From Wenzhouxiangella sp. (lineage in GTDB: Bacteria; Pseudomonadota; Gammaproteobacteria; Xanthomonadales; Wenzhouxiangellaceae), in assembly GCA_036353315.1 (NCBI GenBank), contig JAZBOC010000107.1:6236-70235 (forward strand): 64,000 nucleotides of DNA, read 5' to 3'. The translations under genes were made by a program, and so were the position numbers. This document shows positions 1 through 64,000 of the stretch, in pieces. How positions within the stretch are numbered: position 1 is the stretch's first letter; every line of letters begins with the position of its first letter. The notes below the pieces were generated by a model. That model saw only the letters and a list, made by a program, of their open reading frames with translations. It did not search any database and was not told the DNA's origin.

Positions 1-1101
1 AGCCACTCGATTGCCACCAGCCAAGCCCCAGTAGCTCTTCTCGTCGGGGGTCACGTGAATCTTGTACTGACGATCCCAGGTGCCGTCGCGCCTGAGCAGA
101 TAGCAAACGTTGCGCAGTTCCTCGCCGTCGTACTCGGGCATGGAACCGGCGACGATATTGATGTTGTACGAGACCGCGTAGCGCAGCATCTGGTCTCGAA
201 TCTGCTCGGTGTATCCGGCCAGCTGGCGCACTGCTTCAGCTGGGCCCTGATCATTCCAGGGTGCCATCATCGGACCGTTGAAGAACTCCGGGAACAGCAC
301 CACGTCAGCCTGGTAGCCGGACACCGCATCAACGAAGTACTCGATTTGGGCGTACAGGTCGTCAAGCGACGCGGTCGGCCGCATCTGCCACTGAACGGCT
401 CCGATGCGCACGTCCGACGGTCGTCCGCCGATGGCGCCGGGCGTGTCTTCCTCGTAGTAGACGTTGACCCATTCCAGTAGCACGGCGTGTCCGGCCGAAG
501 CCTGATCGTCGGGCAGGTAGCCGCGGACAATCTTGCGGACCTGAAACTCGTTGGCCAGCTGAAAGGTCAGGATGGGGTCAGTCAGTTCTCGCGAGCGTAC
601 CTTGGCCACGTATTGGCGCGGCGTGAGTTCGGCTTTGTGATCGTGATAACCGGGGATGCGCCCACCGACCACGATGCCACGCAGATTCAGGTTCTCGCAT
701 AACTCCTTGCGCGCATCGTACAGTCGCCGACCCAGGCGCAGGTCTCGATAGTCGGGGTCGACGAACACGTCCACACCGTACAGCACATCGCCCTTGGGGT
801 CGTGAGTGGTCAGGTAGCCATTACCGACAATGTCCCAGTACTTGTGGTCGTGGCCCCAGCGGCTGTATTTGACGATCATGGAAATGGCGGCAGCAGCAAC
901 TCGACCGTTATCCTCAATGCAGAGTTGGCCCTCGGGAAATCGCTGGATCTGCGATTCAAACTGAGCCCGGGTCCAGGCACCTTCCAACCCACCGGGATAG
1001 ACCTTGTCCATGATCTGGGCGATATCTTCGTAATCGTCGAGGCGCGTCTGGCGGAGCACCAGGTGGTGTTGGTCTGAAGAAAAATCGGCAGTCTCAGTCA
1101 T
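1..1101 (-). CDS. bifunctional GNAT N-acetyltransferase / carbon-nitrogen hydrolase (nitrilase superfamily) protein; C-terminus lies beyond coordinate 1
   Basis: Open at the window edge, so absent from the ORF track. My minus-strand translation from ATG 1101..1099 reads MTETADFSSDQHHLVLRQTRLDDYEDIAQIM...VFVDPDYRDLRLGRRLYDARKELC (GNAT-like), then VRIGAVQWQMRP...ADVVLFPEFFNGP...NIVAGSMPE (CN-hydrolase-like). Confidence 0.75.
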   Translation of the reverse strand, partial: MTETADFSSDQHHLVLRQTRLDDYEDIAQIMDKVYPGGLEGAWTRAQFESQIQRFPEGQLCIEDNGRVAAAAISMIVKYSRWGHDHKYWDIVGNGYLTTHDPKGDVLYGVDVFVDPDYRDLRLGRRLYDARKELCENLNLRGIVVGGRIPGYHDHKAELTPRQYVAKVRSRELTDPILTFQLANEFQVRKIVRGYLPDDQASAGHAVLLEWVNVYYEEDTPGAIGGRPSDVRIGAVQWQMRPTASLDDLYAQIEYFVDAVSGYQADVVLFPEFFNGPMMAPWNDQGPAEAVRQLAGYTEQIRDQMLRYAVSYNINIVAGSMPEYDGEELRNVCYLLRRDGTWDRQYKIHVTPDEKSYWGLAGGNRVA

Positions 1102-1198
1102 GATTCCATGGGGCTGGCGGTAAGGGCCGCTGAGGATAACGCAGGCGGCTGCCCCTCATGGCCAAATCGCGGTTTATTACCACCGTATAATCAGCCGA

Positions 1199-2572
1199 AT
1201 GCCGATCACAGCGCCCGGCCCGGAAACCCCGGTCTATTCCCCCTCGGAAATCAATCGCGAGGTCCGCACTCACCTGGAAGCGGGCTTTCCGCGCCTGTGG
1301 TTGCGGGGCGAGATTTCCAATTTTTCCCGTCCCGCCTCCGGCCATCTGTACTTCAGCCTCAAGGATTCCAGAGCGCAAATTCGCTGCGCCCTGTTTCGAA
1401 GCCATGCAAGCGGAATCGGTTTCCGACCCGCCAACGGCGACGAGGTGCTGGTGCGTGGACGGCTGGGCCTGTATGAGCCGCGTGGCGACTACCAGCTCAT
1501 CGCCGACGGTCTGCTGGCCGCTGGAGCCGGCGTTTTGCAACAGGCATTCGAGGCGCTGAAGAAAAAGCTCGAAGCCGAAGGTCTCTTCGCGTCGGAACGC
1601 AAACGCGCGCTTCCGGCGTGGCCCCGCCAGATCGGCGTGGTCACGAGTCCATCCGGCGCCGCCGTACGCGATGTTCTCAACGTGCTGGCGCGGCGCTGGC
1701 CGCTCGCCCCTGTGCGCATCTATGCAAGCCCGGTCCAGGGCGACGCAGCGGCACCCGGACTGCAGCGCGCGCTTCTTGCCGCCGAGCGGGACGGCTTGGC
1801 CGATGTCATCCTCCTGGTCCGCGGTGGCGGCTCAATCGAGGACTTGTGGGCATTCAACGACGAAGCCCTGGCCCGAACCCTCGCAAGTCTATCGATTCCT
1901 GTCGTCAGCGGCGTCGGTCATGAAACCGACTTCACGATTGCCGATTTTGTCGCCGATACACGCGCGCCGACGCCCACGGCGGCTGCGGTTGCAGCGACCC
2001 CGGATGGATTCGACCTGGCCAAAGGGTTGCAGGGGCTTGGCCGCCGGCTTTCGAGCGCCATCGAGCGCCGGATTGACCGGACGGCCCAGGGACTGGATCA
2101 TCTCGATCGGCGCCGCCTAGGACGTCACCCGCGGCGGCAGCTTGAGGAACTGTCTTACCGATGTGGCCAGGCTGGCATTGCCCTCCGACGGGGCATTCTG
2201 CGCGTCGTCAGCCTGCACCAGGCTCGACTCAACGCGGCTGAACTCCGGCTCACCGCCGCCGCGCCAGCGCGCACCGTTCAGCGCCTGAACCAACGGCGAG
2301 AGGAACTTCGCCGTCGACTGGAGCGCGCCATGTGGCTGCAACTTGAGCGGGCCCAGGCCAGCCTGGGCTCAAACGCGCGCGCGCTCGGCTCCGCCAGCCC
2401 TCTCAACATCCTTGATCGAGGTTACGCCATCGTGCGCGACGCCGACGGCACGGCCCTGAGCCGGGCCGACCAGTTCCAAGCCGGTCAGCGGGTGGACCTT
2501 GTGTTCAGGGATTTCGAAATCCGGGCCCGGGTTCTGGACGCGATCAAGAACCCGGACTCCTCCAGCGGCTAA
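1199..2572 (+). CDS. xseA: exodeoxyribonuclease VII large subunit
   Basis: 457-aa ORF. N-terminal OB-fold region SPSEINREVRTHLEAGFPRLWLRGEISNFSRPASGHLYFSLKD and core GVVTSPSGAAVRDV...RGGGSIEDLWAFN are typical XseA. Confidence 0.95.
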   Translation: MPITAPGPETPVYSPSEINREVRTHLEAGFPRLWLRGEISNFSRPASGHLYFSLKDSRAQIRCALFRSHASGIGFRPANGDEVLVRGRLGLYEPRGDYQLIADGLLAAGAGVLQQAFEALKKKLEAEGLFASERKRALPAWPRQIGVVTSPSGAAVRDVLNVLARRWPLAPVRIYASPVQGDAAAPGLQRALLAAERDGLADVILLVRGGGSIEDLWAFNDEALARTLASLSIPVVSGVGHETDFTIADFVADTRAPTPTAAAVAATPDGFDLAKGLQGLGRRLSSAIERRIDRTAQGLDHLDRRRLGRHPRRQLEELSYRCGQAGIALRRGILRVVSLHQARLNAAELRLTAAAPARTVQRLNQRREELRRRLERAMWLQLERAQASLGSNARALGSASPLNILDRGYAIVRDADGTALSRADQFQAGQRVDLVFRDFEIRARVLDAIKNPDSSSG

Positions 2573-3513
2573 AGCAATCCGATCTCGCGCAGGCGCTCAA
2601 CCAAATAGCCGTGCGAGGTGATCGGCTCGGGATAGCGGTTCGGATTATCAGCGCTGACGCACTGCGGCAGGGTCTCGATCACGAAATCCGGATTGGGATG
2701 GAGAAAAAACGGGATCGAGTAGCGCGACTGGCGGGCGGCGGCACCCGGCGGGTTGACGACCTGGTGGGTTGTCGATGGGTAGACGTGGTTGGTCAGGCGC
2801 TGCAGCATGTCGCCGACGTTGACCACGATGCTTCCCGGCAAGGTCGATACAGGGACCCACTGTTCATCCCGGGTCAGGATTTCCAGACCCTGTTCCTTTG
2901 ATCCGATCAGCAGCGTGATCAGGTTGATGTCCTCGTGGCGTGCGGCGCGCACCGCCCCTTCGGGCGCATCGGCAATCGGCGGGTAGTGAATCGCACGCAG
3001 GATGGAATTGCCCCGGTCCACCTTGTCGGAGAACCAGTCCCGCTCCAGCCCCAGATCCAGTGCAATGGCCTGAAGCAGACGCGCGCCCAAATCGTCCAAG
3101 GCCCGGTAAAGATCAAGTGCGGCCGAGCGAAATCCCGGCAGCTCCTCCGGCCACAGGTTGGCAAGCAGAATCTCCGGATGGGGATTTGCACCCTCGATCT
3201 CACGACCGACATGCCAGAACTCCTTGAGATCCGGCACACCGTGATCCTTGGCCTGCTCAACGCCAAAGCCCGTGTAGCCCCGCGCCCCGCCGCCGCCCGA
3301 CAGGCGAAAGCGCTGCTTGATCTGCTCGGGCAGCGCAAAAAAGGCGTGAAAAGCGGCATACGCCGACTCGATCAGCGTATCGTCGATCCCATGGTCGCGA
3401 ACAGCCACGAACCCGTATTCGCGCCAGCCCCGCCCTATGCGGTCGGTGAAAGCGCTCCGCCGGCCGTCGAAGTCGACCATGGACAGAACCGGGATACCCG
3501 AAGCTCCACTCAT
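2569..3513 (-). CDS. 2-oxoglutarate/Fe(II)-dependent oxygenase (isopenicillin-N-synthase-like family)
   Basis: 314 aa. ARHEDINLITLL (HxD), STTHQVVNP (distal His) and RYSIPFFLHP (RxS) fit the 2OG oxygenase facial triad and 2OG-binding motif. Its stop overlaps the convergent xseA stop. Confidence 0.85.
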   Translation of the reverse strand: MSGASGIPVLSMVDFDGRRSAFTDRIGRGWREYGFVAVRDHGIDDTLIESAYAAFHAFFALPEQIKQRFRLSGGGGARGYTGFGVEQAKDHGVPDLKEFWHVGREIEGANPHPEILLANLWPEELPGFRSAALDLYRALDDLGARLLQAIALDLGLERDWFSDKVDRGNSILRAIHYPPIADAPEGAVRAARHEDINLITLLIGSKEQGLEILTRDEQWVPVSTLPGSIVVNVGDMLQRLTNHVYPSTTHQVVNPPGAAARQSRYSIPFFLHPNPDFVIETLPQCVSADNPNRYPEPITSHGYLVERLREIGLL

Positions 3514-4856
3514 GAAGTAACTGCTCCTGAAACAAGCTCGGCCAGATGCTCGGCCAAAGTCTGGACGGTTTCGCGTTCGCGCCCCTCCACGGTGACGCGG
3601 ACCACCGGCTCAGTGCCCGAAGGACGAAGAATGACCCGGCCTTGGCCGGCCAGCTTATTTTCCGCTTCGCGGACGGCTGCCGCCAGTGCCTCGTCGGTCT
3701 CGACCAGGCGCCGGGCGTCTCCGCTCACCGGAACGTTGATCATCACCTGAGGATACTTGACCATTCCCGTCACCAACGCCGCCAGCGATTGGCGCCCACC
3801 GGCCACCACTTCAACGACCTGCAGCGCGCTGACGATACCGCAGCCGGTCGAGGCGCGGTCCAGGCACAGAATGTGGCCGGAGGTCTCACCGCCAAGCACC
3901 CAGCCATGCCGGCACAGCAGGTCGTGCACGTGCCGGTCGCCGACCTTGCTGCGCACGAAGGGAACCTCCAGGCGAGCAAAGGCCTCTTCCAGGCCGAAGT
4001 TGCTCATTACCGTTCCCACCACGCCACCCAACGACTGGCCGGCTGCGCGGCGCGCAGAGCCCAGAAGATAAAGGATCTGGTCACCGTCAACCAGCTCACC
4101 GGCGTGATCGATCATGACCACGCGATCACCGTCTCCGTCAAACGCGATTCCGAGATCGGCGCTCTCTCTGATCACTTTCGCCGCCAGACTTGACGGATCC
4201 GTCGACCCGCAGGCCTCGTTGATATTGAGCCCATCGGGTCTGTGGTGAATACTGATGACCTCAGCGCCCAGCTCGCGAAAAACCTCCGGCGCAATCCGGT
4301 ACGTCGCGCCGTTGGCGCAGTCCAGCACGATCTTGAGCCCGTCAAAGCGGGTACCCCAGGTCACCGTACCCTTGCAGTATTCAATGTAGCGACCCACTGC
4401 ATCGTCGATCCGCGCTGCTCGCCCCAGACGGTGGGGCGCGACGTGCGCCATGGGTTGGTCCAGCGCATCCTCGATCTCCCTCTGGATACGGTCGTCGAGC
4501 TTCAGCCCCTCGCCGGAGAAAAACTTGATGCCATTGTCCTCGTAGGAGTTGTGCGAAGCCGAAATGACAATACCGGCGGCCGCGCCCATACTGCGGGTCA
4601 GATGGGCGATGGCCGGCGTCGGCATAGGCCCGAGCAGCAGCACATCGACGCCGGCCGCCGACAGACCGGCCTCCAGTGCGGATTCAAAAAGGTAGCCGGA
4701 AACCCGCGTATCCTTGCCGATGACAACGGCGCAGCGCTCCTGGTTGCGCGCGGCCAGCACGCTCCCCGCTGCCCAGCCCAGCTTGAGGATAAACTCCGCC
4801 GTGATCGGTGGCTCACCAACTCGACCGCGAATTCCGTCCGTTCCGAAATGCTTCAT
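3510..4856 (-). CDS. glmM: phosphoglucosamine mutase
   Basis: 448 aa. MKHFGTDGIRGRVGE N-terminus and phosphoserine loop ISASHNSYEDNGIKFF. 4-nt overlap with folP upstream, the classic folP-glmM order. Confidence 0.95.
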   Translation of the reverse strand: MKHFGTDGIRGRVGEPPITAEFILKLGWAAGSVLAARNQERCAVVIGKDTRVSGYLFESALEAGLSAAGVDVLLLGPMPTPAIAHLTRSMGAAAGIVISASHNSYEDNGIKFFSGEGLKLDDRIQREIEDALDQPMAHVAPHRLGRAARIDDAVGRYIEYCKGTVTWGTRFDGLKIVLDCANGATYRIAPEVFRELGAEVISIHHRPDGLNINEACGSTDPSSLAAKVIRESADLGIAFDGDGDRVVMIDHAGELVDGDQILYLLGSARRAAGQSLGGVVGTVMSNFGLEEAFARLEVPFVRSKVGDRHVHDLLCRHGWVLGGETSGHILCLDRASTGCGIVSALQVVEVVAGGRQSLAALVTGMVKYPQVMINVPVSGDARRLVETDEALAAAVREAENKLAGQGRVILRPSGTEPVVRVTVEGRERETVQTLAEHLAELVSGAVTS

Positions 4857-5725
4857 GACTCGCTCCCGTTTTCGGCATCGGCTTGCGCCAGTGCCAGCCA
4901 GATCTTGAGGCCGTCAACCGTTGCGGCCACATCGTGAACCCGCACCAAAGCAGCACCGCGCTGCGCAGCAAGCACGGCCGCAGTCACGGAGGCCGCGAGG
5001 CGCTCATCGGGCCGCTCGCGCCCGGTCAGCCGGCCAAGCATGGATTTGCGCGACAGCCCGGCCAGAACCGGGTAGCCGAGGCTGTTGAGCTCCCGAAACC
5101 GCGCCAGCAGAGTCAGGTTATGGGCCAGGGTCTTGCCGAAGCCAAAGCCCGGATCGAGCACCAGATGCTCCCGGGCAATCCCAGCCGCCAGGCAAGCCTG
5201 CACCCGGTCGCTGAAAAAAGCCAGCACATCGGCTACAACGTCGCCATAGTCAGGCTTGTCCTGCATGGTCAGAGGATCGCCCTGCATGTGCATGATGCAC
5301 ACTGGAACGGCCAGCTCGGCGGCCGTCTGCAACGCACCAGGCGCACGCAGGGCATTGACGTCATTGATCATGTCGGCGCCGGCGGCTACCGCAGCGCGCA
5401 TCACTGCCGGCTTGGTGCTGTCGATGGAAATCGGCGCATCGCTGCGCTGGCGCAAGCGCTCGATAACCGGCAGCACGCGCGCCAGCTCCGCGGCCTCTGA
5501 GACCGGTTCTGCACCGGGCCGGGTCGACTCGCCGCCGACATCGAGCAGGTCAGCACCCTGATCAAGGAGCGCCAGCGCGTGCTCGACTGCCTGCTCTGGG
5601 CCATCGAAGCGCCCACCGTCGGAGAAAGAATCCGGTGTAACGTTGACCACGCCCATGACCAGAGGCTGCTCGATGCGATGCGCGCGGCCAATGCGCTCTG
5701 CAAGAGGTTCACCCATGCCTGCCAT
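4853..5725 (-). CDS. folP: dihydropteroate synthase
   Basis: 290 aa. VMGVVNVTPDSFSDGG and DVGGESTRPGA pterin-binding signatures. Located between ftsH and glmM. Confidence 0.95.
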   Translation of the reverse strand: MAGMGEPLAERIGRAHRIEQPLVMGVVNVTPDSFSDGGRFDGPEQAVEHALALLDQGADLLDVGGESTRPGAEPVSEAAELARVLPVIERLRQRSDAPISIDSTKPAVMRAAVAAGADMINDVNALRAPGALQTAAELAVPVCIMHMQGDPLTMQDKPDYGDVVADVLAFFSDRVQACLAAGIAREHLVLDPGFGFGKTLAHNLTLLARFRELNSLGYPVLAGLSRKSMLGRLTGRERPDERLAASVTAAVLAAQRGAALVRVHDVAATVDGLKIWLALAQADAENGSES

Positions 5726-5755
5726 TTTATCCGCTCACCGCAAAGCCTGCCGGTC

Positions 5756-5791
5756 AAAAGAAACGCCGGCAGCAGGGCCGGCGTCTTTTTG
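5756..5791 (-). terminator. hairpin with flanking A/T runs between ftsH and folP (possible attenuating terminator)
   Basis: Stem ACGCCGGC (5763..5770) pairs with GCCGGCGT (5777..5784), 6-nt loop. A-rich run 5756..5762 and T-rich run 5785..5790 give a U-tract in either direction. Confidence 0.45.
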
Positions 5792-5811
5792 AACCGAAAG
5801 GCGAAGCAGAC

Positions 5812-7725
5812 TCAGCCCGGCGCAGGCTGTCCGCTAGGCTCGTCACCACCATCATCGCTGGGCGAGGATGGCGGAGGCGGGGTGTCGTTCCAACCTTCGG
5901 GAGGATCGGGTTCGTGACCTTCCATGATCTGACTGATCTGCTTGGCGTCAATGGTTTCATAACGCATCAGGGCCTCGGCCATCAGTTCCAGCTTGTCGCG
6001 ATTGCTGTCCAGGATTCGACGGGCCGTCCCGTAGGCATCATCAATGATGCTGCGGACTTCCTTGTCCAGCTGGCGATGGGTCTCGTCAGAAATGTGCTTG
6101 TGCTGGGTGACCGAACGTCCAAGGAAAACCTCGTCCTCATTCTCCCCGTAGGCAAGCGGACCCATGGAATCAGACAAGCCCCACTTGGTCACCATGTTGC
6201 GAGCAATCGCCGAGGCCCGCTCAATGTCGTTGGAGGCCCCAGTGGTGACGTTGTCCTTGCCGTAGATCAGTTCCTCAGCGACCCGACCGCCGAACAGGCT
6301 CGCCAGCTGCGAGCGAAGCTGCTGACGGGTCATGGAGTACTTGTCTTCCTCGGGCAGGAACATGGTCACACCCAGGGCGCGACCGCGAGGAATGATCGTG
6401 ACCTTGTAGACCGGGTCATGCTCGGGCACGATCCGTCCAACAATCGCATGGCCCGCTTCGTGATAGGCGGTCAGGCGCTTGTCGTCTTCCGACATGACCA
6501 TGGACTTGCGTTCGGCGCCCATCATGATCTTGTCCTTGGCCAGCTCAAAGTGCGACTGGCGGACCGTGCGCGAATCCTGGCGAGCGGCGAACAGCGCGGC
6601 CTCATTGACCAGGTTAGCCAGGTCAGCGCCCGAAAATCCGGGCGTGCCGCGCGCAATCACGCGCGGATCGGCATCGTCACCAGCTGGGACCTTGCGCATG
6701 TGAACCTTCAGGATCTGCTCCCGGCCTTTAAGGTCGGGCAGCGGCACCACGACCTGGCGGTCGAAACGTCCCGGGCGGAGCAATGCCTGGTCGAGCACGT
6801 CCGGCCGGTTGGTCGCAGCAATCAGGATGATGCCTTCATTACCTTCAAAGCCATCCATCTCGACCAGCAGCTGGTTGAGCGTCTGTTCGCGCTCATCGTG
6901 GCCGCCGCCGAGGCCGGCGCCGCGTTGGCGCCCGACCGCGTCAATCTCGTCGATGAAGATAATGCAGGGCGCGTGCTTTTTGGCGGTTTCGAACATGTCA
7001 CGAACGCGCGAGGCGCCAACACCGACGAACATTTCGACAAAGTCTGAGCCGGAAATCGAAAAGAATGGCACCTTCGCTTCACCGGCGATCGCTCGCGCGA
7101 GGAGCGTCTTGCCGGTCCCGGGCGGCCCGACCATCAAAATTCCCTTTGGGATGTGCCCGCCGAGGCGCTGAAACTTGGCTGGCGAGCGGAGGAAATCGAC
7201 GAGCTCGGACACTTCGTCCTTGGCCTCTTCGCAGCCGGCGACGTCCTGAAAGGTCACCTTGACCTGATCTTCGCCCTGCAGCTTGGCGCGCGACTTGCCG
7301 AAACTCATGGCGCCGCCACGGCCACCCATGCCGCCCTGCATCTGGCGCATGAAATAGACCCAAAGCCCCACCAGCACGAGGACCGGGAGCAGGCTGATCA
7401 AGATGTCCACGACAACCGAGCGCCCCTCGGGCTTGCGGGCCTCGATGTCAACCCGATTGTCGAGCAGATCCTTGATCAGGCCGTCGTCCTGCGGCGCGAG
7501 CACTTGAAAGTTCCGGCCGTCCCGAGTCGCACCGGTAATCGTCTTGGTCCCGGCGCTTTCCTGAATCTCAACCCGGTCAATCGCGCCGCTGCGAACCTCT
7601 TCGAGGAACATCGAATAGGTCATTTCGTTCGGCTGTTCCTGCGGCTGCGAGTAGTAATTGAACACGCTCATCAGGACCATCGCGATCACGATCCACATCA
7701 GCAGGTTCTTGGCAAAATCACTCAA
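5812..7725 (-). CDS. ftsH: ATP-dependent zinc metalloprotease FtsH
   Basis: Walker A GPPGTGKT, Walker [10 protein letters not shown], Zn site HEAGHAIV. The ORF-track start (7776) adds 17 residues. TTG at 7725 lies 7 nt after GGAGA and gives [22 protein letters not shown], matching FtsH N-termini. Confidence 0.95.
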
Positions 7726-7797
7726 CGGCTTTCTCCGGTTACGATCAGATTCTAGGTGACACACATTGTACGGCAAGGGCGTGACGGGTCGAGGCGA

Positions 7798-8406
7798 TCA
7801 GGAGAGCCCCGTCCCGACCAGGTAAACTTCCCGGCTTTCGGCTCTCGAAGCGGCAGGCTTGCGCACCTTGACGCTTCGAAAGGATCGACGGAAGTCGGTG
7901 AGCAGCCCGTCAAAGCCCGCGCCCTGAAACACTTTGACCACGCATCGGCCGGAAGAATCCAGCCAATCACGAGCGAAAGCGAGCGCCAGTTCGGCCAGTG
8001 CGATGCTCCGCGCCTGATCCGCCGGGCCGATGCCAGAGAGATTGGGGGCCATGTCGGAGAGGACAAGGTCGACCTTGCGGTCGGCGAGCCTTTCCTCCAG
8101 ATCCGCCAGCACCGCGTCGTCCCGAAAATCACCCTGCAGAAAGGTCACGCCGGGCAGCGGATCCATCGTCAAGACATCCAGCGCCATAATGCAGGCTTGG
8201 CCGCCAAGCTTCCGACTGGCCACCTGCGACCAACTTCCTGGAGCCGCGCCCAGATCAACAACGACCCGCGCGCCGCGCAACAGGCTGTCTTTCTGGTCAA
8301 GCTCCAGCAGCTTGTAGGCAGCCCGTGCGCGATAACCTTCATCCCGTGCCCGGCGCACGTAGGGGTCGTTCTGCTGCCGATTCTTCCAGGCTTTGCTCAA
8401 AGACAT
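7798..8406 (-). CDS. rlmE: 23S rRNA (uridine2552-2'-O)-methyltransferase RlmE/FtsJ
   Basis: 202 aa. YRARAAYKLLELDQKD, SAM-binding VVDLGAAPGSWSQV and VLSDMAPN. Directly upstream of ftsH, as in E. coli. Confidence 0.95.
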   Translation of the reverse strand: MSLSKAWKNRQQNDPYVRRARDEGYRARAAYKLLELDQKDSLLRGARVVVDLGAAPGSWSQVASRKLGGQACIMALDVLTMDPLPGVTFLQGDFRDDAVLADLEERLADRKVDLVLSDMAPNLSGIGPADQARSIALAELALAFARDWLDSSGRCVVKVFQGAGFDGLLTDFRRSFRSVKVRKPAASRAESREVYLVGTGLS

Positions 8407-8466
8407 GGCTCCTCTTTCAGAATCCTAAAATCGTTACACTAACGCCAGATTATCACTGGACAGCCC

Positions 8467-8760
8467 ATGCCTTTAAGTAATACCCAGCGCAAGTACCTGC
8501 GCGGTCTGACGCATGACCTTGACCCGGTGGTCATGGTGGCCGACAAGGGTCTGAGCGACAATGTTCGCGCCGAGATTGAGCAGGCACTGGAACACCACGA
8601 GCTGATCAAGGTCAAGCTACGGGCAGAGCGCGACCAGCGCAGGACGTGGATAAAGGACATCGCGAACCAGACCGGCGCCGAAATGGTTCACCAGATTGGC
8701 CAGGTCGCCTGCTACTATCGCCGCCATCCCAAAAAACCTGTCATCGCCCTGCCCCGCTGA
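8467..8760 (+). CDS. yhbY: ribosome assembly RNA-binding protein YhbY (CRM domain)
   Basis: 97 aa. LSNTQRKYLRGLTHDLDPVVMVADKGLSDNV...ELIKVKL. Divergent from rlmE, the conserved arrangement. Confidence 0.9.
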   Translation: MPLSNTQRKYLRGLTHDLDPVVMVADKGLSDNVRAEIEQALEHHELIKVKLRAERDQRRTWIKDIANQTGAEMVHQIGQVACYYRRHPKKPVIALPR

Positions 8761-8778
8761 GGCACCCCGAACCTGTCC

Positions 8779-9156
8779 ATGCTGAACCTGACCGAGCACC
8801 AGCCCGGCAACCACCATTTCGTTCGCCAAGTCGACAGCGACGGCGTGACCATCAACGACCGCCGTTTCTCGGCCAGCGTGATCGTCGGCGCTCGTGTGCT
8901 GCAAGAGTCATGGCCGGTCCATGTGCTGGCCGATCTTGATGAGGTCAGTGTCGAGCCGCTGGTTAAACTCGGGCCCGAGCTGGTCGTGATCGGCGTGGGC
9001 TCTCGACCCCAGTTTCCCGACGCCCGCATTCAGCACCTGTTTTTCCGACACGGCATCGGCCTGGAGTGCATGACCCTGGCCGCCGCGGCCCGCACGTTCA
9101 ATATTTTGATGAGCGAGGATCGCCGGGCACTGGCCGGGCTGATTCTCCCCAAATGA
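8779..9156 (+). CDS. Mth938-like (DUF498/NDUFAF3-like) domain protein
   Basis: 125 aa. PELVVIGVGSRPQFPDARIQHLFFRHGIGLECMTLAAAARTFNILMSEDRRALAGLI matches my recollection of the Mth938-like family pattern. Confidence 0.7.
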   Translation: MLNLTEHQPGNHHFVRQVDSDGVTINDRRFSASVIVGARVLQESWPVHVLADLDEVSVEPLVKLGPELVVIGVGSRPQFPDARIQHLFFRHGIGLECMTLAAAARTFNILMSEDRRALAGLILPK

Positions 9157-9193
9157 CCGACCCTACCGACTGTTTGCCAGGAGACTTCCGGAC

Positions 9194-11143
9194 ATGCCAC
9201 GATCCATCGCAGCCCCTTTGACCCTGCGCCTGCTCTGCCTGCTGGCGGGCCTGGGTCTGCTCTCACCCGCGCTTGCAACCCAAACACCGCAGCGCGTTCA
9301 GCAGGGCAACCTGATCATGGAGAATATCCCTGAGATCCCGTCAGAAGTCAGCGAACGCCTGCGCCAGTACCAGAACGTTCGCTCGGCCTCGCTGTCGGAC
9401 TTTGCCCCTGACGGAGGCATCTACATCACCACTCGCTTCGGCGAAACCAGCCAGATTCATCACGTGGCCCAGCCACTGGGGATGCGCCGCCAGGTGACGT
9501 TCTACAGCGAGCGAACCGGTGGTGCCAGCGTGCGGCCGGATGGTTCGGGCCAGTTCATGTTCAGCCGCGACGTCGGCGGTGACGAGTTCTACCAGGGCTT
9601 CCTGTTCGACCCCGCGACCAGCACATCGACCCGATTCACCGAAAGCGGGACTCGCAACCAGGGCTTTAGCTGGTCCGAAGATGGCAAGTTGGTGGCCTGG
9701 GCCTCGGCAACGTGGGAGCAGCCCGACTACACGATCTGGGTTGCCGACCCATCACGCCCGGCCACGCGGCGCCAGCTGGTCCAGGCCCAGGGTGCCACCA
9801 CACCGCGCGAGTGGTCGCCGGACGGCAGTCAGCTGCTGCTGGGGCGCTACATTTCGATCAACGAGGCACGCCTCTTCTTGCTCGATCTGGAAAGCGGTGA
9901 GATGACCCAGATTCAGCCGGACCGCCAGGTTGCCTATGGCGCGGCGAGGTTTTCGGCCGACGGTTCGGAGCTATTTGTGGTCAGCGACGCCGGCGCCGAG
10001 TTCCGACGGGTTCTGGCCATCGACCTCGGTACAGGTGAGGACCGCGTGGTGGTCGAACACCCTTGGGACGTCCAGGCCATGGATATCTCGCCTGACGGCA
10101 AGCTGATGGCCTACACCATCAACGCTGGAGGAATCTCCGAGCTGCATCTGCTCAATCTGGTCTCCGGCCAGCACCACAGCGGACCGACGCTCCCGGCCGG
10201 ACGAATCGGCAGCGTGCAGTTCAGCCCGGACGGTCAACGCCTGGGTTTCAGCCACAGCTATGCCGGCTCACCGGGTGACGCCTGGACCTATGAGCCGGCC
10301 ACCGGCCAGCTGCTGCGCTGGACCGAATCCGAAGTCGGTGGCCTTGATACTTCCCGCTTCCGCGCACCCGAGTTGATTCGCTACGAAAGCTTTGACGGGC
10401 TCAACATTCCGGCTTTTGTCCACCGCCCCAACGGAGACGGCCCACATCCAGTGATCGTTTCGATCCATGGCGGGCCTGAAAGCCAGGCTCGGCCGGGCTT
10501 CAGCTCGACTTTCATGTACTGGGTCCACGAACTCGGTGCGGCCGTGGTCGTACCCAACGTGCGCGGCTCGTCCGGCTACGGCAACGAGTACGTCAACCTT
10601 GACAACGTGCTCCTGCGCGAGAACTCGGTCTTTGACATCGGCGCGTTGCTGGACTGGATCACTGAACAACCGGACCTGGACGAGGACCGGGTGGTGGTCT
10701 ATGGCGGCTCCTACGGCGGTTACATGGTCCTGGCCAGCCTGATGCACTACTCCGACCGCCTGGCGGGAGGGGTCAATATCGTCGGGATTTCCAACTTCGT
10801 GACCTTCCTGGAGAACACCGCAGGCTACCGGCGTGATCTGCGCCGGGCCGAGTACGGGGACGAGCGCGATCCCGAAGTCCGCGAGTTCCTTGAATCGATC
10901 TCCCCGGCCAACAGCCCGGAACGTATCACGGCGCCGCTGTTCATCATCCAGGGTGCGAACGACCCGCGTGTGCCGGCCTCAGAGGCCGAACAGATTCTCG
11001 AGGCCGTGCGCGCAGCCGGTGGCGAGCCCTGGTACCTGCTCGCACTCGACGAAGGCCACGGCTTCGCCCGCCAGTCCAATCGCGAATTCCGCGCCGCGGC
11101 AGAAACTCTGTTTCTGACCAAGGTTCTGGGCCTGGAGCGCTAA
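9194..11143 (+). CDS. secreted S9-family serine peptidase (prolyl oligopeptidase/dipeptidyl peptidase type) with N-terminal beta-propeller
   Basis: 649 aa. Signal peptide LRLLCLLAGLGLLSPALA, WSPDG/SPDG propeller repeats, nucleophile elbow GGSYGGYM, C-terminal IIQGANDPRVP...DEGHGF. Confidence 0.85.
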   Translation: MPRSIAAPLTLRLLCLLAGLGLLSPALATQTPQRVQQGNLIMENIPEIPSEVSERLRQYQNVRSASLSDFAPDGGIYITTRFGETSQIHHVAQPLGMRRQVTFYSERTGGASVRPDGSGQFMFSRDVGGDEFYQGFLFDPATSTSTRFTESGTRNQGFSWSEDGKLVAWASATWEQPDYTIWVADPSRPATRRQLVQAQGATTPREWSPDGSQLLLGRYISINEARLFLLDLESGEMTQIQPDRQVAYGAARFSADGSELFVVSDAGAEFRRVLAIDLGTGEDRVVVEHPWDVQAMDISPDGKLMAYTINAGGISELHLLNLVSGQHHSGPTLPAGRIGSVQFSPDGQRLGFSHSYAGSPGDAWTYEPATGQLLRWTESEVGGLDTSRFRAPELIRYESFDGLNIPAFVHRPNGDGPHPVIVSIHGGPESQARPGFSSTFMYWVHELGAAVVVPNVRGSSGYGNEYVNLDNVLLRENSVFDIGALLDWITEQPDLDEDRVVVYGGSYGGYMVLASLMHYSDRLAGGVNIVGISNFVTFLENTAGYRRDLRRAEYGDERDPEVREFLESISPANSPERITAPLFIIQGANDPRVPASEAEQILEAVRAAGGEPWYLLALDEGHGFARQSNREFRAAAETLFLTKVLGLER

Positions 11144-11160
11144 CAATGAGGGGTTTCTTG

Positions 11161-11190
11161 CAGGGCGGTGCTTAGCCGCCCTGTTCTTCG
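11161..11190 (+). terminator. hairpin after the S9 peptidase gene
   Basis: CAGGGCGG (11161..11168) pairs with CCGCCCTG (11176..11183), followed by TTCTTC. Overlaps the 3' end of the convergent lipoprotein gene. Confidence 0.35.
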
Positions 11191-11366
11191 ATCAGCTGGC
11201 GCTGGCGCTCTGCCGCCTCGTCGAGCACCCGCTCAACGTCCTCGGCTCGTTCCATGGCTTCGCGCTGCGGGGCGAGCAAATCCGAACCTTCGGTCTCTTC
11301 TTTGCCGCTGCTGTTGCAGGCCGTCAGCACGATGATGAGGATCAAATAGCTCGCGATCTGTTTCAT
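11172..11366 (-). CDS. small lipoprotein, unknown function
   Basis: Internal ATG at 11366 gives MKQIASYLILIIVLTACNSSGKEE..., a lipobox L-T-A-C. The longer ORF (to 11444) would bury the signal peptide. Confidence 0.5.
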   Translation of the reverse strand: MKQIASYLILIIVLTACNSSGKEETEGSDLLAPQREAMERAEDVERVLDEAAERQRQLIEEQGG

Positions 11367-11469
11367 GCCCTCAAGTCTAGCGCCTGCAACAGGCCGCGTC
11401 ACCCCATCGATATACTGACTGAGCGAACGAAACCCAGCCACCACCCATCAGCGCGAGGCGCGTGCATCC

Positions 11470-13116
11470 ATGGCGACCCACGAAGTCAGCAACCAGCCCC
11501 TGCCCCTGGAGAACTACAACGCCTATGCCGGCGATCGCGCGCTGCGCGAAACCGTCGTCCTTGAAGGCGGCTCGGTCTGGGAAGACAAACTGCTGACCTA
11601 TGGCGAAATTGCCGGTGCTGAGATTCTTGCGCTGGGCGATCCGGCGAATGCCTCCGAGCCGGCACTGCGAACCCACGATCGCTATGGCCATCGGGTCGAT
11701 CAGGTCGACTTTCACCCCAGCTACCACAGGCTGATGGAGCTGGGCATCGGCCACGGGCTGGCCTCGCTCACCTGGACCGGCAAGCCTGGGGCGCGGATTG
11801 CACGCTCGGCGCTGATGTACCTGCACAATCAGTTCGAAGCCGGCACCATGTGCCCAATCACCATGACCCATGCGGTGATTCCCTCGCTGCGGCTGCAGCC
11901 GGACATCGCACAGATCTGGGAGCCCCGCATCCTCGCCTCGTCCTACGATTCCCGCTTTCGACCCGCCGATGACAAGAGCGGGGTCACCTTCGGCATGGCC
12001 ATGACCGAGAAGCAGGGCGGCTCGGACGTGCGCGCCAACACCACCCGGGCCGTCGCTCTGGACCAGCCAGGCCCAGGCCAACCCTACGAACTGGTCGGCC
12101 ACAAGTGGTTTTGCTCAGCACCCATGTCAGACGCGTTTTTGAGCCTGGCCCAGACCAGCGAGGGCTTGAGCTGCTTTCTCATCCCGCGCTGGCGACCTGA
12201 CGGCAGCGTCAATCCGATCCATATTCAGCGCCTGAAAGACAAGCTGGGCAATCTCTCCAATGCCTCCGCTGAAATCGAGTTTCCCGGCACTTGGGCACAG
12301 ATGATCGGCGACCCTGGTCGCGGCGTGGCCACGATCATCCGCATGGTCGGCGAAACCCGCCTCGACTGTGTCCTCGGATCGGCCGCACTGATGCGCCAGG
12401 CCGTGGCCCAGGCGGTCCACCACTGCAGCCAGCGCCAGGCCTTCGGAAAGCGCCTGGTTGACCAACCGCTGATGATGAACGTGCTGGCCGATCTGGCCCT
12501 GGAGTCCGAAGCCGCCCTGCGCCTGGCGCTGCACCTGGCTCGGCGCTTTGAGCAGGCAGCCCAGGGTGACGAGTTCTCTGAACGGCTGGCGCGCATCGCG
12601 ACCCCGGTCGCCAAATACTGGGTCTGCAAACGCGCCGTTGGGGTCGTCAACGAAGCCCAGGAGTGTATGGGTGGCGCCGGGTACGTGGAAGAATTCATCC
12701 TGCCCAGACTGTATCGCGAGGCCCCGGTCAACGCCATCTGGGAGGGCTCAGGCAACATTCAGTGTCTGGATGTGCTGCGCGCGCTCCAGCGCGAGCCGCG
12801 CTGTCTGGACGCCGTTCTAGCCTTCCTGGCACCCGCGGCCGACACCTCTTCAGACGTTCGCAAGGTGGTTGACTGGCTGCCGCGCGAGCTGGCCGACGCC
12901 GCGTCTATCCAGGTCAAGGCGAGGCGAGTTGTCGAGCGGCTTGCCCTCGCCCTGCAGGCGGCCCTGCTGATGCAGTCCGGCCCGGGGTTCGCGGCCGCGG
13001 CCTTCTTGCAGGCGCGCCTAGGCCCGGAACGTGGTCTGATGTTCGGGCAGCTGTCGGAGCACGCCGACGTCGATGCCCTGATCGAGCGCGCCCAGCCGCT
13101 CGGAGAAACAGCATGA
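11470..13116 (+). CDS. AidB-like acyl-CoA dehydrogenase family protein
   Basis: 548 aa. N-terminal NQPLPLENYNAY...DRALRE, MTEKQGGSDVRANTT and KWFCSAPMSDAF...IQRLKDKLGNLSNASAEIEF resemble AidB / isovaleryl-CoA-dehydrogenase-like proteins. Confidence 0.85.
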   Translation: MATHEVSNQPLPLENYNAYAGDRALRETVVLEGGSVWEDKLLTYGEIAGAEILALGDPANASEPALRTHDRYGHRVDQVDFHPSYHRLMELGIGHGLASLTWTGKPGARIARSALMYLHNQFEAGTMCPITMTHAVIPSLRLQPDIAQIWEPRILASSYDSRFRPADDKSGVTFGMAMTEKQGGSDVRANTTRAVALDQPGPGQPYELVGHKWFCSAPMSDAFLSLAQTSEGLSCFLIPRWRPDGSVNPIHIQRLKDKLGNLSNASAEIEFPGTWAQMIGDPGRGVATIIRMVGETRLDCVLGSAALMRQAVAQAVHHCSQRQAFGKRLVDQPLMMNVLADLALESEAALRLALHLARRFEQAAQGDEFSERLARIATPVAKYWVCKRAVGVVNEAQECMGGAGYVEEFILPRLYREAPVNAIWEGSGNIQCLDVLRALQREPRCLDAVLAFLAPAADTSSDVRKVVDWLPRELADAASIQVKARRVVERLALALQAALLMQSGPGFAAAAFLQARLGPERGLMFGQLSEHADVDALIERAQPLGETA

Positions 13117-14588
13117 GCGGCAGCCCGGTGGCCCGACGCGCGCCGGATACCCTAATCATCCTGTTCTGGGTCGCGCTGTTTCTAGTCGCGCTGAGTTTCA
13201 TTGTGCCGGCCGGCAGCTTCGTCGTCGAAATCGACGCCCAGGGCCGTACCTTGCCGGTGGTTCTGGACAGTTTCAGCCTGAGCCCCGAGGGCGCGCCCGG
13301 CACACCGCTGTTCAATGCCGATCCAGACGCCGTGGGCCTGCTGAACGCCCCATTCGAGGGCCTGACTTCTGGATCACGCCTGTCGGCGGCGGTCGGGATC
13401 ATGGGCTTCTTGCTGGTCGTCGGCGGGGCTTTTGGGGTCATCCTTCAGACTGGCTGCATTGACCGCGGCGTCCGCGCCCTGGTTCGGCGCACCGACCGCG
13501 AACCCCTGCTGGTGCTGCCGCTACTGTTTTTCCTGTTCTCTCTGGGTGGGGCGATTTTCGGGATGAGCGAAGAGACGATTGCCTTCGTCATTTTGCTGGT
13601 GCCGATCATCGTTCGGCTGGGTTACGACGCGTTGACCGCCGTATTGGTCACGTTCGTCGCCTCCCGGGTCGGGTTTGCCTCCAGCTGGATGAACCCCTTC
13701 AACGTGGCGATCGCCCAGGGCATCGCGGATGTGCCGGTACTGAGTGGCGCACCGCTGCGCATGGCGATGTGGGTCGTGTTCACGACCGTCGGCATCCTGA
13801 TCACCCTGTGGTGGGCGCGCAAAGTCTATCGCACACCCCAAGCCTCGCCCTCCTACGATTCCGACGCGCATTTCCGCAAGCGCGCGACCTTAAGCGAGAA
13901 GCAGGCCCAGTTCACCGCGCGTGACGCAGCCGCCCTGGGGCTGATCGGTGCCGGCATGGGCTGGGTGGTTTGGGGAGTGATGGTTCACCAGTATTTTATC
14001 CCCGAGATCGCCGCCCAGTTCTTCACCCTGGGCCTGGTCGTGGGACTGCTCTATCTGCTCCCAGGCGCCCATCGGCTCGACGCCAACGCCCAGGCGCGCG
14101 CCTTTGGCGAGGGTGCTGCAGGACTGGTTCCGGCCGTGCTCGTGGTCGGCATGGCGAAAGGTCTGGTGTTGCTGCTCGGCGGCACGAACCCGGCTGAGCC
14201 TTCTGTGATGAACAGTATCCTTTTCGCCCTCGCCTCAGGGTTGATCCACCTGCCGGAGATGGTCTCTGCCTGGCTGATGTTCTTTGTTCAGAGCCTGATC
14301 AATTTCCTGGTCCCCTCGGGCTCCGGGCAGGCCGCCCTGACCATGCCGCTAATGGCCCCCCTGGGTGACCTGATCGGTATCACGCGCCAGGTTACCGTGC
14401 TCTGCTTCCAGCTTGGCGACAGCCTGACCAACCTGATCATTCCGACTTCGGCAACCCTGATGGGGGTCCTCGGTGCGGCGCGCGTCGACTGGACCGTGTG
14501 GGCGCGCTGGATACTGCCGGTGCTCGGGCTCTACGCGCTGCTGGCCCTGGCCTTCATCGGACTGGCCGTCGCCACGGGCTACCACTGA
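13113..14588 (+). CDS. YfcC-family membrane transporter (DcuC-like carrier fold)
   Basis: 491 aa polytopic. NAPFEGLTSGSRLSAAVGIMGFLLVVGGAFGV, GFASSWMNPFNVAIAQGIADVPVLSG and SGSGQAALTMPLMAPLGDLIGITRQVTVLCFQ closely parallel E. coli YfcC as I recall it. ATGA overlap with the upstream dehydrogenase. Confidence 0.85.
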   Translation: MSGSPVARRAPDTLIILFWVALFLVALSFIVPAGSFVVEIDAQGRTLPVVLDSFSLSPEGAPGTPLFNADPDAVGLLNAPFEGLTSGSRLSAAVGIMGFLLVVGGAFGVILQTGCIDRGVRALVRRTDREPLLVLPLLFFLFSLGGAIFGMSEETIAFVILLVPIIVRLGYDALTAVLVTFVASRVGFASSWMNPFNVAIAQGIADVPVLSGAPLRMAMWVVFTTVGILITLWWARKVYRTPQASPSYDSDAHFRKRATLSEKQAQFTARDAAALGLIGAGMGWVVWGVMVHQYFIPEIAAQFFTLGLVVGLLYLLPGAHRLDANAQARAFGEGAAGLVPAVLVVGMAKGLVLLLGGTNPAEPSVMNSILFALASGLIHLPEMVSAWLMFFVQSLINFLVPSGSGQAALTMPLMAPLGDLIGITRQVTVLCFQLGDSLTNLIIPTSATLMGVLGAARVDWTVWARWILPVLGLYALLALAFIGLAVATGYH

Positions 14589-14596
14589 GCTCGTCG

Positions 14597-14986
14597 TTAT
14601 CGATCGACCGCCACCGGCCGCATATCCGAATCCACGGCCACCATGACCAACATGCCTTCAATGGCGAGCTGGCGCGTGTTGGCCATGGCATCTTCAATGA
14701 GCATTTGGACCTTAACGCTGAGCGAGCTCGTCCCGATCTCCACCACATCCGCCAGCAGCTCGAGGATGGCACCCTCGGGGATCGGGACCTTGAAGTCGAC
14801 CCGATCCATGGACACCGTCACGACCTGGCGGCGGGCATAGCGGGTTGCGGCAAAAAATGCCACCTCGTCCATCCACTGCAAAGCCATGCCGCCGTAGAGC
14901 GTTCCTATCGGATTGGTGTGTTGCGGAAACACCAGACGGGTCACTCGCGTCAGGGCCTGGCGGCGTCGTTCCGGATCAAGAGTCAT
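14597..14986 (-). CDS. hotdog-fold acyl-CoA thioesterase (YciA-like)
   Basis: 129 aa. VFPQHTNPIGTLYGGMALQWMDEVAFFAATRY and VTVSMDRVDFKVPI are thioesterase hotdog signatures. Confidence 0.85.
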   Translation of the reverse strand: MTLDPERRRQALTRVTRLVFPQHTNPIGTLYGGMALQWMDEVAFFAATRYARRQVVTVSMDRVDFKVPIPEGAILELLADVVEIGTSSLSVKVQMLIEDAMANTRQLAIEGMLVMVAVDSDMRPVAVDR

Positions 14987-15179
14987 ACGAGATATCCTTC
15001 GGGTTGTCAGAGAGCAGCCCAGCCGCGCTAACGCCGCCGAAATCCTGGGGACACTGGAATGCCCGCGCTATTCTACGTCAAGCCGCGAGCCGCTCAAGCT
15101 GGCAGAAACGACCGCGCTGGGCAACAATGCAAGCCCATTCGTTGATGATGAACATGGCCGATAGCAAGGCGATCAAGAG

Positions 15180-16082
15180 ATGAACATTAGGGCAATGAAG
15201 TATCTGGTGACGCTGGCCGATGTGCGTCACTTCAGCAAGGCTGCCGAGCGCTGTTTCGTCAGCCAACCGACCTTGAGCACCCAGATTCGCAAGCTGGAAG
15301 AAGAACTGGGCGTGCAGCTGGTCGAGCGGTCTCCGCGCCACGTCATGCTGACCCGGGTCGGGGAGGAGGTCGTCGCCCGCTGCCGCAGCATCCTGGCCGA
15401 GGTCGAATCCATGCGGGCCGTTGCCCGCCGGGCCCTGGACCCGGAAAGTGGCCTGCTGCGAATCGCCATCTTTCCGACCCTGGCGCCCTATCTGCTGCCG
15501 CACGTGATCCCCACACTGCGGCGTCGCTTTCCTCGCCTGACGCTACGGCTGTTCGAGGAAAAAACCGAGAACATCCTGGACATGCTCGCCCAGGGACGGC
15601 TGGACGCGGGGCTTTTGGCGCTGCCGGTTGGCAGCGATCAGCTGGTGGCGCGAACGCTGTTCGAGGAACCCTTCGTGGTAGCCATGCCCGAGGGACATGC
15701 CCTGAGCCAGCACAAACAGCTCACCATGAGCGATCTGGAAAACCAGGAGTTGCTGCTGCTCGAGGACGGACACTGCCTGCGCGAGCACGCCCTGGAAGTC
15801 TGCCAGATGACCGGCGCGCACGAGAAACTGGACTTCCATGCCACCAGCATGGAAACGCTGCGCCAAATGGTGGCGGCCAACACCGGACTCACCCTGATGC
15901 CCGTGTTATCGGTGAAACCCCCAGTGGCTCCGACCGAAAACCTGGTCACCCGGCCGTTTGGTACCGACGGGCCAAAGCGCACGATCGCCATGGTCTGGCG
16001 CAAGAGCTCCGCGCTGACCGAATTCCTGGAGCAGATTGCCGAGATCTTCGCTGCGATCGATCCCGCCCTGCTGCGCCCTTGA
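15180..16082 (+). CDS. oxyR: LysR-family hydrogen-peroxide-responsive regulator OxyR
   Basis: 300 aa. HTH MKYLVTLADVRHFSKAAERCFVSQPTLSTQIRKLEEELG and redox pair context LLLLEDGHCLREHALEVC (Cys199/Cys208 equivalents). Confidence 0.9.
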   Translation: MNIRAMKYLVTLADVRHFSKAAERCFVSQPTLSTQIRKLEEELGVQLVERSPRHVMLTRVGEEVVARCRSILAEVESMRAVARRALDPESGLLRIAIFPTLAPYLLPHVIPTLRRRFPRLTLRLFEEKTENILDMLAQGRLDAGLLALPVGSDQLVARTLFEEPFVVAMPEGHALSQHKQLTMSDLENQELLLLEDGHCLREHALEVCQMTGAHEKLDFHATSMETLRQMVAANTGLTLMPVLSVKPPVAPTENLVTRPFGTDGPKRTIAMVWRKSSALTEFLEQIAEIFAAIDPALLRP

Positions 16083-16106
16083 TTCGCTCCTGACCGGCGC
16101 CTGGCC

Positions 16107-17156
16107 TCAATCCGCCGCCGTCGGCGCTGCGGTCAGCAAGTCCTCAAGACGGCGGGTCATGGTTTCAAACTTTGCAGTGCTCAGCGCAAACTGCCAAGGA
16201 GAGAGCCGCGCATCGACCGCCGCAGCATCGGCCAGCCGGCGGTCCCTTTCGTCATCGGACACTTCCTGACCGACGGGGACCGCGTCGGGCTCGGCCGAAA
16301 CCGTGAAACGGGCCCAGCCACGATCATCGTCGACGAACAGGTCGACAACGAAATTCAAGCCGTCGCGAGTCACGTAGAGCGCACGAATGGCGTCCTCCGG
16401 CACAGTTTCATGACTTCGGACATCTTCCAGGCTGATATTGGCCAGGCCGTTGGCGACGGGCCGGATTTGCCAGCGCGGCGCGGCTTCACGACCCTCGGGT
16501 ACGTCCAGCAACACCCATTGATCGCCGTCATCGTCGCCCGGGCGCAGTCGGACCCGATCACCGTCGGGGTGCACGATGGTCACTTCGGTCAGCTCGGACG
16601 CCGGAATGTCCATAACGCTGCGCTCGAGCCAGCCGATCGCCGTGGGTGGCACCTCCAGGGGCTGGTCGGTCAGCCAGGTCTGCGCCTGCCCGACCAGGCG
16701 TGCGTAGCGTCCACCAGTGGTCTCATCACGGTCACCCAGGATGATGCCAGGCAGATCTCTTTCGGGGAAAGAGACGCGCAGACCGCGTGCCTGCTCGGAC
16801 TCCACGTCGCTTAAACCCAGACGCGGATACCACTCTTCCAGCGCCGTGCGCGGCTCCGCCCGATCAGCTTCGGCCAGCTCGCGCAGCAGGTCATGCACGC
16901 GGCGGAAGTCGGCCTCGTAGCCGTCGCGGTTCTCGACCCGCCAGCGATCCCGGTCGCGCCGCAAGCGCGCCACGACCGTCTCGCCGGCTGCCTCGATATC
17001 GATCGCATCGATCTCGTTGATGACCGAGCGAAGCTCCGGCACCAGCCGCTCGGCTGGCGCAACCCCCTGGTCACGTCGCGACCCAGTAAAAATCAGGGCA
17101 GCGACCAAAGCAACCAGCGTCACGACACCCAGCATAACCACGCTGCGCGGGCTCAT
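16107..17156 (-). CDS. DUF4340-type protein, last gene of the GldG-type ABC module
   Basis: ATG at 17156 overlaps the upstream stop (ATGA) and gives MSPRSVVMLGVVTLVALVAALIF (N-terminal anchor). Call is from family recollection plus position after the GldG-like gene. Confidence 0.6.
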   Translation of the reverse strand: MSPRSVVMLGVVTLVALVAALIFTGSRRDQGVAPAERLVPELRSVINEIDAIDIEAAGETVVARLRRDRDRWRVENRDGYEADFRRVHDLLRELAEADRAEPRTALEEWYPRLGLSDVESEQARGLRVSFPERDLPGIILGDRDETTGGRYARLVGQAQTWLTDQPLEVPPTAIGWLERSVMDIPASELTEVTIVHPDGDRVRLRPGDDDGDQWVLLDVPEGREAAPRWQIRPVANGLANISLEDVRSHETVPEDAIRALYVTRDGLNFVVDLFVDDDRGWARFTVSAEPDAVPVGQEVSDDERDRRLADAAAVDARLSPWQFALSTAKFETMTRRLEDLLTAAPTAAD

Positions 17157-19030
17157 GCTGCCCTCCCCGTGCGCGAGCGCCGGAAGGCGGCTCGACGCCG
17201 CCAAGCCAGAAACAACGCGAAGACCGTGACCAGCAGCGGCATCAAGGCGATGTTGACGGCTTTGACCCGCGTGCCCAGGGCTTCGATATCGCGGTCGAGA
17301 TCCCGCCGAACCTGCCGCAGCTGCTGGCGAATTTCGAGCCGACGCGCCATAAAACGATCGATTTCAGCTTCCTGCTCGGCGGTCAGCACGCTGAGATCGG
17401 CATCGCCCCGGGCCTGCTGCAGCTCGTTGATCCGGCGCTCTGCCTCAGCGAGCTCGTTCTCCAGGCGCTGCTCGGTGGCACGCAGGCTCTGCTCCGCCGA
17501 ACGGCGCAGCTCGTCGACCAGGGTGAAGGGGCGGGAGGAAGTCGCGCGGCTTCGGATACTGATCAGGTCCGCATTTCCGAGCAGGTTATCGATAGCGTTG
17601 ATCACGAAATCCGCGTTGTTGGCGAATGGCTCGAGCAGGCTGGTGCCGAAAAACCGCTGGCGCTGGACCCAATAGCGATCGGCCAGGAAATCGGCATCGC
17701 CCACCAGAATGGCATCCACCCTTCCGCCAGCCGATCGGCCTGCGTCTTCGAGGCCTGGTCGCGCCGCCTCCACTGTGCCGGATATTCTTCCGGCCAGGGT
17801 ATAACGCTCGTCTGTCGGCCCGAACTCATCGGCCAAGGCTTCCGGATCACTCAGAAAGCGCAGGCGCTCGGTCGACAGAGGCCCGGCGTTGCGGCTGCTG
17901 GTGACCAGCGGCTCCAAGCTGAGTGGGCTGTCGTCGGTCAGTTCAAACCAGCCCACCGAGGCCATGTTGATCACTTCAAGCTCGCCCGTAACCACATCAT
18001 CCGGGTTCATGTTGGCCGCGGTAACGCCAAGAATCGCGGGATGGCGCACCGGCGGCTGCCCTTGCTGCAGGTTGACCTGCAAGGCCTGGCCCAGGTCGGC
18101 GATGAACTCTTCGGTCGAGAACTGAACACCCCAGGACTCCAGCATAGACCCCAGCGTGGAATGACGATCCGCGGTCAGCGCGCCCGCCGGATCGGACGGG
18201 TCCGGGCCGGGATCGGTTTCGGCGAATGGATCCAGGAAGGCCAGCAAGCGGCCGCCGCCAAGCACGAAAGCCTCGATATCGGCCAACAGGGCCTCGCTGA
18301 GCTCGCGCGGATGAACCAGGACCAGAACGTCGATATCCTCCGGCAGCGAATCGGCCTGGATATCAATGTCCTCAAGCTCGAACAGCGCGGCCACCTCTTC
18401 ATAAACGGCCCAGGGCTCCTGCGGCCGACCGGTACGAAAATCCATGCCGCCGGTCATGGGCAGACCACTCAACCAGCCGACGCGGGGCCGACGCGGCTGG
18501 CTCAGGATATAAATCATGCGCGCCAGTTCGTATTCCAGAAAGGCTTCGCGCGCCGGCGACAGAAACGGCAGCACCTCGCGACCGTCAACCCGATTGGTGC
18601 CAACGATACCCAGATACAGCGACTCCCGCCCAACACCCACCGGTATCCCTTCCAGACCCAGCAACGCTGCGCGATCCTCGGCCTCACTGAAAGGCTGCGG
18701 ATCGATGCGGCGGACGTCCAGACCGCCATTGGCACGCTGCGCCATCTCGTCGAGCAATTCCTGGACCCGGCGAGCAAAGTTGCGAACCATCGGCAATTCG
18801 CTGCTGGCCTCTTCGCTGAAGAAAAACTCAAGCGTGATGGGCTCATCAATGGACTCGAGCAAATTGACGGTGCCGGGACTCAGGGTGTAGAGCCGGTTTT
18901 CGGTCAGATCCAGCCTGGCGCCGGTAAGGAATGCCCCCGACAGCATCGTCAGAGCAAGAAATAGCACCGCCAAAAGGACCAGTGCGGAGGAGGAATACCA
19001 GTGTTTCTTCGTCATAGCGCTTTTGATCAC
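17153..19030 (-). CDS. GldG-like ABC-transporter auxiliary protein (N- and C-terminal TM anchors)
   Basis: 625 aa. N-terminal TM SSSALVLLAVLFLALT, large extracytoplasmic domain, coiled-coil near the C-terminus (EQRLENELAEAERRINELQQ) and terminal TM. GTGA overlap with the permease gene; alternative ATG at 19015. Confidence 0.7.
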   Translation of the reverse strand: MIKSAMTKKHWYSSSALVLLAVLFLALTMLSGAFLTGARLDLTENRLYTLSPGTVNLLESIDEPITLEFFFSEEASSELPMVRNFARRVQELLDEMAQRANGGLDVRRIDPQPFSEAEDRAALLGLEGIPVGVGRESLYLGIVGTNRVDGREVLPFLSPAREAFLEYELARMIYILSQPRRPRVGWLSGLPMTGGMDFRTGRPQEPWAVYEEVAALFELEDIDIQADSLPEDIDVLVLVHPRELSEALLADIEAFVLGGGRLLAFLDPFAETDPGPDPSDPAGALTADRHSTLGSMLESWGVQFSTEEFIADLGQALQVNLQQGQPPVRHPAILGVTAANMNPDDVVTGELEVINMASVGWFELTDDSPLSLEPLVTSSRNAGPLSTERLRFLSDPEALADEFGPTDERYTLAGRISGTVEAARPGLEDAGRSAGGRVDAILVGDADFLADRYWVQRQRFFGTSLLEPFANNADFVINAIDNLLGNADLISIRSRATSSRPFTLVDELRRSAEQSLRATEQRLENELAEAERRINELQQARGDADLSVLTAEQEAEIDRFMARRLEIRQQLRQVRRDLDRDIEALGTRVKAVNIALMPLLVTVFALFLAWRRRAAFRRSRTGRAA

Positions 19031-19761
19031 TCCGCTTTCTTTCGTTCCAGCACGATCCGGTTCGCGGCCAGCCAGAAGCCGATTACCAGGACGAAATAGA
19101 GCACGTCGCGCAGGTCCAGCACGCCGCGCGAGATCGAGGTGAAGTGGACGAGAAAGCTGAGATTGCCAATGCCGTCGATCATCGCCTGCGGCAGCCAGCC
19201 GCGGAACAGGTCTAGAACCATGGGCAGCCCGGAGAGCAGAAACACGAAGCAGGCCACGACCGAAAGGATGAAGGCAACAACCTGGTTGCGGGTCGCGGCG
19301 GACAGGCAGGCGCTGATCGCCAGAAATCCGCCCGCCATCAGCCAGCTACCCAGGTAGGCCGCCAGGATGACACCGTTATCCGGATTACCGAGCACATTGA
19401 CCGTGATCCAGATCGGGAACGTCAGGGCCAGCGCCAGGCCGATGAACAACCAGGCGGCAAGGAACTTGCCAAGCACCGCTTCAGTGGCGGTAATCGGCAG
19501 GGTCAAAAGCAGTTCCACGGTGCCCGACTTGCGTTCCTCGGCCCATAACCGCATGCCAATAGCCGGCACCAGGAACAGGTAAAGCCAGGGGTGGAAGCGG
19601 AAGAACGGCTCCAGGTCGGCCAGTTCTCGCTCATAGAACCCCCCCAGGTAAAACGTGAACACCGCCGACATGATCAGGTAGATGACGATGAAGACATAGG
19701 CCACCGGCGTGGCAAAGTAGCTTGCCAGCTCGCGCCGCAAAACAACAGCGAGGTTGTTCAT
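19027..19761 (-). CDS. ABC-2 type transporter permease (GldF-like)
   Basis: 244 aa, about 6 TM. LRRELASYFATPVAYVFIVIYLIMS start typical of ABC-2 permeases. ATGA overlap with the ATPase gene. Confidence 0.8.
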   Translation of the reverse strand: MNNLAVVLRRELASYFATPVAYVFIVIYLIMSAVFTFYLGGFYERELADLEPFFRFHPWLYLFLVPAIGMRLWAEERKSGTVELLLTLPITATEAVLGKFLAAWLFIGLALALTFPIWITVNVLGNPDNGVILAAYLGSWLMAGGFLAISACLSAATRNQVVAFILSVVACFVFLLSGLPMVLDLFRGWLPQAMIDGIGNLSFLVHFTSISRGVLDLRDVLYFVLVIGFWLAANRIVLERKKAE

Positions 19762-20684
19762 CGTGCAGCCTCCGTGCTCTGGGTAACGGTGCGAAAAACC
19801 TCGTCCAGCCGACCCGACTCAAGCTGGATCTGCGACACCTTCCAGCCAGCCGCTCGAACGGTGCGCGTGACCGCCTCGAACAGATCGCCCTGGCCGCTGG
19901 GAAAAACCGTCAGCCGGCCGCGCCGGATCTCAACTTCGTTTGACTCCTCAAGCGCGCCTAGGGCGGAGGCCGCGGCCTGCAGGTCTTCAAGAACCAGGGT
20001 CACGGCGTTGTGGTAACGCGAGCGGGCCAGCAAGCCGGCCGGCGTGTCGTCAGCCAGAAGCCGGCCGCGGGCGATGATCATGGCCCGGGTGCACAGGGCA
20101 TCGACTTCTTCGAGGATGTGGGTGGAGATAATCATGATTCGCTCGCTGGCCATGTCGCGGATCAGCTGGCGAACCTCGTGTTTCTGGTTCGGGTCCAGCC
20201 CGTCGGTCGGCTCATCGAGGATCAGCGCCGGTGGGTCGTGGAGAATGGCCTGGGCAATACCGACCCGGCGCTTGAAGCCCTTGGACAAGGTCTCGATACT
20301 TTGGCCCAGCACTTCACCCAGGTTCAGGCGCTCGACCGCTGAGCCCACACGCTGGATCAGCTCAGCGCGGCGAAAGCCGCGAGCTTCGCCGACAAAGCGA
20401 AGAAAACGCTCGACGCTGAGCTCACCATACAAAGGCGCTCCCTCGGGCAGATAGCCGAGCTGGCGTCGCGCGGCAAGGCCGTCGCTGCGGATGTCGTGCC
20501 CGAAGATTTCAGCCGTGCCGCCGCTGGGCTCAAGAAAACCCGTGAGCATTTTCATCGTTGTCGACTTACCGGCGCCATTCGGTCCTAGAAAGCCCAGTAT
20601 GGTGCCCGGCTCGACCTCAAATGAAAGCCTGTCGACAGCCACAAGGGGGCCGTAATGACGACTCAATGACTTGGCTTTGATCAT
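19758..20684 (-). CDS. ABC transporter ATP-binding protein (GldA-like)
   Basis: ATG at 20684 gives MIKAKSLSRHYGPLVAVDRLSFEVEPGTILGFLGPNGAGKSTT (Walker A), LSKGFKRRVGIAQA (signature), LILDEPTDGLD (Walker B). The 114 upstream codons of the longest ORF look non-coding. Confidence 0.9.
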   Translation of the reverse strand: MIKAKSLSRHYGPLVAVDRLSFEVEPGTILGFLGPNGAGKSTTMKMLTGFLEPSGGTAEIFGHDIRSDGLAARRQLGYLPEGAPLYGELSVERFLRFVGEARGFRRAELIQRVGSAVERLNLGEVLGQSIETLSKGFKRRVGIAQAILHDPPALILDEPTDGLDPNQKHEVRQLIRDMASERIMIISTHILEEVDALCTRAMIIARGRLLADDTPAGLLARSRYHNAVTLVLEDLQAAASALGALEESNEVEIRRGRLTVFPSGQGDLFEAVTRTVRAAGWKVSQIQLESGRLDEVFRTVTQSTEAAR

Positions 20685-20838
20685 CCCGGCATCTCTTGCT
20701 TTTGGGTGGATTGGCCTCTCTGCCGCCGAGGATTTGGGGCAGGAAGCGAAAGATTCAAGACCCGCGAAGGTCACCGATGGGCTTTCAAGTCTCGGACAAA
20801 GACGGTAGCTTATAGGGTTGCTCTGGACAGGATAGCGC

Positions 20839-21912
20839 ATGAAACCGGTCATACTGGACCATCTGCCTGACGGACTGCTGGAAAAGCCAGCCACCGAGCT
20901 GCACCACCATCTTGACGGCCCGACGCTGATCCATCTGCCGGGGCGCCGTCCGCAACCGCTGTTTGTATCGGTGCTGCAGCACGGCAACGAGGTTACCGGC
21001 TGGGAGGCGATTCGCCGCCTGCTCAAGAGTCGTTACAGTCGCGACCCTCTGCCGCGCAGCCTGATCCTGATGATCGGCAACGTTCGAGCCGCTGCCCGCG
21101 GTCGCCGCCACCTGGCCGACCAACCGGACTTCAACCGCTGCTGGCCCGGCTCGGACACCGTACCAACCATCTGGCATGACGTGTTCGGCGAGATCACCGA
21201 CCACGTGCGCCTGCGAAAGCCCATCGCCAGCATCGATGTCCACAACAACACTGGTCTCAACCCGCACTACTCGGCAGTCAATCGCATCGAACCCCTGCGC
21301 CTGCAGCTTGCCTCACTGTTTTCGCGCACCGTGATCTATTTCACCGAGCCGCGCGGCGTTCAGTCCACGGCTTTTGGCGAGTTCTGCCCATCTGTAACTC
21401 TCGAGTGCGGACTCTCGGGGGAGGCCGACGGCACCGATCATGCTCTGGCCTACCTGGACAGTGTCCTCAACCTGCATGAAATTCCGCAGACGGTGCCTTC
21501 CCCGGAAGATCTGGAGCTGTTCAGCGTCTTTGCCACAGTGCGGGTGGCCGAAGAAGCTGAGTTCGGCTTCCAGCCGGGCCACGAGCTGCAGTTTCCACCC
21601 GACCTGGATCGACTGAATTTTCGTGAGCTGCCACCCGGCACCCACCTGGCGACCCAGGTCAACGGTCGCAAAAGGCCGCTGATTGCAAGCGGCCACGATG
21701 GCCGCGACGTTTCAGAAGAGTGCTTCATACTCAGCGAAAACCAGGTCCTGACCCGCAAGCCGCTGATGCCGGCCATGTTAACAACCGATGAACTGATCGT
21801 CCGCAACGACTGCCTGTGCTACCTGATGGAGCGGGTGGTTGTCGAACCGCGGCAGGAGGCGCCGGCCATCGACCGCGGGGAAGAATCCGGGCTGCCGGAA
21901 ACCCTGCCCTGA
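20839..21912 (+). CDS. succinylglutamate desuccinylase/aspartoacylase-family (M14-like) zinc hydrolase
   Basis: 357 aa. VSVLQHGNEVTGWEA (HxxE zinc motif), DFNRCWPG and DVHNNTG are typical of the AstE/AspA family. Confidence 0.75.
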   Translation: MKPVILDHLPDGLLEKPATELHHHLDGPTLIHLPGRRPQPLFVSVLQHGNEVTGWEAIRRLLKSRYSRDPLPRSLILMIGNVRAAARGRRHLADQPDFNRCWPGSDTVPTIWHDVFGEITDHVRLRKPIASIDVHNNTGLNPHYSAVNRIEPLRLQLASLFSRTVIYFTEPRGVQSTAFGEFCPSVTLECGLSGEADGTDHALAYLDSVLNLHEIPQTVPSPEDLELFSVFATVRVAEEAEFGFQPGHELQFPPDLDRLNFRELPPGTHLATQVNGRKRPLIASGHDGRDVSEECFILSENQVLTRKPLMPAMLTTDELIVRNDCLCYLMERVVVEPRQEAPAIDRGEESGLPETLP

Positions 21913-21953
21913 AAATCGCGTCATAATTGAACTGAGCTCACCAACGACAGGCT

Positions 21954-22169
21954 GTGACCGTGAACGTCTTTTCATTTATCGTGGCGCTGACCGCGCTTTA
22001 CATGGTTTACGCGCTTGGAGAGAAATGGCTCGCAGCCAGGCGGCATCGTCCCGAAGAAGTCAAGCGCATCGAAGACGAATTGCAGGCGCTGCGCGAGCGG
22101 GTAGAAACGCTGGAACGCATCGTCACCGACCAGCGCGAGACGCTCCGACAGAAATTCGATGAGCTCTGA
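21954..22169 (+). CDS. small single-TM protein with PspB-like architecture
   Basis: 71 aa, GTG start. TM FSFIVALTALYMVYAL then a heptad helix ELQALRERVETLERIVTDQRE resembling PspB RMRERIQALESILDAEHP. 11-nt overlap with the next gene. No pspA/pspC nearby. Confidence 0.4.
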   Translation: MTVNVFSFIVALTALYMVYALGEKWLAARRHRPEEVKRIEDELQALRERVETLERIVTDQRETLRQKFDEL

Positions 22170-22758
22170 AGATCATCGCTTCGCGGCTCTGCTGCGGCTG
22201 TTCTTCAAGGGCTTGGCGACGATCATCCCGATCGCGCTGACCCTGATCATCGTTTTCTGGCTAGCCGGTCTGGCCGAGGGTGGTGTCGGTCGACTGATCC
22301 GGGTCGTGTTGCCGGACAACTGGTACGTTCAGGGGATGGGCCTGGTCGGCGGTATCCTGCTGGTCATACTGATCGGCTTGCTCAGCCAGGTTTATCTGTT
22401 TCGCAAGCTGATCGACTTTGGCGAAGGCATCCTCGACCGCATGCCGCTGGTCAAATCGGTGTTCCGCGCCACCAAGGATTTCGTCGATTACTTTTCCGGC
22501 GACGACAAGGAAAAGTTCAGTCAGGTCGTACGCGTACGCCACCCGTCCGGGTACTCCCTGCTCGGCTTCATCACCCGCGAGGACTTCTCCGGCCTTCCCT
22601 TTGGCGAAGAAGGCGAGGTCGCGGTCTACCTGCCGCTCAGCTACCAGATCGCCGGATATACGCTCTTTGTCCCGCGCGAGTGGTGCGAGCCGGTAGATAT
22701 GCCGTTCGAGGATGCGGTCCGGCTGATCCTGACCGCAGCGATGACCCGTCGCAGTTGA
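22159..22758 (+). CDS. DUF502-family membrane protein
   Basis: 199 aa. LFFKGLATIIPIALTLIIVFWL, PLVKSVFRATKDFVDYF and YLPLSYQIAGYTLFVPRE match the DUF502 pattern. Confidence 0.8.
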   Translation: MSSEDHRFAALLRLFFKGLATIIPIALTLIIVFWLAGLAEGGVGRLIRVVLPDNWYVQGMGLVGGILLVILIGLLSQVYLFRKLIDFGEGILDRMPLVKSVFRATKDFVDYFSGDDKEKFSQVVRVRHPSGYSLLGFITREDFSGLPFGEEGEVAVYLPLSYQIAGYTLFVPREWCEPVDMPFEDAVRLILTAAMTRRS

Positions 22759-22821
22759 TGCCGGATCCAGGGTCGCAAGCCGGGAAACCGGCCCCCGGCT
22801 AAATCGTCACCAGCGCTGCTC

Positions 22822-23943
22822 TCAGCGCTGGTCGATCGGCGGCACCGGACGCGCCCCGGGCCCGGTGTAGTCCGCGCCGGGGCGAATGATGCGGTTGTTG
22901 GCGCGCTGTTCCATGACGTGAGCGGCCCATCCGGTGACCCGCGACATCACGAAGATGGGCGTGAACAAGCCAGTCGGAATGCTCATGAAGTGATAGGCCG
23001 AGGCATGGTAGAAGTCAGCATTGGCAAACAACTTCTTTTCCTCCCACATGGTCTTTTCGACCGCCTCGGACACTGGGAACAACACCGTATCATCGACCTC
23101 ATCGGCGAGCTTTCGCGACCACTCGCGGATGATGGCGTTGCGCGGATCTTTCTCCCGGTAGACCGCGTGACCAAAGCCCATAATTTTTTCCTTGGCCGCG
23201 AGCATCCGCAACACGTCTTCGCGCGCTTCCTGAGCCGAACCGTAGTTTTCAATCATGGCCATGGCCATCTCGTTGGCCCCGCCGTGCAGCGGCCCCCTGA
23301 GTGAACCGATCGCCCCGGTTATGCAGGAATGCATGTCCGACAGGGTCGAGGCGCAGACCCGAGCCGTAAAGGTCGAGGCGTTGAACTCGTGCTCAGCGTA
23401 CAGGATCAGGGAAACGTCCATGACGCGGGCATGCAGCTCGTTGGGCTCCTGGCCGCGCAGCAGATGCAGAAAGTGGGCGCCGACACCCTCATCGTCGGTC
23501 TCGACATCGATGCGAACGCCGTCGTGACTGTACCGATACCAGTAGCAGATCATCGAAGGAAAGGTGGCGAGCAGGCGGTCGGCCACGTCCTGCTGCTCAG
23601 CGAACGCCGTCTCTGGCTCGAGATTGCCCAGAAACGAACAGCCGGTGCGCAGCACGTCCATGGGGTGGGTGGACGCGGGAATTCGCTCCAGGACTTCCTT
23701 GAGCGCGTCAGGCAGGCCGCGTAGCGAGCGCAGGCGAGCGCTGTAGGCGGCCAGCTCGTCGGCTGTCGGCAGGTGGCCTTTCAAAATCAGGTGGGCGACT
23801 TCGTTGAAGCTGGCATTGTCGGCCAGGTCATCCACGGCGTACCCGCGATAGCGCAGGCTGTTGCCAGTCGCGCCCACGGTGCAAATTGCGGTCTGTCCGG
23901 CCGACTGCCCTCTCAGGCCGGCCTTGGTTTTCTTGTCAGTCAT
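22822..23943 (-). CDS. prpC: 2-methylcitrate synthase
   Basis: ATG at 23943 gives [24 protein letters not shown]...LRYRGY. Citrate-synthase core GPLHGGANE and GFGHAVY. Overlaps the prpB stop by 8 nt. The longest ORF over-extends into prpB. Confidence 0.9.
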
Positions 23944-24826
23944 GCTGCGGCTCCTTGCTGAACAGTTCATCGAGCTTGCGCTCGTAGTCGTGGTAACCCA
24001 GGATTTCGTAGAGTTCGGTCCGCGTCTGCATGTTTTCCACCAGACTGCGCTGATGGCCATCCCGGGCAATTCCCTCATAGACCGCCAAGGCCGCCTGGCT
24101 CATGGCGCGAAAGGCGCTCAACGGATAAAGCACCATAGCGACGCTGACGCCAGCCAGCTCTTCGACATCGAACAGCGGCGTCTGGCCGAACTCGGTGATA
24201 TTGGCCAGCACCGGCACCTGAACCTGGCGAGTGAAGGTGGCGAACTCATCAAGCGTGTGCAGGGCCTCGGCAAAAATCATGTCTGCCCCGGCCTCGACAT
24301 ATCGATTGGCGCGCTCGATTGCCGCACTCATACCCTCAGAGGCATGGGCGTCGGTCCGGGCCATGAAGACGAAATCCGGATCCAAGCGCGCATCAACCCC
24401 GGCGCTGACCCGATCCACCATTTCTTCCACGCTGACCAGCCCCTTGTTCGGCCGATGGCCACAGCGCTTGGCCTGGACCTGGTCTTCCAGGTGGATTGCA
24501 GCCACGCCTGCGCGCTCCATCTCACGCACGGTGCGGGCGATGTTGAACGCACTGCCCCAACCGGTATCGACATCGACCAGCAAGGGCAGATCGCACACGG
24601 ACGTGATTCTGCGAGCATCCTCAGCCACGTCGGACAGCTGGCTGATGCCCAGGTCGGGCAGGCCCAGCGACGCATTGGCGACACCGGCACCCGATAGATA
24701 AATCGCCTGGTGACCGGCCTTTTGGGCCAGCAAGGCACAGAATGCGTTGACCGTTCCGACAATCTGAACCGGCGCGTGCTCGGCTACCAGCGTGCGGAAT
24801 CTGGACCCTGCGGACTCGACAGGCAT
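23936..24826 (-). CDS. prpB: methylisocitrate lyase
   Basis: 296 aa. [23 protein letters not shown] (PEP-mutase/isocitrate-lyase KRCGH motif). Upstream of prpC. Confidence 0.9.
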
Positions 24827-24906
24827 GGTTCAAACCTTCAGCGGGTTGAAATCAGACCGGAAATGGTAGCACGCGGCGGCGCCCTGACAGCCGCCGGCTA
24901 GCCGCC

Positions 24907-26442
24907 TCAGACCCGATGGATCAGGGCAGTTTCCGCAGCGTGGATGGCCTGGTTGGCCAGCGCGGCAGCGTCCTCCAGGGGTACCAGCGGGATCTCCTGT
25001 TCGCCCTGGGGCAGAACCAGCTTGACCGTGGCCAGGCGATGGCGCCGCAGATAGGGTGTTTGCACCACTCTGACCTGCTGAACCATGGGAATGGAGAATA
25101 CGTCCTGGCGCAGCCCCAAAAGACCGCGCTGGACCCAGCAATGCTCGCCCGCAATGAACCAGCCCCAGCAGCGCCAGCGCCGATAAACCAGCCAAAGCAC
25201 CACGCCCAGGAAGATCGGACCCAGGATGAGAATGCTGCCTGACCCCGGAAACCGCCACCACAGCGCGCCAAAGCCAAGCAGCACCAGCGCGCCGAGGCGA
25301 GCGCCGAAAAAATAAAGAAAACGCCGACTGACGGACGTGAACGCCCGAGGCAACTCAACGCCGGGCATGAGGGTTGGGATCAGTTCAAGGTCTTGTCCTG
25401 AAATTCCCGGGACCAGAAACTGCGCGCGCGAGGCCTGGACTTCGACCGCCGCACTTTTGGCCTGCCGGACCACCAGATAGCGCTGCCCGAACAGGCGCCC
25501 TAGCGCCGTCTGATAGATGGTGATCCCGGTCAGCTTTTCCTGGCGAACGCTTTGTTCCCGCCGCTCCGCCAGACCGCCGGTGGCCACCAGCCGGTCGCCC
25601 AGATGCTGCAAGGAAAAGCCCTGATAACGCAGCCAGGCGATGACTCCGGACACCGCGAACAGCAACCCGATCAACCCGACCAGGAAAGCAACCGCGCCGA
25701 CCCAGCCCAGTTGTCCGGCGCGTTCGAGCATCACGCCCAGCCCCAGCGCATCAATCCAGTCTTCGACGCGCTCCGCGACGGTGCCCAGAAGCCACGCAAC
25801 AAGGCCGGCGATGACCCAGACCTGATTGCTGACCAGACCATGCACGAACAGCCGCGGTCCGCTCGGCGCGTGAACGACTCGCCCGCCTGCGCTTGATTGA
25901 TGGTCAGGGTCGCCGGCGCTCGCACCAACGCCGTGTTCGGCGAGCGGCTGCGGATCGTTCCCGAAGCTGGCGATCAAGTCACGCAAGGCCATCGCCAGAT
26001 CTTGCCGAATACCCGGCAGTTCAACTTCGGTGGATTCAGCGCCCGGGGTCTCGAGTTGGAAGCGAACCAGACCAAACGGGCGGAAATACAGCGGCTGATT
26101 CAGCCCGACGTTTTGAACGCGGGCAAAGCGCACACGGAGGTCTTTGACCTCAAGAAGACCGCGACGCACTCGAATCGCGTCTTCCTCAACCCGAAACCGG
26201 AAACGGCGATGATAAATGCACGCCGCCAGGACCGCACCGAGCAGGCCCAGCGCGCCCAGCAGCAGAAACTCGCGCATGCCCAAGCGATCTAGGAAGGCAA
26301 ACCCGGCGCCGGCGCCGGCAAACATGAACAGGTTTTCCTTGATGAACTTGACGCTGCCTCCGATGATCAGAAACAGCAGTGACATTGGCGCCAGACGCTG
26401 CCATTCCTCCAGACGAGGATCCGAGCGACTAGCCTCGTTCAT
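24907..26442 (-). CDS. YdbT-like membrane protein with three bacterial PH (bPH_2) repeats
   Basis: Repeated TM pair followed by PH-like units, e.g. YHRRFRFRVEEDAIRVRRGLLEVKDLRVRFARVQNV. ATG at 26442 (MNEASRSDPRLEEWQRL) overlaps the YdbS-like stop by 14 nt. A TTG at 26496 is the alternative start. Confidence 0.7.
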   Translation of the reverse strand: MNEASRSDPRLEEWQRLAPMSLLFLIIGGSVKFIKENLFMFAGAGAGFAFLDRLGMREFLLLGALGLLGAVLAACIYHRRFRFRVEEDAIRVRRGLLEVKDLRVRFARVQNVGLNQPLYFRPFGLVRFQLETPGAESTEVELPGIRQDLAMALRDLIASFGNDPQPLAEHGVGASAGDPDHQSSAGGRVVHAPSGPRLFVHGLVSNQVWVIAGLVAWLLGTVAERVEDWIDALGLGVMLERAGQLGWVGAVAFLVGLIGLLFAVSGVIAWLRYQGFSLQHLGDRLVATGGLAERREQSVRQEKLTGITIYQTALGRLFGQRYLVVRQAKSAAVEVQASRAQFLVPGISGQDLELIPTLMPGVELPRAFTSVSRRFLYFFGARLGALVLLGFGALWWRFPGSGSILILGPIFLGVVLWLVYRRWRCWGWFIAGEHCWVQRGLLGLRQDVFSIPMVQQVRVVQTPYLRRHRLATVKLVLPQGEQEIPLVPLEDAAALANQAIHAAETALIHRV

Positions 26443-27019
26443 CGTCCTCGAGCGCCTCTTCGCCGTCAGTCGGCCCGGAGGCGGCAATCTGCTCAAGGAG
26501 AAAGCCCCGAACTCGGCGAGCCGATGCGCTGTCCAGGCCCTTGACCACGAGGTCGGCCGACAAGCCGCCCGCGGTAAAGCATTTCAGCCGCATCAGATCG
26601 AAATAACGCTCAAGCGGCCCCTGAATGGCTTCGACATGCTGGATTCGCGCGAACGGCAGGATGACCGTTTTGCGCCAGAAAATGCCGTAGCGATAGATCA
26701 AGTCATGTTCTCGCAGGGCCCAACCGCGTACGCGCGCATCCACCGCGACGTAGACCGCCGTTATCAGGCCGAGCAACAGCGATGCAATCGGCAGCGCATA
26801 CCACCCGACGAGGTCAATGGTCGCGAAAGGAAGTCGCGGAAGGATCCACAAGCCGATCGCCAAGATCACCCAGAAGCTCACCTGTGAAATCAGCGCCCAG
26901 GGCCTGTAGCCGGCGGCGACGGGCGACAGCGGCACGCTGCGATAATCGGGCAACTGAGAGACTTCGACCTGCGCGTTGCTGAAGTCCTCGCCCCGGGTTG
27001 TCACTCGGTCTCGCTCCAC
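26429..27019 (-). CDS. YdbS-like membrane protein with one bPH_2 domain
   Basis: 196 aa. Two TMs then LREHDLIYRYGIFWRKTVILPFARIQHVEAIQGPLERYFDLMRLKCFTAG, the bPH_2 (DUF304) pattern. Confidence 0.7.
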   Translation of the reverse strand: MERDRVTTRGEDFSNAQVEVSQLPDYRSVPLSPVAAGYRPWALISQVSFWVILAIGLWILPRLPFATIDLVGWYALPIASLLLGLITAVYVAVDARVRGWALREHDLIYRYGIFWRKTVILPFARIQHVEAIQGPLERYFDLMRLKCFTAGGLSADLVVKGLDSASARRVRGFLLEQIAASGPTDGEEALEDDERG

Positions 27020-27042
27020 TGAATCTCCTGAAGCCTCATTGG

Positions 27043-28128
27043 CTAACGGCCTGACGCGGAAATGATCCGACGACAGCGGCGCAGCAGATAGTTGACGGCA
27101 ATCCAGAAATGCTTGAACTGAGGGTTGCGAGTCTGGCCCTTGTGGTAGCGGTAGTAGATCTGCTGGGCGATCACGGCCAGCCGGAACAGTCCGTAGACTT
27201 CGTAGAATGCCCAGTCATCCGGTCTGAATCCGGTCTTTTGGCAGTAGTAGTCGACCACCTCGGCACGCGTCAGCATGCCAGAGATGTGAGTTGGCTGGCG
27301 CCGGAAGCCCTTGAAGTACTTCTCATCGTCATCCTGGACCCAGTAGGCCATGGAATTGCCGAGGTCCATGAGCGGATCGCCCAGGGTGGCCAGTTCCCAG
27401 TCCAGCACGCCAATGATCTTGAGCGGATCAACGGGATCCAGCACCAGGTTGTCGAAACGGAAATCTCCGTGGATGACACGGATCGCAACCTCTTCGGGCA
27501 CGCGCTCGGCCAGCCAGCGCATCACGGACCGCCCGGGCAGCACGTTCCAGGTTTTTGCCCGCCGGAAACGCTCCGACCATCCTTCAATCTGACGTCGGTT
27601 ATAGCCGGCACCCTTACCGAGTTTTTCCAGGCCGGCCGCCGCCACGTCGACCTGATGCAGGTCGATCAAGCGATCGATGGCGGCCGTAGAAAGGCGCCGA
27701 GCCTGCTCAGCATCCAGGGCCAGGCCCTCAGGCAGATTCGCGCGCAGGATGATGCCTTCAAGGCGCTCCATGACGTAGAAGTCAGAGCCGATGACGTCAT
27801 CATCGGTACACAAGGCCAACATTTGCGGAACGTAAGGAAAAACCGGCTTGAGCGCCTTCTGCACCTTGTACTCGCGCACCATGTTATGGGCAGATTTGGC
27901 CTTGGTCCCCGGTGGCGGTCGCCGCAGGATCAGATCCCGGTCCGGATAGCGCAACCGATAGGTTAAGTTAGAAGCGCCCCGCGCGAACTGCTCAACCTCA
28001 GGCGTGCCGTCCAGACCGTCGACTCGCGATTTGAGCCATGCATCAACGGCCTCGACGTCAAAGCCGTCTTCCTGGCGCAGGGGGCGGGGACGGTCCAGCA
28101 ACCCCGGATCATCTTTGGAGACAGACAT
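27043..28128 (-). CDS. aminoglycoside-phosphotransferase-fold kinase (ACAD10/11 N-terminal-domain-like; LvaA-like)
   Basis: ATG at 28128 gives MSVSKDDPGLL...QFARGASNLTYRLRY. Brenner/catalytic region VIHGDFRFDNLVLD and DWELATLGDP. Directly downstream of the FadE2-type dehydrogenase. Confidence 0.8.
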   Translation of the reverse strand: MSVSKDDPGLLDRPRPLRQEDGFDVEAVDAWLKSRVDGLDGTPEVEQFARGASNLTYRLRYPDRDLILRRPPPGTKAKSAHNMVREYKVQKALKPVFPYVPQMLALCTDDDVIGSDFYVMERLEGIILRANLPEGLALDAEQARRLSTAAIDRLIDLHQVDVAAAGLEKLGKGAGYNRRQIEGWSERFRRAKTWNVLPGRSVMRWLAERVPEEVAIRVIHGDFRFDNLVLDPVDPLKIIGVLDWELATLGDPLMDLGNSMAYWVQDDDEKYFKGFRRQPTHISGMLTRAEVVDYYCQKTGFRPDDWAFYEVYGLFRLAVIAQQIYYRYHKGQTRNPQFKHFWIAVNYLLRRCRRIISASGR

Positions 28129-28201
28129 GGCCAACACGCGCGAAGAATCAGCGTCAAGTTTAGCCGGGCCGCTCGCGTCTGTCAGTCCCAACGCGCGCCG
28201 C

Positions 28202-29410
28202 TCAGTCCTTGTAGGCGCTGAGTTCCATCCGGGCGATGAGCGCGCGGTGGACTTCGTCGGGGCCATCGGCCAGGCGCAGCGAGCGAGCCGCAGTCCAGGC
28301 GGCAGCCAGCGGGAAATCACCCGATACGCCCGCTCCGCCGTGGAGCTGGATCGCCATATCGATGACCTCCTGGGCCATGCGCGGGACGGCCACCTTGATC
28401 TGAGAAACCTCGCTCATGGACTGGCGAATACCTTTGTGATCCAGACACCAGGCCGCTTTCAGAACCAGCAGGCGGGCCTGCTCGATGGCAATGCGCGCCT
28501 CGGCTATACGTTCTGCGTTTCCGCCCAGCTTGGCCAGCGGCCGCCCAAACGCTGTTCGCTCCAGCGCGCGCCGACAGGCCAGCGCCAAAGCGTGCTCGGC
28601 CAGCCCGATCAAACGCATGCAGTGATGGATGCGGCCGGGCCCCAGCCGACCCTGAGCGATTTCGAAGCCGCGCCCTGGCCCGGCGATGATGTGATCGACC
28701 GGCAGACGCACGTCGACAAAGCTGGCCTCGCCGTGTCCGTAGGGGGCGTCGAGCATGTTCATGGCGGTCAGCATGCGCTCGATCTTGACGCCAGGGCTGT
28801 CCAGGGGCACCAGCACCATGGAATGACGCCGATGGCGATCTGACTCCGGTTCCGTCAGGCCCATAAAGATGCCGACCTGACAATCCGGGTGTCCCAGTCC
28901 CGTGGACCACCACTTGCGACCGTTAAGCACGACATCAGGCCCGTCGATCAACGCTGTGGCCTGCATATTGGTGGCATCCGAAGAGGCAACATCCGGCTCG
29001 GTCATGAAGAAAGCCGATCGAATCTCGCCGTCCAACAGAGGCCGGAGCCAGCGCGCCTTCTGGCGCTCTGAGCCATAGTGATAAAGCACTTCCATGTTGC
29101 CGGTGTCGGGCGCGTTGCAGTTGAAGATCTCCGGCGCGATGAACGAGCGCCCCATGCGCTCGGCCAGCGGTGCGTAATCAAGCACCGACAGGCCCTGACC
29201 CAGTTTTTCGTCGGGTAGAAAGAGGTTCCAGAGACCCTGCCTCCGTGCCTTGTTCTTGAGTTCGCCGATGATCGGCAGGACCTGCCACGGCGGGTCCAGC
29301 GCAGCCATCTGCCGATGCCATTCCGGCTCTGCCGGCTCCACTTCAGTAAGCATGAAGTCGTCGACACGCTTTGCAATCTCGCGAGCTTTTTTCGAGGGCG
29401 TCAGGTCCAT
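28202..29410 (-). CDS. acyl-CoA dehydrogenase, FadE2 / ACAD10-11 C-terminal-domain type
   Basis: ATG at 29410 (GGAG 5 nt upstream) gives MDLTPSKKAREIAKRVDDFM. FNCNAPDTGNMEVL, FFMTEPDVASSDATNM and C-terminal RLADGPDEVH are typical of this ACAD subgroup. Confidence 0.9.
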   Translation of the reverse strand: MDLTPSKKAREIAKRVDDFMLTEVEPAEPEWHRQMAALDPPWQVLPIIGELKNKARRQGLWNLFLPDEKLGQGLSVLDYAPLAERMGRSFIAPEIFNCNAPDTGNMEVLYHYGSERQKARWLRPLLDGEIRSAFFMTEPDVASSDATNMQATALIDGPDVVLNGRKWWSTGLGHPDCQVGIFMGLTEPESDRHRRHSMVLVPLDSPGVKIERMLTAMNMLDAPYGHGEASFVDVRLPVDHIIAGPGRGFEIAQGRLGPGRIHHCMRLIGLAEHALALACRRALERTAFGRPLAKLGGNAERIAEARIAIEQARLLVLKAAWCLDHKGIRQSMSEVSQIKVAVPRMAQEVIDMAIQLHGGAGVSGDFPLAAAWTAARSLRLADGPDEVHRALIARMELSAYKD

Positions 29411-29494
29411 TCCAGCTCCATCGGGTCGGCAAACAGGGCGTTCCATCCTACTGCACCGGTCGCGCAGCCAGGCCCCAACCGGGCGAGGTCAAAA

Positions 29495-31285
29495 TCAATC
29501 AGAACCCGGGCAAGACTCATCGCGCACGATGCGGTCTCGGCCACTCTGTTTGGCCCGGTACAAAGCCCGGTCTGCTCGCTCTCGCAAAGTATGAATATCG
29601 TCCCCTGGGCGGTAGCAGCTCAGACCGAAACTAACGGTGACAGCGGGATCACCGCTGCGCACGGCGGTGCGCTTCGGCGCCCGGAACCGTTCCAGACAGG
29701 CCATCACCTCCTCGAGGCGCTGGACCTGAATCAGGACAGCGAACTCCTCGCCGCCGACGCGCCCAACCAGAGCCCCATCCGGGAACACCTCGCGGAGCTG
29801 CCGCGCCGTGCGTCCCAGTACGCCATCACCGACTCGATGACCGTGAGTGTCGTTGACATGCTTGAAGTGATCAATGTCGGCAGCGACGAGGACCAGCAGA
29901 TTCGGTTCGGATTGAGCGACGAATCGGTCGAGCAGCGATTGCGCCTGTTCGAAAAACCACGTGTGATTTGCCAGCCCGCTAAGCCCATCGTGCCGCGACA
30001 GATCTCTGAAGCGCCGTCGACTTTGAACGACTCGAACCAGCAACGCAACCAGAACAAGAAAAATCGCGCCGAGCAGAAGAAGAACGAAACCTCGTATCTG
30101 GCGTTGCTGGGCTGCAGATTGGCTCTCCAGCTGGGCAACCCGCGTGCTTTCCCGCAGCAGCTCGATTTCTTGCTGCTGGAATCGGCTGTCGAACTCGACC
30201 TGCAAATAGGCCAGGCGCATGGATCGCTCGCGATCGAGAAACAATTCGCGCGCCTCCGTGTAGCGCCGCGTGTGCAGCAGCGCGCGCTCAAAGTCACCAT
30301 TCTGTTCAGCCTGCTCGGCCTTTAACTGTTCCAGTCTAGCCTGTTGATCCCACAGTCCGCGGTCTGCGAAATAGGACCCAAGCTGAACCAACTCATCAGG
30401 CTGCGAAGACGGCGTCGCGCCGAGCGCATGCAAAGTCTCTGCACGGACCAGGCGCGCCTCGAACTCGCCGAGCGGATACACCGAGGATTGCAGCGCCTCG
30501 ATCGCCGCCTGGGCCAGAGCCAGTGCCTCATCCAACCGATCAAGGCGTCGCAGCAGATCGGCCAGGCCGTGCTGCAGAACGCCGACGAAAAGGTCGTTGC
30601 CGATCTCGCTACAGTCTTCGATACCAGCACGGTAGGCCCGCTCGGCCTGCTCGGGAAGTTCAGCCCACTTGTAGACTGGCGCCAGCCGCTGCAGTGAAAT
30701 GCATGCAGCTGAACGATCGTTCATCCGGCGAGCCAGCCTCAAGGCCTGCTCGCCGTAATCGATGCCGCGCTCGTACTCGTCAACGCGCCCCAGCATGTAA
30801 GCGGCCATGTTCAGGGTCGCGATCCGCGGAGCCCTGTCGTCCGGGCTAACGTCAATGGACAGGGCCTGAACCAGCGACTCGAAAGCACTCTCATAACGTC
30901 GCAGCAGCACGCTGAGGTTGGCGCTGAATTGAAGTACGCGCAGCCGCTGGTCATCGGGCAAGTCAAGGTCGAGAAGCTCAGTGGCGAGGATTAATCCCTG
31001 TTCGGCACGATCGGCCAAAGCCAGATGGCGCGCCTGGAGAAGCTGAAACTCCACGCTATCGCGCTGCTCCGCCTGATCCATTGCTGGGGCCAGTTCGTCC
31101 AGCAGCACCTGCGCCCGCTGCCAATCCTGGCCACTGACGCGGCGGACTTCCTCCAGCTCGGCGCGCAAATTAGGCCGACTGGAAGCCGCTGCACCGTTCG
31201 GCCCGCCGGCCGCGAGCACCGCGCCAAGCCAAACAAGGGCGAGCGACTTGGCAAAACCGAATGCTTTGCTGAACCCCCAGTTCAC
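29495..31285 (-). CDS. membrane diguanylate cyclase with periplasmic TPR-like sensor region
   Basis: 596 aa. Signal/anchor, about 380 aa of helical repeats, TM IRGFVLLLLGAIFLVLVALLV, GGDEF domain with RVGGEEF. I find no RxxD I-site at the canonical -9..-6 position. Confidence 0.85.
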   Translation of the reverse strand: MNWGFSKAFGFAKSLALVWLGAVLAAGGPNGAAASSRPNLRAELEEVRRVSGQDWQRAQVLLDELAPAMDQAEQRDSVEFQLLQARHLALADRAEQGLILATELLDLDLPDDQRLRVLQFSANLSVLLRRYESAFESLVQALSIDVSPDDRAPRIATLNMAAYMLGRVDEYERGIDYGEQALRLARRMNDRSAACISLQRLAPVYKWAELPEQAERAYRAGIEDCSEIGNDLFVGVLQHGLADLLRRLDRLDEALALAQAAIEALQSSVYPLGEFEARLVRAETLHALGATPSSQPDELVQLGSYFADRGLWDQQARLEQLKAEQAEQNGDFERALLHTRRYTEARELFLDRERSMRLAYLQVEFDSRFQQQEIELLRESTRVAQLESQSAAQQRQIRGFVLLLLGAIFLVLVALLVRVVQSRRRFRDLSRHDGLSGLANHTWFFEQAQSLLDRFVAQSEPNLLVLVAADIDHFKHVNDTHGHRVGDGVLGRTARQLREVFPDGALVGRVGGEEFAVLIQVQRLEEVMACLERFRAPKRTAVRSGDPAVTVSFGLSCYRPGDDIHTLRERADRALYRAKQSGRDRIVRDESCPGSD

Positions 31286-31365
31286 TTGCCCATGCAGCGC
31301 AGACCAGACCGCAGTATGCCACTGTCGCGCACCTGAGGGGAGCCATTCTCAGGAACAGGGTTTTT

Positions 31366-33174
31366 TCAGCCGGATGTCCGTTCAGCGCGCTTGCGCTCAT
31401 GTTCCTTGAGCAGGCGCTTGCGCAACCGGATCGAATCGGGCGTGACTTCCAGCAGCTCATCGTCGGCCAGGAACTCCAGCGCCTGCTCAAGGCTCATCCT
31501 GATCGGCGGGGTCAGCAGCAGGGCATCGTCCTTACCCGACGCGCGCACGTTGGTCAGCTTCTTGGTCTTGAGAGGATTGACGACCAGGTCGTTTTCACGC
31601 GCGTGCAGGCCGATGATCATGCCTTCATAGACATCCTCCCCGGGCCCGACGAACAGTTTGCCGCGATCCTGAAGGTTGAACAGGGCGTAGGCCACGGTGG
31701 TGCCCTGCTCCATGCTGATCAGAGTGCCGTTGATCCGTCCGGCCAGTTTCTCGGTTGCCGGTCCCCAGTGGTCGAAAACCCGGAAAAACAGGCCGGTGCC
31801 GGCGGTCATGGTGCGATAGCTCGACTGAAAGCCGATCAAACCGCGCGCCGGAGCAAGATAATCGAGGCGAACCCGGCCCCGGCCGTCGGGAGTCATATCC
31901 TTGAGCTGGCCCTTGCGCTCACCCATGGCCTGCATCACCGCACCCTGGTAACCCTCTTCAAGATCCAGCACCACCGACTCCCAGGGCTCATGAACCTCGC
32001 CGTCCACTTCGCGCTTGCGCACGCGGGGGCGAGACACCGACAGCTCGTAGCCTTCGCGGCGCATCGACTCAATCAGCACCGACAGGTGCAGTTCGCCGCG
32101 GCCGGCCACGTCAAACTGGTCCGGGTCAGCCGTATCGGTCACCTGAAGGGCCACGTTATGGGTCGCTTCCTGGTAGAGCCGGGCACGCAGCTGCCGGCTG
32201 GTCAGGTATTTGCCCTCCCGGCCAGCAAACGGCGAATCATTGACCTGGAAGGTCATGTGGATGGTCGGTTCGTCCACGGTCAGCGGCGGCAGAGCTTCCA
32301 CCGCGGCCGGGTCGCAGAGGGTGTCCGAGATGCTGATGCTCTCGAGACCCGAAATACCGACAATGTCTCCGGCTTCGGCCTCGGCGATTTCCTCGCGCTT
32401 GAGACCCTTGAAACCAAGCACCTGGAGAACCCGACCCGATCGCTTCTTGCCGTTTCGGTCAATCACGCTGACCGGCTGGTTGGTCTTGACCTTGCCGCGC
32501 CGTATCCGCCCTATCCCGATCAGGCCGACGTAGGTCGAAAAGGACAAGGTCGAAACCTGCATCTGAAACGGCCCATCCGGATCCACGGGCGGGGCCGGCA
32601 CATGCTCGACCAGTGCCTCAAACAGCGGCGTGAGATCGCCAGAGCGAACGCTCTCGTCGAGCCCGGCGTAGCCGTTGAGACCCGATGCGTAGATCACCGG
32701 AAAATCAAGCTGCTCGTCGCTTGCGCCGAGCTTATCGAATAGATCAAAGGTCTGGTTCAGCACCCAGTCCGGTCGCGCACCCGGTCGATCGACTTTGTTG
32801 ATCACCACGATGGGCTTAAAACCCATGGCAAAGGCTTTCTGGGTTACGAAGCGGGTCTGCGGCATCGGTCCGTCGACCGCATCGACCAGCAGGAGAACGG
32901 AATCCACCATCGACAGCACCCGCTCAACCTCGCCGCCAAAGTCTGCGTGGCCCGGCGTGTCAACGATATTGATCCGCCAGTCACGCCAGGTGATCGCGGT
33001 GTTTTTGGCCAGGATGGTAATACCGCGCTCGCGTTCCTGATCCTCGGAATCCATCATCCGTTCGGTCAGGCGCTCGTGGGCGGCGAATTCGCCCGACTGA
33101 CGCAACAGTTGGTCAACCAGCGTGGTTTTGCCATGGTCGACGTGGGCGATGATGGCGATGTTGCGGAGTTTCAT
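31366..33174 (-). CDS. typA: ribosome-binding translational GTPase TypA/BipA
   Basis: ATG at 33174 gives [24 protein letters not shown] (G1), [11 protein letters not shown] (G3), NKVDR (G4). The upstream ATG at 33204 would add 10 non-conserved residues. Confidence 0.95.
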
Positions 33175-33266
33175 GGAAGACGGGCTCAGGCCAGGGCCGC
33201 GCATTATACCTGTCCGCCGGGCCTGAAGCGCCGCCGTCCGCGCGGACTAGTAAGCCACGCGGCGCA

Positions 33267-33992
33267 TCAAGGGCCTTTGCCGATCCAGGTGTCGAAGGGC
33301 CAGTCGCTGCCGGCCCGCATGGCCTCCAGCCCGGCGCGCTCGCGCTCGCTGATGGTATCCAGGAAATGATCCGCCGAGCCCATTTCGGCGAAGGCGTTGA
33401 GCCCGTCGCGCAGAAATTCCTGCAGCGCTCTGAAGCCGGCGACAACAGCCGGCCCATGCATCAGCCGAATAAGGCGATGAACCAGCGGTCTCTGAACGGT
33501 CTCGCCCAATAGTTCTCCAAGCTCACGAATCAGAATCAGCTGACGCTCTCGGCCCTCCCAGTCACCATGAGCGCGGTACGCTCGGGCATAGTCGGGCTGG
33601 GTGATCGGATCGACTTCCAGCAGCAACTCGGCCAAGGCCAGATCGAACTGCAGACTGACCGCCTGCAGCTGCATGGCGTCGCCAACCGCAGCCAGCAGGT
33701 GATCGGGCAGGAATCGGCGCATCACCGGCGCTGCGCGCATCAGCTGTCGGTCACGCTCGACGAAATCGCGACCGCCGTAGAGCTCATGCAAGAAGAACTC
33801 GCAGGCCGGCAGGTAGCGGGGATCGTCGCGCAGGTCCTGGTAGGTCGCATCGAGACGCAGCCGCTGCCAGTGCTGCAGCCGGGCCAGTGAGCGGGCGTGC
33901 GGCACATCCAGGTCATGAATCTGCTGACCCAGTTCCTGATTGACCAGGATCTGCTGGTGCAGATGCCGGTAGGACGGCGACTCGCTCATCAA
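33267..33992 (-). CDS. conserved hypothetical protein carrying an FFLxELY-type motif
   Basis: 241 aa soluble helical protein. Motif CEFFLHELYGGRDF. ATGA overlap with the upstream peroxiredoxin gene. I recall a family named for an FFLEELY motif but cannot verify it here. Confidence 0.55.
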   Translation of the reverse strand: MMSESPSYRHLHQQILVNQELGQQIHDLDVPHARSLARLQHWQRLRLDATYQDLRDDPRYLPACEFFLHELYGGRDFVERDRQLMRAAPVMRRFLPDHLLAAVGDAMQLQAVSLQFDLALAELLLEVDPITQPDYARAYRAHGDWEGRERQLILIRELGELLGETVQRPLVHRLIRLMHGPAVVAGFRALQEFLRDGLNAFAEMGSADHFLDTISERERAGLEAMRAGSDWPFDTWIGKGP

Positions 33993-34435
33993 AGCTGCCG
34001 GATCGCCTCGATCAGTTCCTCTCGCCGGCGGCGGAACACCGCCACGCTTTCTACATGGCGATATCGAACGCGCTGATCCTCATCCAGCAAAAAGACTCCC
34101 CTTTTCATTCCAATCAGTGCCTTGCAGTCATATTTTCGAGCCACCTCAAGGTCAGCATCACTGAGCAGCGTAAACGGCAGATCATGCTTGTCGCGAAACG
34201 CCCGGTGTGACTCCGGATCGTCAGGGCTGATCCCGACGACCTCCACGTCCAGGCCGGCAAACGCCTCCACGCCGTCACGGTAATCGCATAGCTGGGCAGT
34301 GCAGACCGGGGTGTCGTCACCCGGGTAGAACACCAGCAGCAGCCGCTTGCCCCGGTGATCGGACAGTCTGAACAGGCCACCGGACTGATCCAGCAATTCG
34401 AAGTCAGGCGCCTGGTCGCCGGTTTGGATCGTCAT
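33989..34435 (-). CDS. bcp: thiol peroxidase, Bcp/PrxQ-type peroxiredoxin
   Basis: ATG at 34435 gives MTIQTGDQAPDFELLDQSGGLFRLSDHRGKRLLLVFYPGDDTPVCTAQLC (peroxidatic and resolving Cys, CxxxxC). The longest ORF adds 74 implausible residues. Confidence 0.85.
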   Translation of the reverse strand: MTIQTGDQAPDFELLDQSGGLFRLSDHRGKRLLLVFYPGDDTPVCTAQLCDYRDGVEAFAGLDVEVVGISPDDPESHRAFRDKHDLPFTLLSDADLEVARKYDCKALIGMKRGVFLLDEDQRVRYRHVESVAVFRRRREELIEAIRQL

Positions 34436-34504
34436 CGGTATGCCGCCTTTGCTAAAAAGATGATCAAGCGGTGCATTATAATCGAGCAACAGGAGACTCC
34501 AGCC

Positions 34505-35737
34505 ATGCTCAAGCTTACTCCCGCCAGCCAGAATCGACGCCTTACCCGAGCACCCACGATCGGTTTGGCGATCGCCGGCGGTGGACCCCTCGGCGCGATT
34601 TACGAACTCGGCGTCCTGCAGGCGCTCGAGGAAGCCATCGACGGCGTCCGGATGCACGACCTGGACGTCTACGTGGGGGTCAGCTCCGGGTCTTTTCTGA
34701 CCGCAAGCCTGGCCAACCGGATCACGACCAGCCAGATGAGCCGAATCTTCATGAGCTCACCTGACGCAGAGTTTCGCTTCCAGCCCGACCTGTTCCTGCG
34801 ACCGGCCGTACGCGAGTACTTCGATCGGGCGATGAGCGTGCCCGGTGTGGTTCTGGATATTCTTGTTGAGTGTATTCGCCACCCCGAACGCATTGCCCAT
34901 CTGGAAAGCATCGAGAGTCTGAGCCGCTTGATTCCGACCGGCATTTTCGACAACCACAGCATTGATGACTTCGTAGCCGGCATTCTTTCCAGGCCCGGTC
35001 GCAGCAATGATTTCCGAAACCTTGGCGCTCGCCTTCGAATCGTGGCCGTCGACCTGGAAACCGGCCAGGCGGTTCGTTTTGGAGAACCCGGCCGGGACCA
35101 CGTGCCGATATCGACCGCGGTTCAGGCTTCAGCTGCGCTGCCCGGCTTGTATCCGCCAGTCGAGATCGAAGGCCATTACTATGTCGACGGCGCGCTGCGG
35201 AGAACGCTCCACGCTTCGGTCGCGCTGAAAGAGGGTGCCGACCTGTTGATCGGCATCAATCCATTGGTGCCCTATGACGCTGAACTGGACCCGGGCGTGC
35301 CACCGGACGGGCGCAGTTCCAGCCGGATGATCAAGGGCGGACTGCCCGTGGTTTTATCGCAGACCTTTCGCGCGCTGATCCAGTCGCGCATGCAGGTCGG
35401 CATGGCGAAGTACCAGACTGAATTTCCGGGCTCTTCGATCCTGTTGGTCGAACCCAACCGCAACGATGAGCGCATGTTCTTCACCAACGTGTTCAGCTAC
35501 TCATCGCGTAAGGAGCTGGTCGATCACGCCTACCGAACCACGCGCGCCGAGCTGCTCGCCCGGGCTGACGCCATGGAGGCATTCCTTGAACCCTACGAAC
35601 TGGGTCTCAATCGCGCCATCCTGAAAAAGGACCGTAGCTTCATTGAAGCCATGGCGGCTGAAAAACGCTATTTAGCCCCGATGGGCAACAGCCTGGCACG
35701 CAGTCTCGACCAGCTAGATCGGCTGCTGCGCGGCTGA
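34505..35737 (+). CDS. patatin-like phospholipase family protein
   Basis: ATG at 34505 (AGGAGA 8 nt upstream). Oxyanion GLAIAGGGPLGAIYELG, nucleophile GVSSGS (GxSxG), catalytic Asp in YYVDGAL. Confidence 0.85.
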   Translation: MLKLTPASQNRRLTRAPTIGLAIAGGGPLGAIYELGVLQALEEAIDGVRMHDLDVYVGVSSGSFLTASLANRITTSQMSRIFMSSPDAEFRFQPDLFLRPAVREYFDRAMSVPGVVLDILVECIRHPERIAHLESIESLSRLIPTGIFDNHSIDDFVAGILSRPGRSNDFRNLGARLRIVAVDLETGQAVRFGEPGRDHVPISTAVQASAALPGLYPPVEIEGHYYVDGALRRTLHASVALKEGADLLIGINPLVPYDAELDPGVPPDGRSSSRMIKGGLPVVLSQTFRALIQSRMQVGMAKYQTEFPGSSILLVEPNRNDERMFFTNVFSYSSRKELVDHAYRTTRAELLARADAMEAFLEPYELGLNRAILKKDRSFIEAMAAEKRYLAPMGNSLARSLDQLDRLLRG

Positions 35738-35752
35738 CAGTCTCTCTGGGCG

Positions 35753-35774
35753 CACGGGGCCGCGCGGCCCCGTG
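35753..35774. terminator. GC-rich hairpin between convergent patatin and reductase genes
   Basis: CACGGGGCCG (35753..35762) pairs with CGGCCCCGTG (35765..35774). No clear U-tract on either side. Confidence 0.35.
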
Positions 35775-35793
35775 TGCCCGGAGGCCACGATGA

Positions 35794-37782
35794 CTACCAG
35801 TGAATCCCGCGCATCAGCGAGGCGAAGGCGACCTGTTCCTGTGTCGGCTGATCGTCCCGATCGCCCTTTTCGCCTTTGGCCGCCGACGAATCCGGAAACA
35901 TCCTGAACGCGGAGTTCATGATGATCTCCGAGCTCTTCGGCGCGATCGAATGCAGCACCTGCGAGAAAATCCCCAGGCGCGTGGCAATTCGCTGCGGCCG
36001 GTAAATCACCGCCTGCTTGACCATATCGGCCGCATCCTCCGGAGTGATCGTGGGAACTGACTCGTACATCTTGGTCGGCGCGATCATCGGAGTGCGCACC
36101 AGCGGCATGTTGATGGTGGTAAAGGAAACGCCGGTATCGTTGAACTCGGAGGCCGCACAGCGGGAAAACGCATCGAGCGCGGCCTTAGACGCCACGTAGG
36201 CGGAAAACCGGGGCGCGTTCGACAGCACGCCGATCGATGAAATGTTGATAACCTGGCCCTTGCGGCGCTTCTCCATCACCGGCAAAAAGCCCATGATCAA
36301 CTTCAGCGAGCCGAAATAGTTCAGCTGCATGCAGCGCTCATAGTCGTGAAAACGGTCGTAGGACAGCGAGATCGAGCGGCGGATCGAGCGTCCGGCGTTG
36401 TTGACCAGGATATCGACGTGACCGTGATCGGCCAGAACCTGCTGAATCAGGCGCTCGGCGTCTGAAAGATCGGCGAGGTCACAGGTGTAGGCATGAACCT
36501 GCCCGCCAACAGCCTCGATTTCGGCCTTGGTCTCCAGCAGTTGCTCCTCACCGCGCGCCACGATGATGGTTGTGGCACCCGCCTCGCCCATCATAAGCGC
36601 CGTGGCCTTGCCGATTCCCGAAGAGGCCCCTGTAATCAACACAACCTTGTCGCGCACCTTGCCCGACAGCGACCGATCAATGAACAACTCCGGATCCAGG
36701 TGGCGTTCCCAGTAGTCCCAGAGAACCCAGGCGTATTCATCGAGCGGCGGCACGCTGATCCCCGATCCTTTCAGGGCTCGTTCGGCGTCGCGGGTATCGA
36801 AATGGGTCGGATAGTTGAAAAAGCTCAGCATGTCTTTCGGAATGCCGAGGTCCTTGAGCACCTGGTTGATGATTCGCTTTACCGGCGGAAGCATCCCGAG
36901 ACCCTGCTTGACCGGTGCCGGAATCAGGGAGAACAACCGCGCGTCCAGGCGCATCGACATCAGCGGCGCATGCGCTGCCTCGGCAAACAGATTCATGACC
37001 TCGCCGATTCGCTTCGGTGCCGGGTCAGTCAGATGGAAACACTGCCCGTCCAATTTCGGCTTGTGGGCGATGTGGTCCATGGCTCGGGCCACGAAGTCTA
37101 CCGGCACCAGATTGATCCGCCCACCCTCCAGGCCCAGCGTCGGCACCCACGGCGGCAACATTCGGCGCATCTTCTGAATCAACTTGAAGAAATAGTAAGG
37201 CCCATCGATTTTGTCGATCTCGCCAGTCTTTGAATGTCCAACCACGATGCCGGGGCGGTACACCCGCCAGGGGATACTGCAGTGCTTGCGCACCAGGCCT
37301 TCCGAATCGTGCTTGGTCCGGAAATAGGGATGGTTGAGCCCACTGGCTTCTTCGAACATGTCTTCGCGGAACGTCCCGCGATACAGTCCAGCCGCAGCAA
37401 TCGAGGAGGTGTGATGAAAGCACTTGGCCTGGAGCGCTTCGGCGCATTGAATCGCATGCCGAGTGCCGTCGATGTTGGCAGCCTGGTTGTCTTCTGCGCT
37501 GGCCTTCAGGTCGTAGACCGCCGCCAAGTGGAAAAAATGTCGAACCTTGCCGCTTAGCGCCTCCCGATCGGCAGCGCTGAGTCCGAGTGCCGGTTTGGTG
37601 AGGTCACCACTGACGGCCACGACCCGTTTCTTGTGGTCAGCCCAACGCTCTTCGACCAGGCGGTTGAACTTTTTCTTGGAACCCCTCCGGACCAGCACGT
37701 GGACAACCCCCTTGCGCGCCAGCAGCTGGTCGATCAGGTTACGGCCGATGAACCCCGTGCCACCGGTGACGAAATAGGTCAT
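35794..37782 (-). CDS. two-domain fatty acyl-CoA reductase (Marinobacter Maqu_2507-type; alcohol-forming)
   Basis: ATG at 37782 (GGGAGAAG upstream) gives MTYFVTGGTGFIGRNL. N-terminal reductase domain, second Rossmann VVLITGASSGIGKA with SAYVASKAAL, C-terminal QVAFASLMRGIHW. Near-collinear with the Maqu_2507 sequence as I recall it. Confidence 0.9.
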   Translation of the reverse strand: MTYFVTGGTGFIGRNLIDQLLARKGVVHVLVRRGSKKKFNRLVEERWADHKKRVVAVSGDLTKPALGLSAADREALSGKVRHFFHLAAVYDLKASAEDNQAANIDGTRHAIQCAEALQAKCFHHTSSIAAAGLYRGTFREDMFEEASGLNHPYFRTKHDSEGLVRKHCSIPWRVYRPGIVVGHSKTGEIDKIDGPYYFFKLIQKMRRMLPPWVPTLGLEGGRINLVPVDFVARAMDHIAHKPKLDGQCFHLTDPAPKRIGEVMNLFAEAAHAPLMSMRLDARLFSLIPAPVKQGLGMLPPVKRIINQVLKDLGIPKDMLSFFNYPTHFDTRDAERALKGSGISVPPLDEYAWVLWDYWERHLDPELFIDRSLSGKVRDKVVLITGASSGIGKATALMMGEAGATTIIVARGEEQLLETKAEIEAVGGQVHAYTCDLADLSDAERLIQQVLADHGHVDILVNNAGRSIRRSISLSYDRFHDYERCMQLNYFGSLKLIMGFLPVMEKRRKGQVINISSIGVLSNAPRFSAYVASKAALDAFSRCAASEFNDTGVSFTTINMPLVRTPMIAPTKMYESVPTITPEDAADMVKQAVIYRPQRIATRLGIFSQVLHSIAPKSSEIIMNSAFRMFPDSSAAKGEKGDRDDQPTQEQVAFASLMRGIHW

Positions 37783-37941
37783 GAATGCTTCTCCCTGCGA
37801 TCGTTTATTCAAGAATGCCTCTCTGACCGACTAAGATACCGCCTGCCCCCGAATTCTGCCACCTGCAGGGGATCATTGACCCGACTCGGGGCCCGTGCTA
37901 GAAAGGGAATCTTGTTTCTCAATGGACCCGGAATCCACGAC

Positions 37942-38199
37942 ATGAGCGATCTCGACACCCGCTTCCAGCAGGCCCAGGCAGACGCCAAACAACTGCCGGA
38001 ACGGCCTGACAATGACACGATGCTCAAGCTTTACGGTTATTTCAAGCAGGGCTCGCAAGGCGATGTCAGCGGGGAAAAACCCGGTTTTTTCGACTTCGTC
38101 GGCGTCGCCAAGTACGAGGCTTGGGAGAAGCGCCGAGGCATGTCCAGCGACGAGGCCAAGCAGAAATACATCGACCTGGTCGATTCGCTCAAGGGCTGA
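37942..38199 (+). CDS. acyl-CoA-binding protein (ACBP)
   Basis: ATG at 37942 gives an 85-aa protein. RPDNDTMLKLYGYFKQGSQGDV...PGFFDFVGVAKYEAWEKRRGMS is the canonical ACBP four-helix signature (KQA/YxxxK...KWxAW type). Confidence 0.85.
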   Translation: MSDLDTRFQQAQADAKQLPERPDNDTMLKLYGYFKQGSQGDVSGEKPGFFDFVGVAKYEAWEKRRGMSSDEAKQKYIDLVDSLKG

Positions 38200-38215
38200 G
38201 GAGCGCCGCCTGTGC

Positions 38216-38833
38216 ATGGCCCGTAATACTCGCCAGCGCATTCTCGATACGGCCCTGATCCTCTTCAACAACGAGGGCGAGCCCAACGTCACGACCAATC
38301 GAATCGCCGACGAACTCGACATCAGCCCGGGCAATCTGCACTACCACTTCCGTGCGAAGTCAGACCTCATAGAAGCACTGTTTGCGGACTTCGAGCACCG
38401 CATGCTCGACATCCTGGCCGCTCCCGAGGAACGCGACGCCAACATCGAGGACATCTGGTTCCTGCTCCATGTGGCCTTCGAAATCATTGGCGAGTATCGC
38501 TTCATCTATCGCGACCTGACCGACCTTTGCCACCGCCATCGCGGTCTGCATCAGCGATTCCGCGGCATTTTGAGGCTGACCATGCAGTCAGCGCGAGCGC
38601 TGTGCGACGACCTGATCGCCGATGGCCAGATGAAGGCCTCAGCCCGCGAGTTGGAGGCCGTGATTCGCAATATCACGTTGGTGAGCACCTTTTGGCTGGC
38701 TTTCGACCAGGTTCAGGACGCTGACGGGGTGCGACCCGACCGGGCCGCTTGGCAGGTCATGAGTCTGATCAGCCCCTACCTGATCGGCCACTCACGTGAA
38801 CACCTGCAGGCGCTGGCCGACGCCTATGCCTAA
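38216..38833 (+). CDS. TetR/AcrR-family transcriptional regulator
   Basis: ATG at 38216 (GAGGAG at 38200). HTH RQRILDTALILFNNEGEPNVTTNRIADELDISPGNLHYHF. Confidence 0.85.
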   Translation: MARNTRQRILDTALILFNNEGEPNVTTNRIADELDISPGNLHYHFRAKSDLIEALFADFEHRMLDILAAPEERDANIEDIWFLLHVAFEIIGEYRFIYRDLTDLCHRHRGLHQRFRGILRLTMQSARALCDDLIADGQMKASARELEAVIRNITLVSTFWLAFDQVQDADGVRPDRAAWQVMSLISPYLIGHSREHLQALADAYA

Positions 38834-38860
38834 AAAAAACCCGGGCGAATCGCCCGGGTC
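38831..38860 (-). terminator. rho-independent terminator of the phasin gene (also abuts the TetR stop)
   Basis: ACCCGGGCG (38839..38847) pairs with CGCCCGGGT (38851..38859), loop AAT. On the minus strand it is followed by a run of 8 T (complement of 38832..38839). Confidence 0.6.
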
Positions 38861-38921
38861 AAAAGTAGCAGTCTGATACGGGCCGAGGGGAGCCCGGACT
38901 GCTTCGGGGTAGTCGTGTTAC

Positions 38922-39533
38922 TCAGTCAGACTTGGCCGGAGCTTGAGCCGCGGCGGGCTCGGCCGGCTTAGCGGGCTTGGCAGCAGCCTTCTTGGCCACT
39001 TTCTTAGAAGCCGCGGGCTTCGGTGCCTGCTGCTTGCGAGCCAGCTCGCTGACGCGCTTGTTGAGTTCGGCAACCCGGTCGCTGAGCTCGCGGATTTCGT
39101 CCGAAGTCGGGACGCCGAGCCGGCTCAGGGCACGCGCTACGCGCTGCTCAAATACCTTCTCAAGCTTGTCCCAGTTGGTCTGGGCGGTCTTGCGAACCTC
39201 GTCGATGCGGGTTTCCACGTCGCCGCGCACGCCGCCGACGGTATCAGACGCCATCTTGCGGCCCTTGCTTTCCATCTTCGCGCCTTCCTTGACCAGACGC
39301 TCGAACAGCTTGGCCGATTCACCGACCATCTTGCTGGTGGTGTCATCGATGCGCTTGGTGCTTTCCTTGAACAGCTTGCTGCCTTCATCCTGGGCCAGAG
39401 CGAAAGCGCCCAGTCCGGCCAGCCAGATTTCATGCGCATAGTCCTGTGCCTGATTGGCGACGTTCTTGCGCGCTGCGGTCTTTCGGGTCACCTTCTTTTT
39501 GGCGACCTTTTTCTTTGCGGTTTTCTTGGCCAT
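38922..39533 (-). CDS. phasin-family granule-associated protein with Lys/Ala/Pro-rich histone-H1-like tails (PhaF-like)
   Basis: 203 aa. Core HEIWLAGLGAFALAQDEGSKLFKE...FERLVKEGAKMESKGRK fits the phasin family. N-terminal tail MAKKTAKKKVAKKKVTRKTAARK and C-terminal tail APKPAASKKVAKKAAAKPAKPAEPAAAQAPAK. Confidence 0.75.
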   Translation of the reverse strand: MAKKTAKKKVAKKKVTRKTAARKNVANQAQDYAHEIWLAGLGAFALAQDEGSKLFKESTKRIDDTTSKMVGESAKLFERLVKEGAKMESKGRKMASDTVGGVRGDVETRIDEVRKTAQTNWDKLEKVFEQRVARALSRLGVPTSDEIRELSDRVAELNKRVSELARKQQAPKPAASKKVAKKAAAKPAKPAEPAAAQAPAKSD

Positions 39534-39629
39534 GATTCATGCCTCCTTGCGTCCAGTGAAACATCCTGCTGTCTTTTCAGCAGCTTTGATGGGTAAGATA
39601 CGCTTGGGTTCTAGAGCAGTCACACTAAT

Positions 39630-40463
39630 ATGCAGACCAGCCAGTGGGCACCCTTTCCCCACGACAGCAAGCGCTTCCAGTTCGACGGTCCGTCTCTGGA
39701 AAAAGCCTGGGACAACCTCCATCGCGGCGATCGTGAACCGTTTCCCGATGCGGATCGGGTCCTCGCTCTCGATCCCGGACAGCGCGATCCGGAAGCGACC
39801 GCCGGCGCCTGGCAACAGGCATGGCGGGATTATCATGCGGGCCGATTCGCTGCCGCCGTCGAGGGTGCGCTGGCGATCGGCGCGCTCGCCCATGCCGTGG
39901 CCAACAAGGCCTGCGGCATCTATGCCGACTATCTGGAAAACGATGAAGACACCCGAATTGAAATCTACAAGACCGGCATAGACCGTGCCGAAGCCGCTGT
40001 TCAGGCCTTTCCCGAAGATCCTAACGCCCACTACTTCCATGCATTCCTGCTCGGGCGCTACAGTCAGTGCATCTCCGTAGCCAAGGCCCTGGCCCAGGGT
40101 GTTGGTGGGCGAATTCGACAGTCGCTGGACCGCGCCCTGGCGCTCGCGCCCGACCACGCCGAGGCGCGCACCGCCTCAGGTCTTTACCACGCCGAAATCA
40201 TCGACAAGGTAGGAAAACTGGTCGGCGGCATGACCTACGGCGCCAAGGCCGACAAGGCGATGTCCGAGTGCCAGGCCGCTCTGAAGCTCACCCCGCAAGC
40301 GCCGATTGCGCATATCGAATACGGCAATGCCCTGTATCTGCTCTATGGTGACAAGCGCCTGGATGACTCCAACAAGGCCTATGAACAGGCCGCAGCGATC
40401 ACACCGATCGACGCCATGCAGCAACTCGACGTCGAATTCGCCAGAAGCTACTTGGACAGCTAG
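39630..40463 (+). CDS. hypothetical helical-repeat (TPR-like) protein
   Basis: 277-aa ORF with genome-like codon usage. Helical hairpins such as DRALALAPDHAEARTASGLYHAE and ECQAALKLTPQAPIAHIEYGNALYLL. No family recognised. Confidence 0.6.
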   Translation: MQTSQWAPFPHDSKRFQFDGPSLEKAWDNLHRGDREPFPDADRVLALDPGQRDPEATAGAWQQAWRDYHAGRFAAAVEGALAIGALAHAVANKACGIYADYLENDEDTRIEIYKTGIDRAEAAVQAFPEDPNAHYFHAFLLGRYSQCISVAKALAQGVGGRIRQSLDRALALAPDHAEARTASGLYHAEIIDKVGKLVGGMTYGAKADKAMSECQAALKLTPQAPIAHIEYGNALYLLYGDKRLDDSNKAYEQAAAITPIDAMQQLDVEFARSYLDS

Positions 40464-40509
40464 TGGCCCATGCGGTTAACTGGTGGGCGATGCGGCTAAT
40501 TAGGGAGCC

Positions 40510-42000
40510 TCAAAATCCAGGGACGTGGTCCAGGCTGCCCTGAATCCACTCGTGAACTTCATCGTAGGCATCCGGGTCGACCAGGCCATCCTGCGGTCCG
40601 ATCAGCAGAGTCAGGTGCAGAAGGTTATCGAATTCTTCGATGAAGTGGCGCATGACCGTATCCGGGTCCGGCACCAGCTTGTTATCCGTGATCAGCCCGC
40701 AAAACACCTGTCCCTGGTAGCTGATGATACTGATTCCCATGCCGATCGATCCGGTCTGCGGCACCCAGAACATCATCTCGCGAATCGGTGAGCCGGCCAT
40801 GTAAAGGGTTTGCTGCGGTCCCGGCACGTTGGTCAGCACGGTACTGGCTTTGCGGCTGAAAAGCTCCAGCGCCGGCTTCTGCAGCGCTGCAGGGCCCATG
40901 CCCAGAACAGCCAGCAGCCCCAACGACATGACCGCCTGCTTGGAGCGCTTGAGTTGCTCCATGAATTCAGCGACCTGATACAGCCTCGCCAACGGATTGG
41001 TCTCGCCGATTGGCAGATCGAGGAAGACCAGCCCAAAGTGATTACCGAGGTCGCGCGCGTGCTCAAGCGGACGCAGGTTGACCGGCACGGTGGCGCGCAT
41101 GGTCAAAGACTCGGGATCATCACCGGACTCAATCAGATAACGGTGCAAGGCCCCCGTCATGACCGAGATCAACACGTCATTGACCGTAGCCCCCAGCGCG
41201 TGACCGACCGCCTTGACCTCCTCCAAAGGAACAGGGGGCGCCCAGGACACGCGCTTGCGAACGCCCAGCGCGCCCTTGAAACGCGACGGCGGATCATCAT
41301 CCAGGAGCAAGGCGGTGGCCAGCTCTGAGACGATTTCGCCGGCGCCGAAGAGGTATTCGGCCGCCTTGTGCGGCTCGCGCAGCAATCCACTGGCCTCATC
41401 AACGACCTTCTGGCTGACGTTCTGGATCAGCCCGGCGCTCTCGCGCGCGGGCGCAGTCAGCCGATTGAAGATGTTCGATTCGGCCGCTCGCTTCTGCTTC
41501 CAGGCCTCCTGCTCGACCAGACGATTCGAGGCATCGGCCGAGGTTTCGGTCAGAGAGAGCATGACCTGGACCAGGGCGATGCCGTCGGCATAGCAGTGGT
41601 GGATCCGGCTGACGGCCACCGGACCGCCCTGATAGTTTTCCACGAAATGGAATTGCCACAGCGGTTTGGTCTTGTCCAGCGGGGTTGAGGCCAGCTCCGA
41701 AACCAGTTCCTCGAGCTCGGCCTTGCCGGCATCGCCCGGCAGCGCCGTGCGCCGGATGTGACTCGACAGTTCGAACTGATCGTCTTCTTCCCACCAGCAG
41801 CCTCTCGGATGGTCAACCGCTTTCTGCCGGAAGCGCGGGAAGGCTAAAAAACGGTTGGCAACGATGCGACGGAAATGCTCGAAGTCAACCGCCTCGGCGA
41901 GCTCGATCACCCCGGTAATCATCATCAGATTGGTTGGCTGCTCCATACGCAGCCAGGCCGTATCGACCTTGGCGATCGGTTCCCTGCGAGCGGTGCTCAA
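40510..42000 (-). CDS. wax ester synthase / acyl-CoA:diacylglycerol acyltransferase (WS/DGAT)
   Basis: Catalytic HHCYADGIAL (HHxxxDG). N-terminal PIAKVDTAWLRMEQPTNLMMI and C-terminal NVPGPQQTLYMAG motifs. TTG at 42000 preceded by AGGGAG is my preferred start; the track start is TTG at 42066. Confidence 0.9.
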   Translation of the reverse strand: MSTARREPIAKVDTAWLRMEQPTNLMMITGVIELAEAVDFEHFRRIVANRFLAFPRFRQKAVDHPRGCWWEEDDQFELSSHIRRTALPGDAGKAELEELVSELASTPLDKTKPLWQFHFVENYQGGPVAVSRIHHCYADGIALVQVMLSLTETSADASNRLVEQEAWKQKRAAESNIFNRLTAPARESAGLIQNVSQKVVDEASGLLREPHKAAEYLFGAGEIVSELATALLLDDDPPSRFKGALGVRKRVSWAPPVPLEEVKAVGHALGATVNDVLISVMTGALHRYLIESGDDPESLTMRATVPVNLRPLEHARDLGNHFGLVFLDLPIGETNPLARLYQVAEFMEQLKRSKQAVMSLGLLAVLGMGPAALQKPALELFSRKASTVLTNVPGPQQTLYMAGSPIREMMFWVPQTGSIGMGISIISYQGQVFCGLITDNKLVPDPDTVMRHFIEEFDNLLHLTLLIGPQDGLVDPDAYDEVHEWIQGSLDHVPGF

Positions 42001-42074
42001 GGCGTTCTCCCTGCTTGTTGTCGTTTGTTTTGCAATGATTCTTCCACGCCGTCGCGAAAGGGTCAATCGCGTCT

Positions 42075-42545
42075 TCAGTGCAATTGCCGGCCCTCGCCGG
42101 CCACATCCGGGGACTTGACCAGATCGTAGGGCAGCTTGACCTGGTCCAGTCCAAACTGCTTGAACACCGGCTGGAGCTGATGGTGCATCAAGGGGTAGAG
42201 CTGCCGGGTCAGACTCGCGTGTGAACCGGAAAACTCTTCGAAGCTAACCCCCTCACCCTGGAACTGGCGATAAACAGTCTGCAAGACCAGTTCGACTTCA
42301 AACAGGGCCTCGGCAGATTCGTCGGACTCGCGGCTGCCGCGACAGGTCATGCGGGCGGTGACCTGGTACTGATTCACACCCTGATCCGGTGGCATGGCGC
42401 GCGGGGTGAGTTTGAGTTCAACCTTGGCCCGAAAGGCCTGATCGGGGGCCACGATCTCCTTGAGGTCGGCGTTGAGCCGGGTGACCTGGGTGTGAGCCAG
42501 AGCAAAACGATCGAGCAAATTCAGCATGAGTTGGTGTCTTCGCAC
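42075..42545 (-). CDS. SecB-like chaperone-fold protein (tentative)
   Basis: 156 aa (GTG start; ATG alternative at 42527). By hand alignment ALFEVELVLQTVYRQF and LTRQLYPLMHHQLQPVFKQFGLDQVKLPYDL parallel E. coli SecB AFLCEVQQGGIFSI and [30 protein letters not shown]. Confidence 0.45.
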   Translation of the reverse strand: MRRHQLMLNLLDRFALAHTQVTRLNADLKEIVAPDQAFRAKVELKLTPRAMPPDQGVNQYQVTARMTCRGSRESDESAEALFEVELVLQTVYRQFQGEGVSFEEFSGSHASLTRQLYPLMHHQLQPVFKQFGLDQVKLPYDLVKSPDVAGEGRQLH

Positions 42546-42587
42546 GTGAGCTAGAAGTTATGGCACCCGACGACAGGCCTTTCAAGC

Positions 42588-42616
42588 GCAAGCGCCCGCT
42601 CTAGGCGGGCGCTTGC
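42588..42616 (-). terminator. perfect 12-bp hairpin downstream of the acylase gene
   Basis: GCAAGCGCCCGC (42588..42599) pairs with GCGGGCGCTTGC (42605..42616), loop TCTAG. Only a weak T-rich tail on the minus strand. Confidence 0.5.
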
Positions 42617-42653
42617 CATGGATTGATCGTGGGCAACGCTGGCCCACCGGTGA

Positions 42654-45503
42654 TTACTGACGCTTGAAAGTCGTGACCTGAACCGAAGCCTGCCCCGCCT
42701 GCTCTTCGCCGATGGCAAGCGGCAAGTAATCGTTGACCAGCCACAGTCGAAGCTGGTTGGTGTACAGCGGGCTCAGGAACAGGCCGCTTCGACCACCAGG
42801 AATGATTTCCTCGGCCTGAGGTCCATCCGGGGTCACCACTGCCACGTTGCGGCGGGCCGCGCCCGAACTGAAGGTGAAGGCGTTCTCCGATCTGGCCCGA
42901 GCGCTGTGACTGGATGCATCGACGGCTTCGAACCCGCCGGCACGCGCGATGCCGGGCAAGTTTTCCGCGACGTCGGAGAATCCACCGGCACCCGGCACGT
43001 TGAACGGTGCGGTATTCAGCGGGTGATCCAAGACGACGCGATGCAGTTTGCCCCAGCGGTAGTCGTTCTGATCTTCAGACATTCCAAACGCGTTGGCAAA
43101 CGGCTCGCCGGCCAGGCGATCCAGCGCACCCTGCAGCGAGGTCAGCAGCACTGCGTCTCGAGCATCAGCCGGACTCGGCGCTTCCGGTACGTTGAAGTAG
43201 CTCAGCCCGGACGCCGCCTGGCCCTGGGTCAGCGGAAAGGCGCGCAGCTGGTTGACCAGCGCCCGCCAGGCCAGCGTGCTTGACGGCAGCGCGTTGCCCA
43301 GTCCAACGGCCGTCAAGGTCGCATCAATGGTGTTGGCAATCACCTCTCCACGCCAAACGCTGTAGATCGTGGTCGCGATGCTGTTGGCCATCTCGGCGTT
43401 GCTCGGCATTCCGTTGCCGGTCGGATCGCCGCCGGGATCAAAACCACCGGGCAGGCCGGTCGGGCTTGAGAAATCCCAGGCGGCCAGTCGGCCCATGGCC
43501 TCCTGCACCCGAGGGTCGGCAGCGATCGCTGCAAGACCGGGCCATGCGCCCGCCGCAGCGGCATTGTCGAATGCCTGCAACAGGAAGGGCAGCAGTAATT
43601 CGGCGTCGAGCAGCTGGTTGTTGGCCTGCAGGGCCTTCATGTCATCGATGCTGACGTTACCCCGCGCAACCAAGTCCTGAAGCTCACGATCGATGCGGCC
43701 CATGCGCAAGTCAGCGTAGCTGGTGTTGAGGTAATACAAACCGTTACCGCCCGGACGAAGCTGGTTGAGCGGGTTGCCGTCCAGCGTTGTGCCCACAGGG
43801 TCATTGTTGGCGTTCGCCAGGTAACCCCAGGGTGGGTTGACGATGTTCGGCATTTCTTCCCGGGGAATCAGCGCATAGGGCGTGGCCTGGCCCGGCTGCG
43901 GATCAGGGTCGATCAGCCACTCGTGATTGAGCGCACCGCTGCCGTCGCGGATGAACCAGGGCGGCCGGCCGCCGTCTGGAGCCAAGTCGTTTTGCAGGTC
44001 GGCGCGGAGCGGCATTTCACCACCGATGTAGTAGGCGATATTGCCATCGACATCGGCGTAGAGGAAGTTCTGCGAACCAAAGGCAAAGTCACGCAGACCC
44101 ACCTCGAAATCCTCCTGGCTGCGCGCCCGCGCCCAGGACCGAAAGGCAGACAGCTCAAACGTCGGACCCCAGCCGGTGTACTGAACCGACAGGGCGCTGT
44201 CGCCCATCAACTCAAGGATCGGACCATTGTTGCGACGCGGCACGATGAAAGTGATGCCGCCGCCGTCGAAACCAACGTTGACCCGGTTGACGTCGTCAAG
44301 CGCCCCGTTACCCGGCGTATTGGCGAAGTAGGACTGGAACACATAGAGAATGCGTTCCGGCACCCCCTTGTGGATGGTGTGCGTGGGCAGGCCAAAATTA
44401 TTGACCAGGATCGGTTCCTGAAATACATCGGTGACGTCCAGTCGGTTGACGGTCGAGCCCCAGCACAGGAAGGGCGTGCAGCCCTGTGCATTGACCGGAG
44501 CACCCGGGAATACCACGCCGCTGACGGCCAGGTCCTCGTCGCGGATGACCAGGTTCTCGTTCATGAAGATCGGCGGCATCGTCAGACCCAAATGGGGATC
44601 GTTGGCGAACAGCGGATAGCCGGTATCGGTGTGCTCGCCGGACACGGCCCACCAGTTGCTGCCTAGATCGAGGTTCTCCCCCAGGAACGGCAGGTCCTGG
44701 ACGCGCTCCAGGTAACGCCGACCGAGCTCGACCAGGGTGGGATCGATCGGCTCCATGTCGAGAAGCTCAGGCGTCTGCTGAAGTCCTGCAGCGACTGCTT
44801 CTTTGGATGCTTCCTGCCCTGATTCAGGCAGGATGACCCCGATGCGGTCAAAGAAATCTGGAATGGAGACCCGACCGTCGACCGGGATGCTTGGGTTGAG
44901 ATCCTGCAGGAACAGGGCCGTGCCGTCGAAACCAGCGGCCTCGCCGACCGCCTGATAGGTCCCGATGCGTACGGTGTTGCCGATCGCCGACAGGCTTTGG
45001 TCGAAAGACAGCTGAAAAGCCAGCAGCTTGCCAATGGCCAGCGAATCCACCGAACTCCAGGGCTCGGCCGCGCTCAGCTCTAAAGCGCCATACTCCGGCG
45101 GCAGCGGATTGGTCGCCAGGTAGTGGTTGACGCCGTCGGCGTAGGCCTTCAGCCAGGCCGTCTCGACCGGGCCCAGACCGGCAAAACTGGCCCATGCGGC
45201 CCGACGCAGGCCCAGCGTGCGCAGCTGAATATCACTGGCCAGAGCCGGCGTCCCGACCAGTTCGGCCAGCGTGCCCGATGCTACCCGACGCAGGAAATCC
45301 ATCTGGAAAAAGCGATCCCGAGCGTGCAGATAGCCCTGGACAAAGGTTACATCGGTTTCGGTTTCACCGACGATGGTGGGAATGCCGTTGGCGTCGGTGA
45401 ATACGTTCACGTCTGACTGAAGCCGCGGCACTTCCACCGTCTGGGCCGAAGCCACGGACACCGTCAGAAGCGCTGCGGCAAGCATCGAAAATTGCCTCAT
45501 CAT
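42654..45503 (-). CDS. secreted penicillin-acylase-family Ntn hydrolase (possible acyl-homoserine-lactone/lipid-amide acylase)
   Basis: 949 aa. Signal peptide MLAAALLTVSVASA|Q, family N-terminus GYLHARDRFFQMDFLRR, predicted self-cleavage G281|S282 NWWAV (Ser codon 44658..44660), then ANDPHL. Confidence 0.9.
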   Translation of the reverse strand: MMRQFSMLAAALLTVSVASAQTVEVPRLQSDVNVFTDANGIPTIVGETETDVTFVQGYLHARDRFFQMDFLRRVASGTLAELVGTPALASDIQLRTLGLRRAAWASFAGLGPVETAWLKAYADGVNHYLATNPLPPEYGALELSAAEPWSSVDSLAIGKLLAFQLSFDQSLSAIGNTVRIGTYQAVGEAAGFDGTALFLQDLNPSIPVDGRVSIPDFFDRIGVILPESGQEASKEAVAAGLQQTPELLDMEPIDPTLVELGRRYLERVQDLPFLGENLDLGSNWWAVSGEHTDTGYPLFANDPHLGLTMPPIFMNENLVIRDEDLAVSGVVFPGAPVNAQGCTPFLCWGSTVNRLDVTDVFQEPILVNNFGLPTHTIHKGVPERILYVFQSYFANTPGNGALDDVNRVNVGFDGGGITFIVPRRNNGPILELMGDSALSVQYTGWGPTFELSAFRSWARARSQEDFEVGLRDFAFGSQNFLYADVDGNIAYYIGGEMPLRADLQNDLAPDGGRPPWFIRDGSGALNHEWLIDPDPQPGQATPYALIPREEMPNIVNPPWGYLANANNDPVGTTLDGNPLNQLRPGGNGLYYLNTSYADLRMGRIDRELQDLVARGNVSIDDMKALQANNQLLDAELLLPFLLQAFDNAAAAGAWPGLAAIAADPRVQEAMGRLAAWDFSSPTGLPGGFDPGGDPTGNGMPSNAEMANSIATTIYSVWRGEVIANTIDATLTAVGLGNALPSSTLAWRALVNQLRAFPLTQGQAASGLSYFNVPEAPSPADARDAVLLTSLQGALDRLAGEPFANAFGMSEDQNDYRWGKLHRVVLDHPLNTAPFNVPGAGGFSDVAENLPGIARAGGFEAVDASSHSARARSENAFTFSSGAARRNVAVVTPDGPQAEEIIPGGRSGLFLSPLYTNQLRLWLVNDYLPLAIGEEQAGQASVQVTTFKRQ

Positions 45504-45590
45504 TTAACTACCCCATGTTGATTTTTTAGTGGTCTTGCGATTATTGCACAAACGGAATCACGCCCCTAGCGGCCCCGAGCAATACAGTCT

Positions 45591-46439
45591 TCAAAGCGCA
45601 GTGCGCACGTCCATCAGCTCCGGAAAGAAGGTCAACTCCAGAGCTTGCTTCAGAAACCCGACCCCGCTCGAGCCGCCAGTACCGGATTTGAAACCAATGA
45701 TTCGCTCAACCGTTTTCAGATGCCGGAAACGCCACAGCTGGAAGGACTCCTCAACGTCCACCAGCCGCTCGCACAGGGCATATTCGGTCCAAAAACGCTC
45801 CGGGTGGCGGTAAATCTCCAGCAGGACCGGGACCAAATCCGGCTCACGCCGGTGAGCACGCGTCCAGTCGCGCTCGACGAGCTTTTCAGGCACTGCATGG
45901 CCGCCGCGGAACAGGAAGCGCAAAAACTCATCGTAAAGCGAGGGCCTTTCCAAGGCCTCGGTCAGCAGGGCCCGGGCCTGTACGTCGTGATCGAACAGCG
46001 CGATCACCGATCCGTTCTTGTTGCCCAACAGAAACTCCACCAGTCGGTACTGAAACGACTGAAAACCCGAGGCCTCGCCCAGCACCTGCCGGAACTGCAC
46101 GTATTCGCTCGGGGTAAGCGTCTCAAGCACCGCCCACTGTGAAAACAGCTGCTGCTGGACCTGCTTGACCCGGGCAAGGATCTTCAGGCAAGGATCGGGG
46201 TCATCGGCGGCGAGATGACGAATGGCCGCGCGCAGCTCATGAATGATGAGTTTGAACCACAGTTCGGAGGTCTGATGCTGGATGATGAACAGCAATTCGT
46301 CGTGATGGGGCGGGTCGCTGAGCGTCTCCTGAGCATTGAGAATACGATCCAGTCCAAGGTAGGAACGATAGTCGAGGCGTCCATGCAGGTCGGTGCGGAT
46401 AGACGCTTCCAGTCGTCGCTCGTTGTTGTCAGTGGTCAT
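45591..46439 (-). CDS. kynA: tryptophan 2,3-dioxygenase
   Basis: ATG at 46439 gives [69 protein letters not shown], nearly collinear with bacterial TDOs. GTGGSSG near the C-terminus. Confidence 0.9.
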
Positions 46440-46478
46440 GATGACGGCCGTTCGCGGCGCGGGTGGCAGGCCTGCAGT

Positions 46479-46507
46479 GTAACGAGCCGACGACGCACAG
46501 GTATAAT
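46479..46507 (+). promoter_or_regulatory. candidate sigma70 promoter of the E1alpha-E1beta-E2 operon
   Basis: GTAACG (46479..46484), 17-nt spacer, perfect TATAAT (46502..46507), about 70 nt upstream of ATG 46577. Followed by the dyad GTCGAC-N9-GTCGAC. Confidence 0.35.
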
Positions 46508-46576
46508 TCTGCTGTTGCGGTCGACCTGCGGGGTGTCGACCCTGTTCCAATAAACACCTAAACAACGAGGTATCTC

Positions 46577-47677
46577 ATGGCGCGGACTGTCGCCGCCTTC
46601 AAGGTGGATCACTTCCAGTTCCTGGACCCGGACGGCAAGCTGATCGAGAATCAGCAGGTACCGGCCCTGGCCCAGGACTTCGAGCGTCTGACGCGACTGT
46701 ACCGACAAATGGTGCTGACCCGGATTTTCGACAAGAAGGCCATCGCGCTGCAGCGAACCGGCAAGCTCGGCACCTATGCGTCCTGCCTAGGTCACGAAGC
46801 CGCTCATATCGCCATTGGCTCGGCGATGCGTCCGGAAGACTGCTTTGCCCCGATGTACCGCGAGTACGGGGTTCAGTTCTGTCGCGGGGTGCGAATGACC
46901 GACGTGCTGCTTTACTGGGGCGGCGACGAGCGCGGCAGCGACTACGCCGACGCGCCGCATGATTTTGCCTGGTGCGTGCCGATCGCGACCCAGTGCCTGC
47001 ATGCTGCCGGGGCTGCGCTCGCCTACAAGCTGCGTGACGAAAAGCGCGTTGCGGTCTCCGTGGTCGGTGACGGTGGGTCGTCGAAGGGCGATTTTCTTGA
47101 GGCCATCAACGCCGGCAGTGCCTGGAAGCTGCCGCTGGTGCTGGTCATCGTCAACAATCAATGGGCAATTTCGGTTCCGCGTTCGCGCCAAAACACCGCC
47201 GCCACCTTGGCTCAGAAAGGCATCGCCGGCGGCCTGCCCAGCATCCAGGTCGACGGCAACGACCTGATCGCCTGCCTGTGGGCGATGGAGAAAGCCCTGG
47301 CTGCCGCCCGTGACGGCCACGGCAGCTTCGTCATCGAAATGCTGACCTATCGCATCAGCGACCACACCACCGCCGACGACGCGCGGCGCTATCGTCCCAA
47401 CGAAGAAGTCGAAGACGCCTGGCGCAAAGAGCCCATCGGCAGGCTTCGCAGCTACCTGATCGACCAGGGCGCCTGGGACGACGAGCGTGAACAAGCCCTG
47501 CAAGACGAATGCATCGCCGAAGTGCAGCAGGCCGCGGATGAATACCTGAGCATGGTGGGTGACGACCCGCAGCCCGTTACCGCCATGTTCGATTACATGT
47601 TCGCCGAACTGCCGCACGACCTGGCCGAGCAGCGGGCCTACGCCGAGCAGTTTCCCGAAGACGGGGGACACCACTGA
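46577..47677 (+). CDS. 2-oxoacid dehydrogenase E1 component, alpha subunit (TPP-dependent; BCKDH/PDH type)
   Basis: 366 aa. TPP motif VSVVGDGGSSKGDFLEAINAGSAWKLPLVLVIVNNQWAIS, phosphorylation-loop-like YRISDHTTADD. Confidence 0.9.
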   Translation: MARTVAAFKVDHFQFLDPDGKLIENQQVPALAQDFERLTRLYRQMVLTRIFDKKAIALQRTGKLGTYASCLGHEAAHIAIGSAMRPEDCFAPMYREYGVQFCRGVRMTDVLLYWGGDERGSDYADAPHDFAWCVPIATQCLHAAGAALAYKLRDEKRVAVSVVGDGGSSKGDFLEAINAGSAWKLPLVLVIVNNQWAISVPRSRQNTAATLAQKGIAGGLPSIQVDGNDLIACLWAMEKALAAARDGHGSFVIEMLTYRISDHTTADDARRYRPNEEVEDAWRKEPIGRLRSYLIDQGAWDDEREQALQDECIAEVQQAADEYLSMVGDDPQPVTAMFDYMFAELPHDLAEQRAYAEQFPEDGGHH

Positions 47678-48657
47678 TGAGCGCAATCACCCTGATCGAG
47701 GGCGTGACGCTGGCGCTGGCCCGCGCCATGGAAGAGGACCCTTCCGTCGTGATCCTCGGCGAAGACGTGGGCGCCAACGGCGGCGTTTTCCGTGCCACCG
47801 CCGGGCTGCAGCAGCGTTTCGGTGACCAGCGGGTGCTTGACACGCCGCTGGCCGAAGTCATGATTGCCGGCATGAGCATCGGCATGGCCGCTCAAGGCAT
47901 GAAGCCGGTCGCGGAGGCACAGTTCTGCGGCTTCACCATGCCGATGATCGACCACCTCATGTGTCATGCCGGGCGCATGCGCAATCGCACCCGCGGGCGA
48001 CTGAGCTGCCCGATGGTGCTGCGCTTCCCCACCGGCGGCGGTATCCATGCGCCGGAGCATCACTCAGAAAGCCCTGAAGCCCTGTTTGCCCACATGCCGG
48101 GCATCCGGGTGGTCATGCCGTCGTCCCCGTCACGCGCCTACGGGCTGCTGCTGGCCGCCATTCGCGATCCGGATCCGGTGATCTTCATGGAACCGAAACG
48201 AATCTACCGCTGGCAAAAGGAAGAGGTCGTCGACGACGGCGAAGAGCTGCCGCTGGACGTGTGCTTTACCCTGCGCGACGGCAGCGACATCACCCTGGTC
48301 ACCTGGGGCGCCATGATCAAGGAAACCCTGGCCGCCGCCGACCAGCTGGAAGCCGACGGCGTCAGCGTAGAGGTCATCGACGTCGCCACGATCAGCCCGC
48401 TGGACATGGACACCATCATCGAGTCGGTCTCGCGAACCGGGCGCTGCGTGGTCATCCAGGAGGCACCGCGGCACTGCGGAGTCGCTGGAGAGATCGCGGC
48501 CAACCTGGCTGATGCGGGCATCTGGAGCCTGCTGGCACCGGTCAAGCGCGTTTGCGGCTACGATACGGTCATGCCGCTGTATCGCAACGAATTGAAGTAC
48601 ATGCCCAGCGTCCGGCGCATTCTGGATGCGGCTCATCAGGTTCTGGAGGTCTCATGA
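47677..48657 (+). CDS. 2-oxoacid dehydrogenase E1 component, beta subunit
   Basis: 326 aa. ILGEDVGANGGVFRATAGLQQRFG...RVLDTPLAE, and FMEPKRIY. TGATG junction with the alpha subunit. Confidence 0.9.
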   Translation: MSAITLIEGVTLALARAMEEDPSVVILGEDVGANGGVFRATAGLQQRFGDQRVLDTPLAEVMIAGMSIGMAAQGMKPVAEAQFCGFTMPMIDHLMCHAGRMRNRTRGRLSCPMVLRFPTGGGIHAPEHHSESPEALFAHMPGIRVVMPSSPSRAYGLLLAAIRDPDPVIFMEPKRIYRWQKEEVVDDGEELPLDVCFTLRDGSDITLVTWGAMIKETLAAADQLEADGVSVEVIDVATISPLDMDTIIESVSRTGRCVVIQEAPRHCGVAGEIAANLADAGIWSLLAPVKRVCGYDTVMPLYRNELKYMPSVRRILDAAHQVLEVS

Positions 48658-50030
48658 CGGTGTTCAAACTGCCCGATCTGGGCGAAGGTCTGCCGGACGC
48701 GGAGATCGTCGAATGGCTGGTCAGCGAAGGCGATGAGGTCAAGCTCGACCAGCCGCTGGTGTCAATGGAAACGGCCAAGGCGGTGGTCGAGGTGCCTAGC
48801 CCGGTCAGCGGTCGAGTGATCCGATTCCACGGTCAGGCCGGAGACGTCATCAAGACCGGCGCACCGCTGGCCGAGTTCACCCTCGAAGGCGACAACGAAA
48901 CCGCTCCATCGAACGGTATAGATGACAAGCCGAGCGACATCGAACCGGAAGACGATCAGGAAGAAGAGCTGGACTTCGCCGAACTGGCGGCCACCCGGCG
49001 GCGCGCGCCCGAGCCAACGGCAAGCGGCTCCGCAGACGCACAGCCTGAATCATCCGAGCAGCCCACAGAGTCATCGCGAGACGACAGCGGCACCGTGGTC
49101 GGCAACGTGCCCTCCGGTAATGAAGTGCTTGAGGAGCGGACCAGCGATCTCGGCGGCGTCCGCGCCACGCCGGCGGTGCGCGCGCTGGCCAGAAAACTCA
49201 AAGTCGACATTGTCAAAGTGCCGCCGTCGGGCAGCGGCGGCGTGGTCACAGCTACCGACGTGCGCCAGGCGGCTGAGAACGGTGGAGCGGTGCTGACCGC
49301 GCCTGGATCGGGCCGTCCCGCGATGTCCACCGAACCGACACCGACTTACCGTGAACCCGTCCGCCCCCGGGCGCCGGCCAGTCCGCCACCGAGCGGCGAG
49401 TGGGAACCCTTGCGCGGGACCCGACGGACCATGGCCCGGGTGATGAGTGAATCTCACCGCAGCATCGTGCCGACCACCCTGATGGATGACGCCGACATCC
49501 ACGCCTGGCGGCCGGGGGAAGACATCACCGTCCGTCTGATCCGCGCCCTTTGGGCCGGCGCAACCGCGGAGCCAGGCCTGAATGCCTGGTACGACGGCGA
49601 GAACGGCGTGCGAATGGTGCACAAGAACATGCACGTGGGGATGGCGGTCGATACTGCCGACGGATTGTTCGTGGCCGCCCTGCGCAACGTCAACCAGCTC
49701 GATCGCCCGCAGCTTCGAGGCGAGATCAACCGACTGCGCGACAATGCCGCCAACCGATCGATTCCGCCCGAAGATCTGAAGGACTACACCCTGATCCTGT
49801 CCAACTTCGGCAAGTTCGCGGGACGCTACGCCACCCCGGTGATCACCCCGCCCTGCGTGTGCATCGTTGCGGCCGGGGCCCTGCGTCACGAGGTCGTCCC
49901 GGTGCTCGGTGGCATGGAGGTCCACCGCATGATCCCGCTCTCGCTCACGTTCGATCACCGGGCCTGCACCGGCGGCGAGGCCGCGAGGTTCCTCAAGGCC
50001 ATGCTCGACGATCTTGCCTCGGCCGAATGA
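48654..50030 (+). CDS. dihydrolipoamide acyltransferase (E2) with one lipoyl domain
   Basis: ATG at 48654 (ATGA overlap with E1beta) gives MTVFKLPDLGEGLPDAEIVEW. Lipoyl-Lys in VSMETAKAVVEV, acidic/Pro-rich linker, E3-binding region ATPAVRALARKLKVD, catalytic LSLTFDHRACTGGEAARF. Confidence 0.9.
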   Translation: MTVFKLPDLGEGLPDAEIVEWLVSEGDEVKLDQPLVSMETAKAVVEVPSPVSGRVIRFHGQAGDVIKTGAPLAEFTLEGDNETAPSNGIDDKPSDIEPEDDQEEELDFAELAATRRRAPEPTASGSADAQPESSEQPTESSRDDSGTVVGNVPSGNEVLEERTSDLGGVRATPAVRALARKLKVDIVKVPPSGSGGVVTATDVRQAAENGGAVLTAPGSGRPAMSTEPTPTYREPVRPRAPASPPPSGEWEPLRGTRRTMARVMSESHRSIVPTTLMDDADIHAWRPGEDITVRLIRALWAGATAEPGLNAWYDGENGVRMVHKNMHVGMAVDTADGLFVAALRNVNQLDRPQLRGEINRLRDNAANRSIPPEDLKDYTLILSNFGKFAGRYATPVITPPCVCIVAAGALRHEVVPVLGGMEVHRMIPLSLTFDHRACTGGEAARFLKAMLDDLASAE

Positions 50031-50061
50031 TTCCCGCCAACAAGTCGGGCCCGGCGCGGCA

Positions 50062-50523
50062 ATGATCGGACACGTTGCCCCCAGCATGATCATCGGCGCC
50101 TGCGAATGGGTGGCCCTGCCGGAACTGGGCATTGATCGACTGCGCGCCCGGGTTGACACCGGCGCCAAGTCCTGCGCCCTGCATGCCAGCGACATTCAAC
50201 CGTTCGAGCGCGATGGCGTCGACTGGGTCCGGTTCCGGGTCCATCTCGGACATCCGAGGCCGCGCGAGGACCGCGACTGCGAATGTCTGCTCAAGACCGT
50301 TCGTCGGGTGCGTTCCACGTCCGGCGAAGCCGAGCCGCGCTACACCATCCAGACCCCGATCATCATCGGCCATTCGCGCTGGATGGTGGACATCACCCTG
50401 ACCGACCGGGGCCGAATGCGCTACCGTATGTTGCTGGGCAGGAAGGCCATGGAGAATCACGCCCTGGTCTATCCGGCTCGCACTTTTCTGCAGGGCAAGC
50501 CGCGCCTGGACGCGACCCTCTGA
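50062..50523 (+). CDS. RimK-associated retropepsin-like protease (ATP-dependent zinc protease / RimB-type, DUF785)
   Basis: [44 protein letters not shown] (DTGA aspartyl-protease-like motif). Immediately upstream of rimK. Start uncertain (50014, 50062 or the ATG 8 codons later). Confidence 0.75.
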
Positions 50524-50551
50524 AGCCTGGAACACGCGGAGACCCAACACA

Positions 50552-51457
50552 ATGCGTATCGTCATTCTTTCCCGCAGCCGCAAGATTTACTCGACCCAGC
50601 GCCTGGTCGAGGCCGCCGAGGAGCGCGGGCATGAGGTGCAGGTGATTGACACGCTGGGCTGCTACATGAACATTGCCTCGCATCGACCGACCATGCACTA
50701 TCGCGGCAAGCAGCTGCAGCCGTTCGATGCCGTCATTCCCCGCATCGGCGCTTCGATCACCTTCTACGGCACGGCCGTGCTGCGCCAGTTCGAGATGATG
50801 GGGACGTTTCCGCTCAACGAATCGGTCGCCGTCACCCGCTCGCGCGATAAGCTCAGGTCCCTGCAACTACTGGCCCGGCGCGGGATCGGCCTGCCCGTCA
50901 CCGGTTTCGCTCGCCAGTCCAGCGACATCGGCGACCTGATCGAAATGGTCGGCGGAGCGCCCCTGGTGGTCAAACTGCTCGAAGGCACCCAAGGCATCGG
51001 CGTCGTCCTGTGTGAGACGCGCAAGGCGGCCGAAAGCGTACTTGAGGCCTTCATGGGCTTGAACGTGTCGATCATGGTGCAGGAATACATCAAGGAAGCC
51101 GGCGGTGCCGACATCCGCTGCTTCGTGGTCGGCGACAAGGTCGTGGCCGCGATCAAGCGCCAGGCCAAGCCGGGCGAGTTCCGCTCCAACCTGCATCGCG
51201 GCGGCACCGCCTCGCTGGTCAAGATCACGCCGCAGGAGCGCTCTGTGGCCGTCCGGGCAGCCAAGATCATGGGCCTGAACGTGGCCGGGGTCGATATCCT
51301 GCGGGCCAATCATGGACCAGTCATTATGGAGGTCAACTCCTCGCCCGGTCTGGAAGGCATCGAGACCTCCACCGGCAAGGACGTGGCCGGGATGATCATC
51401 GGTTTCCTCGAAAAGAACGCCCGCAAGGACAAGACCCGGACCCGCGGAACCGGCTGA
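50552..51457 (+). CDS. rimK: ribosomal protein S6 / poly-alpha-L-glutamate ligase RimK (ATP-grasp)
   Basis: 301 aa. [75 protein letters not shown] are all RimK hallmarks. Confidence 0.95.
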
Positions 51458-51474
51458 GATTGCGCGGCCGCGGG

Positions 51475-52065
51475 TTACAGCTCCAGACGATCGAACTCGC
51501 GAATATTGATCAGCATTTCGTGGATGGCGCGTTCCAGACCGCGGCGATCACGCGCCTCGGCCAAACGCCGGATGCTATCGACGATGGCAATCCACCAGTT
51601 CATGTGGGTGGCCGACAACTGGGCGGCCACGGCCACCAGGTCGCGGGTCATCGACAGCGACTCCTTGCCCTCGCTTTTCAGCGCCACCAGGCTGTCCAGG
51701 TCAGGATGCTTGCGCTCAAGTTCATCAAGCAGGCGAGAGATAACGTCGGGATCGCGTTCCAGTTCCCGGGAAGCGGCCGGCTCGGCGTTGGGCTCGAGAA
51801 AAGCAATGTCGAGCAGCGACAGCAGGTCGCGGAACGACCCGCGCAGGCTCAGCCACATCTGCCGCCGCCGCCGATGCTCCAGGTAACGCTGAATCAAACC
51901 AAGCAGGCCAACCAGAAAGAAGGCCTCGATGCAGAACACCACCAGCTCCGGCACCAGTTCCTCGCGAAACTGACCACCGCCGGTGCCGAAGATGAAATAC
52001 AGCCAGAAGCCGAGCCCGCTGAGAGCGAAGATCACCATCAGAACGACGATAAACAATCGGCTCAT
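51475..52065 (-). CDS. hypothetical 2-TM membrane protein with cytoplasmic helical domain
   Basis: 196 aa. TM1 LFIVVLMVIFALSGLGFWLYFIF, TM2 LVVFCIEAFFLVGLLGLI, then HRRRRQ and about 125 aa of charged helices. ATGA overlap (52062..52065) with the upstream unknown gene. Confidence 0.6.
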   Translation of the reverse strand: MSRLFIVVLMVIFALSGLGFWLYFIFGTGGGQFREELVPELVVFCIEAFFLVGLLGLIQRYLEHRRRRQMWLSLRGSFRDLLSLLDIAFLEPNAEPAASRELERDPDVISRLLDELERKHPDLDSLVALKSEGKESLSMTRDLVAVAAQLSATHMNWWIAIVDSIRRLAEARDRRGLERAIHEMLINIREFDRLEL

Positions 52066-52622
52066 GAGGCTTCGTCCGGTCGCGCTCCGTTATCGTCGCA
52101 GGCAAACGCACGCACGACGCGGGCGATGCGTTCGGCCTCCTCCAGGGTCAGATCCAGTGGCAGATTAGCCACGTAAACCGTTGTTTCAGAACGCAATGAG
52201 ATCGGAATGATATTCGCCGGATTTTCGGTCGCCTCCAGCGTGATGCGTTCGGCCATTTCGCGCTCGGGCGTCAGCGAACCTCGACCGATGGCCCGATGGC
52301 GCTCGCCGCCAGCGCTCTGGAATGCCCCGGGGTGTTCCGACCAGGCGATAAATTCAGACTGCGCCATCCGGAATCGCTCGGCGTACAGCGCCAAGGCTTC
52401 ACTGCGGATGCTCGACTCTTCGAGCTTGTGGAAGCGCGAAGCCAATTCGTCAATGTCCAGCGAACGGACGTCAGCACGCTCGGCTTCGGTCATCTCCCCG
52501 GCCAGTCGTTCCACAGCCTGACGGCGCGCACGCGCTACGGCCGGGTTGATCAGCCCTTCCATACCGGCGTTCTTGTGAAACTCCAGCAGGCGGTCGACCG
52601 AATACGAACCATCAGGCATCAT
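52062..52622 (-). CDS. hypothetical soluble protein (no family recognised)
   Basis: 186 aa. Strong SD AAGGAGA 8 nt before ATGATG at 52622. Helical N-terminal half (SVDRLLEFHKNAG...ARARRQAVERL), C-terminal IPISLRSETTVYVANLPLDLTLEEAERIARVVRAF. Confidence 0.6.
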   Translation of the reverse strand: MMPDGSYSVDRLLEFHKNAGMEGLINPAVARARRQAVERLAGEMTEAERADVRSLDIDELASRFHKLEESSIRSEALALYAERFRMAQSEFIAWSEHPGAFQSAGGERHRAIGRGSLTPEREMAERITLEATENPANIIPISLRSETTVYVANLPLDLTLEEAERIARVVRAFACDDNGARPDEAS

Positions 52623-52697
52623 TCAGGCCATCTCCTTAACTCATCCATCGGCTCTTGATCAAGCCTATCAGTGCTTCCGGACGCGCCGCACCCGATG

Positions 52698-53381
52698 TCA
52701 CGGCGAAATCCTGAACACCAGCTGCGGCAGACCCTCAACGCTCGCCCGGACTTCCTGGCCAGGCAACAGCGCGGAAACGCCGGCCGGAGTGCCCGTAAAA
52801 ATGACGTCCCCGGCGCTCAGACTGACGGTGCGCGACAGTTCGCACAACAGCTCTGCAACCGACCACAGCATGTCGCCGAGCAGAGCGGACTGGCGCAGCT
52901 CGCCGTCCACGGTCAGGCTGATTGCGGTCTGGGCATCCAGCCGGGCCTGCTGCGCAGGAACAATCTGACCGACCGGACCGGCGCTGTCGAAGCCCTTGCT
53001 CATTTCCCAGGGCTGACCCGCTTGCTTGGCCCGCGCCTGGACGTCTCGGCGCGTGAGGTCGACACCGACCGCGTAGCCGAAGATGCACCCCGACGCCTGG
53101 TCGGACGTGAGACTACGACCGCCGCCTTTGAGAAAGACGATCAGCTCGACCTCGTGATGCAAATCGGCCGTGTCCGGTGGATAGTCGATGCAGTCGGCAT
53201 GAACCAGGGCCTGCGCCGGCTTGGAAAAGAAAACGGGCGCCGAGCGATCCGGATCGACGCCCATCTCCCGGGCATGCTCGGCGTAGTTTCGCCCCAAGCA
53301 CCAGACCGTTCGGACCGGAAACGCCCCGCCGCCCAGAACCGGAAGGAGCGGCGCCTGCCAATCGACCACGCGCTCCACCAT
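52698..53381 (-). CDS. fumarylacetoacetate hydrolase (FAH) family protein
   Basis: 227 aa. CLGRNYAEHAREMG, HHEVELIVFL, VGVDLTRRDVQ, GDVIFTGTPAGV are typical small FAH-family (YcgM-like) enzyme motifs. Confidence 0.85.
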   Translation of the reverse strand: MVERVVDWQAPLLPVLGGGAFPVRTVWCLGRNYAEHAREMGVDPDRSAPVFFSKPAQALVHADCIDYPPDTADLHHEVELIVFLKGGGRSLTSDQASGCIFGYAVGVDLTRRDVQARAKQAGQPWEMSKGFDSAGPVGQIVPAQQARLDAQTAISLTVDGELRQSALLGDMLWSVAELLCELSRTVSLSAGDVIFTGTPAGVSALLPGQEVRASVEGLPQLVFRISP

Positions 53382-53388
53382 CCAGGCC

Positions 53389-54399
53389 TCAGCCCAGTTT
53401 GCGAATGCCGACGGCCGAGCGCAGCTGCTCCATCAGCGGCCGGCTGATCGCGCGCGCCTTGTCTGCGCCGCGCTGCAGTTCATCCTCGACCCGGGCCGGA
53501 TCGGCCATCAGGGCCTCATAGCGCTCGCGCGGAGCCTGAAGTTGGGCATTGACCAGCTCGAACAACTGCTGCTTGACCTCGCCCCAGGCAATCCCTTCGC
53601 TGAAGGCTGCGCGCATCGCCTGGCGCTGAGCCGGAGTGGCGAAGGCGGCATAGACCGCGTAGACCGGGGCGCTGTCCGGATCCTTCGGTTCGCCCGGCTC
53701 GAGCGAGTTGGTCTTGATCTTCATGATCGCCTTGCGCAGCTTCTTCTCGGGGAGCCACAGTGGAATGGTGTTGTCGTAGCTTTTCGACATCTTGCGGCCG
53801 TCGGTGCCCGGCAAGGTAGCCACATGCTCGTCGATGACCGCTTCAGGCAAGGTGAAATGCTCGCCATAGCGATGGTTGAAGCGGGCGGCGATATCGCGCG
53901 CCATCTCCAGGTGCTGGACCTGGTCCTTGCCGACCGGAACGCGGTGGGCATTGAACATGAGGATATCAGCGGCCATCAGAACCGGGTAGCAGAACAGGCC
54001 CATGGTGATGCCCTGGTCAGGATCCTCGCCCGCCTCTCGGTTGGCATCGATCCCCGCCTTGTAAGCGTGGGCGCGGTTCATCAGCCCCTTGGCCGTCACG
54101 CAGGTCAGTAGCCAGGTCAGTTCTGGGATCTCCGGCACGTCTGACTGGCGATAGAACACCGCCCGCTCGGTGTCCAGACCCAGCGCCAGCCAGGTCGCGG
54201 CAATTTCCAGGGTTGAACGCTGTACCCGCTCCGGATCCTCGCACTTGACCAGGGCGTGGTAGTCGGCCAGAAAATAGAAGGACTCGGTCGCCTGATCGCG
54301 GCTGGCAGCGATCGCCGGCTCGATCGCACCGACGTAGTTGCCGAGATGGGGTGTGCCGGTGGTCGTGATCCCGGTGAGCACGCGCTGATTGATGGTCAT
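53389..54399 (-). CDS. trpS: tryptophan--tRNA ligase
   Basis: ATG at 54399 gives [26 protein letters not shown] (HIGH-type TPHLGN) and KMSKS (GRKMSKSY). Confidence 0.95.
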
Positions 54400-54479
54400 G
54401 GCCGGTTCGGGGCTGTCATCGGATGGCGGTAAAACGCTATTGTAGTGCCTCATGTCCCACGGGAGACCACAGCTTGGAG

Positions 54480-55580
54480 ATGATCAGGGCCGTTTACCAG
54501 GCCACCGCCGCGGACCGGGATCCGGAAGTCCTGGCTGAGAACATTGCCCGCGAACAAAGCCTGGAGCTGACCCGGGCACTCATCCCCGAGGCCATTGCCG
54601 AACGCCTGCTCGGCCGGGTTCTCGACGTGGCACCTCTGGCCGACGATTGCTGGCGGCTGGAGATCGGCTACCCGGCTGAACTGGCCAGCGGCCAGGCCGG
54701 TCAGTTGCTGCACCTGATCTACGGCAACATCTCGTTCTATCCGCGCATTCGCCTGGTAGGGCTGGACCTTCCGGACGGTCTGCTCGCCCGCCTGCCCGGT
54801 CCAATCGGCGGTCTGCCCGCCATCCGCGCCTGGACCGGCGTTGCTGAGCGCGCCCTGCTGATGACGGTGCTCAAGCCGCGCGGCAGCGACCCCTCGGTGC
54901 TGGCCGATCTGGCCCTGGCCTTCGCCCGCGGCGGCGGCGATCTGATCAAGGATGACCAGAATCTGGTCGAAGACGATATTGCCGCCTTCGGCCGGCGGGT
55001 TGGCGCCTGCGCTGCCGCCGTCGACCGAGCTGCTCACGAAACCGGCCGGCGCTGCCTGTATCTGCCGCACGTGGCCGGCAGCGGTGACCACCTCCGACGC
55101 CAGCTTGACATCGTCCGCGAGCTGAAGCTCGGCGGGGTGGTTCTATGCACCTGGGTCATGGGGCTGGAGACGGCTGCAACGGCGGCCAGAGAGCGTGACC
55201 TGATGTGGCTGTCCCATCCAGCCATGGCCGGCGCCTTCACCGAACCGCCCGCCACCGGCATCGCAAGCGCGGTGCTGCTCGGAACGATGGTGCGGGTGGC
55301 CGGCGCCGACGTCAGCATTTTTCCCGGTCGAGGCGGCCGGATTCATTCCGGACGCAGCGACGACGAAAGCGCCACCTGCCGAGCGTTGACCGCGCCGCTG
55401 GGCCCGATCAAGGCCACCCTGCCCTGCACCGGCGGCGGCAAGACTCTGGAGCAGGCAGCGCTCACCGCGCGGGACCAGGGACCAGACTGCGCGATCCTGG
55501 TCGGCGGCGACCTGATCGCGCGCGGCGATCGCATCACGGCCGATACCGCAGCCGCCGTGGCGGCCCTGACCGCTGTCTGA
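54480..55580 (+). CDS. RuBisCO-like protein (form IV large-subunit homologue)
   Basis: ATG at 54480 (GGAGA upstream), 366 aa. [11 protein letters not shown] (Lys175 equivalent), [12 protein letters not shown] (KDDE to KDDQ; Gln codon 54957..54959), LPCTGGG and ILVGGDL C-terminal P-site glycine motifs. Confidence 0.85.
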
Positions 55581-55650
55581 CGGCCCTCTCCGGGCGCCCG
55601 CAAATGGGCGGCATGTTACCCTGAAGGTTCGACTCAAATCTGGAAACAGC

Positions 55651-56115
55651 ATGGAAATCAAGGCGAACACCGTTGTCAGCATCGACTACACCCTGACCGG
55701 CGCTGACGGGCAGATCATCGACACTTCCGAGGGCCGGGAGCCGCTGGTTTATCTGCACGGGCACGGCAACATCATTCCCGGTCTGGAAAAGGCCATCGAA
55801 GGCAAGACCGAGGGCGATGAACTGGCCGTCAGCGTTGAACCCGAAGAGGCCTATGGACCATACCGAGAAGAACTGATCCAGGACGTGCCGAAGTCCGCCT
55901 TCGACGGCATGGAGAAAGTTGAACCCGGCATGAGCTTCCGGGCCGAGTCTTCAGCCGGTCCGATGACCGTAACCGTCCGCGAAGTCGGAGAAGACACGGT
56001 CAAAGTCGACGGCAACCACATGCTCGCCGGACAGGTTCTCAACTTCAAGGTCGCGGTCAAGGACGTGCGCGAAGCCACCGAGGCCGAAAAGTCCGAGGGC
56101 GCAGTCGCCGGCTAA
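55651..56115 (+). CDS. FKBP-type peptidyl-prolyl cis-trans isomerase (SlyD/SlpA-like, with IF insert, no His-rich tail)
   Basis: 154 aa. VVSIDYTLTGADGQIIDTSEGREPLVYLHGHGNIIPGLEKAIEGKTEGDE, and NHMLAGQVLNFKVAVKDVREAT. Confidence 0.85.
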   Translation: MEIKANTVVSIDYTLTGADGQIIDTSEGREPLVYLHGHGNIIPGLEKAIEGKTEGDELAVSVEPEEAYGPYREELIQDVPKSAFDGMEKVEPGMSFRAESSAGPMTVTVREVGEDTVKVDGNHMLAGQVLNFKVAVKDVREATEAEKSEGAVAG

Positions 56116-56135
56116 CGCTGGCTCCCGCGGGAAGC

Positions 56136-56163
56136 ACCGGACCTCGCCCGTGCGCGGTCCGGT
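56136..56163 (+). terminator. weak hairpin after the PPIase gene
   Basis: ACCGGACC (56136..56143) pairs with GGTCCGGT (56156..56163), 12-nt loop. Poor U-tract. Confidence 0.3.
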
Positions 56164-56209
56164 CTGCTATGCTTTGCGCCCCTGCGACCTTGAGGATGCC
56201 TGCCCGTCA

Positions 56210-56956
56210 ATGACCTACTGTCTGGGCCTGCGGCTGACCACCGGCCTGGTTCTGGCCTCGGATTCCCGGACCAGCGCCAGCGTCGACGATATCAGCGTCT
56301 ACTCCAAGATGCACACTTTCGATACCCGGCCGGACCGGGTTGTGGTGCTGCTGTCAGCCGGCAACCTGGCGACCTCGCAAGCCGTGCGCAGCCAGATCAA
56401 CCGGGACCTGCAAAACCCGACGGCCGAGCGCAACCTGAATAGCCTTCAGCATCTCGACGAAATCGCCGGCTACGTCGGCGAGATCAATCGCCAGGTCCAA
56501 CACAACATCGCGCCCGAGCCGGACCAGGCCAGCGGCTTCAACCCGGAGGCCAGCTTCCTGCTCGGCGGTCAGGTCGGCGACGGCGCCCATGACATCTTCC
56601 TGATCTATCCGCAGGGCAATCACATCGTGGCCTCTCGCCAGAAGCCCTTTCTGCAGATCGGAGAAACCAAGTACGGCAAGCCAATCCTCTCTCGCCTGGC
56701 CGACGGAGAACTCTCGCTGGACCTGGGTGCGCGGTTGGCGCTGGTATCGATGGATGCGGCCATGCGCTCCAATCTCTCGGTCGGTCCGCCGATCGAGGTC
56801 GCGGTCTGCCCTGCCGGCGCCCATCGCGTAGCCCGCAGGCTCAAGCTGACCGAGCAGGATGCCTACCTGAAGACTCTGGCCGAGCAGTGGAACCACCAGT
56901 TGCGCGAGGCCTTCCTGGGGCTGCCCGATCCGGAGGGCTGGGAAAGCGCAAGCTGA
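56210..56956 (+). CDS. Anbu-type proteasome homologue (Ntn-hydrolase, peptidase T1 family)
   Basis: ATG at 56210 gives MTYCLGLRLTTGLVLASDSRTS, with Thr directly after Met (56213..56215). 248 aa, the size and pattern of proteasome-type protease. Adjacent to ATP-grasp/alpha-E genes. Confidence 0.8.
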   Translation: MTYCLGLRLTTGLVLASDSRTSASVDDISVYSKMHTFDTRPDRVVVLLSAGNLATSQAVRSQINRDLQNPTAERNLNSLQHLDEIAGYVGEINRQVQHNIAPEPDQASGFNPEASFLLGGQVGDGAHDIFLIYPQGNHIVASRQKPFLQIGETKYGKPILSRLADGELSLDLGARLALVSMDAAMRSNLSVGPPIEVAVCPAGAHRVARRLKLTEQDAYLKTLAEQWNHQLREAFLGLPDPEGWESAS

Positions 56957-56986
56957 GCGCTGGCCAGGCCAGCCCGGCGATGGTTC

Positions 56987-58048
56987 TCAAGCCCCTGCGG
57001 CAACCCGCTGGCAGGCCGTCTCGATCACCTGCTCGATCAATCTCAGTTTATCGACCACCGGCGTGACCAGGATGAATGGATAGGGATCGGGCTGATCCAG
57101 GCTGCGGTTGAGCAGGTTGATTCGCCGCGCCAAATCAATCCAGCACTCCATGCGCCGGTCAAACGGCAGGTCCAGCACATCGGCGCGCACCATATCGTTG
57201 ACCGCAGCCGTTTCCAGCGTATCGGAGATCTGCAGGTAATGCGCCCAGCACTCGGCCCAGTCTTCCCACGGATGGGCGCTGGCGTAAGCGCTGATGTACG
57301 CCTGCGGCCAGGCCCAGTGCGGGCCATCCCGATAATAGGCTTCAAGGGCCTCATCATAGGTCTGACGCTCGTCGCCGAAGCGTTCGCGCACGACGTCAAG
57401 CAACGGCGACCCGGACACCAGCCGATCCCAGTAGTAGTGGCCGATCTCGTGACGAAAATGGCCGAGCAGTGTCCGCTGGGCCTCATTCATCTGCACCCGC
57501 ATCCGCTCGCGCTCGACGTCGTCGGCCTCGCGGATATTGATCGTGATCAGCCCGTTGGCATGGCCGGTCATGACCGGCTGGTCCTCCGTCGAATCCAGGA
57601 ATTCCAGCGGATCGGGATTGTTTTCAAGAAAGGCGAACCCCAACCCGTGCTGCGAAGATTCGCGACGGCTTTCGATCGGCAAATCATGGCGCATGAGATC
57701 GAACAACAGTCGCCGCTTGCGCCGCTCCACCGCCAGCCAAAGTGCCCGGTTACCCGGCTTGTCCAGATTGGGAATGACTTCATTGAGCCGGCAGGCACGA
57801 CAATAGCCTTCCGGATCTTCAGCCGGCACCATCCAGTTGCAGACTTGCTCGCGGCTGTAGTTCAGGCACTGGCGATAGCTGCGACCCGCGGCACGCGGGT
57901 GGCGGGCCTTCCACAACCCGTCGCCCTGATCGGCCAGGGCGGACATCACCCCAAGATCCGGCAGGAAGCCGAGAACGGACTGGCAGGCCACGCACAAGGT
58001 GTTTTCGAAGTAGACCGTGTTGCCGCAGCTGCAGGAAAAGTTCTTCAT
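56987..58048 (-). CDS. zinc-ribbon-containing HExxH metallopeptidase-family protein
   Basis: 353 aa. N-terminal CSCGNTVYFENTLCVAC ribbon and second CxxC (GYCRACRL). HEIGH at 57437..57451 (LGHFRHEIGHYYWDRL). ATGA overlap with the alpha-E gene. Confidence 0.7.
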   Translation of the reverse strand: MKNFSCSCGNTVYFENTLCVACQSVLGFLPDLGVMSALADQGDGLWKARHPRAAGRSYRQCLNYSREQVCNWMVPAEDPEGYCRACRLNEVIPNLDKPGNRALWLAVERRKRRLLFDLMRHDLPIESRRESSQHGLGFAFLENNPDPLEFLDSTEDQPVMTGHANGLITINIREADDVERERMRVQMNEAQRTLLGHFRHEIGHYYWDRLVSGSPLLDVVRERFGDERQTYDEALEAYYRDGPHWAWPQAYISAYASAHPWEDWAECWAHYLQISDTLETAAVNDMVRADVLDLPFDRRMECWIDLARRINLLNRSLDQPDPYPFILVTPVVDKLRLIEQVIETACQRVAAGA

Positions 58049-58980
58049 TCGCTGGCCTCGGTCAGAAACCAGGTCTGCGAAATTCGGTCGCCAATGGCGA
58101 TCAGCTCAACCTGGAGGCGGTCGACGAAAGCACTCAAGCCGCCATCGACCAGTTCGTGCACGTCGGCCTGATCGATCATGCGCTGTGCGCGCCCCACCGC
58201 CACCAGCGTTGCTTCATGTCCGGGCAGCGCGTGAAGGCGCTCAGCGACCGCTTCCAGACAAAACGAGACCGAGCGCGGAAACAGCGGATTGCCGAGCAGA
58301 AAGCGCAGTACGTCCGTCCCGCTGACGCGCAGCCGCACGTGGCGACGATACATCTGGTAAGCGGTCAGTGACTTCAGCACGCTCATCCACTGAAGTTGAT
58401 CGAAGGGCTGAGTATTGTCCACGCCCCGCAGCAGGTGGGCCGAACGCACGTCCAGAATACGCGTGGTCATGTCGGCCCGCTCATGGTAGCGGCCCAGCAG
58501 AATGAAATCCCAAGCGTGATCATGACTCATGGTATCAGCCAGCATCCCGATCAGCTGCTGGCAGCGGCAAATCACCGAAACGATGAATTCATGGCGAGCG
58601 CGCTTGGCGAGCTGGCCAGCCAAGCGCTCGCGCGCCATCAGATAGAGATCGTTGGTCTGCTCCCAGACCTCGCGCGGCACGAGGTCACGGGCCGCACGCA
58701 GGTTCTCGCGCGCCTGCGCGAGGCACGAAAGCACCGAACCGCCGTGACGGGGCTCTGCCAACAGGAATCGCACCACCTGGCGTTCGTCAGCCGAATCGTG
58801 CAGCTCGTCGAACAGCGCCTGGCTGCCGGTGATCCGCACCAATGGGCCCCAGCCTGGCGCAAGACGCCGGGGCAGGTCGAGCATCAGGTGGGCGTTGACG
58901 TTGATCATCCGGCCCAGGTCCTCGGCCCGCTCGAGGTAACGGCCGTACCAGTAAAGATTCTCGGCGACGCGCGACAGCAT
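58045..58980 (-). CDS. alpha-E domain protein
   Basis: 311 aa. MLSRVAENLYWYGRYLERAEDLGRMINVN is the canonical alpha-E start. TGATG junction with the ATP-grasp gene. Confidence 0.85.
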   Translation of the reverse strand: MLSRVAENLYWYGRYLERAEDLGRMINVNAHLMLDLPRRLAPGWGPLVRITGSQALFDELHDSADERQVVRFLLAEPRHGGSVLSCLAQARENLRAARDLVPREVWEQTNDLYLMARERLAGQLAKRARHEFIVSVICRCQQLIGMLADTMSHDHAWDFILLGRYHERADMTTRILDVRSAHLLRGVDNTQPFDQLQWMSVLKSLTAYQMYRRHVRLRVSGTDVLRFLLGNPLFPRSVSFCLEAVAERLHALPGHEATLVAVGRAQRMIDQADVHELVDGGLSAFVDRLQVELIAIGDRISQTWFLTEASE

Positions 58981-60503
58981 CAGTCGTCACCGCCGTCGGT
59001 GTCGACGATCCAGGTGTCCTTGCTGCCGCCGCCCTGCGAGGAGTTGACCACCAGCGACCCGGCGCGCATCGCCACTCGGGTCAGCCCGCCGGTGGTGACG
59101 TACTGCTGGTCGCCGGACAAGATGAAAGGTCGCAAATCGACGTGGCGCGGTGAGACCTGCGAACCGACCAGCGTCGGACAGGTGGAGATGGCCAATGTCG
59201 GCTGGGCGATGTAGTTGCGCGGATCGGCCTTGATCAGCCGCTTGAACTGATCCCGCTCCTTGCGCGTGGCGTGCGGACCGATCAGCATGCCGTAGCCGCC
59301 GGACTCGTTGGCCGGCTTGACCACCAGCTGATCGATATTGGCCAGCACGTGATCAAGCTCTGAACGGATGCTGCACCGCCAGGTCGGTACGTTGGGCACC
59401 AGCGGGTCCTGATCCAGGTAATAACGAATAATGTCGGGGACGTAAGAGTAGACGACCTTGTCGTCGGCCACCCCGGCTCCCGGCGCGTTGGCCAGGCCGA
59501 CCTTTCCGGCCCGCCAGGATCGCATCAGGCCCGGCACGCCGAGCAGCGAATCTTGGCGAAAGACTTCCGGGTCGAGAAACGCGTCGTCGATGCGACGGTA
59601 GATCACGTCCACCTGTTCCAGTCCGTGAATGGTGCGCATGAACACGCAGTTGTCGTCATCGACGACCAGATCGCGCCCCTCGACCAGCTCCACGCCCATT
59701 TGCTGGGCCAGCCAGGCGTGTTCGAAATAGGCCGAATTGAACATTCCCGGGGTGAGCACGACGACAACCGGGTAGTCGGCCGGACGCGGCGACAGGCTGG
59801 CCAGGGTGTCGAACAGACGGGCCGGGTAGTCGTCGACCGGCTGGATATCGATGTTCTCGAACAGCTCGGGAAACACCTTTTTCATGACCTGGCGATTCTC
59901 GAGCATGTAGGACACCCCGGACGGCACCCGCAGGTTGTCCTCAAGCACGTAAAGCGTGCCGTCGGCATCGCGCACCAGATCGCTGCCACAGATATGCGCC
60001 CAGACGCCGTAGCGCGGCTGAACGCCGCGGCACGGCTCTCGAAACCCCACCGAACCGGCCAGGATTTCAGCCGGGAAGACCCCGTCGGCGACGATCTTCT
60101 GGTCGCCGTAGAGATCATCAATGAACAAATTCAGCGCGGTGACCCGTTGCTCGAGTCCCAGGCGGGTTTTCTCCCACTCACGCAAGGAGATGACCCGGGG
60201 GATCAGATCAAAGGGCATCGCCCGATCGGCGCTGCCTTCATCGTGGTAGACGCGGAAACTGATGCCGGCGACCAGCGCAGCGATCTCGCAGGCATCCCGG
60301 CGCTCGACCAGCTCGCCGCGATCCAGCCTCCGCAAATACTTCCACAGTCGCCGGGCCGCGGCCCTTGGACCGCCGCGCGGTCCGATCAGCTCATCGTAAA
60401 AATCGCTGTGGTAGCGCCAGTCCTGCGCATCGCTGGAGAGATTGTTCAAACCGCCTCGCAGCCCGAACCCGGGTTCATGGATACCACCAAGAGCATACCG
60501 CAT
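58980..60503 (-). CDS. circularly permuted type-2 ATP-grasp protein (putative amidoligase)
   Basis: 507 aa. YVLEDNLRVPSGVSYMLENR, VVVLTPGMFNSAYFEHAWLAQQMGVELVEGRDL and VVKPANESGGYGMLIGP match the CP ATP-grasp family. Confidence 0.9.
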   Translation of the reverse strand: MRYALGGIHEPGFGLRGGLNNLSSDAQDWRYHSDFYDELIGPRGGPRAAARRLWKYLRRLDRGELVERRDACEIAALVAGISFRVYHDEGSADRAMPFDLIPRVISLREWEKTRLGLEQRVTALNLFIDDLYGDQKIVADGVFPAEILAGSVGFREPCRGVQPRYGVWAHICGSDLVRDADGTLYVLEDNLRVPSGVSYMLENRQVMKKVFPELFENIDIQPVDDYPARLFDTLASLSPRPADYPVVVVLTPGMFNSAYFEHAWLAQQMGVELVEGRDLVVDDDNCVFMRTIHGLEQVDVIYRRIDDAFLDPEVFRQDSLLGVPGLMRSWRAGKVGLANAPGAGVADDKVVYSYVPDIIRYYLDQDPLVPNVPTWRCSIRSELDHVLANIDQLVVKPANESGGYGMLIGPHATRKERDQFKRLIKADPRNYIAQPTLAISTCPTLVGSQVSPRHVDLRPFILSGDQQYVTTGGLTRVAMRAGSLVVNSSQGGGSKDTWIVDTDGGDD

Positions 60504-60589
60504 CGCCAGCCAGGTTCATCCACAGGCAACGCAGTTGCCGCAGTTTCCGCTACCATCCAGCCTTCGCCACACCGAAAGTCCCTCCTGGC

Positions 60590-62479
60590 ATGTCGCTGAT
60601 TTCCCTCAAAGGCATCGAGTTCAACATCGGCGGCCCGCTGCTGCTCGACGGGGTCGATCTGGAGATCGAACCGGGAGAGCGCATTGCCCTGGTCGGGCGC
60701 AACGGCGCCGGCAAATCCACCCTGCTGCGTCTGATCGCCGGTGATCTGCAACCCGATGGTGGGCGCATCGAGCAGCCTGCCGGTCTGCGCGTTGCCCGCC
60801 TTCAGCAGGAGGTGCCCTCCGGGGCCGGCGGGTCGGTCTTCGACCAGGTCGCTGCCGGGCTGGGCGAGCTGGGCCAGATCCTGGTCGACTACCACCACGC
60901 CAGCCAGTCCGAGTACGATGCCGAACGTTTGGCCGACCTGCAGTCAAAGATCGAGGCCGCCGGCGGCTGGGACCTGGATAGCCGGGTCGAGAGGGTGCTG
61001 GGCCAGCTGGGCCTGAACGGCGATCAGCCCTTCGATCAGCTGTCCGGAGGGATGAAGCGCCGAGTGCTGCTTGGTCAGGCCCTGGTTGTCGAGCCCGACC
61101 TGTTGCTGCTCGACGAACCCACCAACCATCTCGACATCGAGGCCATCGAATGGCTGGAGAACCTGCTCCTGCAGCTCGACGCGGCGCTGGTGTTCGTGAC
61201 TCACGACCGGCGCTTCCTCAAGAACCTCGCCACCCGCATCATCGAAATCGATCGCGGCCAGCTCACCTCCTGGCCCGGCGACTGGGACAACTACCTGCGC
61301 CGCTCGGCCGAACGCGCCCACGCCGAGGAGCTGGAGCATCAGCAGTTTGATCGACGCCTGTCGGAAGAAGAAACCTGGATCCGTCAAGGCATCAAGGCCC
61401 GCCGCACCCGCAATGAGGGTCGGGTGCGGGCTCTGGAGCAAATGCGTCGTGAGCGCGCGGCTCGGCGTGAACGAACCGGAACCGTCAACCTGGAGACCGG
61501 GATCGCCGCACCGTCGGGCAAGAAGGTGATCCGGGTCGAAGATCTGCACTTTGCCTGGGGCAAGCAGATCATTGCCCATGACTTCTCCACCACCATCCTG
61601 CGCGGCGATCGGGTCGGCCTGATCGGCCCCAACGGCAGCGGCAAGTCCACGCTGATCGGGCTGCTGCTGGGTAAGATCTCGCCGGACCGCGGCACCGTCA
61701 CCCTGGGCACCGCACTGGAGATCGCCTATTTCGATCAGCAACGAGCGGTTCTGCGCGATGATTGGAGCGCGGCCGACAACGTCGCTGAAGGGCGTGATTT
61801 CGTCGAGATCAACGGCAAGGCCCGCCACATCATCGGCTACCTGCAGGACTTTCTGTTTACCCCGGAGCGCGCGCGTGCGCCGATTTCGCGCCTGTCAGGC
61901 GGCGAGCGTAACCGCCTGCTGCTGGCCCGGCTGTTCGCACGTCCGTCCAACCTGCTGGTCATGGACGAACCGACCAATGACCTCGATACCGAAACGCTGG
62001 AGCTCCTGGAGGAGCGCCTGGCCGCCTATCCCGGCACGCTGTTGTTGGTCAGCCATGATCGCGATTTTCTCGATCGGGTGATCACCAGCACCCTCGCGCT
62101 GGAAGGCGAGGGTCGCATCTCAGAGTATGTCGGCGGCTACAGTGACTGGCTGCGCCAGCGCACGGGGTCACGCACACCTTCTCCGGCAACGTCCCGAACA
62201 ACCCCCTCATCCGGTGCGACGGGCAAAGCGCGACCTGCAGCGGCCAAGCTGAGCTACAAACTGGCTCGCGAACTGGCTGAGCTACCCGAAAAGGTCGAGC
62301 GGCTGGAAGCAGACATGAGTCGACTTGCCGAGCAGATGAACGATCCTTTGCTGCACGCTGACGATCCGGCAAAGGCCAGCCAGGCCGCCCGACAGGTCAA
62401 GCAGCTTCAGGATCAGCTCGACGCCGCCTTCGCTCGCTGGGAGGAATTGGAAAAACTCCGTGAGCAGGCGCCCTCCTGA
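60590..62479 (+). CDS. uup: ABC-F family ATPase Uup (two ABC domains plus C-terminal coiled coil)
   Basis: ATG at 60590 gives MSLISLKGIEFNIGGPLLLDG, as E. coli Uup begins MSLISM. Walker A GRNGAGKST and GPNGSGKST, signatures LSGGMKRR and LSGGERNR. The longest ORF adds 75 non-homologous residues. Confidence 0.9.
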   Translation: MSLISLKGIEFNIGGPLLLDGVDLEIEPGERIALVGRNGAGKSTLLRLIAGDLQPDGGRIEQPAGLRVARLQQEVPSGAGGSVFDQVAAGLGELGQILVDYHHASQSEYDAERLADLQSKIEAAGGWDLDSRVERVLGQLGLNGDQPFDQLSGGMKRRVLLGQALVVEPDLLLLDEPTNHLDIEAIEWLENLLLQLDAALVFVTHDRRFLKNLATRIIEIDRGQLTSWPGDWDNYLRRSAERAHAEELEHQQFDRRLSEEETWIRQGIKARRTRNEGRVRALEQMRRERAARRERTGTVNLETGIAAPSGKKVIRVEDLHFAWGKQIIAHDFSTTILRGDRVGLIGPNGSGKSTLIGLLLGKISPDRGTVTLGTALEIAYFDQQRAVLRDDWSAADNVAEGRDFVEINGKARHIIGYLQDFLFTPERARAPISRLSGGERNRLLLARLFARPSNLLVMDEPTNDLDTETLELLEERLAAYPGTLLLVSHDRDFLDRVITSTLALEGEGRISEYVGGYSDWLRQRTGSRTPSPATSRTTPSSGATGKARPAAAKLSYKLARELAELPEKVERLEADMSRLAEQMNDPLLHADDPAKASQAARQVKQLQDQLDAAFARWEELEKLREQAPS

Positions 62480-62492
62480 GCAGCACCGGCCG

Positions 62493-62720
62493 CACTCGCT
62501 TGAGGCGTTGTGCCCAGCGCATTGCCGCCCGTTGCTCTGCCGGCGTACGGTCCCCTTCTCGCGCCGGCCGGACCGGCCTGGCTCCTCGGATCCGCCGGGC
62601 CGGCGTGATCCAGGCTCGCCACGGGCTGTTGGGTGCGAACACCCCGTGGAAGCGGGTCAGATTCAGGCGCGACGGCGGGATGAGTGCCGCCAGCCGGGCA
62701 ATGAAATCCAGTGGGTTTTT
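62493..62720 (-). pseudogene. IS91-family (HUH/Y2 rolling-circle) transposase C-terminal fragment
   Basis: Minus-strand frame reads KNPLDFIARLAALIPPSRLNLTRFHGVFAPNSPWRAWITPA...RAAMRWAQRLKRV, the conserved C-terminal region of IS91 transposases. No N-terminal or catalytic part; homology ends 14 nt from the uup stop. Confidence 0.7.
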
Positions 62721-62724
62721 CCGA

Positions 62725-63642
62725 TTAGGGGATTTCTGTACAGGTCACCGAGCAACCATTTTGATCGCATTCTCCTCGGCACCGAAGTCCACCGCCACCC
62801 GCTCCCGTCACCGGAATCCCCCACCACATAGCCAATTCTCTCAATTGGTTGACAACATCGGCTGAACCGCCAAAGTACTCGAAATTGCCGAGCGAACCTG
62901 ATGGAATGACAGTTCCGTCATGAAGATGACCAGTATCATCGTGAAACTCAAAACTGACGGAGATTGTCATCGGCCCCGTGAAGTGAACGGATTCGATAGA
63001 TATCTCAACTGTCGACCCGTCTGGGAAGACTATGACCATGCGGGTGTTGAGTTGATGACCAAACATGTGGTTCACGAGATTGGTGAAGGCAGTAAGACCA
63101 ACTAGCCCACTTTGGCTGAGAAGCCCAGTAGTCAAGAAGTCTTCCAGATCGGACAACAACTGTTGTCTGGTCTGATGGCTTGGGGAGTCAGGCGGGCCGA
63201 ATAGCGATATCGCTGATCCTATATCGGTAAAATCTTCAGCAGAGATTTCGCCTGTTATTAAATTAAGTCTATAGGTCGCCAGTCCTTCAATCGTTGTTTT
63301 TGTGGCAACCTCACCTGGTCCTGCGACCGCAGCCATAACGGTTGAGTGCCAATCTCGACTCGCATGAACAACAAAAAATCTTGTCTCTGTCGAGTCAGGG
63401 TTCACAACATAGACTGGATATTCCAAATAACTGACCAGCTCCGAACCAGGCTCTGCTGGAATCGGTGTTGCAGCAAGCGCTGCACTTTCAAACTGGGCAT
63501 AATTGTAACAAGCACCACAAAAACTAACGTTTGATGCTGACACCGCGCTAACCGCGAACAATATACAGGCTGTAAACAGTAATTTACCCGGAAACAACCA
63601 TTTTTTTGAGGTAAATGTAATCAGATTTTGGTTAAACGCCAT
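62725..63642 (-). CDS. secreted hypothetical protein with Cys-rich C-terminus (low-GC islet cargo)
   Basis: 305 aa. Signal-like KKWLFPGKLLFTACILFAVSAVSAS, C-terminal LRCRGECDQNGCSVTCTEIP. GGGGGA 8 nt before the ATG. Visibly lower GC than neighbours. No family recognised. Confidence 0.6.
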   Translation of the reverse strand: MAFNQNLITFTSKKWLFPGKLLFTACILFAVSAVSASNVSFCGACYNYAQFESAALAATPIPAEPGSELVSYLEYPVYVVNPDSTETRFFVVHASRDWHSTVMAAVAGPGEVATKTTIEGLATYRLNLITGEISAEDFTDIGSAISLFGPPDSPSHQTRQQLLSDLEDFLTTGLLSQSGLVGLTAFTNLVNHMFGHQLNTRMVIVFPDGSTVEISIESVHFTGPMTISVSFEFHDDTGHLHDGTVIPSGSLGNFEYFGGSADVVNQLRELAMWWGIPVTGAGGGGLRCRGECDQNGCSVTCTEIP

Positions 63643-63670
63643 GCCACCGATCCCCCGTTTATTGCCCTAA

Positions 63671-63698
63671 AGCATAAAAAAAAAAGAGCTACTGTCAA
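63671..63698 (-). promoter_or_regulatory. candidate sigma70 promoter for the islet gene
   Basis: Minus strand reads TTGACA (63698..63693), 16-nt spacer containing a T-run, then TATGCT (63676..63671). About 30 nt upstream of ATG 63642. Confidence 0.45.
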
Positions 63699-63722
63699 GT
63701 CTGGTGTGTGGCGATGGACTGA

Positions 63723-64000
63723 TCAAGCCGCAGCTTGCCTGCTGATCTGCCGTTCATCGATACCGTCGATGAACTTCACGCCAGCAATGACGTCGGCCAG
63801 TTGCTTGAAGCCTCGCAGTTTGCGCCATCGTTTCTGGGCGCTCATTGCACGTGTCAATCGACACCTAGTTTTACGCATTAAGACGACACCTACTTTTAAG
63901 CACTCCCAGGGCGGGTGCTGGCCGTTGGCCTGCTCGCCTACCAGAGCCTGGAGCGCGTCCTGAAAGTTGCCGGTGGACACGCCCCGCAGGTACAGCCAGG
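63723..64000 (-). pseudogene. IS256-family transposase remnant with the DDE core deleted; continues past the window end
   Basis: One frame reads LYLRGVSTGNFQDALQALVGEQANG (IS256 N-terminal region), then about 20 unrelated codons, then AQKRWRKLRGFKQLADVIAGVKFIDGIDERQ...AAA* (IS256 C-terminus). About 300 codons of catalytic core are missing. Confidence 0.65.
63859..63898. repeat. 15-nt direct repeat pair at the deletion junction of the IS256 remnant
   Basis: CGACACCTAGTTTTA (63859..63873) and CGACACCTACTTTTA (63884..63898), 14/15 identical, AT-rich. The adjacent small dyad is GTGTC-AATC-GACAC (63851..63864). Confidence 0.5.

Follow-up and report, generated by a model that had tools for sequence, protein, structure and literature searches.

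Organization of the locus

The window analyzed here is a 64 kb stretch of DNA from a Wenzhouxiangella-like gammaproteobacterium of the marine or soda-lake type, and it contains a group of genes encoding a patatin-like lipase, a fatty acyl-CoA reductase, an ACBP, a TetR-family regulator, a phasin, a 277-aa TPR-like protein, a WS/DGAT acyltransferase and a SecB-fold protein (Table 1). The locus ORFs were scanned with Pfam and NCBIfam profiles. Every ORF of the initial annotation was recovered at its original coordinates, and the profiles agree with the families proposed there for the two-domain reductase, ACBP, TetR, phasin and WS/DGAT. One relationship has to be revised, in that the ACBP and TetR genes were described as divergent but are on the same strand with a 16-nt gap, and it is the pair that diverges from the reductase gene. 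The tetR gene is in turn convergent with the phasin gene, and the terminator predicted for the phasin is present and common to both.

Table 1. Genes and sequence features of the locus (window coordinates).
Feature	Position	Strand	Remarks
Patatin-like lipase	34505..35737	+	PF01734, 95 bits; motifs GGGPLG, GVSSG, DGA
GC-rich palindromic hairpin	35744..35783	.	Inverted repeat I1; 23-nt arms, 91% complementary
Two-domain fatty acyl-CoA reductase, Maqu_2507/PRK07201 type	35794..37782	-	NF005539/PRK07201, 997 bits (cut-off 549)
Putative reductase promoter, -10-like element GTATCTTA	37832..37839	-	Same element at phasin promoter
acbp-tetR promoter, TTGACC-N14-TGCTAGAAA (extended -10)	37876..37904	+	Kept in 48 distinct relatives
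ACBP, 85 aa	37942..38199	+	PF00887, 99.8 bits
TetR-family regulator	38216..38833	+	TetR_N (PF00440) and PF13972 C-terminal domain
Intrinsic terminator of convergent tetR and phasin genes	38838..38860	-	10-bp stem, 8 GC pairs, then T-run
PhaF/PhaI-family phasin	38922..39533	-	PF05597, 136 bits; TIGR01837, 114.7 (cut-off 94.7)
Phasin promoter, -10-like element GTATCTTA	39594..39601	-	5′ end of phasin RNA contig (39571) just downstream
Imperfect palindrome TTCTAGAGCAGTCACACTAAT	39609..39629	.	Core TAGnG-N6-CnCTA; candidate operator
277-aa cytoplasmic TPR-like protein, RMD1-3/BstC-like fold	39630..40463	+	AF2 pLDDT 96.6
WS/DGAT acyltransferase, 496 aa	40510..42000	-	TIGR02946, 416 (cut-off 310); PF03007 and PF06974
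WS/DGAT own promoter, TTGACC-N14-TGGAAGAAT	42038..42066	-	Same class as ACBP promoter
SecB-fold protein, 150 aa	42075..42527	-	Directly upstream of WS/DGAT; AF2 pLDDT 83

The reductase has NAD_binding_4 and adh_short domains (PF07993 and PF00106) with the motifs GGTGFIG, YFRTK, TGASSGIG, NNAG and YVASK, and the ACBP contains the ligand-site motifs YGYFKQ...GD, KYEAW and KQKY. The nearest structures to the TetR protein are 3nnr and 3rh2, the entry names of which give no function or ligand. Both tails of the phasin are basic (pI 12.0 and 10.3), the N-terminal one being Lys-rich and the C-terminal one Ala/Lys/Pro-rich, and the protein is a candidate for both a lipid-body coat and a nucleoid tether. 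The WS/DGAT has the HHCYADG motif (41581..41601) and starts with a TTG codon at 42000 preceded by an AGGGAGA Shine-Dalgarno sequence; its homologue in the cultured relative AB-CW3 is 495 aa long. At the other end of the locus the patatin gene adjoins the convergent reductase gene, and the hairpin between them is likely a bidirectional terminator. The patatin gene lengthens the locus in the nearer relatives and is a peripheral member (25 of 52 assessable loci); in AB-CW3 it is at another place in the genome.

Two putative helper proteins with recognizable folds

The 277-aa protein was initially described as an unknown helical-repeat protein, and its AF2 model is indeed TPR-like. Sequence profiles give only weak TPR/RMD1-3 matches below the family cut-offs (PF21033, 17.6 vs 26.7; NF045602, 24 vs 350), together with a profile match to 7cc7 (E 1.4e-3). 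Foldseek places the model closest to BstC (7t1s, E 2.5e-6) and the TPR domain of PTPIP51 (7cc7, E 5e-5), although these matches are moderate (TM 0.55–0.68, identity 16–19%). The PTPIP51 domain is a phospholipid-transfer domain. BstC, a component of a Methylococcus sterol transporter, has a hydrophobic pore that binds sterols (PMC10942540). All share an all-helical TPR-like fold (the PTPIP51 domain being also that of RMD3), but BstC is a periplasmic transporter lipoprotein, whereas the 277-aa protein is predicted to be cytoplasmic and is encoded beside a phasin and a WS/DGAT. There are more than 7000 homologues, and from the modeled fold we regard the protein as a candidate lipid-binding accessory of the WS/DGAT.

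The 150-aa protein has no match in a Pfam scan, and hhalign against E. coli SecB detects no sequence similarity (probability 0.3%). Its AF2 model nonetheless has the SecB fold suspected at the outset, with Foldseek matches to Rv1957 (5mtw) and SecB (E 2.6e-7, TM 0.68/0.73) that include 5mtw, 1fx3, 1qyn and 1ozb. A four-stranded sheet and a long helix are common to SecB, Rv1957 of the M. tuberculosis HigBA1 system and this protein, which like Rv1957 is a stand-alone copy whose gene adjoins that of a specific putative client; here the neighbor is an acyltransferase, rather than an antitoxin or secretory protein. The family is tiny (80 representatives in 1.84 billion proteins). The named sources of its 127 homologues are Wenzhouxiangella or unclassified gammaproteobacterial and Pseudomonadota MAGs, with the single exception of a Leptolyngbya valderiana record. 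The gene is present in 38 of 72 loci, and this lineage-restricted protein is a candidate dedicated chaperone.

Promoters and a candidate operator

At least six transcription units, their strands alternating, make up the locus, with promoters of two classes, and it is neither an operon nor a single co-regulated unit. The first class is represented at the reductase and phasin genes by the element GTATCTTA, of which there are only two copies on both strands of the 64 kb window (0.14 expected); in relatives the reductase copy is kept as TAAGATAC. The second, TTGACC-N14 followed by an extended -10, is found in the window only upstream of acbp-tetR and of WS/DGAT (0.02 expected), and at the latter it is kept in relatives as TTGACC...TGAAAGAATC, whether or not the SecB-like gene lies upstream.

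The palindrome between the phasin and TPR genes overlaps the phasin promoter at its putative -35 (GTGACT) and occurs once in the window. A search of 1.39 Mb covering 84 loci yields 85 matches, with the site present in 80 of the 84, and the number of copies tracks the number of phasin genes such that there are two where there are two phasin genes. The recognition helix of the TetR protein is almost invariant (66 sequences), and we infer from the adjacency of the genes that this protein may act at the phasin-promoter palindrome, although the site is still present in three loci without a nearby tetR (L013, L073 and L081). The initial annotation had pointed to the region between the reductase and ACBP genes (37783..37941) as the place for a TetR operator, but none is detectable at these promoters, and no operator common to different locus promoters was found. 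The proposal of a self-contained module with a dedicated regulator is partly supported, by conserved co-location but not by common regulation.

Conservation in related genomes

Conservation in relatives had been set beforehand as a test, and about 80 genomes at species level show this arrangement, which is more than chance would give; the locus is real and strongly conserved. Synteny was counted in species-representative genomes of the Wenzhouxiangellaceae and Lysobacterales, and the denominators differ by gene. The phasin gene is divergent from and adjacent to the TPR gene in all 73 loci, and in 61 of 63 the distance from the TPR gene to WS/DGAT is at most 3.3 kb. The reductase (68–95% identity) is found in 52 of 56 loci of the window's clade, and 51 of the 56 have it together with both ACBP and TetR. 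Protein identity falls to as little as 33–57% while the flanks differ: losses or relocations affect the penicillin amidase, TDO, patatin and SecB-like genes, and there are insertions of HerA-like or other genes. In a second clade only the phasin gene or genes, the TPR gene and WS/DGAT are kept, with the reductase and TetR genes not adjacent to this triad and with an Abhydrolase_3 esterase and a second WS/DGAT added. The core of this sister clade lacks the reductase, which suggests that the invariant part is not specific to one kind of neutral lipid. All of the loci come from one order, and the synteny therefore partly reflects shared ancestry.

In multi-megabase A. baumannii records in a plasmid collection, apparently whole chromosomes, relatives of the TetR, the phasin and the C-terminal SDR half of the reductase are far apart within the same records, as had been anticipated for Acinetobacter. 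A full-length relative of the reductase is on a Tsukamurella plasmid, and a scan of ~7 kb to each side revealed no other locus gene.

Expression in relatives and in situ

All of the locus products except TetR were detected in the AB-CW3 proteome, and the phasin, ACBP, TPR, reductase, WS/DGAT and SecB-like proteins are all without signal peptides in the AB-CW3 table (PMC7691419). Values on staph, peptone and casein are 0.41, 0.14 and 0.20 for the phasin, 0.099, 0.009 and 0.011 for ACBP (~10-fold up on prey cells), and 0.0081, 0.0015 and 0.0013 for the TPR protein, with the reductase at ~0.05, WS/DGAT at 0.003–0.006 and the SecB-like protein at ~0.02 (PMC7691419). The TPR protein is thus enzyme-like and not coat-like in abundance. 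In this one proteome ACBP, phasin and the TPR protein are up together on prey cells, but reductase and WS/DGAT are not. In four metatranscriptomes phasin mRNA is the sole locus transcript assembled, as monocistronic contigs (38902..39571 and 38902..39554), and the phasin is both the dominant product of the locus and its dominant transcript in situ.

A probable neutral-lipid storage island

We consider it probable, if far from certain, that the locus is a chromosomal neutral-lipid storage island of the Wenzhouxiangellaceae and related Lysobacterales, vertically inherited and with its order kept even though it is not an operon. ACBP would buffer long-chain acyl-CoA present in excess and pass it on, the reductase would reduce a portion of it to fatty alcohol, and WS/DGAT would esterify this alcohol with acyl-CoA to wax ester, or diacylglycerol with acyl-CoA to TAG. 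The basic-tailed phasin would coat the growing lipid body and possibly tether it to the nucleoid, the TPR protein might work there as a surface-located partner to WS/DGAT that binds a hydrophobic substrate or product, the SecB-fold protein could hold the amphipathic WS/DGAT soluble or target it, and the patatin lipase would mobilize the store. TetR would take the role that PhaD has at phaI/phaF in Pseudomonas, as an acyl-CoA sensor acting at the palindrome over the phasin -35, with acbp-tetR and WS/DGAT served by a common type of strong, extended -10 promoter and the reductase and phasin genes by another type. Wax ester, in preference to TAG, is the putative product; no lipid analysis of any Wenzhouxiangella was found in the literature searched. 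The locus offers concrete candidates for the building of lipid bodies in Gram-negative bacteria, including two uncharacterized helper proteins.

WS/DGAT enzymes are promiscuous for alcohol substrates, and steryl-ester droplets have reportedly been seen in bacteria. The TPR protein, which in structure comes closest to the sterol binder BstC, stays with WS/DGAT in the clade without an adjacent reductase, and the two proteins could conceivably esterify a polycyclic/isoprenoid or other non-fatty alcohol delivered by the TPR protein, yielding esters that might aid membrane or stress adaptation of halo(alkali)philes rather than classical storage wax or TAG. We regard this as unlikely, because the adjacent reductase in the window's clade points to fatty alcohols, the abundance of the phasin favors a bulk inclusion, the locus has no sterol or hopanoid cyclase, and the fold match is only moderate.

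Slightly less likely again is that TetR and phasin form an ordinary PHA-granule module, with the phasin coating PHA, beside unrelated lipid genes. PF05597/TIGR01837 phasins were defined on PHA granules, AB-CW3 has a 3-hydroxybutyrate dehydrogenase and a 3HB-oligomer hydrolase, and the convergent TetR-phasin arrangement resembles phaD-phaF (PMC7590123). However, neither a PHA synthase nor a depolymerase is present among the window ORFs scanned or beside any annotated locus, nor is either annotated in the part of the AB-CW3 table examined, and the phasin gene stays with the TPR gene and WS/DGAT even in the clade without an adjacent TetR. That the order is frozen ancestral synteny of uncoupled genes, with the reductase and WS/DGAT working in lipid metabolism and the TPR and SecB-like proteins serving other, unrelated functions, would fit the single order of origin, the alternating strands with separate promoters and terminators and the only partial proteome co-variation, but is improbable given a core that persists despite flank turnover, a second clade in which further lipid enzymes have been assembled around the phasin, TPR and WS/DGAT triad, and rare promoter motifs common to two gene pairs.

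Comparison with known systems

The proposed storage island has its closest enzymatic counterparts in Marinobacter aquaeolei VT8 (Maqu_2507 FAR and WS) and Acinetobacter baylyi (Acr1/AtfA), which have the same enzyme families (PRK07201-type reductase and HHxxxDG WS/DGAT) and a like expected chemistry, from acyl-CoA via alcohol to wax ester. The wax ester genes are not known to be linked in either organism, and no ACBP, phasin, TPR or SecB-like partners are known in these systems. Partial clusters are already noted in a 2023 study of subantarctic sediment, where a few beta- and gammaproteobacterial scaffolds, treated descriptively, have WS/DGAT beside ACBP, a Maqu_2507-like SDR (59–62% identity) and a PHA-system protein/phasin (PMC10351704), which weakens the novelty of the arrangement. 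The description of these scaffolds does not mention a TPR protein, a SecB-fold protein or a phasin operator, TetR is absent from the main text, and conservation counts and expression data are not part of the study (PMC10351704).

The regulatory layout resembles phaD-phaF/phaI of P. putida, where a TetR gene is also beside that of a PF05597 phasin with a basic AKP-rich tail and a palindrome at its promoter, and the phasin is among the most abundant proteins. The present locus has WS/DGAT in the place of PhaC and the patatin lipase in that of PhaZ, and its phasin has only a short basic tail, with a duplicate at the N-terminus. Pseudomonas PhaD, an activator of the TetR family, has its palindromic operator at the phasin promoter and a CoA intermediate as its proposed ligand, and it interacts physically with PhaF (PMC7590123). 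The position of the palindrome over the -35 suggests that control here resembles repression more than PhaD-type activation. A similar logic is found in actinobacteria, although the families are unrelated and the hosts Gram-positive: Rhodococcus TadA, and MLDS with its regulator MLDSR, combine an abundant droplet coat having a basic DNA-binding tail with a dedicated regulator encoded beside it.

Gene content of the lipid locus

The locus at positions 35794-42545 is best read as a conserved neutral-lipid storage island, an interpretation that we consider somewhat better than evenly supported. From fold, abundance and strict linkage we infer a coat role for the phasin, lipid binding for the TPR protein and a chaperone role for the SecB-fold protein. 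Every gene named in the initial annotation is present in the ORF listing and the Pfam/NCBIfam scans (Table), but the ACBP and TetR genes, which had been described as divergent from each other, lie on the same strand with a 16-nt gap, and both are divergent from the reductase gene.

Table. Features of the lipid locus, with abundances of the syntenic products in the proteome of the cultured relative AB-CW3
Feature	Coordinates	Strand	Assignment	AB-CW3 abundance (staph / peptone / casein)
Patatin-like lipase	34505..35737	+	PF01734; abuts reductase	
Two-domain fatty acyl-CoA reductase	35794..37782	-	Full-length NF005539/PRK07201	about 0.05
ACBP	37942..38199	+	PF00887, 85 aa	0.099 / 0.009 / 0.011
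TetR	38216..38833	+	TetR_N PF00440 + PF13972	not detected
Phasin	38922..39533	-	PF05597/TIGR01837	0.41 / 0.14 / 0.20
TPR protein	39630..40463	+	277 aa; weak sequence matches, TPR/RMD1-3	0.0081 / 0.0015 / 0.0013
WS/DGAT	40510..42000	-	TIGR02946, PF03007 + PF06974	0.003-0.006
SecB-like ORF	42075..42527	-	150 aa, length judged from homologues; upstream of WS/DGAT	about 0.02

The reductase is matched over residues 1-662 by NF005539/PRK07201 (997.3 bits, cut-off 549), with an N-terminal NAD_binding_4 domain (PF07993, residues 5-235; motifs GGTGFIG and YFRTK) and a C-terminal SDR domain (PF00106, residues 379-569; motifs TGASSGIG, NNAG and S...YVASK). In domain layout and motifs it has the Maqu_2507 architecture known from Marinobacter, and the enzymology of this well-characterised family predicts a four-electron reduction that turns acyl-CoA into fatty alcohol. 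The WS/DGAT exceeds the TIGR02946 cut-off (416.3 versus 309.95) and matches PF03007 (137 bits) and PF06974 (140 bits), and the HHCYADG active-site motif (HHxxxDG) noted previously is at residues 134-140 (41581..41601); a TTG start at 42000 with a good Shine-Dalgarno sequence gives a 496-aa product, and the AB-CW3 homologue is 495 aa long. Membership in these well-characterised families predicts wax ester synthase and/or DGAT activity. The ACBP (99.8 bits, cut-off 28.3) has the acyl-CoA-contacting Tyr/Lys motifs YGYFKQ..GD, KYEAW and KQKY.

The patatin-like phospholipase (95 bits, cut-off 27.7) has the motifs of the Ser-Asp dyad and oxyanion hole (GGGPLG, GVSSG, DGA). It is part of a triad (33267..35737) with an FFLEELY-motif protein (NF047641, 207 bits) and a Bcp-type peroxiredoxin (33989..34435), and the three genes are conserved together. 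The triad abuts the reductase gene in the nearer relatives of the window, and in AB-CW3 (abcw3|01948-01950) it is ~600 kb from the lipid locus.

Conservation across Wenzhouxiangellaceae and Lysobacterales

We surveyed one genome per species, anchoring on the TPR protein, and mapped the window proteins onto the 80 loci obtained, which belong to isolates and MAGs of Wenzhouxiangellaceae/Lysobacterales. This synteny comparison, which had been proposed as a check on the module, shows the arrangement to be conserved in about 80 species. The phasin gene is divergent from and adjacent to the TPR gene in all 73 assessable loci, a convergent WS/DGAT gene lies within 3.3 kb in 61 of 63 (directly adjoining in 49 of those 61), and the reductase, ACBP and TetR genes are all present in the window order in 51 of 56. 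The SecB-like gene (38/72) and the patatin gene (25/52) are less regular members. Identities to the window proteins fall as low as 33% for the phasin, 37% for TetR and 57% for WS/DGAT. The flanks turn over, with loss of the penicillin amidase and tryptophan dioxygenase genes and entry of HerA-like ATPase or other genes between the TPR and WS/DGAT genes. One such entrant, encoding a HerA/DUF87-type ATPase of ~575 aa (an assignment confirmed by Pfam in L059 only), is found in several distant loci, at L059:10879-12606 and also in L063, L068, L072, L074 and L076; L043 and L046 have in its place a secreted protein that matches a P-domain weakly.

A different layout is seen in a large sister clade of marine-sediment Lysobacterales (L073, L075, L081-L083; e.g. 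L081:8111-16872), where the genes run SDR, phasin, double phasin, TPR protein, WS/DGAT, Abhydrolase_3 esterase, CDF transporter, alpha/beta hydrolase and then a further, divergent WS/DGAT; the SDR gene and an APH kinase-like gene are upstream. The double phasin is 343-360 aa long with a weak apolipoprotein-like match, and there is no adjacent reductase, ACBP or TetR gene. Phasin(s), TPR protein and WS/DGAT therefore make up the invariant core, to which the reductase-ACBP-TetR block is joined as a module in the window's clade.

The named homologues of the TPR protein are from Wenzhouxiangella spp., and a search intended to reach beyond the order, with a distant homologue as query, led to a further clade of Lysobacterales (74-92% identity to that homologue). 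No comparable cluster was found in a plasmid collection, where a reductase relative in Tsukamurella and TetR relatives in Ralstonia/Cupriavidus are isolated; Marinobacter adhaerens pHP-187 has a distant TPR relative among signalling genes. Outside the order, the reported occurrence is on Burkholderiales scaffolds (PMC10351704).

The TPR and SecB-fold proteins

The 277-aa protein, previously described as helical-repeat, has a predicted model (pLDDT 96.6) that is all-helical and TPR-like. Its best Foldseek match is BstC (7t1s, E 2.5e-6, TM 0.55/0.64), followed by the TPR domain of PTPIP51/RMD3 (7cc7, E 5e-5, TM 0.57/0.68), to which there is also a weak sequence-profile match; both outrank generic TPR proteins, the match being a moderate one (TM 0.55-0.68). 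The protein itself scores under the family cut-offs (PF21033, 17.6 versus 26.7; NF045602, 24.3 versus 350), and PF21033 is assigned to its family in a precomputed table. Sterols sit in the hydrophobic pore of BstC (PMC10942540). However, BstC is a periplasmic lipoprotein of a transporter, whereas the TPR protein does not have a hydrophobic N-terminus and the AB-CW3 table gives its homologue no signal peptide. Conservation across the TPR family is high (71% mean column identity), and numerous Tyr, His, Asp and Glu residues are invariant, a pattern that suggests a defined ligand site. With a sterol-binding protein as the closest structural match, the WS/DGAT might be thought to make esters of isoprenoid or polycyclic alcohols instead of storage wax; a predicted source of fatty alcohol is encoded in the same locus, and we consider this alternative improbable.

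The description of the 150-aa product as SecB-like holds at the level of fold and not for membership of the SecB sequence family. Foldseek pairs its predicted model (pLDDT 83) with Rv1957, a SecB-like chaperone (5mtw; E 2.6e-7, TM 0.68/0.73), and with the SecB structures 1fx3, 1qyn and 1ozb (E about 2-5e-5). No sequence homology to SecB (PF02556) was detected, with an hhalign probability of 0.3% against E. coli SecB, and there is no Pfam or NCBIfam match and no PDB sequence match at E up to 10. The family is small (127 homologues; 80 representatives among 1.84 billion proteins), and no sequence relatives were detectable outside it.

The phasin and its regulatory context

The phasin scores above cut-off for both PF05597 (136.5 versus 28.8) and TIGR01837 (114.7 versus 94.7). 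Its N-terminal 27 aa are Lys-rich (pI 12.0) and its C-terminal 37 aa are Ala/Lys/Pro-rich (14 Ala, 6 Pro, 9 Lys/Arg; pI 10.3), and both tails are much shorter than the basic DNA-binding tail of PhaF. In regulatory terms the nearest counterpart is phaD-phaF/phaI of Pseudomonas, where the TetR regulator PhaD, a proposed sensor of a CoA intermediate, interacts with PhaF and binds a palindromic site at the phasin promoter (PMC7590123). The locus has PhaD-like features in that TetR contains an HTH, its gene is convergent with the phasin gene, and there is a palindrome at the phasin promoter; WS/DGAT occupies the place of PhaC. The same features could belong to an ordinary PHA phasin module that merely lies beside lipid genes. 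The phasin's neighbours, though, are the TPR and WS/DGAT genes, not PHA synthase or depolymerase genes, no phaC or phaZ was found among the scanned window ORFs or in annotated related loci, and the AB-CW3 annotation rows listed contain no PHA synthase. We regard this second alternative as unlikely.

A PF05597-like relative of the phasin (30% identity over 66% of the query) is present in A. baumannii records NZ_CP077849.1, NZ_CP064203.1 and NZ_CP104448.1, which at 3.7-4.1 Mb are apparently whole chromosomes within the plasmid collection; it is unlinked to relatives of TetR and of the SDR half of the reductase. Acinetobacter stores wax esters, and the relative may be of interest on that account.

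Transcription signals

These genes do not form an operon, since strands alternate, hairpins part the convergent pairs and every unit carries a promoter-like site of its own. The phasin gene does have the strong terminator attributed to it, a hairpin with a T-run at 38860..38838. The acbp-tetR and WS/DGAT units have a common strong promoter type, TTGACC-N14-TGnWAGAAW, with no other copy in 64 kb (0.02 expected), and the reductase and phasin genes have a common -10-like element, GTATCTTA, which occurs at these two sites and nowhere else in the window (0.14 copies expected), both expectations being generous because the patterns were defined after the sites had been seen. The first type is kept at both genes in relatives and both copies of the second are conserved, and conservation of these putative promoters is independent evidence for them.

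An imperfect 21-bp palindrome (39609..39629; core TAGnG-N6-CnCTA) lies over the putative phasin -35. Of 84 loci, 80 contain it, and in the rest of the 1.39 Mb it is virtually absent; where a locus has two phasin genes, each is preceded by a copy, as is every phasin gene of the sister clade. By analogy with Pseudomonas, action of TetR at this palindrome is a candidate link; the palindrome is retained in loci without an adjacent TetR gene. An operator common to all of the promoters, as in a TetR regulon, was rejected, as the palindrome (TAGAG-N3-TCACACTA) is unique within the 64 kb even when ≤3 mismatches are allowed, and none common to several promoters was found. The initial annotation proposed TetR operator footprinting in 37783..37941, where only promoter elements are recognisable in the sequence; spacer palindromes within the ACBP promoter are no commoner than in shuffled spacers (mean arm 2.77 versus 2.43, median p 0.69). 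Judged by eye, the phasin palindrome is neither a CRP site (the half-site TCACA fits, the other does not, and the centre is near -32) nor a sigma-E promoter (the required TCAAA -10 is not conserved).

The ATG of the TPR gene directly follows the palindrome (CACACTAAT, then ATG) with no visible Shine-Dalgarno sequence, an arrangement that many close relatives share with the window; one possibility here is a leaderless mRNA. In other relatives the gene is ~100 nt further off, behind its own TAGAAT -10.

Expression

In the AB-CW3 proteome (PMC7691419, Table S1; syntenic genes abcw3|02717-02726) the phasin is more abundant than DnaN, and the TPR protein is at enzyme level rather than coat-protein level. 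Co-variation in abundance, expected of a self-contained module, is seen in part: ACBP, phasin and TPR protein are up together on whole prey cells, and the reductase and WS/DGAT are not. In four microbial-mat metatranscriptomes, phasin mRNA alone was assembled from the whole 13-kb region (contigs 38902..39571 and 38902..39554, 99-100% identity), which fits a monocistronic, highly expressed gene with its start just downstream of the predicted -10. Frozen synteny with no functional coupling could accommodate the two enzymes that do not follow the others, but set against the turnover of the flanks it seems very unlikely.

Interpretation

To our knowledge, the nucleation, coating and mobilisation of wax-ester/TAG bodies in Gram-negative bacteria are poorly understood, and the known droplet proteins are actinobacterial; in model wax producers the genes are scattered. 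Literature searches turned up no account of Wenzhouxiangella storing wax ester or PHA or forming lipid inclusions. One elaboration of the storage-island reading, which we put forward only tentatively, is that a PHA-granule toolkit (PF05597 phasin, PhaD-like TetR and phasin-promoter operator) has been re-used for wax-ester/TAG bodies with the addition of two hitherto unrecognised helpers; the genomes of these gammaproteobacteria may lack PHA synthase. A cytoplasmic BstC/PTPIP51-like TPR protein would then pass hydrophobic substrate to WS/DGAT, or remove its product, at the body surface, and the SecB-fold protein would be a dedicated WS/DGAT chaperone. If this is true, the phasin-TPR-WS/DGAT triad would be the first defined core for lipid-droplet biogenesis in Gram-negative bacteria.

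The enzyme and coat families of the locus are all previously known, and a 2023 metagenomic study had already described WS/DGAT beside ACBP, a Maqu_2507-like SDR and phasin on a few scaffolds (PMC10351704). New here are the strictness of the conservation over so many species, the phasin-TPR-WS/DGAT core, the predicted lipid-binder-like TPR fold and SecB-fold partner, the candidate phasin operator, the two promoter classes, and the tie to existing proteome and metatranscriptome data. Together they form a candidate parts list, compact and conserved in evolution, of two enzymes, an acyl-CoA carrier, an abundant phasin-type coat with its operator, a regulator, an accessory protein of lipid-binding fold and a SecB-fold partner. 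They raise the questions of whether a PHA-family phasin coats neutral-lipid bodies, what purpose a bacterial ACBP serves and whether WS/DGAT needs helpers, all directly testable because the locus is in the cultivable W. marina and AB-CW3 and proteome data exist. For heterologous production of wax esters the locus offers a ready-made cassette. Because metagenomes of soda lakes, mats and marine sediments are rich in relatives, the trait may also be of consequence for how carbon is stored in those habitats.

Other features of the window

The remainder of the window is housekeeping in character (citrate synthase, pyruvate dehydrogenase complex, TypA, tRNA synthetase). A 949-aa penicillin-amidase-family protein (42654..45503; PF01804, 449 bits) is possibly an acyl-homoserine-lactone or other N-acyl amidase; its gene is syntenic with the lipid locus in nearer relatives only, and in AB-CW3 the homologue is a well-expressed protein (0.03-0.12) with a signal peptide. 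A 385-aa ORF (54423..55580), which matches the RuBisCO large-chain catalytic domain only weakly and in part (PF00016, 56 bits), probably encodes a RuBisCO-like protein in this heterotroph. An APH-family phosphotransferase gene is located at 27043..28320, and a similar APH and SDR pair flanks the sister-clade phasins (L081, L083), a likeness that may be coincidence. The segment 62001..64000 has a G+C content of 0.557, compared with 0.60-0.66 over the rest of the window.

Follow-up and report, generated by a model that had tools for sequence, protein, structure and literature searches.

Four genes lie at positions 56210 to 60503 of the window, as we call the whole 64-kb stretch of DNA analysed here. 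An Anbu gene on the forward strand faces three reverse-strand genes, and the features, with the evidence used to assign them, are as follows.

56210..56956, + strand: Anbu, a proteasome-like Ntn hydrolase of 248 aa (PDB phmmer, AF2/Foldseek, alignment, tree)
56957..56986, no strand: spacer of 30 nt between the convergent stop codons (direct reading)
56987..58048, - strand: Zn-metallopeptidase-like protein of 353 aa, Peptidase_Mx, hereafter Mx (Pfam, alignment, AF2)
58045..58980, - strand: Alpha-E domain protein of 311 aa (Pfam 4.4e-89, full-length model match)
58980..60503, - strand: circularly permuted (CP) type-2 ATP-grasp amidoligase, 507 aa as called (Pfam, PDB 3N6X)
60504..60589, no strand: divergent intergenic region of 86 nt between the ATP-grasp gene and an ABC-F ATPase gene
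60590-62479, + strand: the ABC-F ATPase gene, neighbour beyond the ATP-grasp gene

All four ORFs are real genes rather than chance reading frames, as their Pfam matches to known families indicate. The profile HMM check suggested in an earlier note on this DNA returned CP_ATPgrasp_2 (2.2e-163, full-length), Alpha-E (full-length), Zn_ribbon_DZR_6 with Peptidase_Mx, and Proteasome (4.9e-05), and together with the ORF list and the PDB matches it confirms the positions and identities that the note had given for the four genes. The ATP-grasp protein matches PDB 3N6X at E 9.7e-157, and its orthologues measure 480-494 aa against the 507 aa called here; no solved structure homologous to alpha-E was found.

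The arrangement of the genes is also as the note described it. The ATP-grasp stop and the alpha-E start share TGATG (1-nt overlap), and the alpha-E stop and the Mx start share ATGA (4-nt overlap), as read directly from the DNA, which bears out the translational coupling of the three minus-strand genes. The stop codons of Anbu (TGA, 56954-56956) and Mx (56987-56989) lie 30 nt apart, so that Anbu does converge on the other three. The mechanical ORF list gives the + strand frame as 56150..56956, from an upstream GTG; the ATG at 56210 opens MTYCLGLRLTTGLVLASDSRTS.

The 86-nt region upstream of the ATP-grasp gene is presumed to hold the promoter of the three-gene operon. It contains no sigma-70 or sigma-54 consensus; scans of the locus detected neither a promoter nor a terminator, nor a sigma-54 site upstream of either transcription unit. 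The Anbu/Mx spacer carries a GC-rich palindrome, GCTGGC-CAG-GCCAGC, at 56959-56973, which folds into a hairpin with a stability no better than that of shuffled sequence (z = 0.5) and was not called in the terminator scan.

The Anbu and Peptidase_Mx proteins

Structures of Anbu have been solved from P. aeruginosa PA1733, Y. bercovieri and Hyphomicrobium, and the assembly, a split-ring dodecamer, is open and does not close into a barrel. When the window protein was searched against the PDB with phmmer, five Anbu sequences were matched (8.6e-66 to 2.3e-47, with 5LOY at 8.6e-66 and 5NYW at 1.4e-50); the next match reached only E 0.69, and no HslV or BPH chain appeared at E<=1. In its AF2 model (pLDDT 82.9) the Ntn alpha-beta-beta-alpha fold and the Anbu-specific C-terminal helix H5 are both present, residues 218-236 and 241-247 being helical. 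Anbu structures fill the first 31 places of the Foldseek ranking, with TM 0.71-0.90 overall and 0.8-0.9 where the chain is full-length; 20S subunits come next (E~1e-9, TM about 0.55-0.6), and HslV and BPH chains are absent from the top 50. Sequence and predicted fold both group the 248-aa protein with Anbu, as had been proposed, and not with HslV or BPH. HslV and BPH are, like Anbu, single-gene bacterial proteasome beta-like Ntn hydrolases, but Anbu has its C-terminal helical extension and the window has no HslU nearby.

The protein reads MTYC...SDSRT...YSKMH, with Thr1 directly after the initiator Met and no propeptide. This placement of the Thr, already noticed in the earlier note, is general: a start codon (ATG, GTG or TTG) lies directly 5' of the Thr in 27 of 28 aligned homologues, the 28th being 5'-truncated. 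Inspection of the catalytic residues found Thr1, Asp17 and Lys32 in place (T2, D18 and K33 counting Met1), and M1, T2, D18 and K33 are invariant across 12 Anbu homologues. Read against a published residue list, the S1 pocket comprises T20, Y30, S48, L52 and S55, with no Arg (PMC5666114). The corresponding residues of Pa-Anbu (Anbu-1) are T20, F30, T48, L52 and S55, and the Anbu-2 pocket is basic (PMC5666114); by its residues the window pocket is Anbu-1-like, and the changes are conservative.

The third minus-strand gene encodes an N-terminal zinc ribbon followed by the Peptidase_Mx domain.

Residues 4-96, about nt 57761-58039, - strand: PF10005 (Zn_ribbon_DZR_6) double Cys4 zinc ribbon (Pfam 1.2e-29, 103.3 bits vs cut-off 23.4)
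Residues 101-340, about nt 57029-57748, - strand: PF15887 (Peptidase_Mx) domain (Pfam 2.4e-91, 305.8 bits vs cut-off 27)
Residues 200-204, nt 57437-57451, - strand: HEIGH (HExxH), from the sequence

The earlier note had seen a Cys4 ribbon joined to a HEIGH peptidase. The HEIGH motif stands where it was placed; the ribbon count does not, since there are two Cys4 clusters, C6/C8/C19/C22 and C61/C70/C83/C86, both invariant in 15 homologues. H200, E201, H204, E262, D263 and E266 are likewise invariant in this alignment (15 homologues, 51-71% identity to the window), and the invariant H259/E262/D263/E266 block (HPWEDWAE) likely supplies the third metal ligand. The AF2 model (pLDDT 86) shows weak zincin or anthrax lethal factor-like similarity, with a non-significant best Foldseek E of 0.07, and no close solved structure was found. 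Because there is no significant structural neighbour, the label 'peptidase' derives from the motif and from Pfam naming. Profile methods place DUF2248/Mx nearest anthrax lethal factor and MtfA-like zincins (PMC3650047). Our literature search found no experimental study of any member of the family, which numbers at least 8000 sequence clusters.

Mx can also be read as a regulator or adaptor and not a working protease: a zincin-fold zinc-ribbon protein gating the ligase or Anbu, much as MtfA-like zincins bind regulators, and perhaps the activator that Anbu lacked in vitro. The profile-based kinship and the weak Foldseek matches would fit, as would the double zinc ribbon, a typical interaction module, and the inactivity of Anbu alone in vitro (PMC6376114). 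However, all 15 diverse homologues keep the HExxH and the acidic block downstream of it unchanged, as catalysis would predict, and many loci pair Mx with ATP-grasp and alpha-E but lack Anbu. We regard a purely regulatory Mx as very unlikely.

Recurrence of the gene set and its relation to known systems

The canonical operon, reportedly described by Valas & Bourne in 2008 and by Iyer et al. in 2009, encodes CP-ATP-grasp, alpha-E, a small transglutaminase-like protein and Anbu. As in the window, ATP-grasp and then alpha-E come first and a hydrolase-type gene third, with Anbu in addition; canonical Anbu likewise has Thr1/Asp17/Lys32, no propeptide and a C-terminal helix, with no AAA+ partner. The third gene differs: the canonical operon has a Cys transglutaminase fold there, and the window a Zn peptidase of HExxH type that carries a double zinc ribbon. 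No transglutaminase was found in the whole 64-kb window (phmmer with two seeds; 30-sequence profile, E<=10), which supports the claim that a Zn peptidase occupies the cysteine-protease position. The window also departs from the canonical order of ATP-grasp, alpha-E, transglutaminase and Anbu, all co-directional: Anbu is co-directional in 8/8 canonical loci examined, whereas here it is opposite and convergent. We found no published description of the Mx variant in the literature searched, to which the Iyer et al. 2009 survey did not belong.

The gene set recurs widely. In a census of 80 species-level Peptidase_Mx loci, run on the suggestion that Mx might be enriched near these genes, CP-ATP-grasp lies within 4 kb of Mx in 37, which bears the enrichment out, and 11 loci have the full Anbu set with no transglutaminase within +-10 kb. 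The same four genes occur with unrelated flanks in W. marina, 'Halomonas denitrificans', a JGI metagenome genome and a Wenzhouxiangellaceae MAG. Anbu is linked to CP-ATP-grasp and alpha-E in the window, in W. marina, at loci L001, L094 and L096, and at no fewer than 40 metagenomic loci. Linkage of Mx extends over Gammaproteobacteria, Betaproteobacteria, a Nitrospirota MAG and others, in several gene orders. The opposite-strand position of Anbu proves to be a conserved hallmark: Anbu and Mx converge in 40 of the 41 loci with both genes, with overlapping 3' ends in 19 and a median gap of 0 nt. In Natronospira, ATP-grasp, alpha-E, Mx, a PmbA/TldD peptidase (one more peptide hydrolase) and Anbu are all co-directional.

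The sequences diverge in step with this arrangement. Identity of the window proteins to the Ralstonia canonical operon is 52% for ATP-grasp, 30% for alpha-E and 41% for Anbu, against 62-74%, 42-60% and 46-58%, respectively, for Mx-linked loci, and a NJ tree splits Mx-linked Anbu from small-transglutaminase-linked Anbu. The window has Y-S-K and SVGPP where canonical Anbu has F-R-K and SVGLP; the signature of its clade, whose members are linked to Mx or to a large transglutaminase, is Y-S-K-M-H, SVGPP and a C-terminal W-E (DPEGWE in the window, PRFDWE in most other members). By these comparisons Anbu, ATP-grasp and alpha-E from Mx-linked loci belong to a lineage apart from the canonical operon. 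The four genes stay together in differing genomic surroundings and co-diverge from their canonical counterparts, and the Mx arrangement is an old co-evolving lineage and not a one-off swap. The variant architecture proposed in the earlier note is upheld on this scale, across many loci.

In the window Anbu lineage the usual alternative partner is a large (~1100-aa) transglutaminase-family protein and not the small canonical one. Such versions, on the A. caldus megaplasmid (L083) and at metagenomic loci L105, L108 and L116, consist of Anbu, the large protein, and ATP-grasp and alpha-E of the window type. They share the window Anbu clade (A. caldus is 62% identical to the window in ATP-grasp and 43% in alpha-E), and Anbu is usually a separate transcription unit, as in the window, with the transglutaminase in place of Mx. 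Among the 80 metagenomic loci nearest to the window Anbu, Mx is present in 26, a transglutaminase in 27 and both in one (1/54 of the loci with either); 14 have ATP-grasp and alpha-E only, with neither nearby. Loci of this Anbu clade thus hardly ever combine Mx with a transglutaminase.

Elsewhere Mx co-occurs with transglutaminases instead of standing in for them. An Anbu-less locus in Marinobacter has, in this order, Mx, window-type ATP-grasp, alpha-E, a large transglutaminase, a second divergent ATP-grasp and a small transglutaminase. In Paraburkholderia/Caballeronia, where the locus is also Anbu-less, an operon of large transglutaminase, divergent ATP-grasp and small transglutaminase is divergently transcribed from Mx. 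These double systems have the same Mx family (44-50% identity) linked to CP-ATP-grasp, with transglutaminases alongside; at Burkholderiaceae Mx loci the ATP-grasp belongs to another subfamily (30-34% identity).

Mx might also be an independent housekeeping or stress peptidase, a hitch-hiking neighbour of a true system made of ATP-grasp/alpha-E and Anbu. The closest relative found, Wenzhouxiangella limi, has Anbu, alpha-E and ATP-grasp collinear with the window at 82-83% DNA identity and lacks exactly the Mx gene; Mx is dispensable there, and so not obligatory to the system. Forty-three of the 80 Mx loci lack an ATP-grasp within 4 kb, with no other gene recurring as a partner in them, and Ralstonia carries its canonical operon and Mx genes on a megaplasmid with no Mx within 7 kb of the operon (one locus inspected). 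Against such independence stand the ATGA overlap with alpha-E, the linkage across distant groups in several gene orders, the convergence with Anbu in nearly every locus, and the near mutual exclusivity with transglutaminase, a pattern that would not easily arise if the two had no function in common. We consider a hitch-hiking Mx quite improbable.

Possible functions of the system

On balance, the locus probably represents, in complete form, a distinct and conserved lineage of the Anbu-associated peptide/amide ligation-hydrolysis system, and we infer that it pairs an ATP-dependent amide ligase with two hydrolases. The ATP-grasp and its obligate partner alpha-E would spend ATP on turning a carboxylate into an activated acyl-phosphate; the bond then formed on a protein or peptide substrate would be an amide or an isopeptide. 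Mx would trim or hydrolyse the product of the ligase, as transglutaminase-fold thiol peptidases/amidases may do in the sister versions, and Anbu would degrade the peptide or marked protein through Thr1, exposed once Met is removed. The zinc hydrolase that replaces the cysteine-hydrolase fold is not homologous to it and cannot form a transamidation thioester, which argues that the role of the third gene is hydrolysis and not cross-linking. [quoted passage not shown] Activity on peptide substrates has never been demonstrated for Anbu, and no complex was detected among the canonical operon proteins (PMC6376114).

The product of the ligase could instead be a small molecule. ATP-grasp and alpha-E would then assemble an oligopeptide or a small amide, such as a conjugate of gamma-glutamyl or polyamine type or a peptide for nitrogen storage, and Mx and Anbu would recycle it, e.g. 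under nitrogen limitation. The sole solved ATP-grasp homologue, 3N6X, was deposited as 'putative glutathionylspermidine synthase', nitrogen limitation strongly induces the canonical operon in P. putida (PMC3235984; PMC5666114), the A. caldus Anbu and large-transglutaminase/ATP-grasp genes adjoin ntrC/glnL, and the window locus shows no gene for a tag or a precursor peptide. However, Anbu is a multi-subunit proteasome-like assembly whose S1 pocket suits peptide chains (PMC5666114), neither transcription unit in the window has an upstream sigma-54 promoter, and the conserved core has no transport or small-molecule biosynthesis genes. A small-molecule pathway is possible but rather doubtful.

A bolder version of the ligation-hydrolysis reading borrows from the Pup-proteasome of Actinobacteria (PafA ligase, Dop depupylase, Mpa, 20S), which is a functional analogy only. 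Both encode together an ATP-dependent carboxylate-amine ligase, an amidase/isopeptidase and a proteasome-family Thr protease, but the Pup ligase fold is glutamine-synthetase-like and unrelated to ATP-grasp, and the window locus lacks both a Pup-like tag gene and an AAA+ unfoldase. A covalent protein mark might be installed by ATP-grasp/alpha-E and edited or removed by Mx or the large transglutaminase-fold isopeptidase, with marked proteins degraded by Anbu, as an AAA-independent counterpart of pupylation or ubiquitylation; the convergent, often overlapping Mx/Anbu pair could then act as an antisense ('excludon'-like) switch that makes 'erase' and 'degrade' mutually exclusive. We offer this as a long shot.

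Implications for Anbu and Peptidase_Mx

Anbu was reportedly named in 2008. We know of no substrate, activator or physiological role for it, despite the solved structures, and to our knowledge its companions, the ATP-grasp, alpha-E and transglutaminase proteins, are no better explained. That a zinc hydrolase and a transglutaminase-fold protein alternate beside the same Anbu clade favours hydrolysis over cross-linking for the third gene. The locus points to a second Anbu lineage, with its own sequence signatures, that no solved structure represents, and the strictly conserved arrangement of Mx and Anbu, convergent or overlapping, may reflect regulation. The window organism with Mx, and W. limi lacking only Mx, form a natural knockout pair that suits comparative proteomics. 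The large Peptidase_Mx/DUF2248 family gains from this locus its first functional context.

Layout and identity of the four proteins

Four genes make up the module in the window, and the coordinates that an earlier note gave for them all match the ORF list and a direct reading of the junctions.

56210-56956 (+): Anbu, a 248-aa proteasome-like Ntn hydrolase (ORF list and direct reading; ATG at 56210, opening MTYCLGLRLTTGLVLASDSRTS)
56987-58048 (-): Mx, a 353-aa Peptidase_Mx protein (ORF list)
58045-58980 (-): alpha-E protein (ORF list)
58980-60503 (-): circularly permuted (CP) ATP-grasp protein (ORF list; 507 aa as called)

The three minus-strand genes are coupled as that note described, with the ATP-grasp stop and alpha-E start sharing TGATG and the alpha-E stop and Mx start sharing ATGA, and 30 nt separate the convergent stop codons of Anbu and Mx (56954-56989). 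The HEIGH motif of Mx (residues 200-204) lies at 57437-57451. The Cys4 ribbon claimed for this protein is present, though not as a single cluster, as its N-terminus has two. The ATP-grasp ORF is N-terminally 13-27 aa longer than its orthologues (480-494 aa; window 60400-60503), and in tblastn it matches Wenzhouxiangella limi DNA at 90.6% amino-acid identity from residue 4, upstream of the start called in W. limi; the true start codon is uncertain.

All four proteins already carry NCBI names. Their Pfam matches are CP_ATPgrasp_2 (2.2e-163), Alpha-E (4.4e-89), Zn_ribbon_DZR_6 and Peptidase_Mx in Mx (1.2e-29 and 2.4e-91) and, for the 248-aa protein, only a marginal match to Proteasome (4.9e-05). 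Searched against all PDB sequences, the 248-aa protein matches Anbu entries alone (5LOY, 8.6e-66; 5NYW, 1.4e-50; 5NYJ, 5LOX and 5NYF, ~1e-47). With its AlphaFold model (pLDDT 82.9), a structure search placed Anbu chains at ranks 1-31 (TM 0.71-0.90), followed by 20S subunits (E~1e-9), with no HslV or BPH chain among the top 50 matches. Thr1, Asp17 and Lys32 are present and invariant in homologue alignments, and the start codon directly precedes Thr in 27 of 28 Anbu homologues, the 28th being 5'-truncated. The residues of the S1 pocket (T20, Y30, S48, L52, S55) conform to the Anbu-1 type (PMC5666114). The protein is unambiguously Anbu, as had been proposed, and HslV, BPH and 20S identities are ruled out by both sequence and fold.

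The ATP-grasp protein matches the structural-genomics entry 3N6X (9.7e-157); no solved relative of alpha-E or Mx was found in the PDB. Mx is modelled confidently (AlphaFold, pLDDT 86), and its best Foldseek matches, anthrax lethal factor and a Bacteroides putative Zn peptidase, are non-significant (E~0.07); a profile search against the PDB reached E 0.048 across 40 residues. These matches fall short of a close structural relative and do no more than hint at a zincin fold, in accord with earlier profile-based work that placed DUF2248 among zincins (PMC3650047).

Upstream of Anbu lie genes for an FKBP/SlyD-type isomerase, a RuBisCO-like protein, a class-I tRNA-synthetase paralogue and an FAA-hydrolase, and a divergent ABC-F ATPase gene lies beyond ATP-grasp; none has an evident link to the module. 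The RuBisCO-like gene (54423-55580, +; partial large-chain catalytic-domain match, 4.7e-15) probably encodes a form IV protein. Its 5' end is overlapped by the divergent start of the Trp/Tyr-tRNA-synthetase-family gene (53389-54453, -), and this pair is also kept in W. limi. Another ATP-grasp ligase/protease pair, unrelated to this module, is found 5 kb upstream (50014-51457, +), consisting of a RimB-like "putative ATP-dependent zinc protease" (PF05618, 5e-34) and then RimK (3e-69). At the other end, 62001-64000 has a G+C of 0.557 (vs ~0.63) and holds a 305-aa ORF without Pfam match (62725-63642, -), and may therefore be horizontally acquired.

Conservation of the Mx neighbourhood

The earlier note took Mx to fill the slot of the transglutaminase. 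Mx does hold the third position, and a search with two seeds from annotated operons and a 30-sequence profile (E<=10) found no transglutaminase-like ORF within the 64-kb window, ruling out a hidden one.

Clustered at 90% identity, the Mx family comprises at least 8000 clusters. Scanning GTDB with each species represented by one genome gave at least 599 loci, of which the best 80 were analysed by local tblastn/phmmer mapping of neighbours. In the census of Zn-peptidase neighbours that had been suggested, CP-ATP-grasp lay within 4 kb of Mx in 37 of these best 80 loci. Since genomes hold one to three CP-ATP-grasp genes, the chance rate near any given gene would be well below 1%. We consider it improbable that Mx is an independent neighbour. 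Eleven of the 80 have the full set of Mx, Anbu, ATP-grasp and alpha-E and no transglutaminase within ±10 kb, arranged in two orders (ATP-grasp, alpha-E, Mx> <Anbu, or Mx> <Anbu then ATP-grasp, alpha-E>), and three have Mx, ATP-grasp and alpha-E alone. In Marinobacter-type loci these three genes adjoin a second system (large transglutaminase, divergent ATP-grasp, small transglutaminase), and in 15 Burkholderiaceae-type loci Mx is divergent from an operon of that composition. When all flanking ORFs were clustered, the remaining loci gave no further recurrent partner: only the ATP-grasp, alpha-E, transglutaminase and Anbu families emerged, other clusters being antisense shadow ORFs of high-GC DNA, so another conserved partner for "orphan" Mx was rejected. 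The window-type set also sits amid quite different flanking genes in W. marina, 'Halomonas denitrificans' and a JGI genome (Pfam-labelled contexts).

Six loci (L043, L045, L048 and L052, from Marinobacter, at ~10000-20400, and L051 and L047) have two CP-ATP-grasp systems in tandem behind one Mx, in the order Mx, window-type ATP-grasp, alpha-E, ~1100-aa transglutaminase-family protein, second ATP-grasp (divergent, 35-37% identity) and small transglutaminase. Anbu is absent from all six.

Neighbours of Anbu in the 80 metagenomic loci nearest the window Anbu (43-83% identity)
Mx: 26 loci
Transglutaminase, mostly the ~1100-aa form: 27 loci
Mx and transglutaminase together: 1 locus
ATP-grasp/alpha-E only: 14 loci
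Nothing, mostly on short contigs: 13 loci

The opposite-strand position of Anbu, already remarked on for the window, recurs: of the 41 loci with both genes (e.g. L104, L141, L150, L173), 40 have a convergent Anbu/Mx pair. The stop-to-stop gap has a median of 0 nt, and in 19 loci the 3' ends overlap by 4-110 nt. The sole exception is Natronospira proteinivora (locus L095, 3119-8941), in which Anbu is on the Mx strand in the co-directional order CP-ATP-grasp, alpha-E, Mx, PmbA/TldD-family peptidase, Anbu and an unannotated 71-aa ORF. A hairpin in the 30-nt gap of the window was rejected as a bidirectional terminator, as it folds, yet no better than shuffled sequence; the two terminator-like matches are both inside genes and fewer than in shuffled sequence.

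The Acidithiobacillus caldus megaplasmid locus (L083, 645-14708) has two Anbu paralogues, one annotated merely as hypothetical (3368-4132), near ntrC/glnL, IS elements, a large transglutaminase-family gene and a window-type ATP-grasp/alpha-E pair. Its unannotated gap at 7771-10067 gives a weak transglutaminase-like match.

Relation to the canonical operon and to W. limi

The protein families and the canonical operon are already known. Eight canonical loci from plasmid/chromid records (Ralstonia, Aeromonas, Acinetobacter, Klebsiella, Paracoccus, Limimaricola, Burkholderia, Methylobacterium) all have co-directional ATP-grasp, alpha-E, small transglutaminase and Anbu, in agreement with the literature.

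Amino-acid identity of window proteins to the Ralstonia canonical operon and to Mx-linked loci
ATP-grasp: Ralstonia 52%; Mx-linked 62-74%
Alpha-E: Ralstonia 30%; Mx-linked 42-60%
Anbu: Ralstonia 41%; Mx-linked 46-58%

A neighbour-joining tree of 28 Anbu sequences (no bootstrap) has two clean clades, one small-transglutaminase-linked, the other holding the Mx-linked sequences and those linked to the large transglutaminase in A. caldus. Anbu proteins of the Mx-linked clade carry Y-S-K-M-H, SVGPP and, in most members, a C-terminal PRFDWE, whereas canonical ones have F-R-K and SVGLP; in PDB alignments no crystallised Anbu has the Mx-clade signatures. Judged by these identities, the tree and the signatures, the window-type system is an old parallel lineage rather than a recent gene swap.

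The window comes from a relative of Wenzhouxiangella. The closest relative found, W. limi (L093, JAAGSC010000031.1), is collinear on both sides at 82-83% DNA identity, with 88% identity in Anbu. Window 56942-58058, the Mx gene and little else, corresponds to 78 nt there (L093 8733-8810); exactly the Mx gene is absent and Anbu converges directly on alpha-E. As Mx holds that position in more distant relatives, its loss in W. limi is the parsimonious reading, and Mx appears dispensable in that locus.

Possible function and meaning

ATP-grasp enzymes form amide bonds via acyl-phosphates, and HExxH zincins hydrolyse peptide bonds. The ATP-grasp of the Yersinia bercovieri operon frees phosphate from ATP (PMC6376114), and Thr1 of Anbu binds proteasome inhibitors (PMC5666114). 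Added to the gene content, coupling, conservation and co-divergence established here, these family functions make it reasonably probable that the module combines a ligase, the ATP-grasp part, which would drive amide-bond formation with ATP, with two hydrolases, Mx and Anbu, and that its substrate is a peptide or protein. Around one Anbu clade a Zn hydrolase and a transglutaminase fold alternate, which suggests that the role they share is hydrolysis, for editing or removal, rather than transamidation; that Mx is instead a regulator or adaptor, we consider very doubtful.

A role in a small-molecule or nitrogen-recycling pathway is unlikely. Consensus scans upstream of ATP-grasp and Anbu found no sigma-54 site (GG-N10-GC), so a nitrogen-regulated sigma-54 promoter was rejected; no sigma-70 site was found there either. 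The ligase and hydrolase reading is the one we favour. No tag gene was found at the locus. PADLOC matched none of the four proteins, and an anti-phage defence system was rejected on that basis.

We found no publication tying DUF2248/Peptidase_Mx/COG4307 to Anbu or CP-ATP-grasp, nor any on the convergent Mx-containing architecture or any Peptidase_Mx context; our search did not cover Iyer et al. 2009, the key comparative-genomics study, which may mention an Mx neighbour. The Mx variant provides a comparative clue and, in W. limi, a natural knockout for the 18-year-old Anbu question, to which the conserved convergent Mx/Anbu pair adds a further item; it is useful rather than startling.
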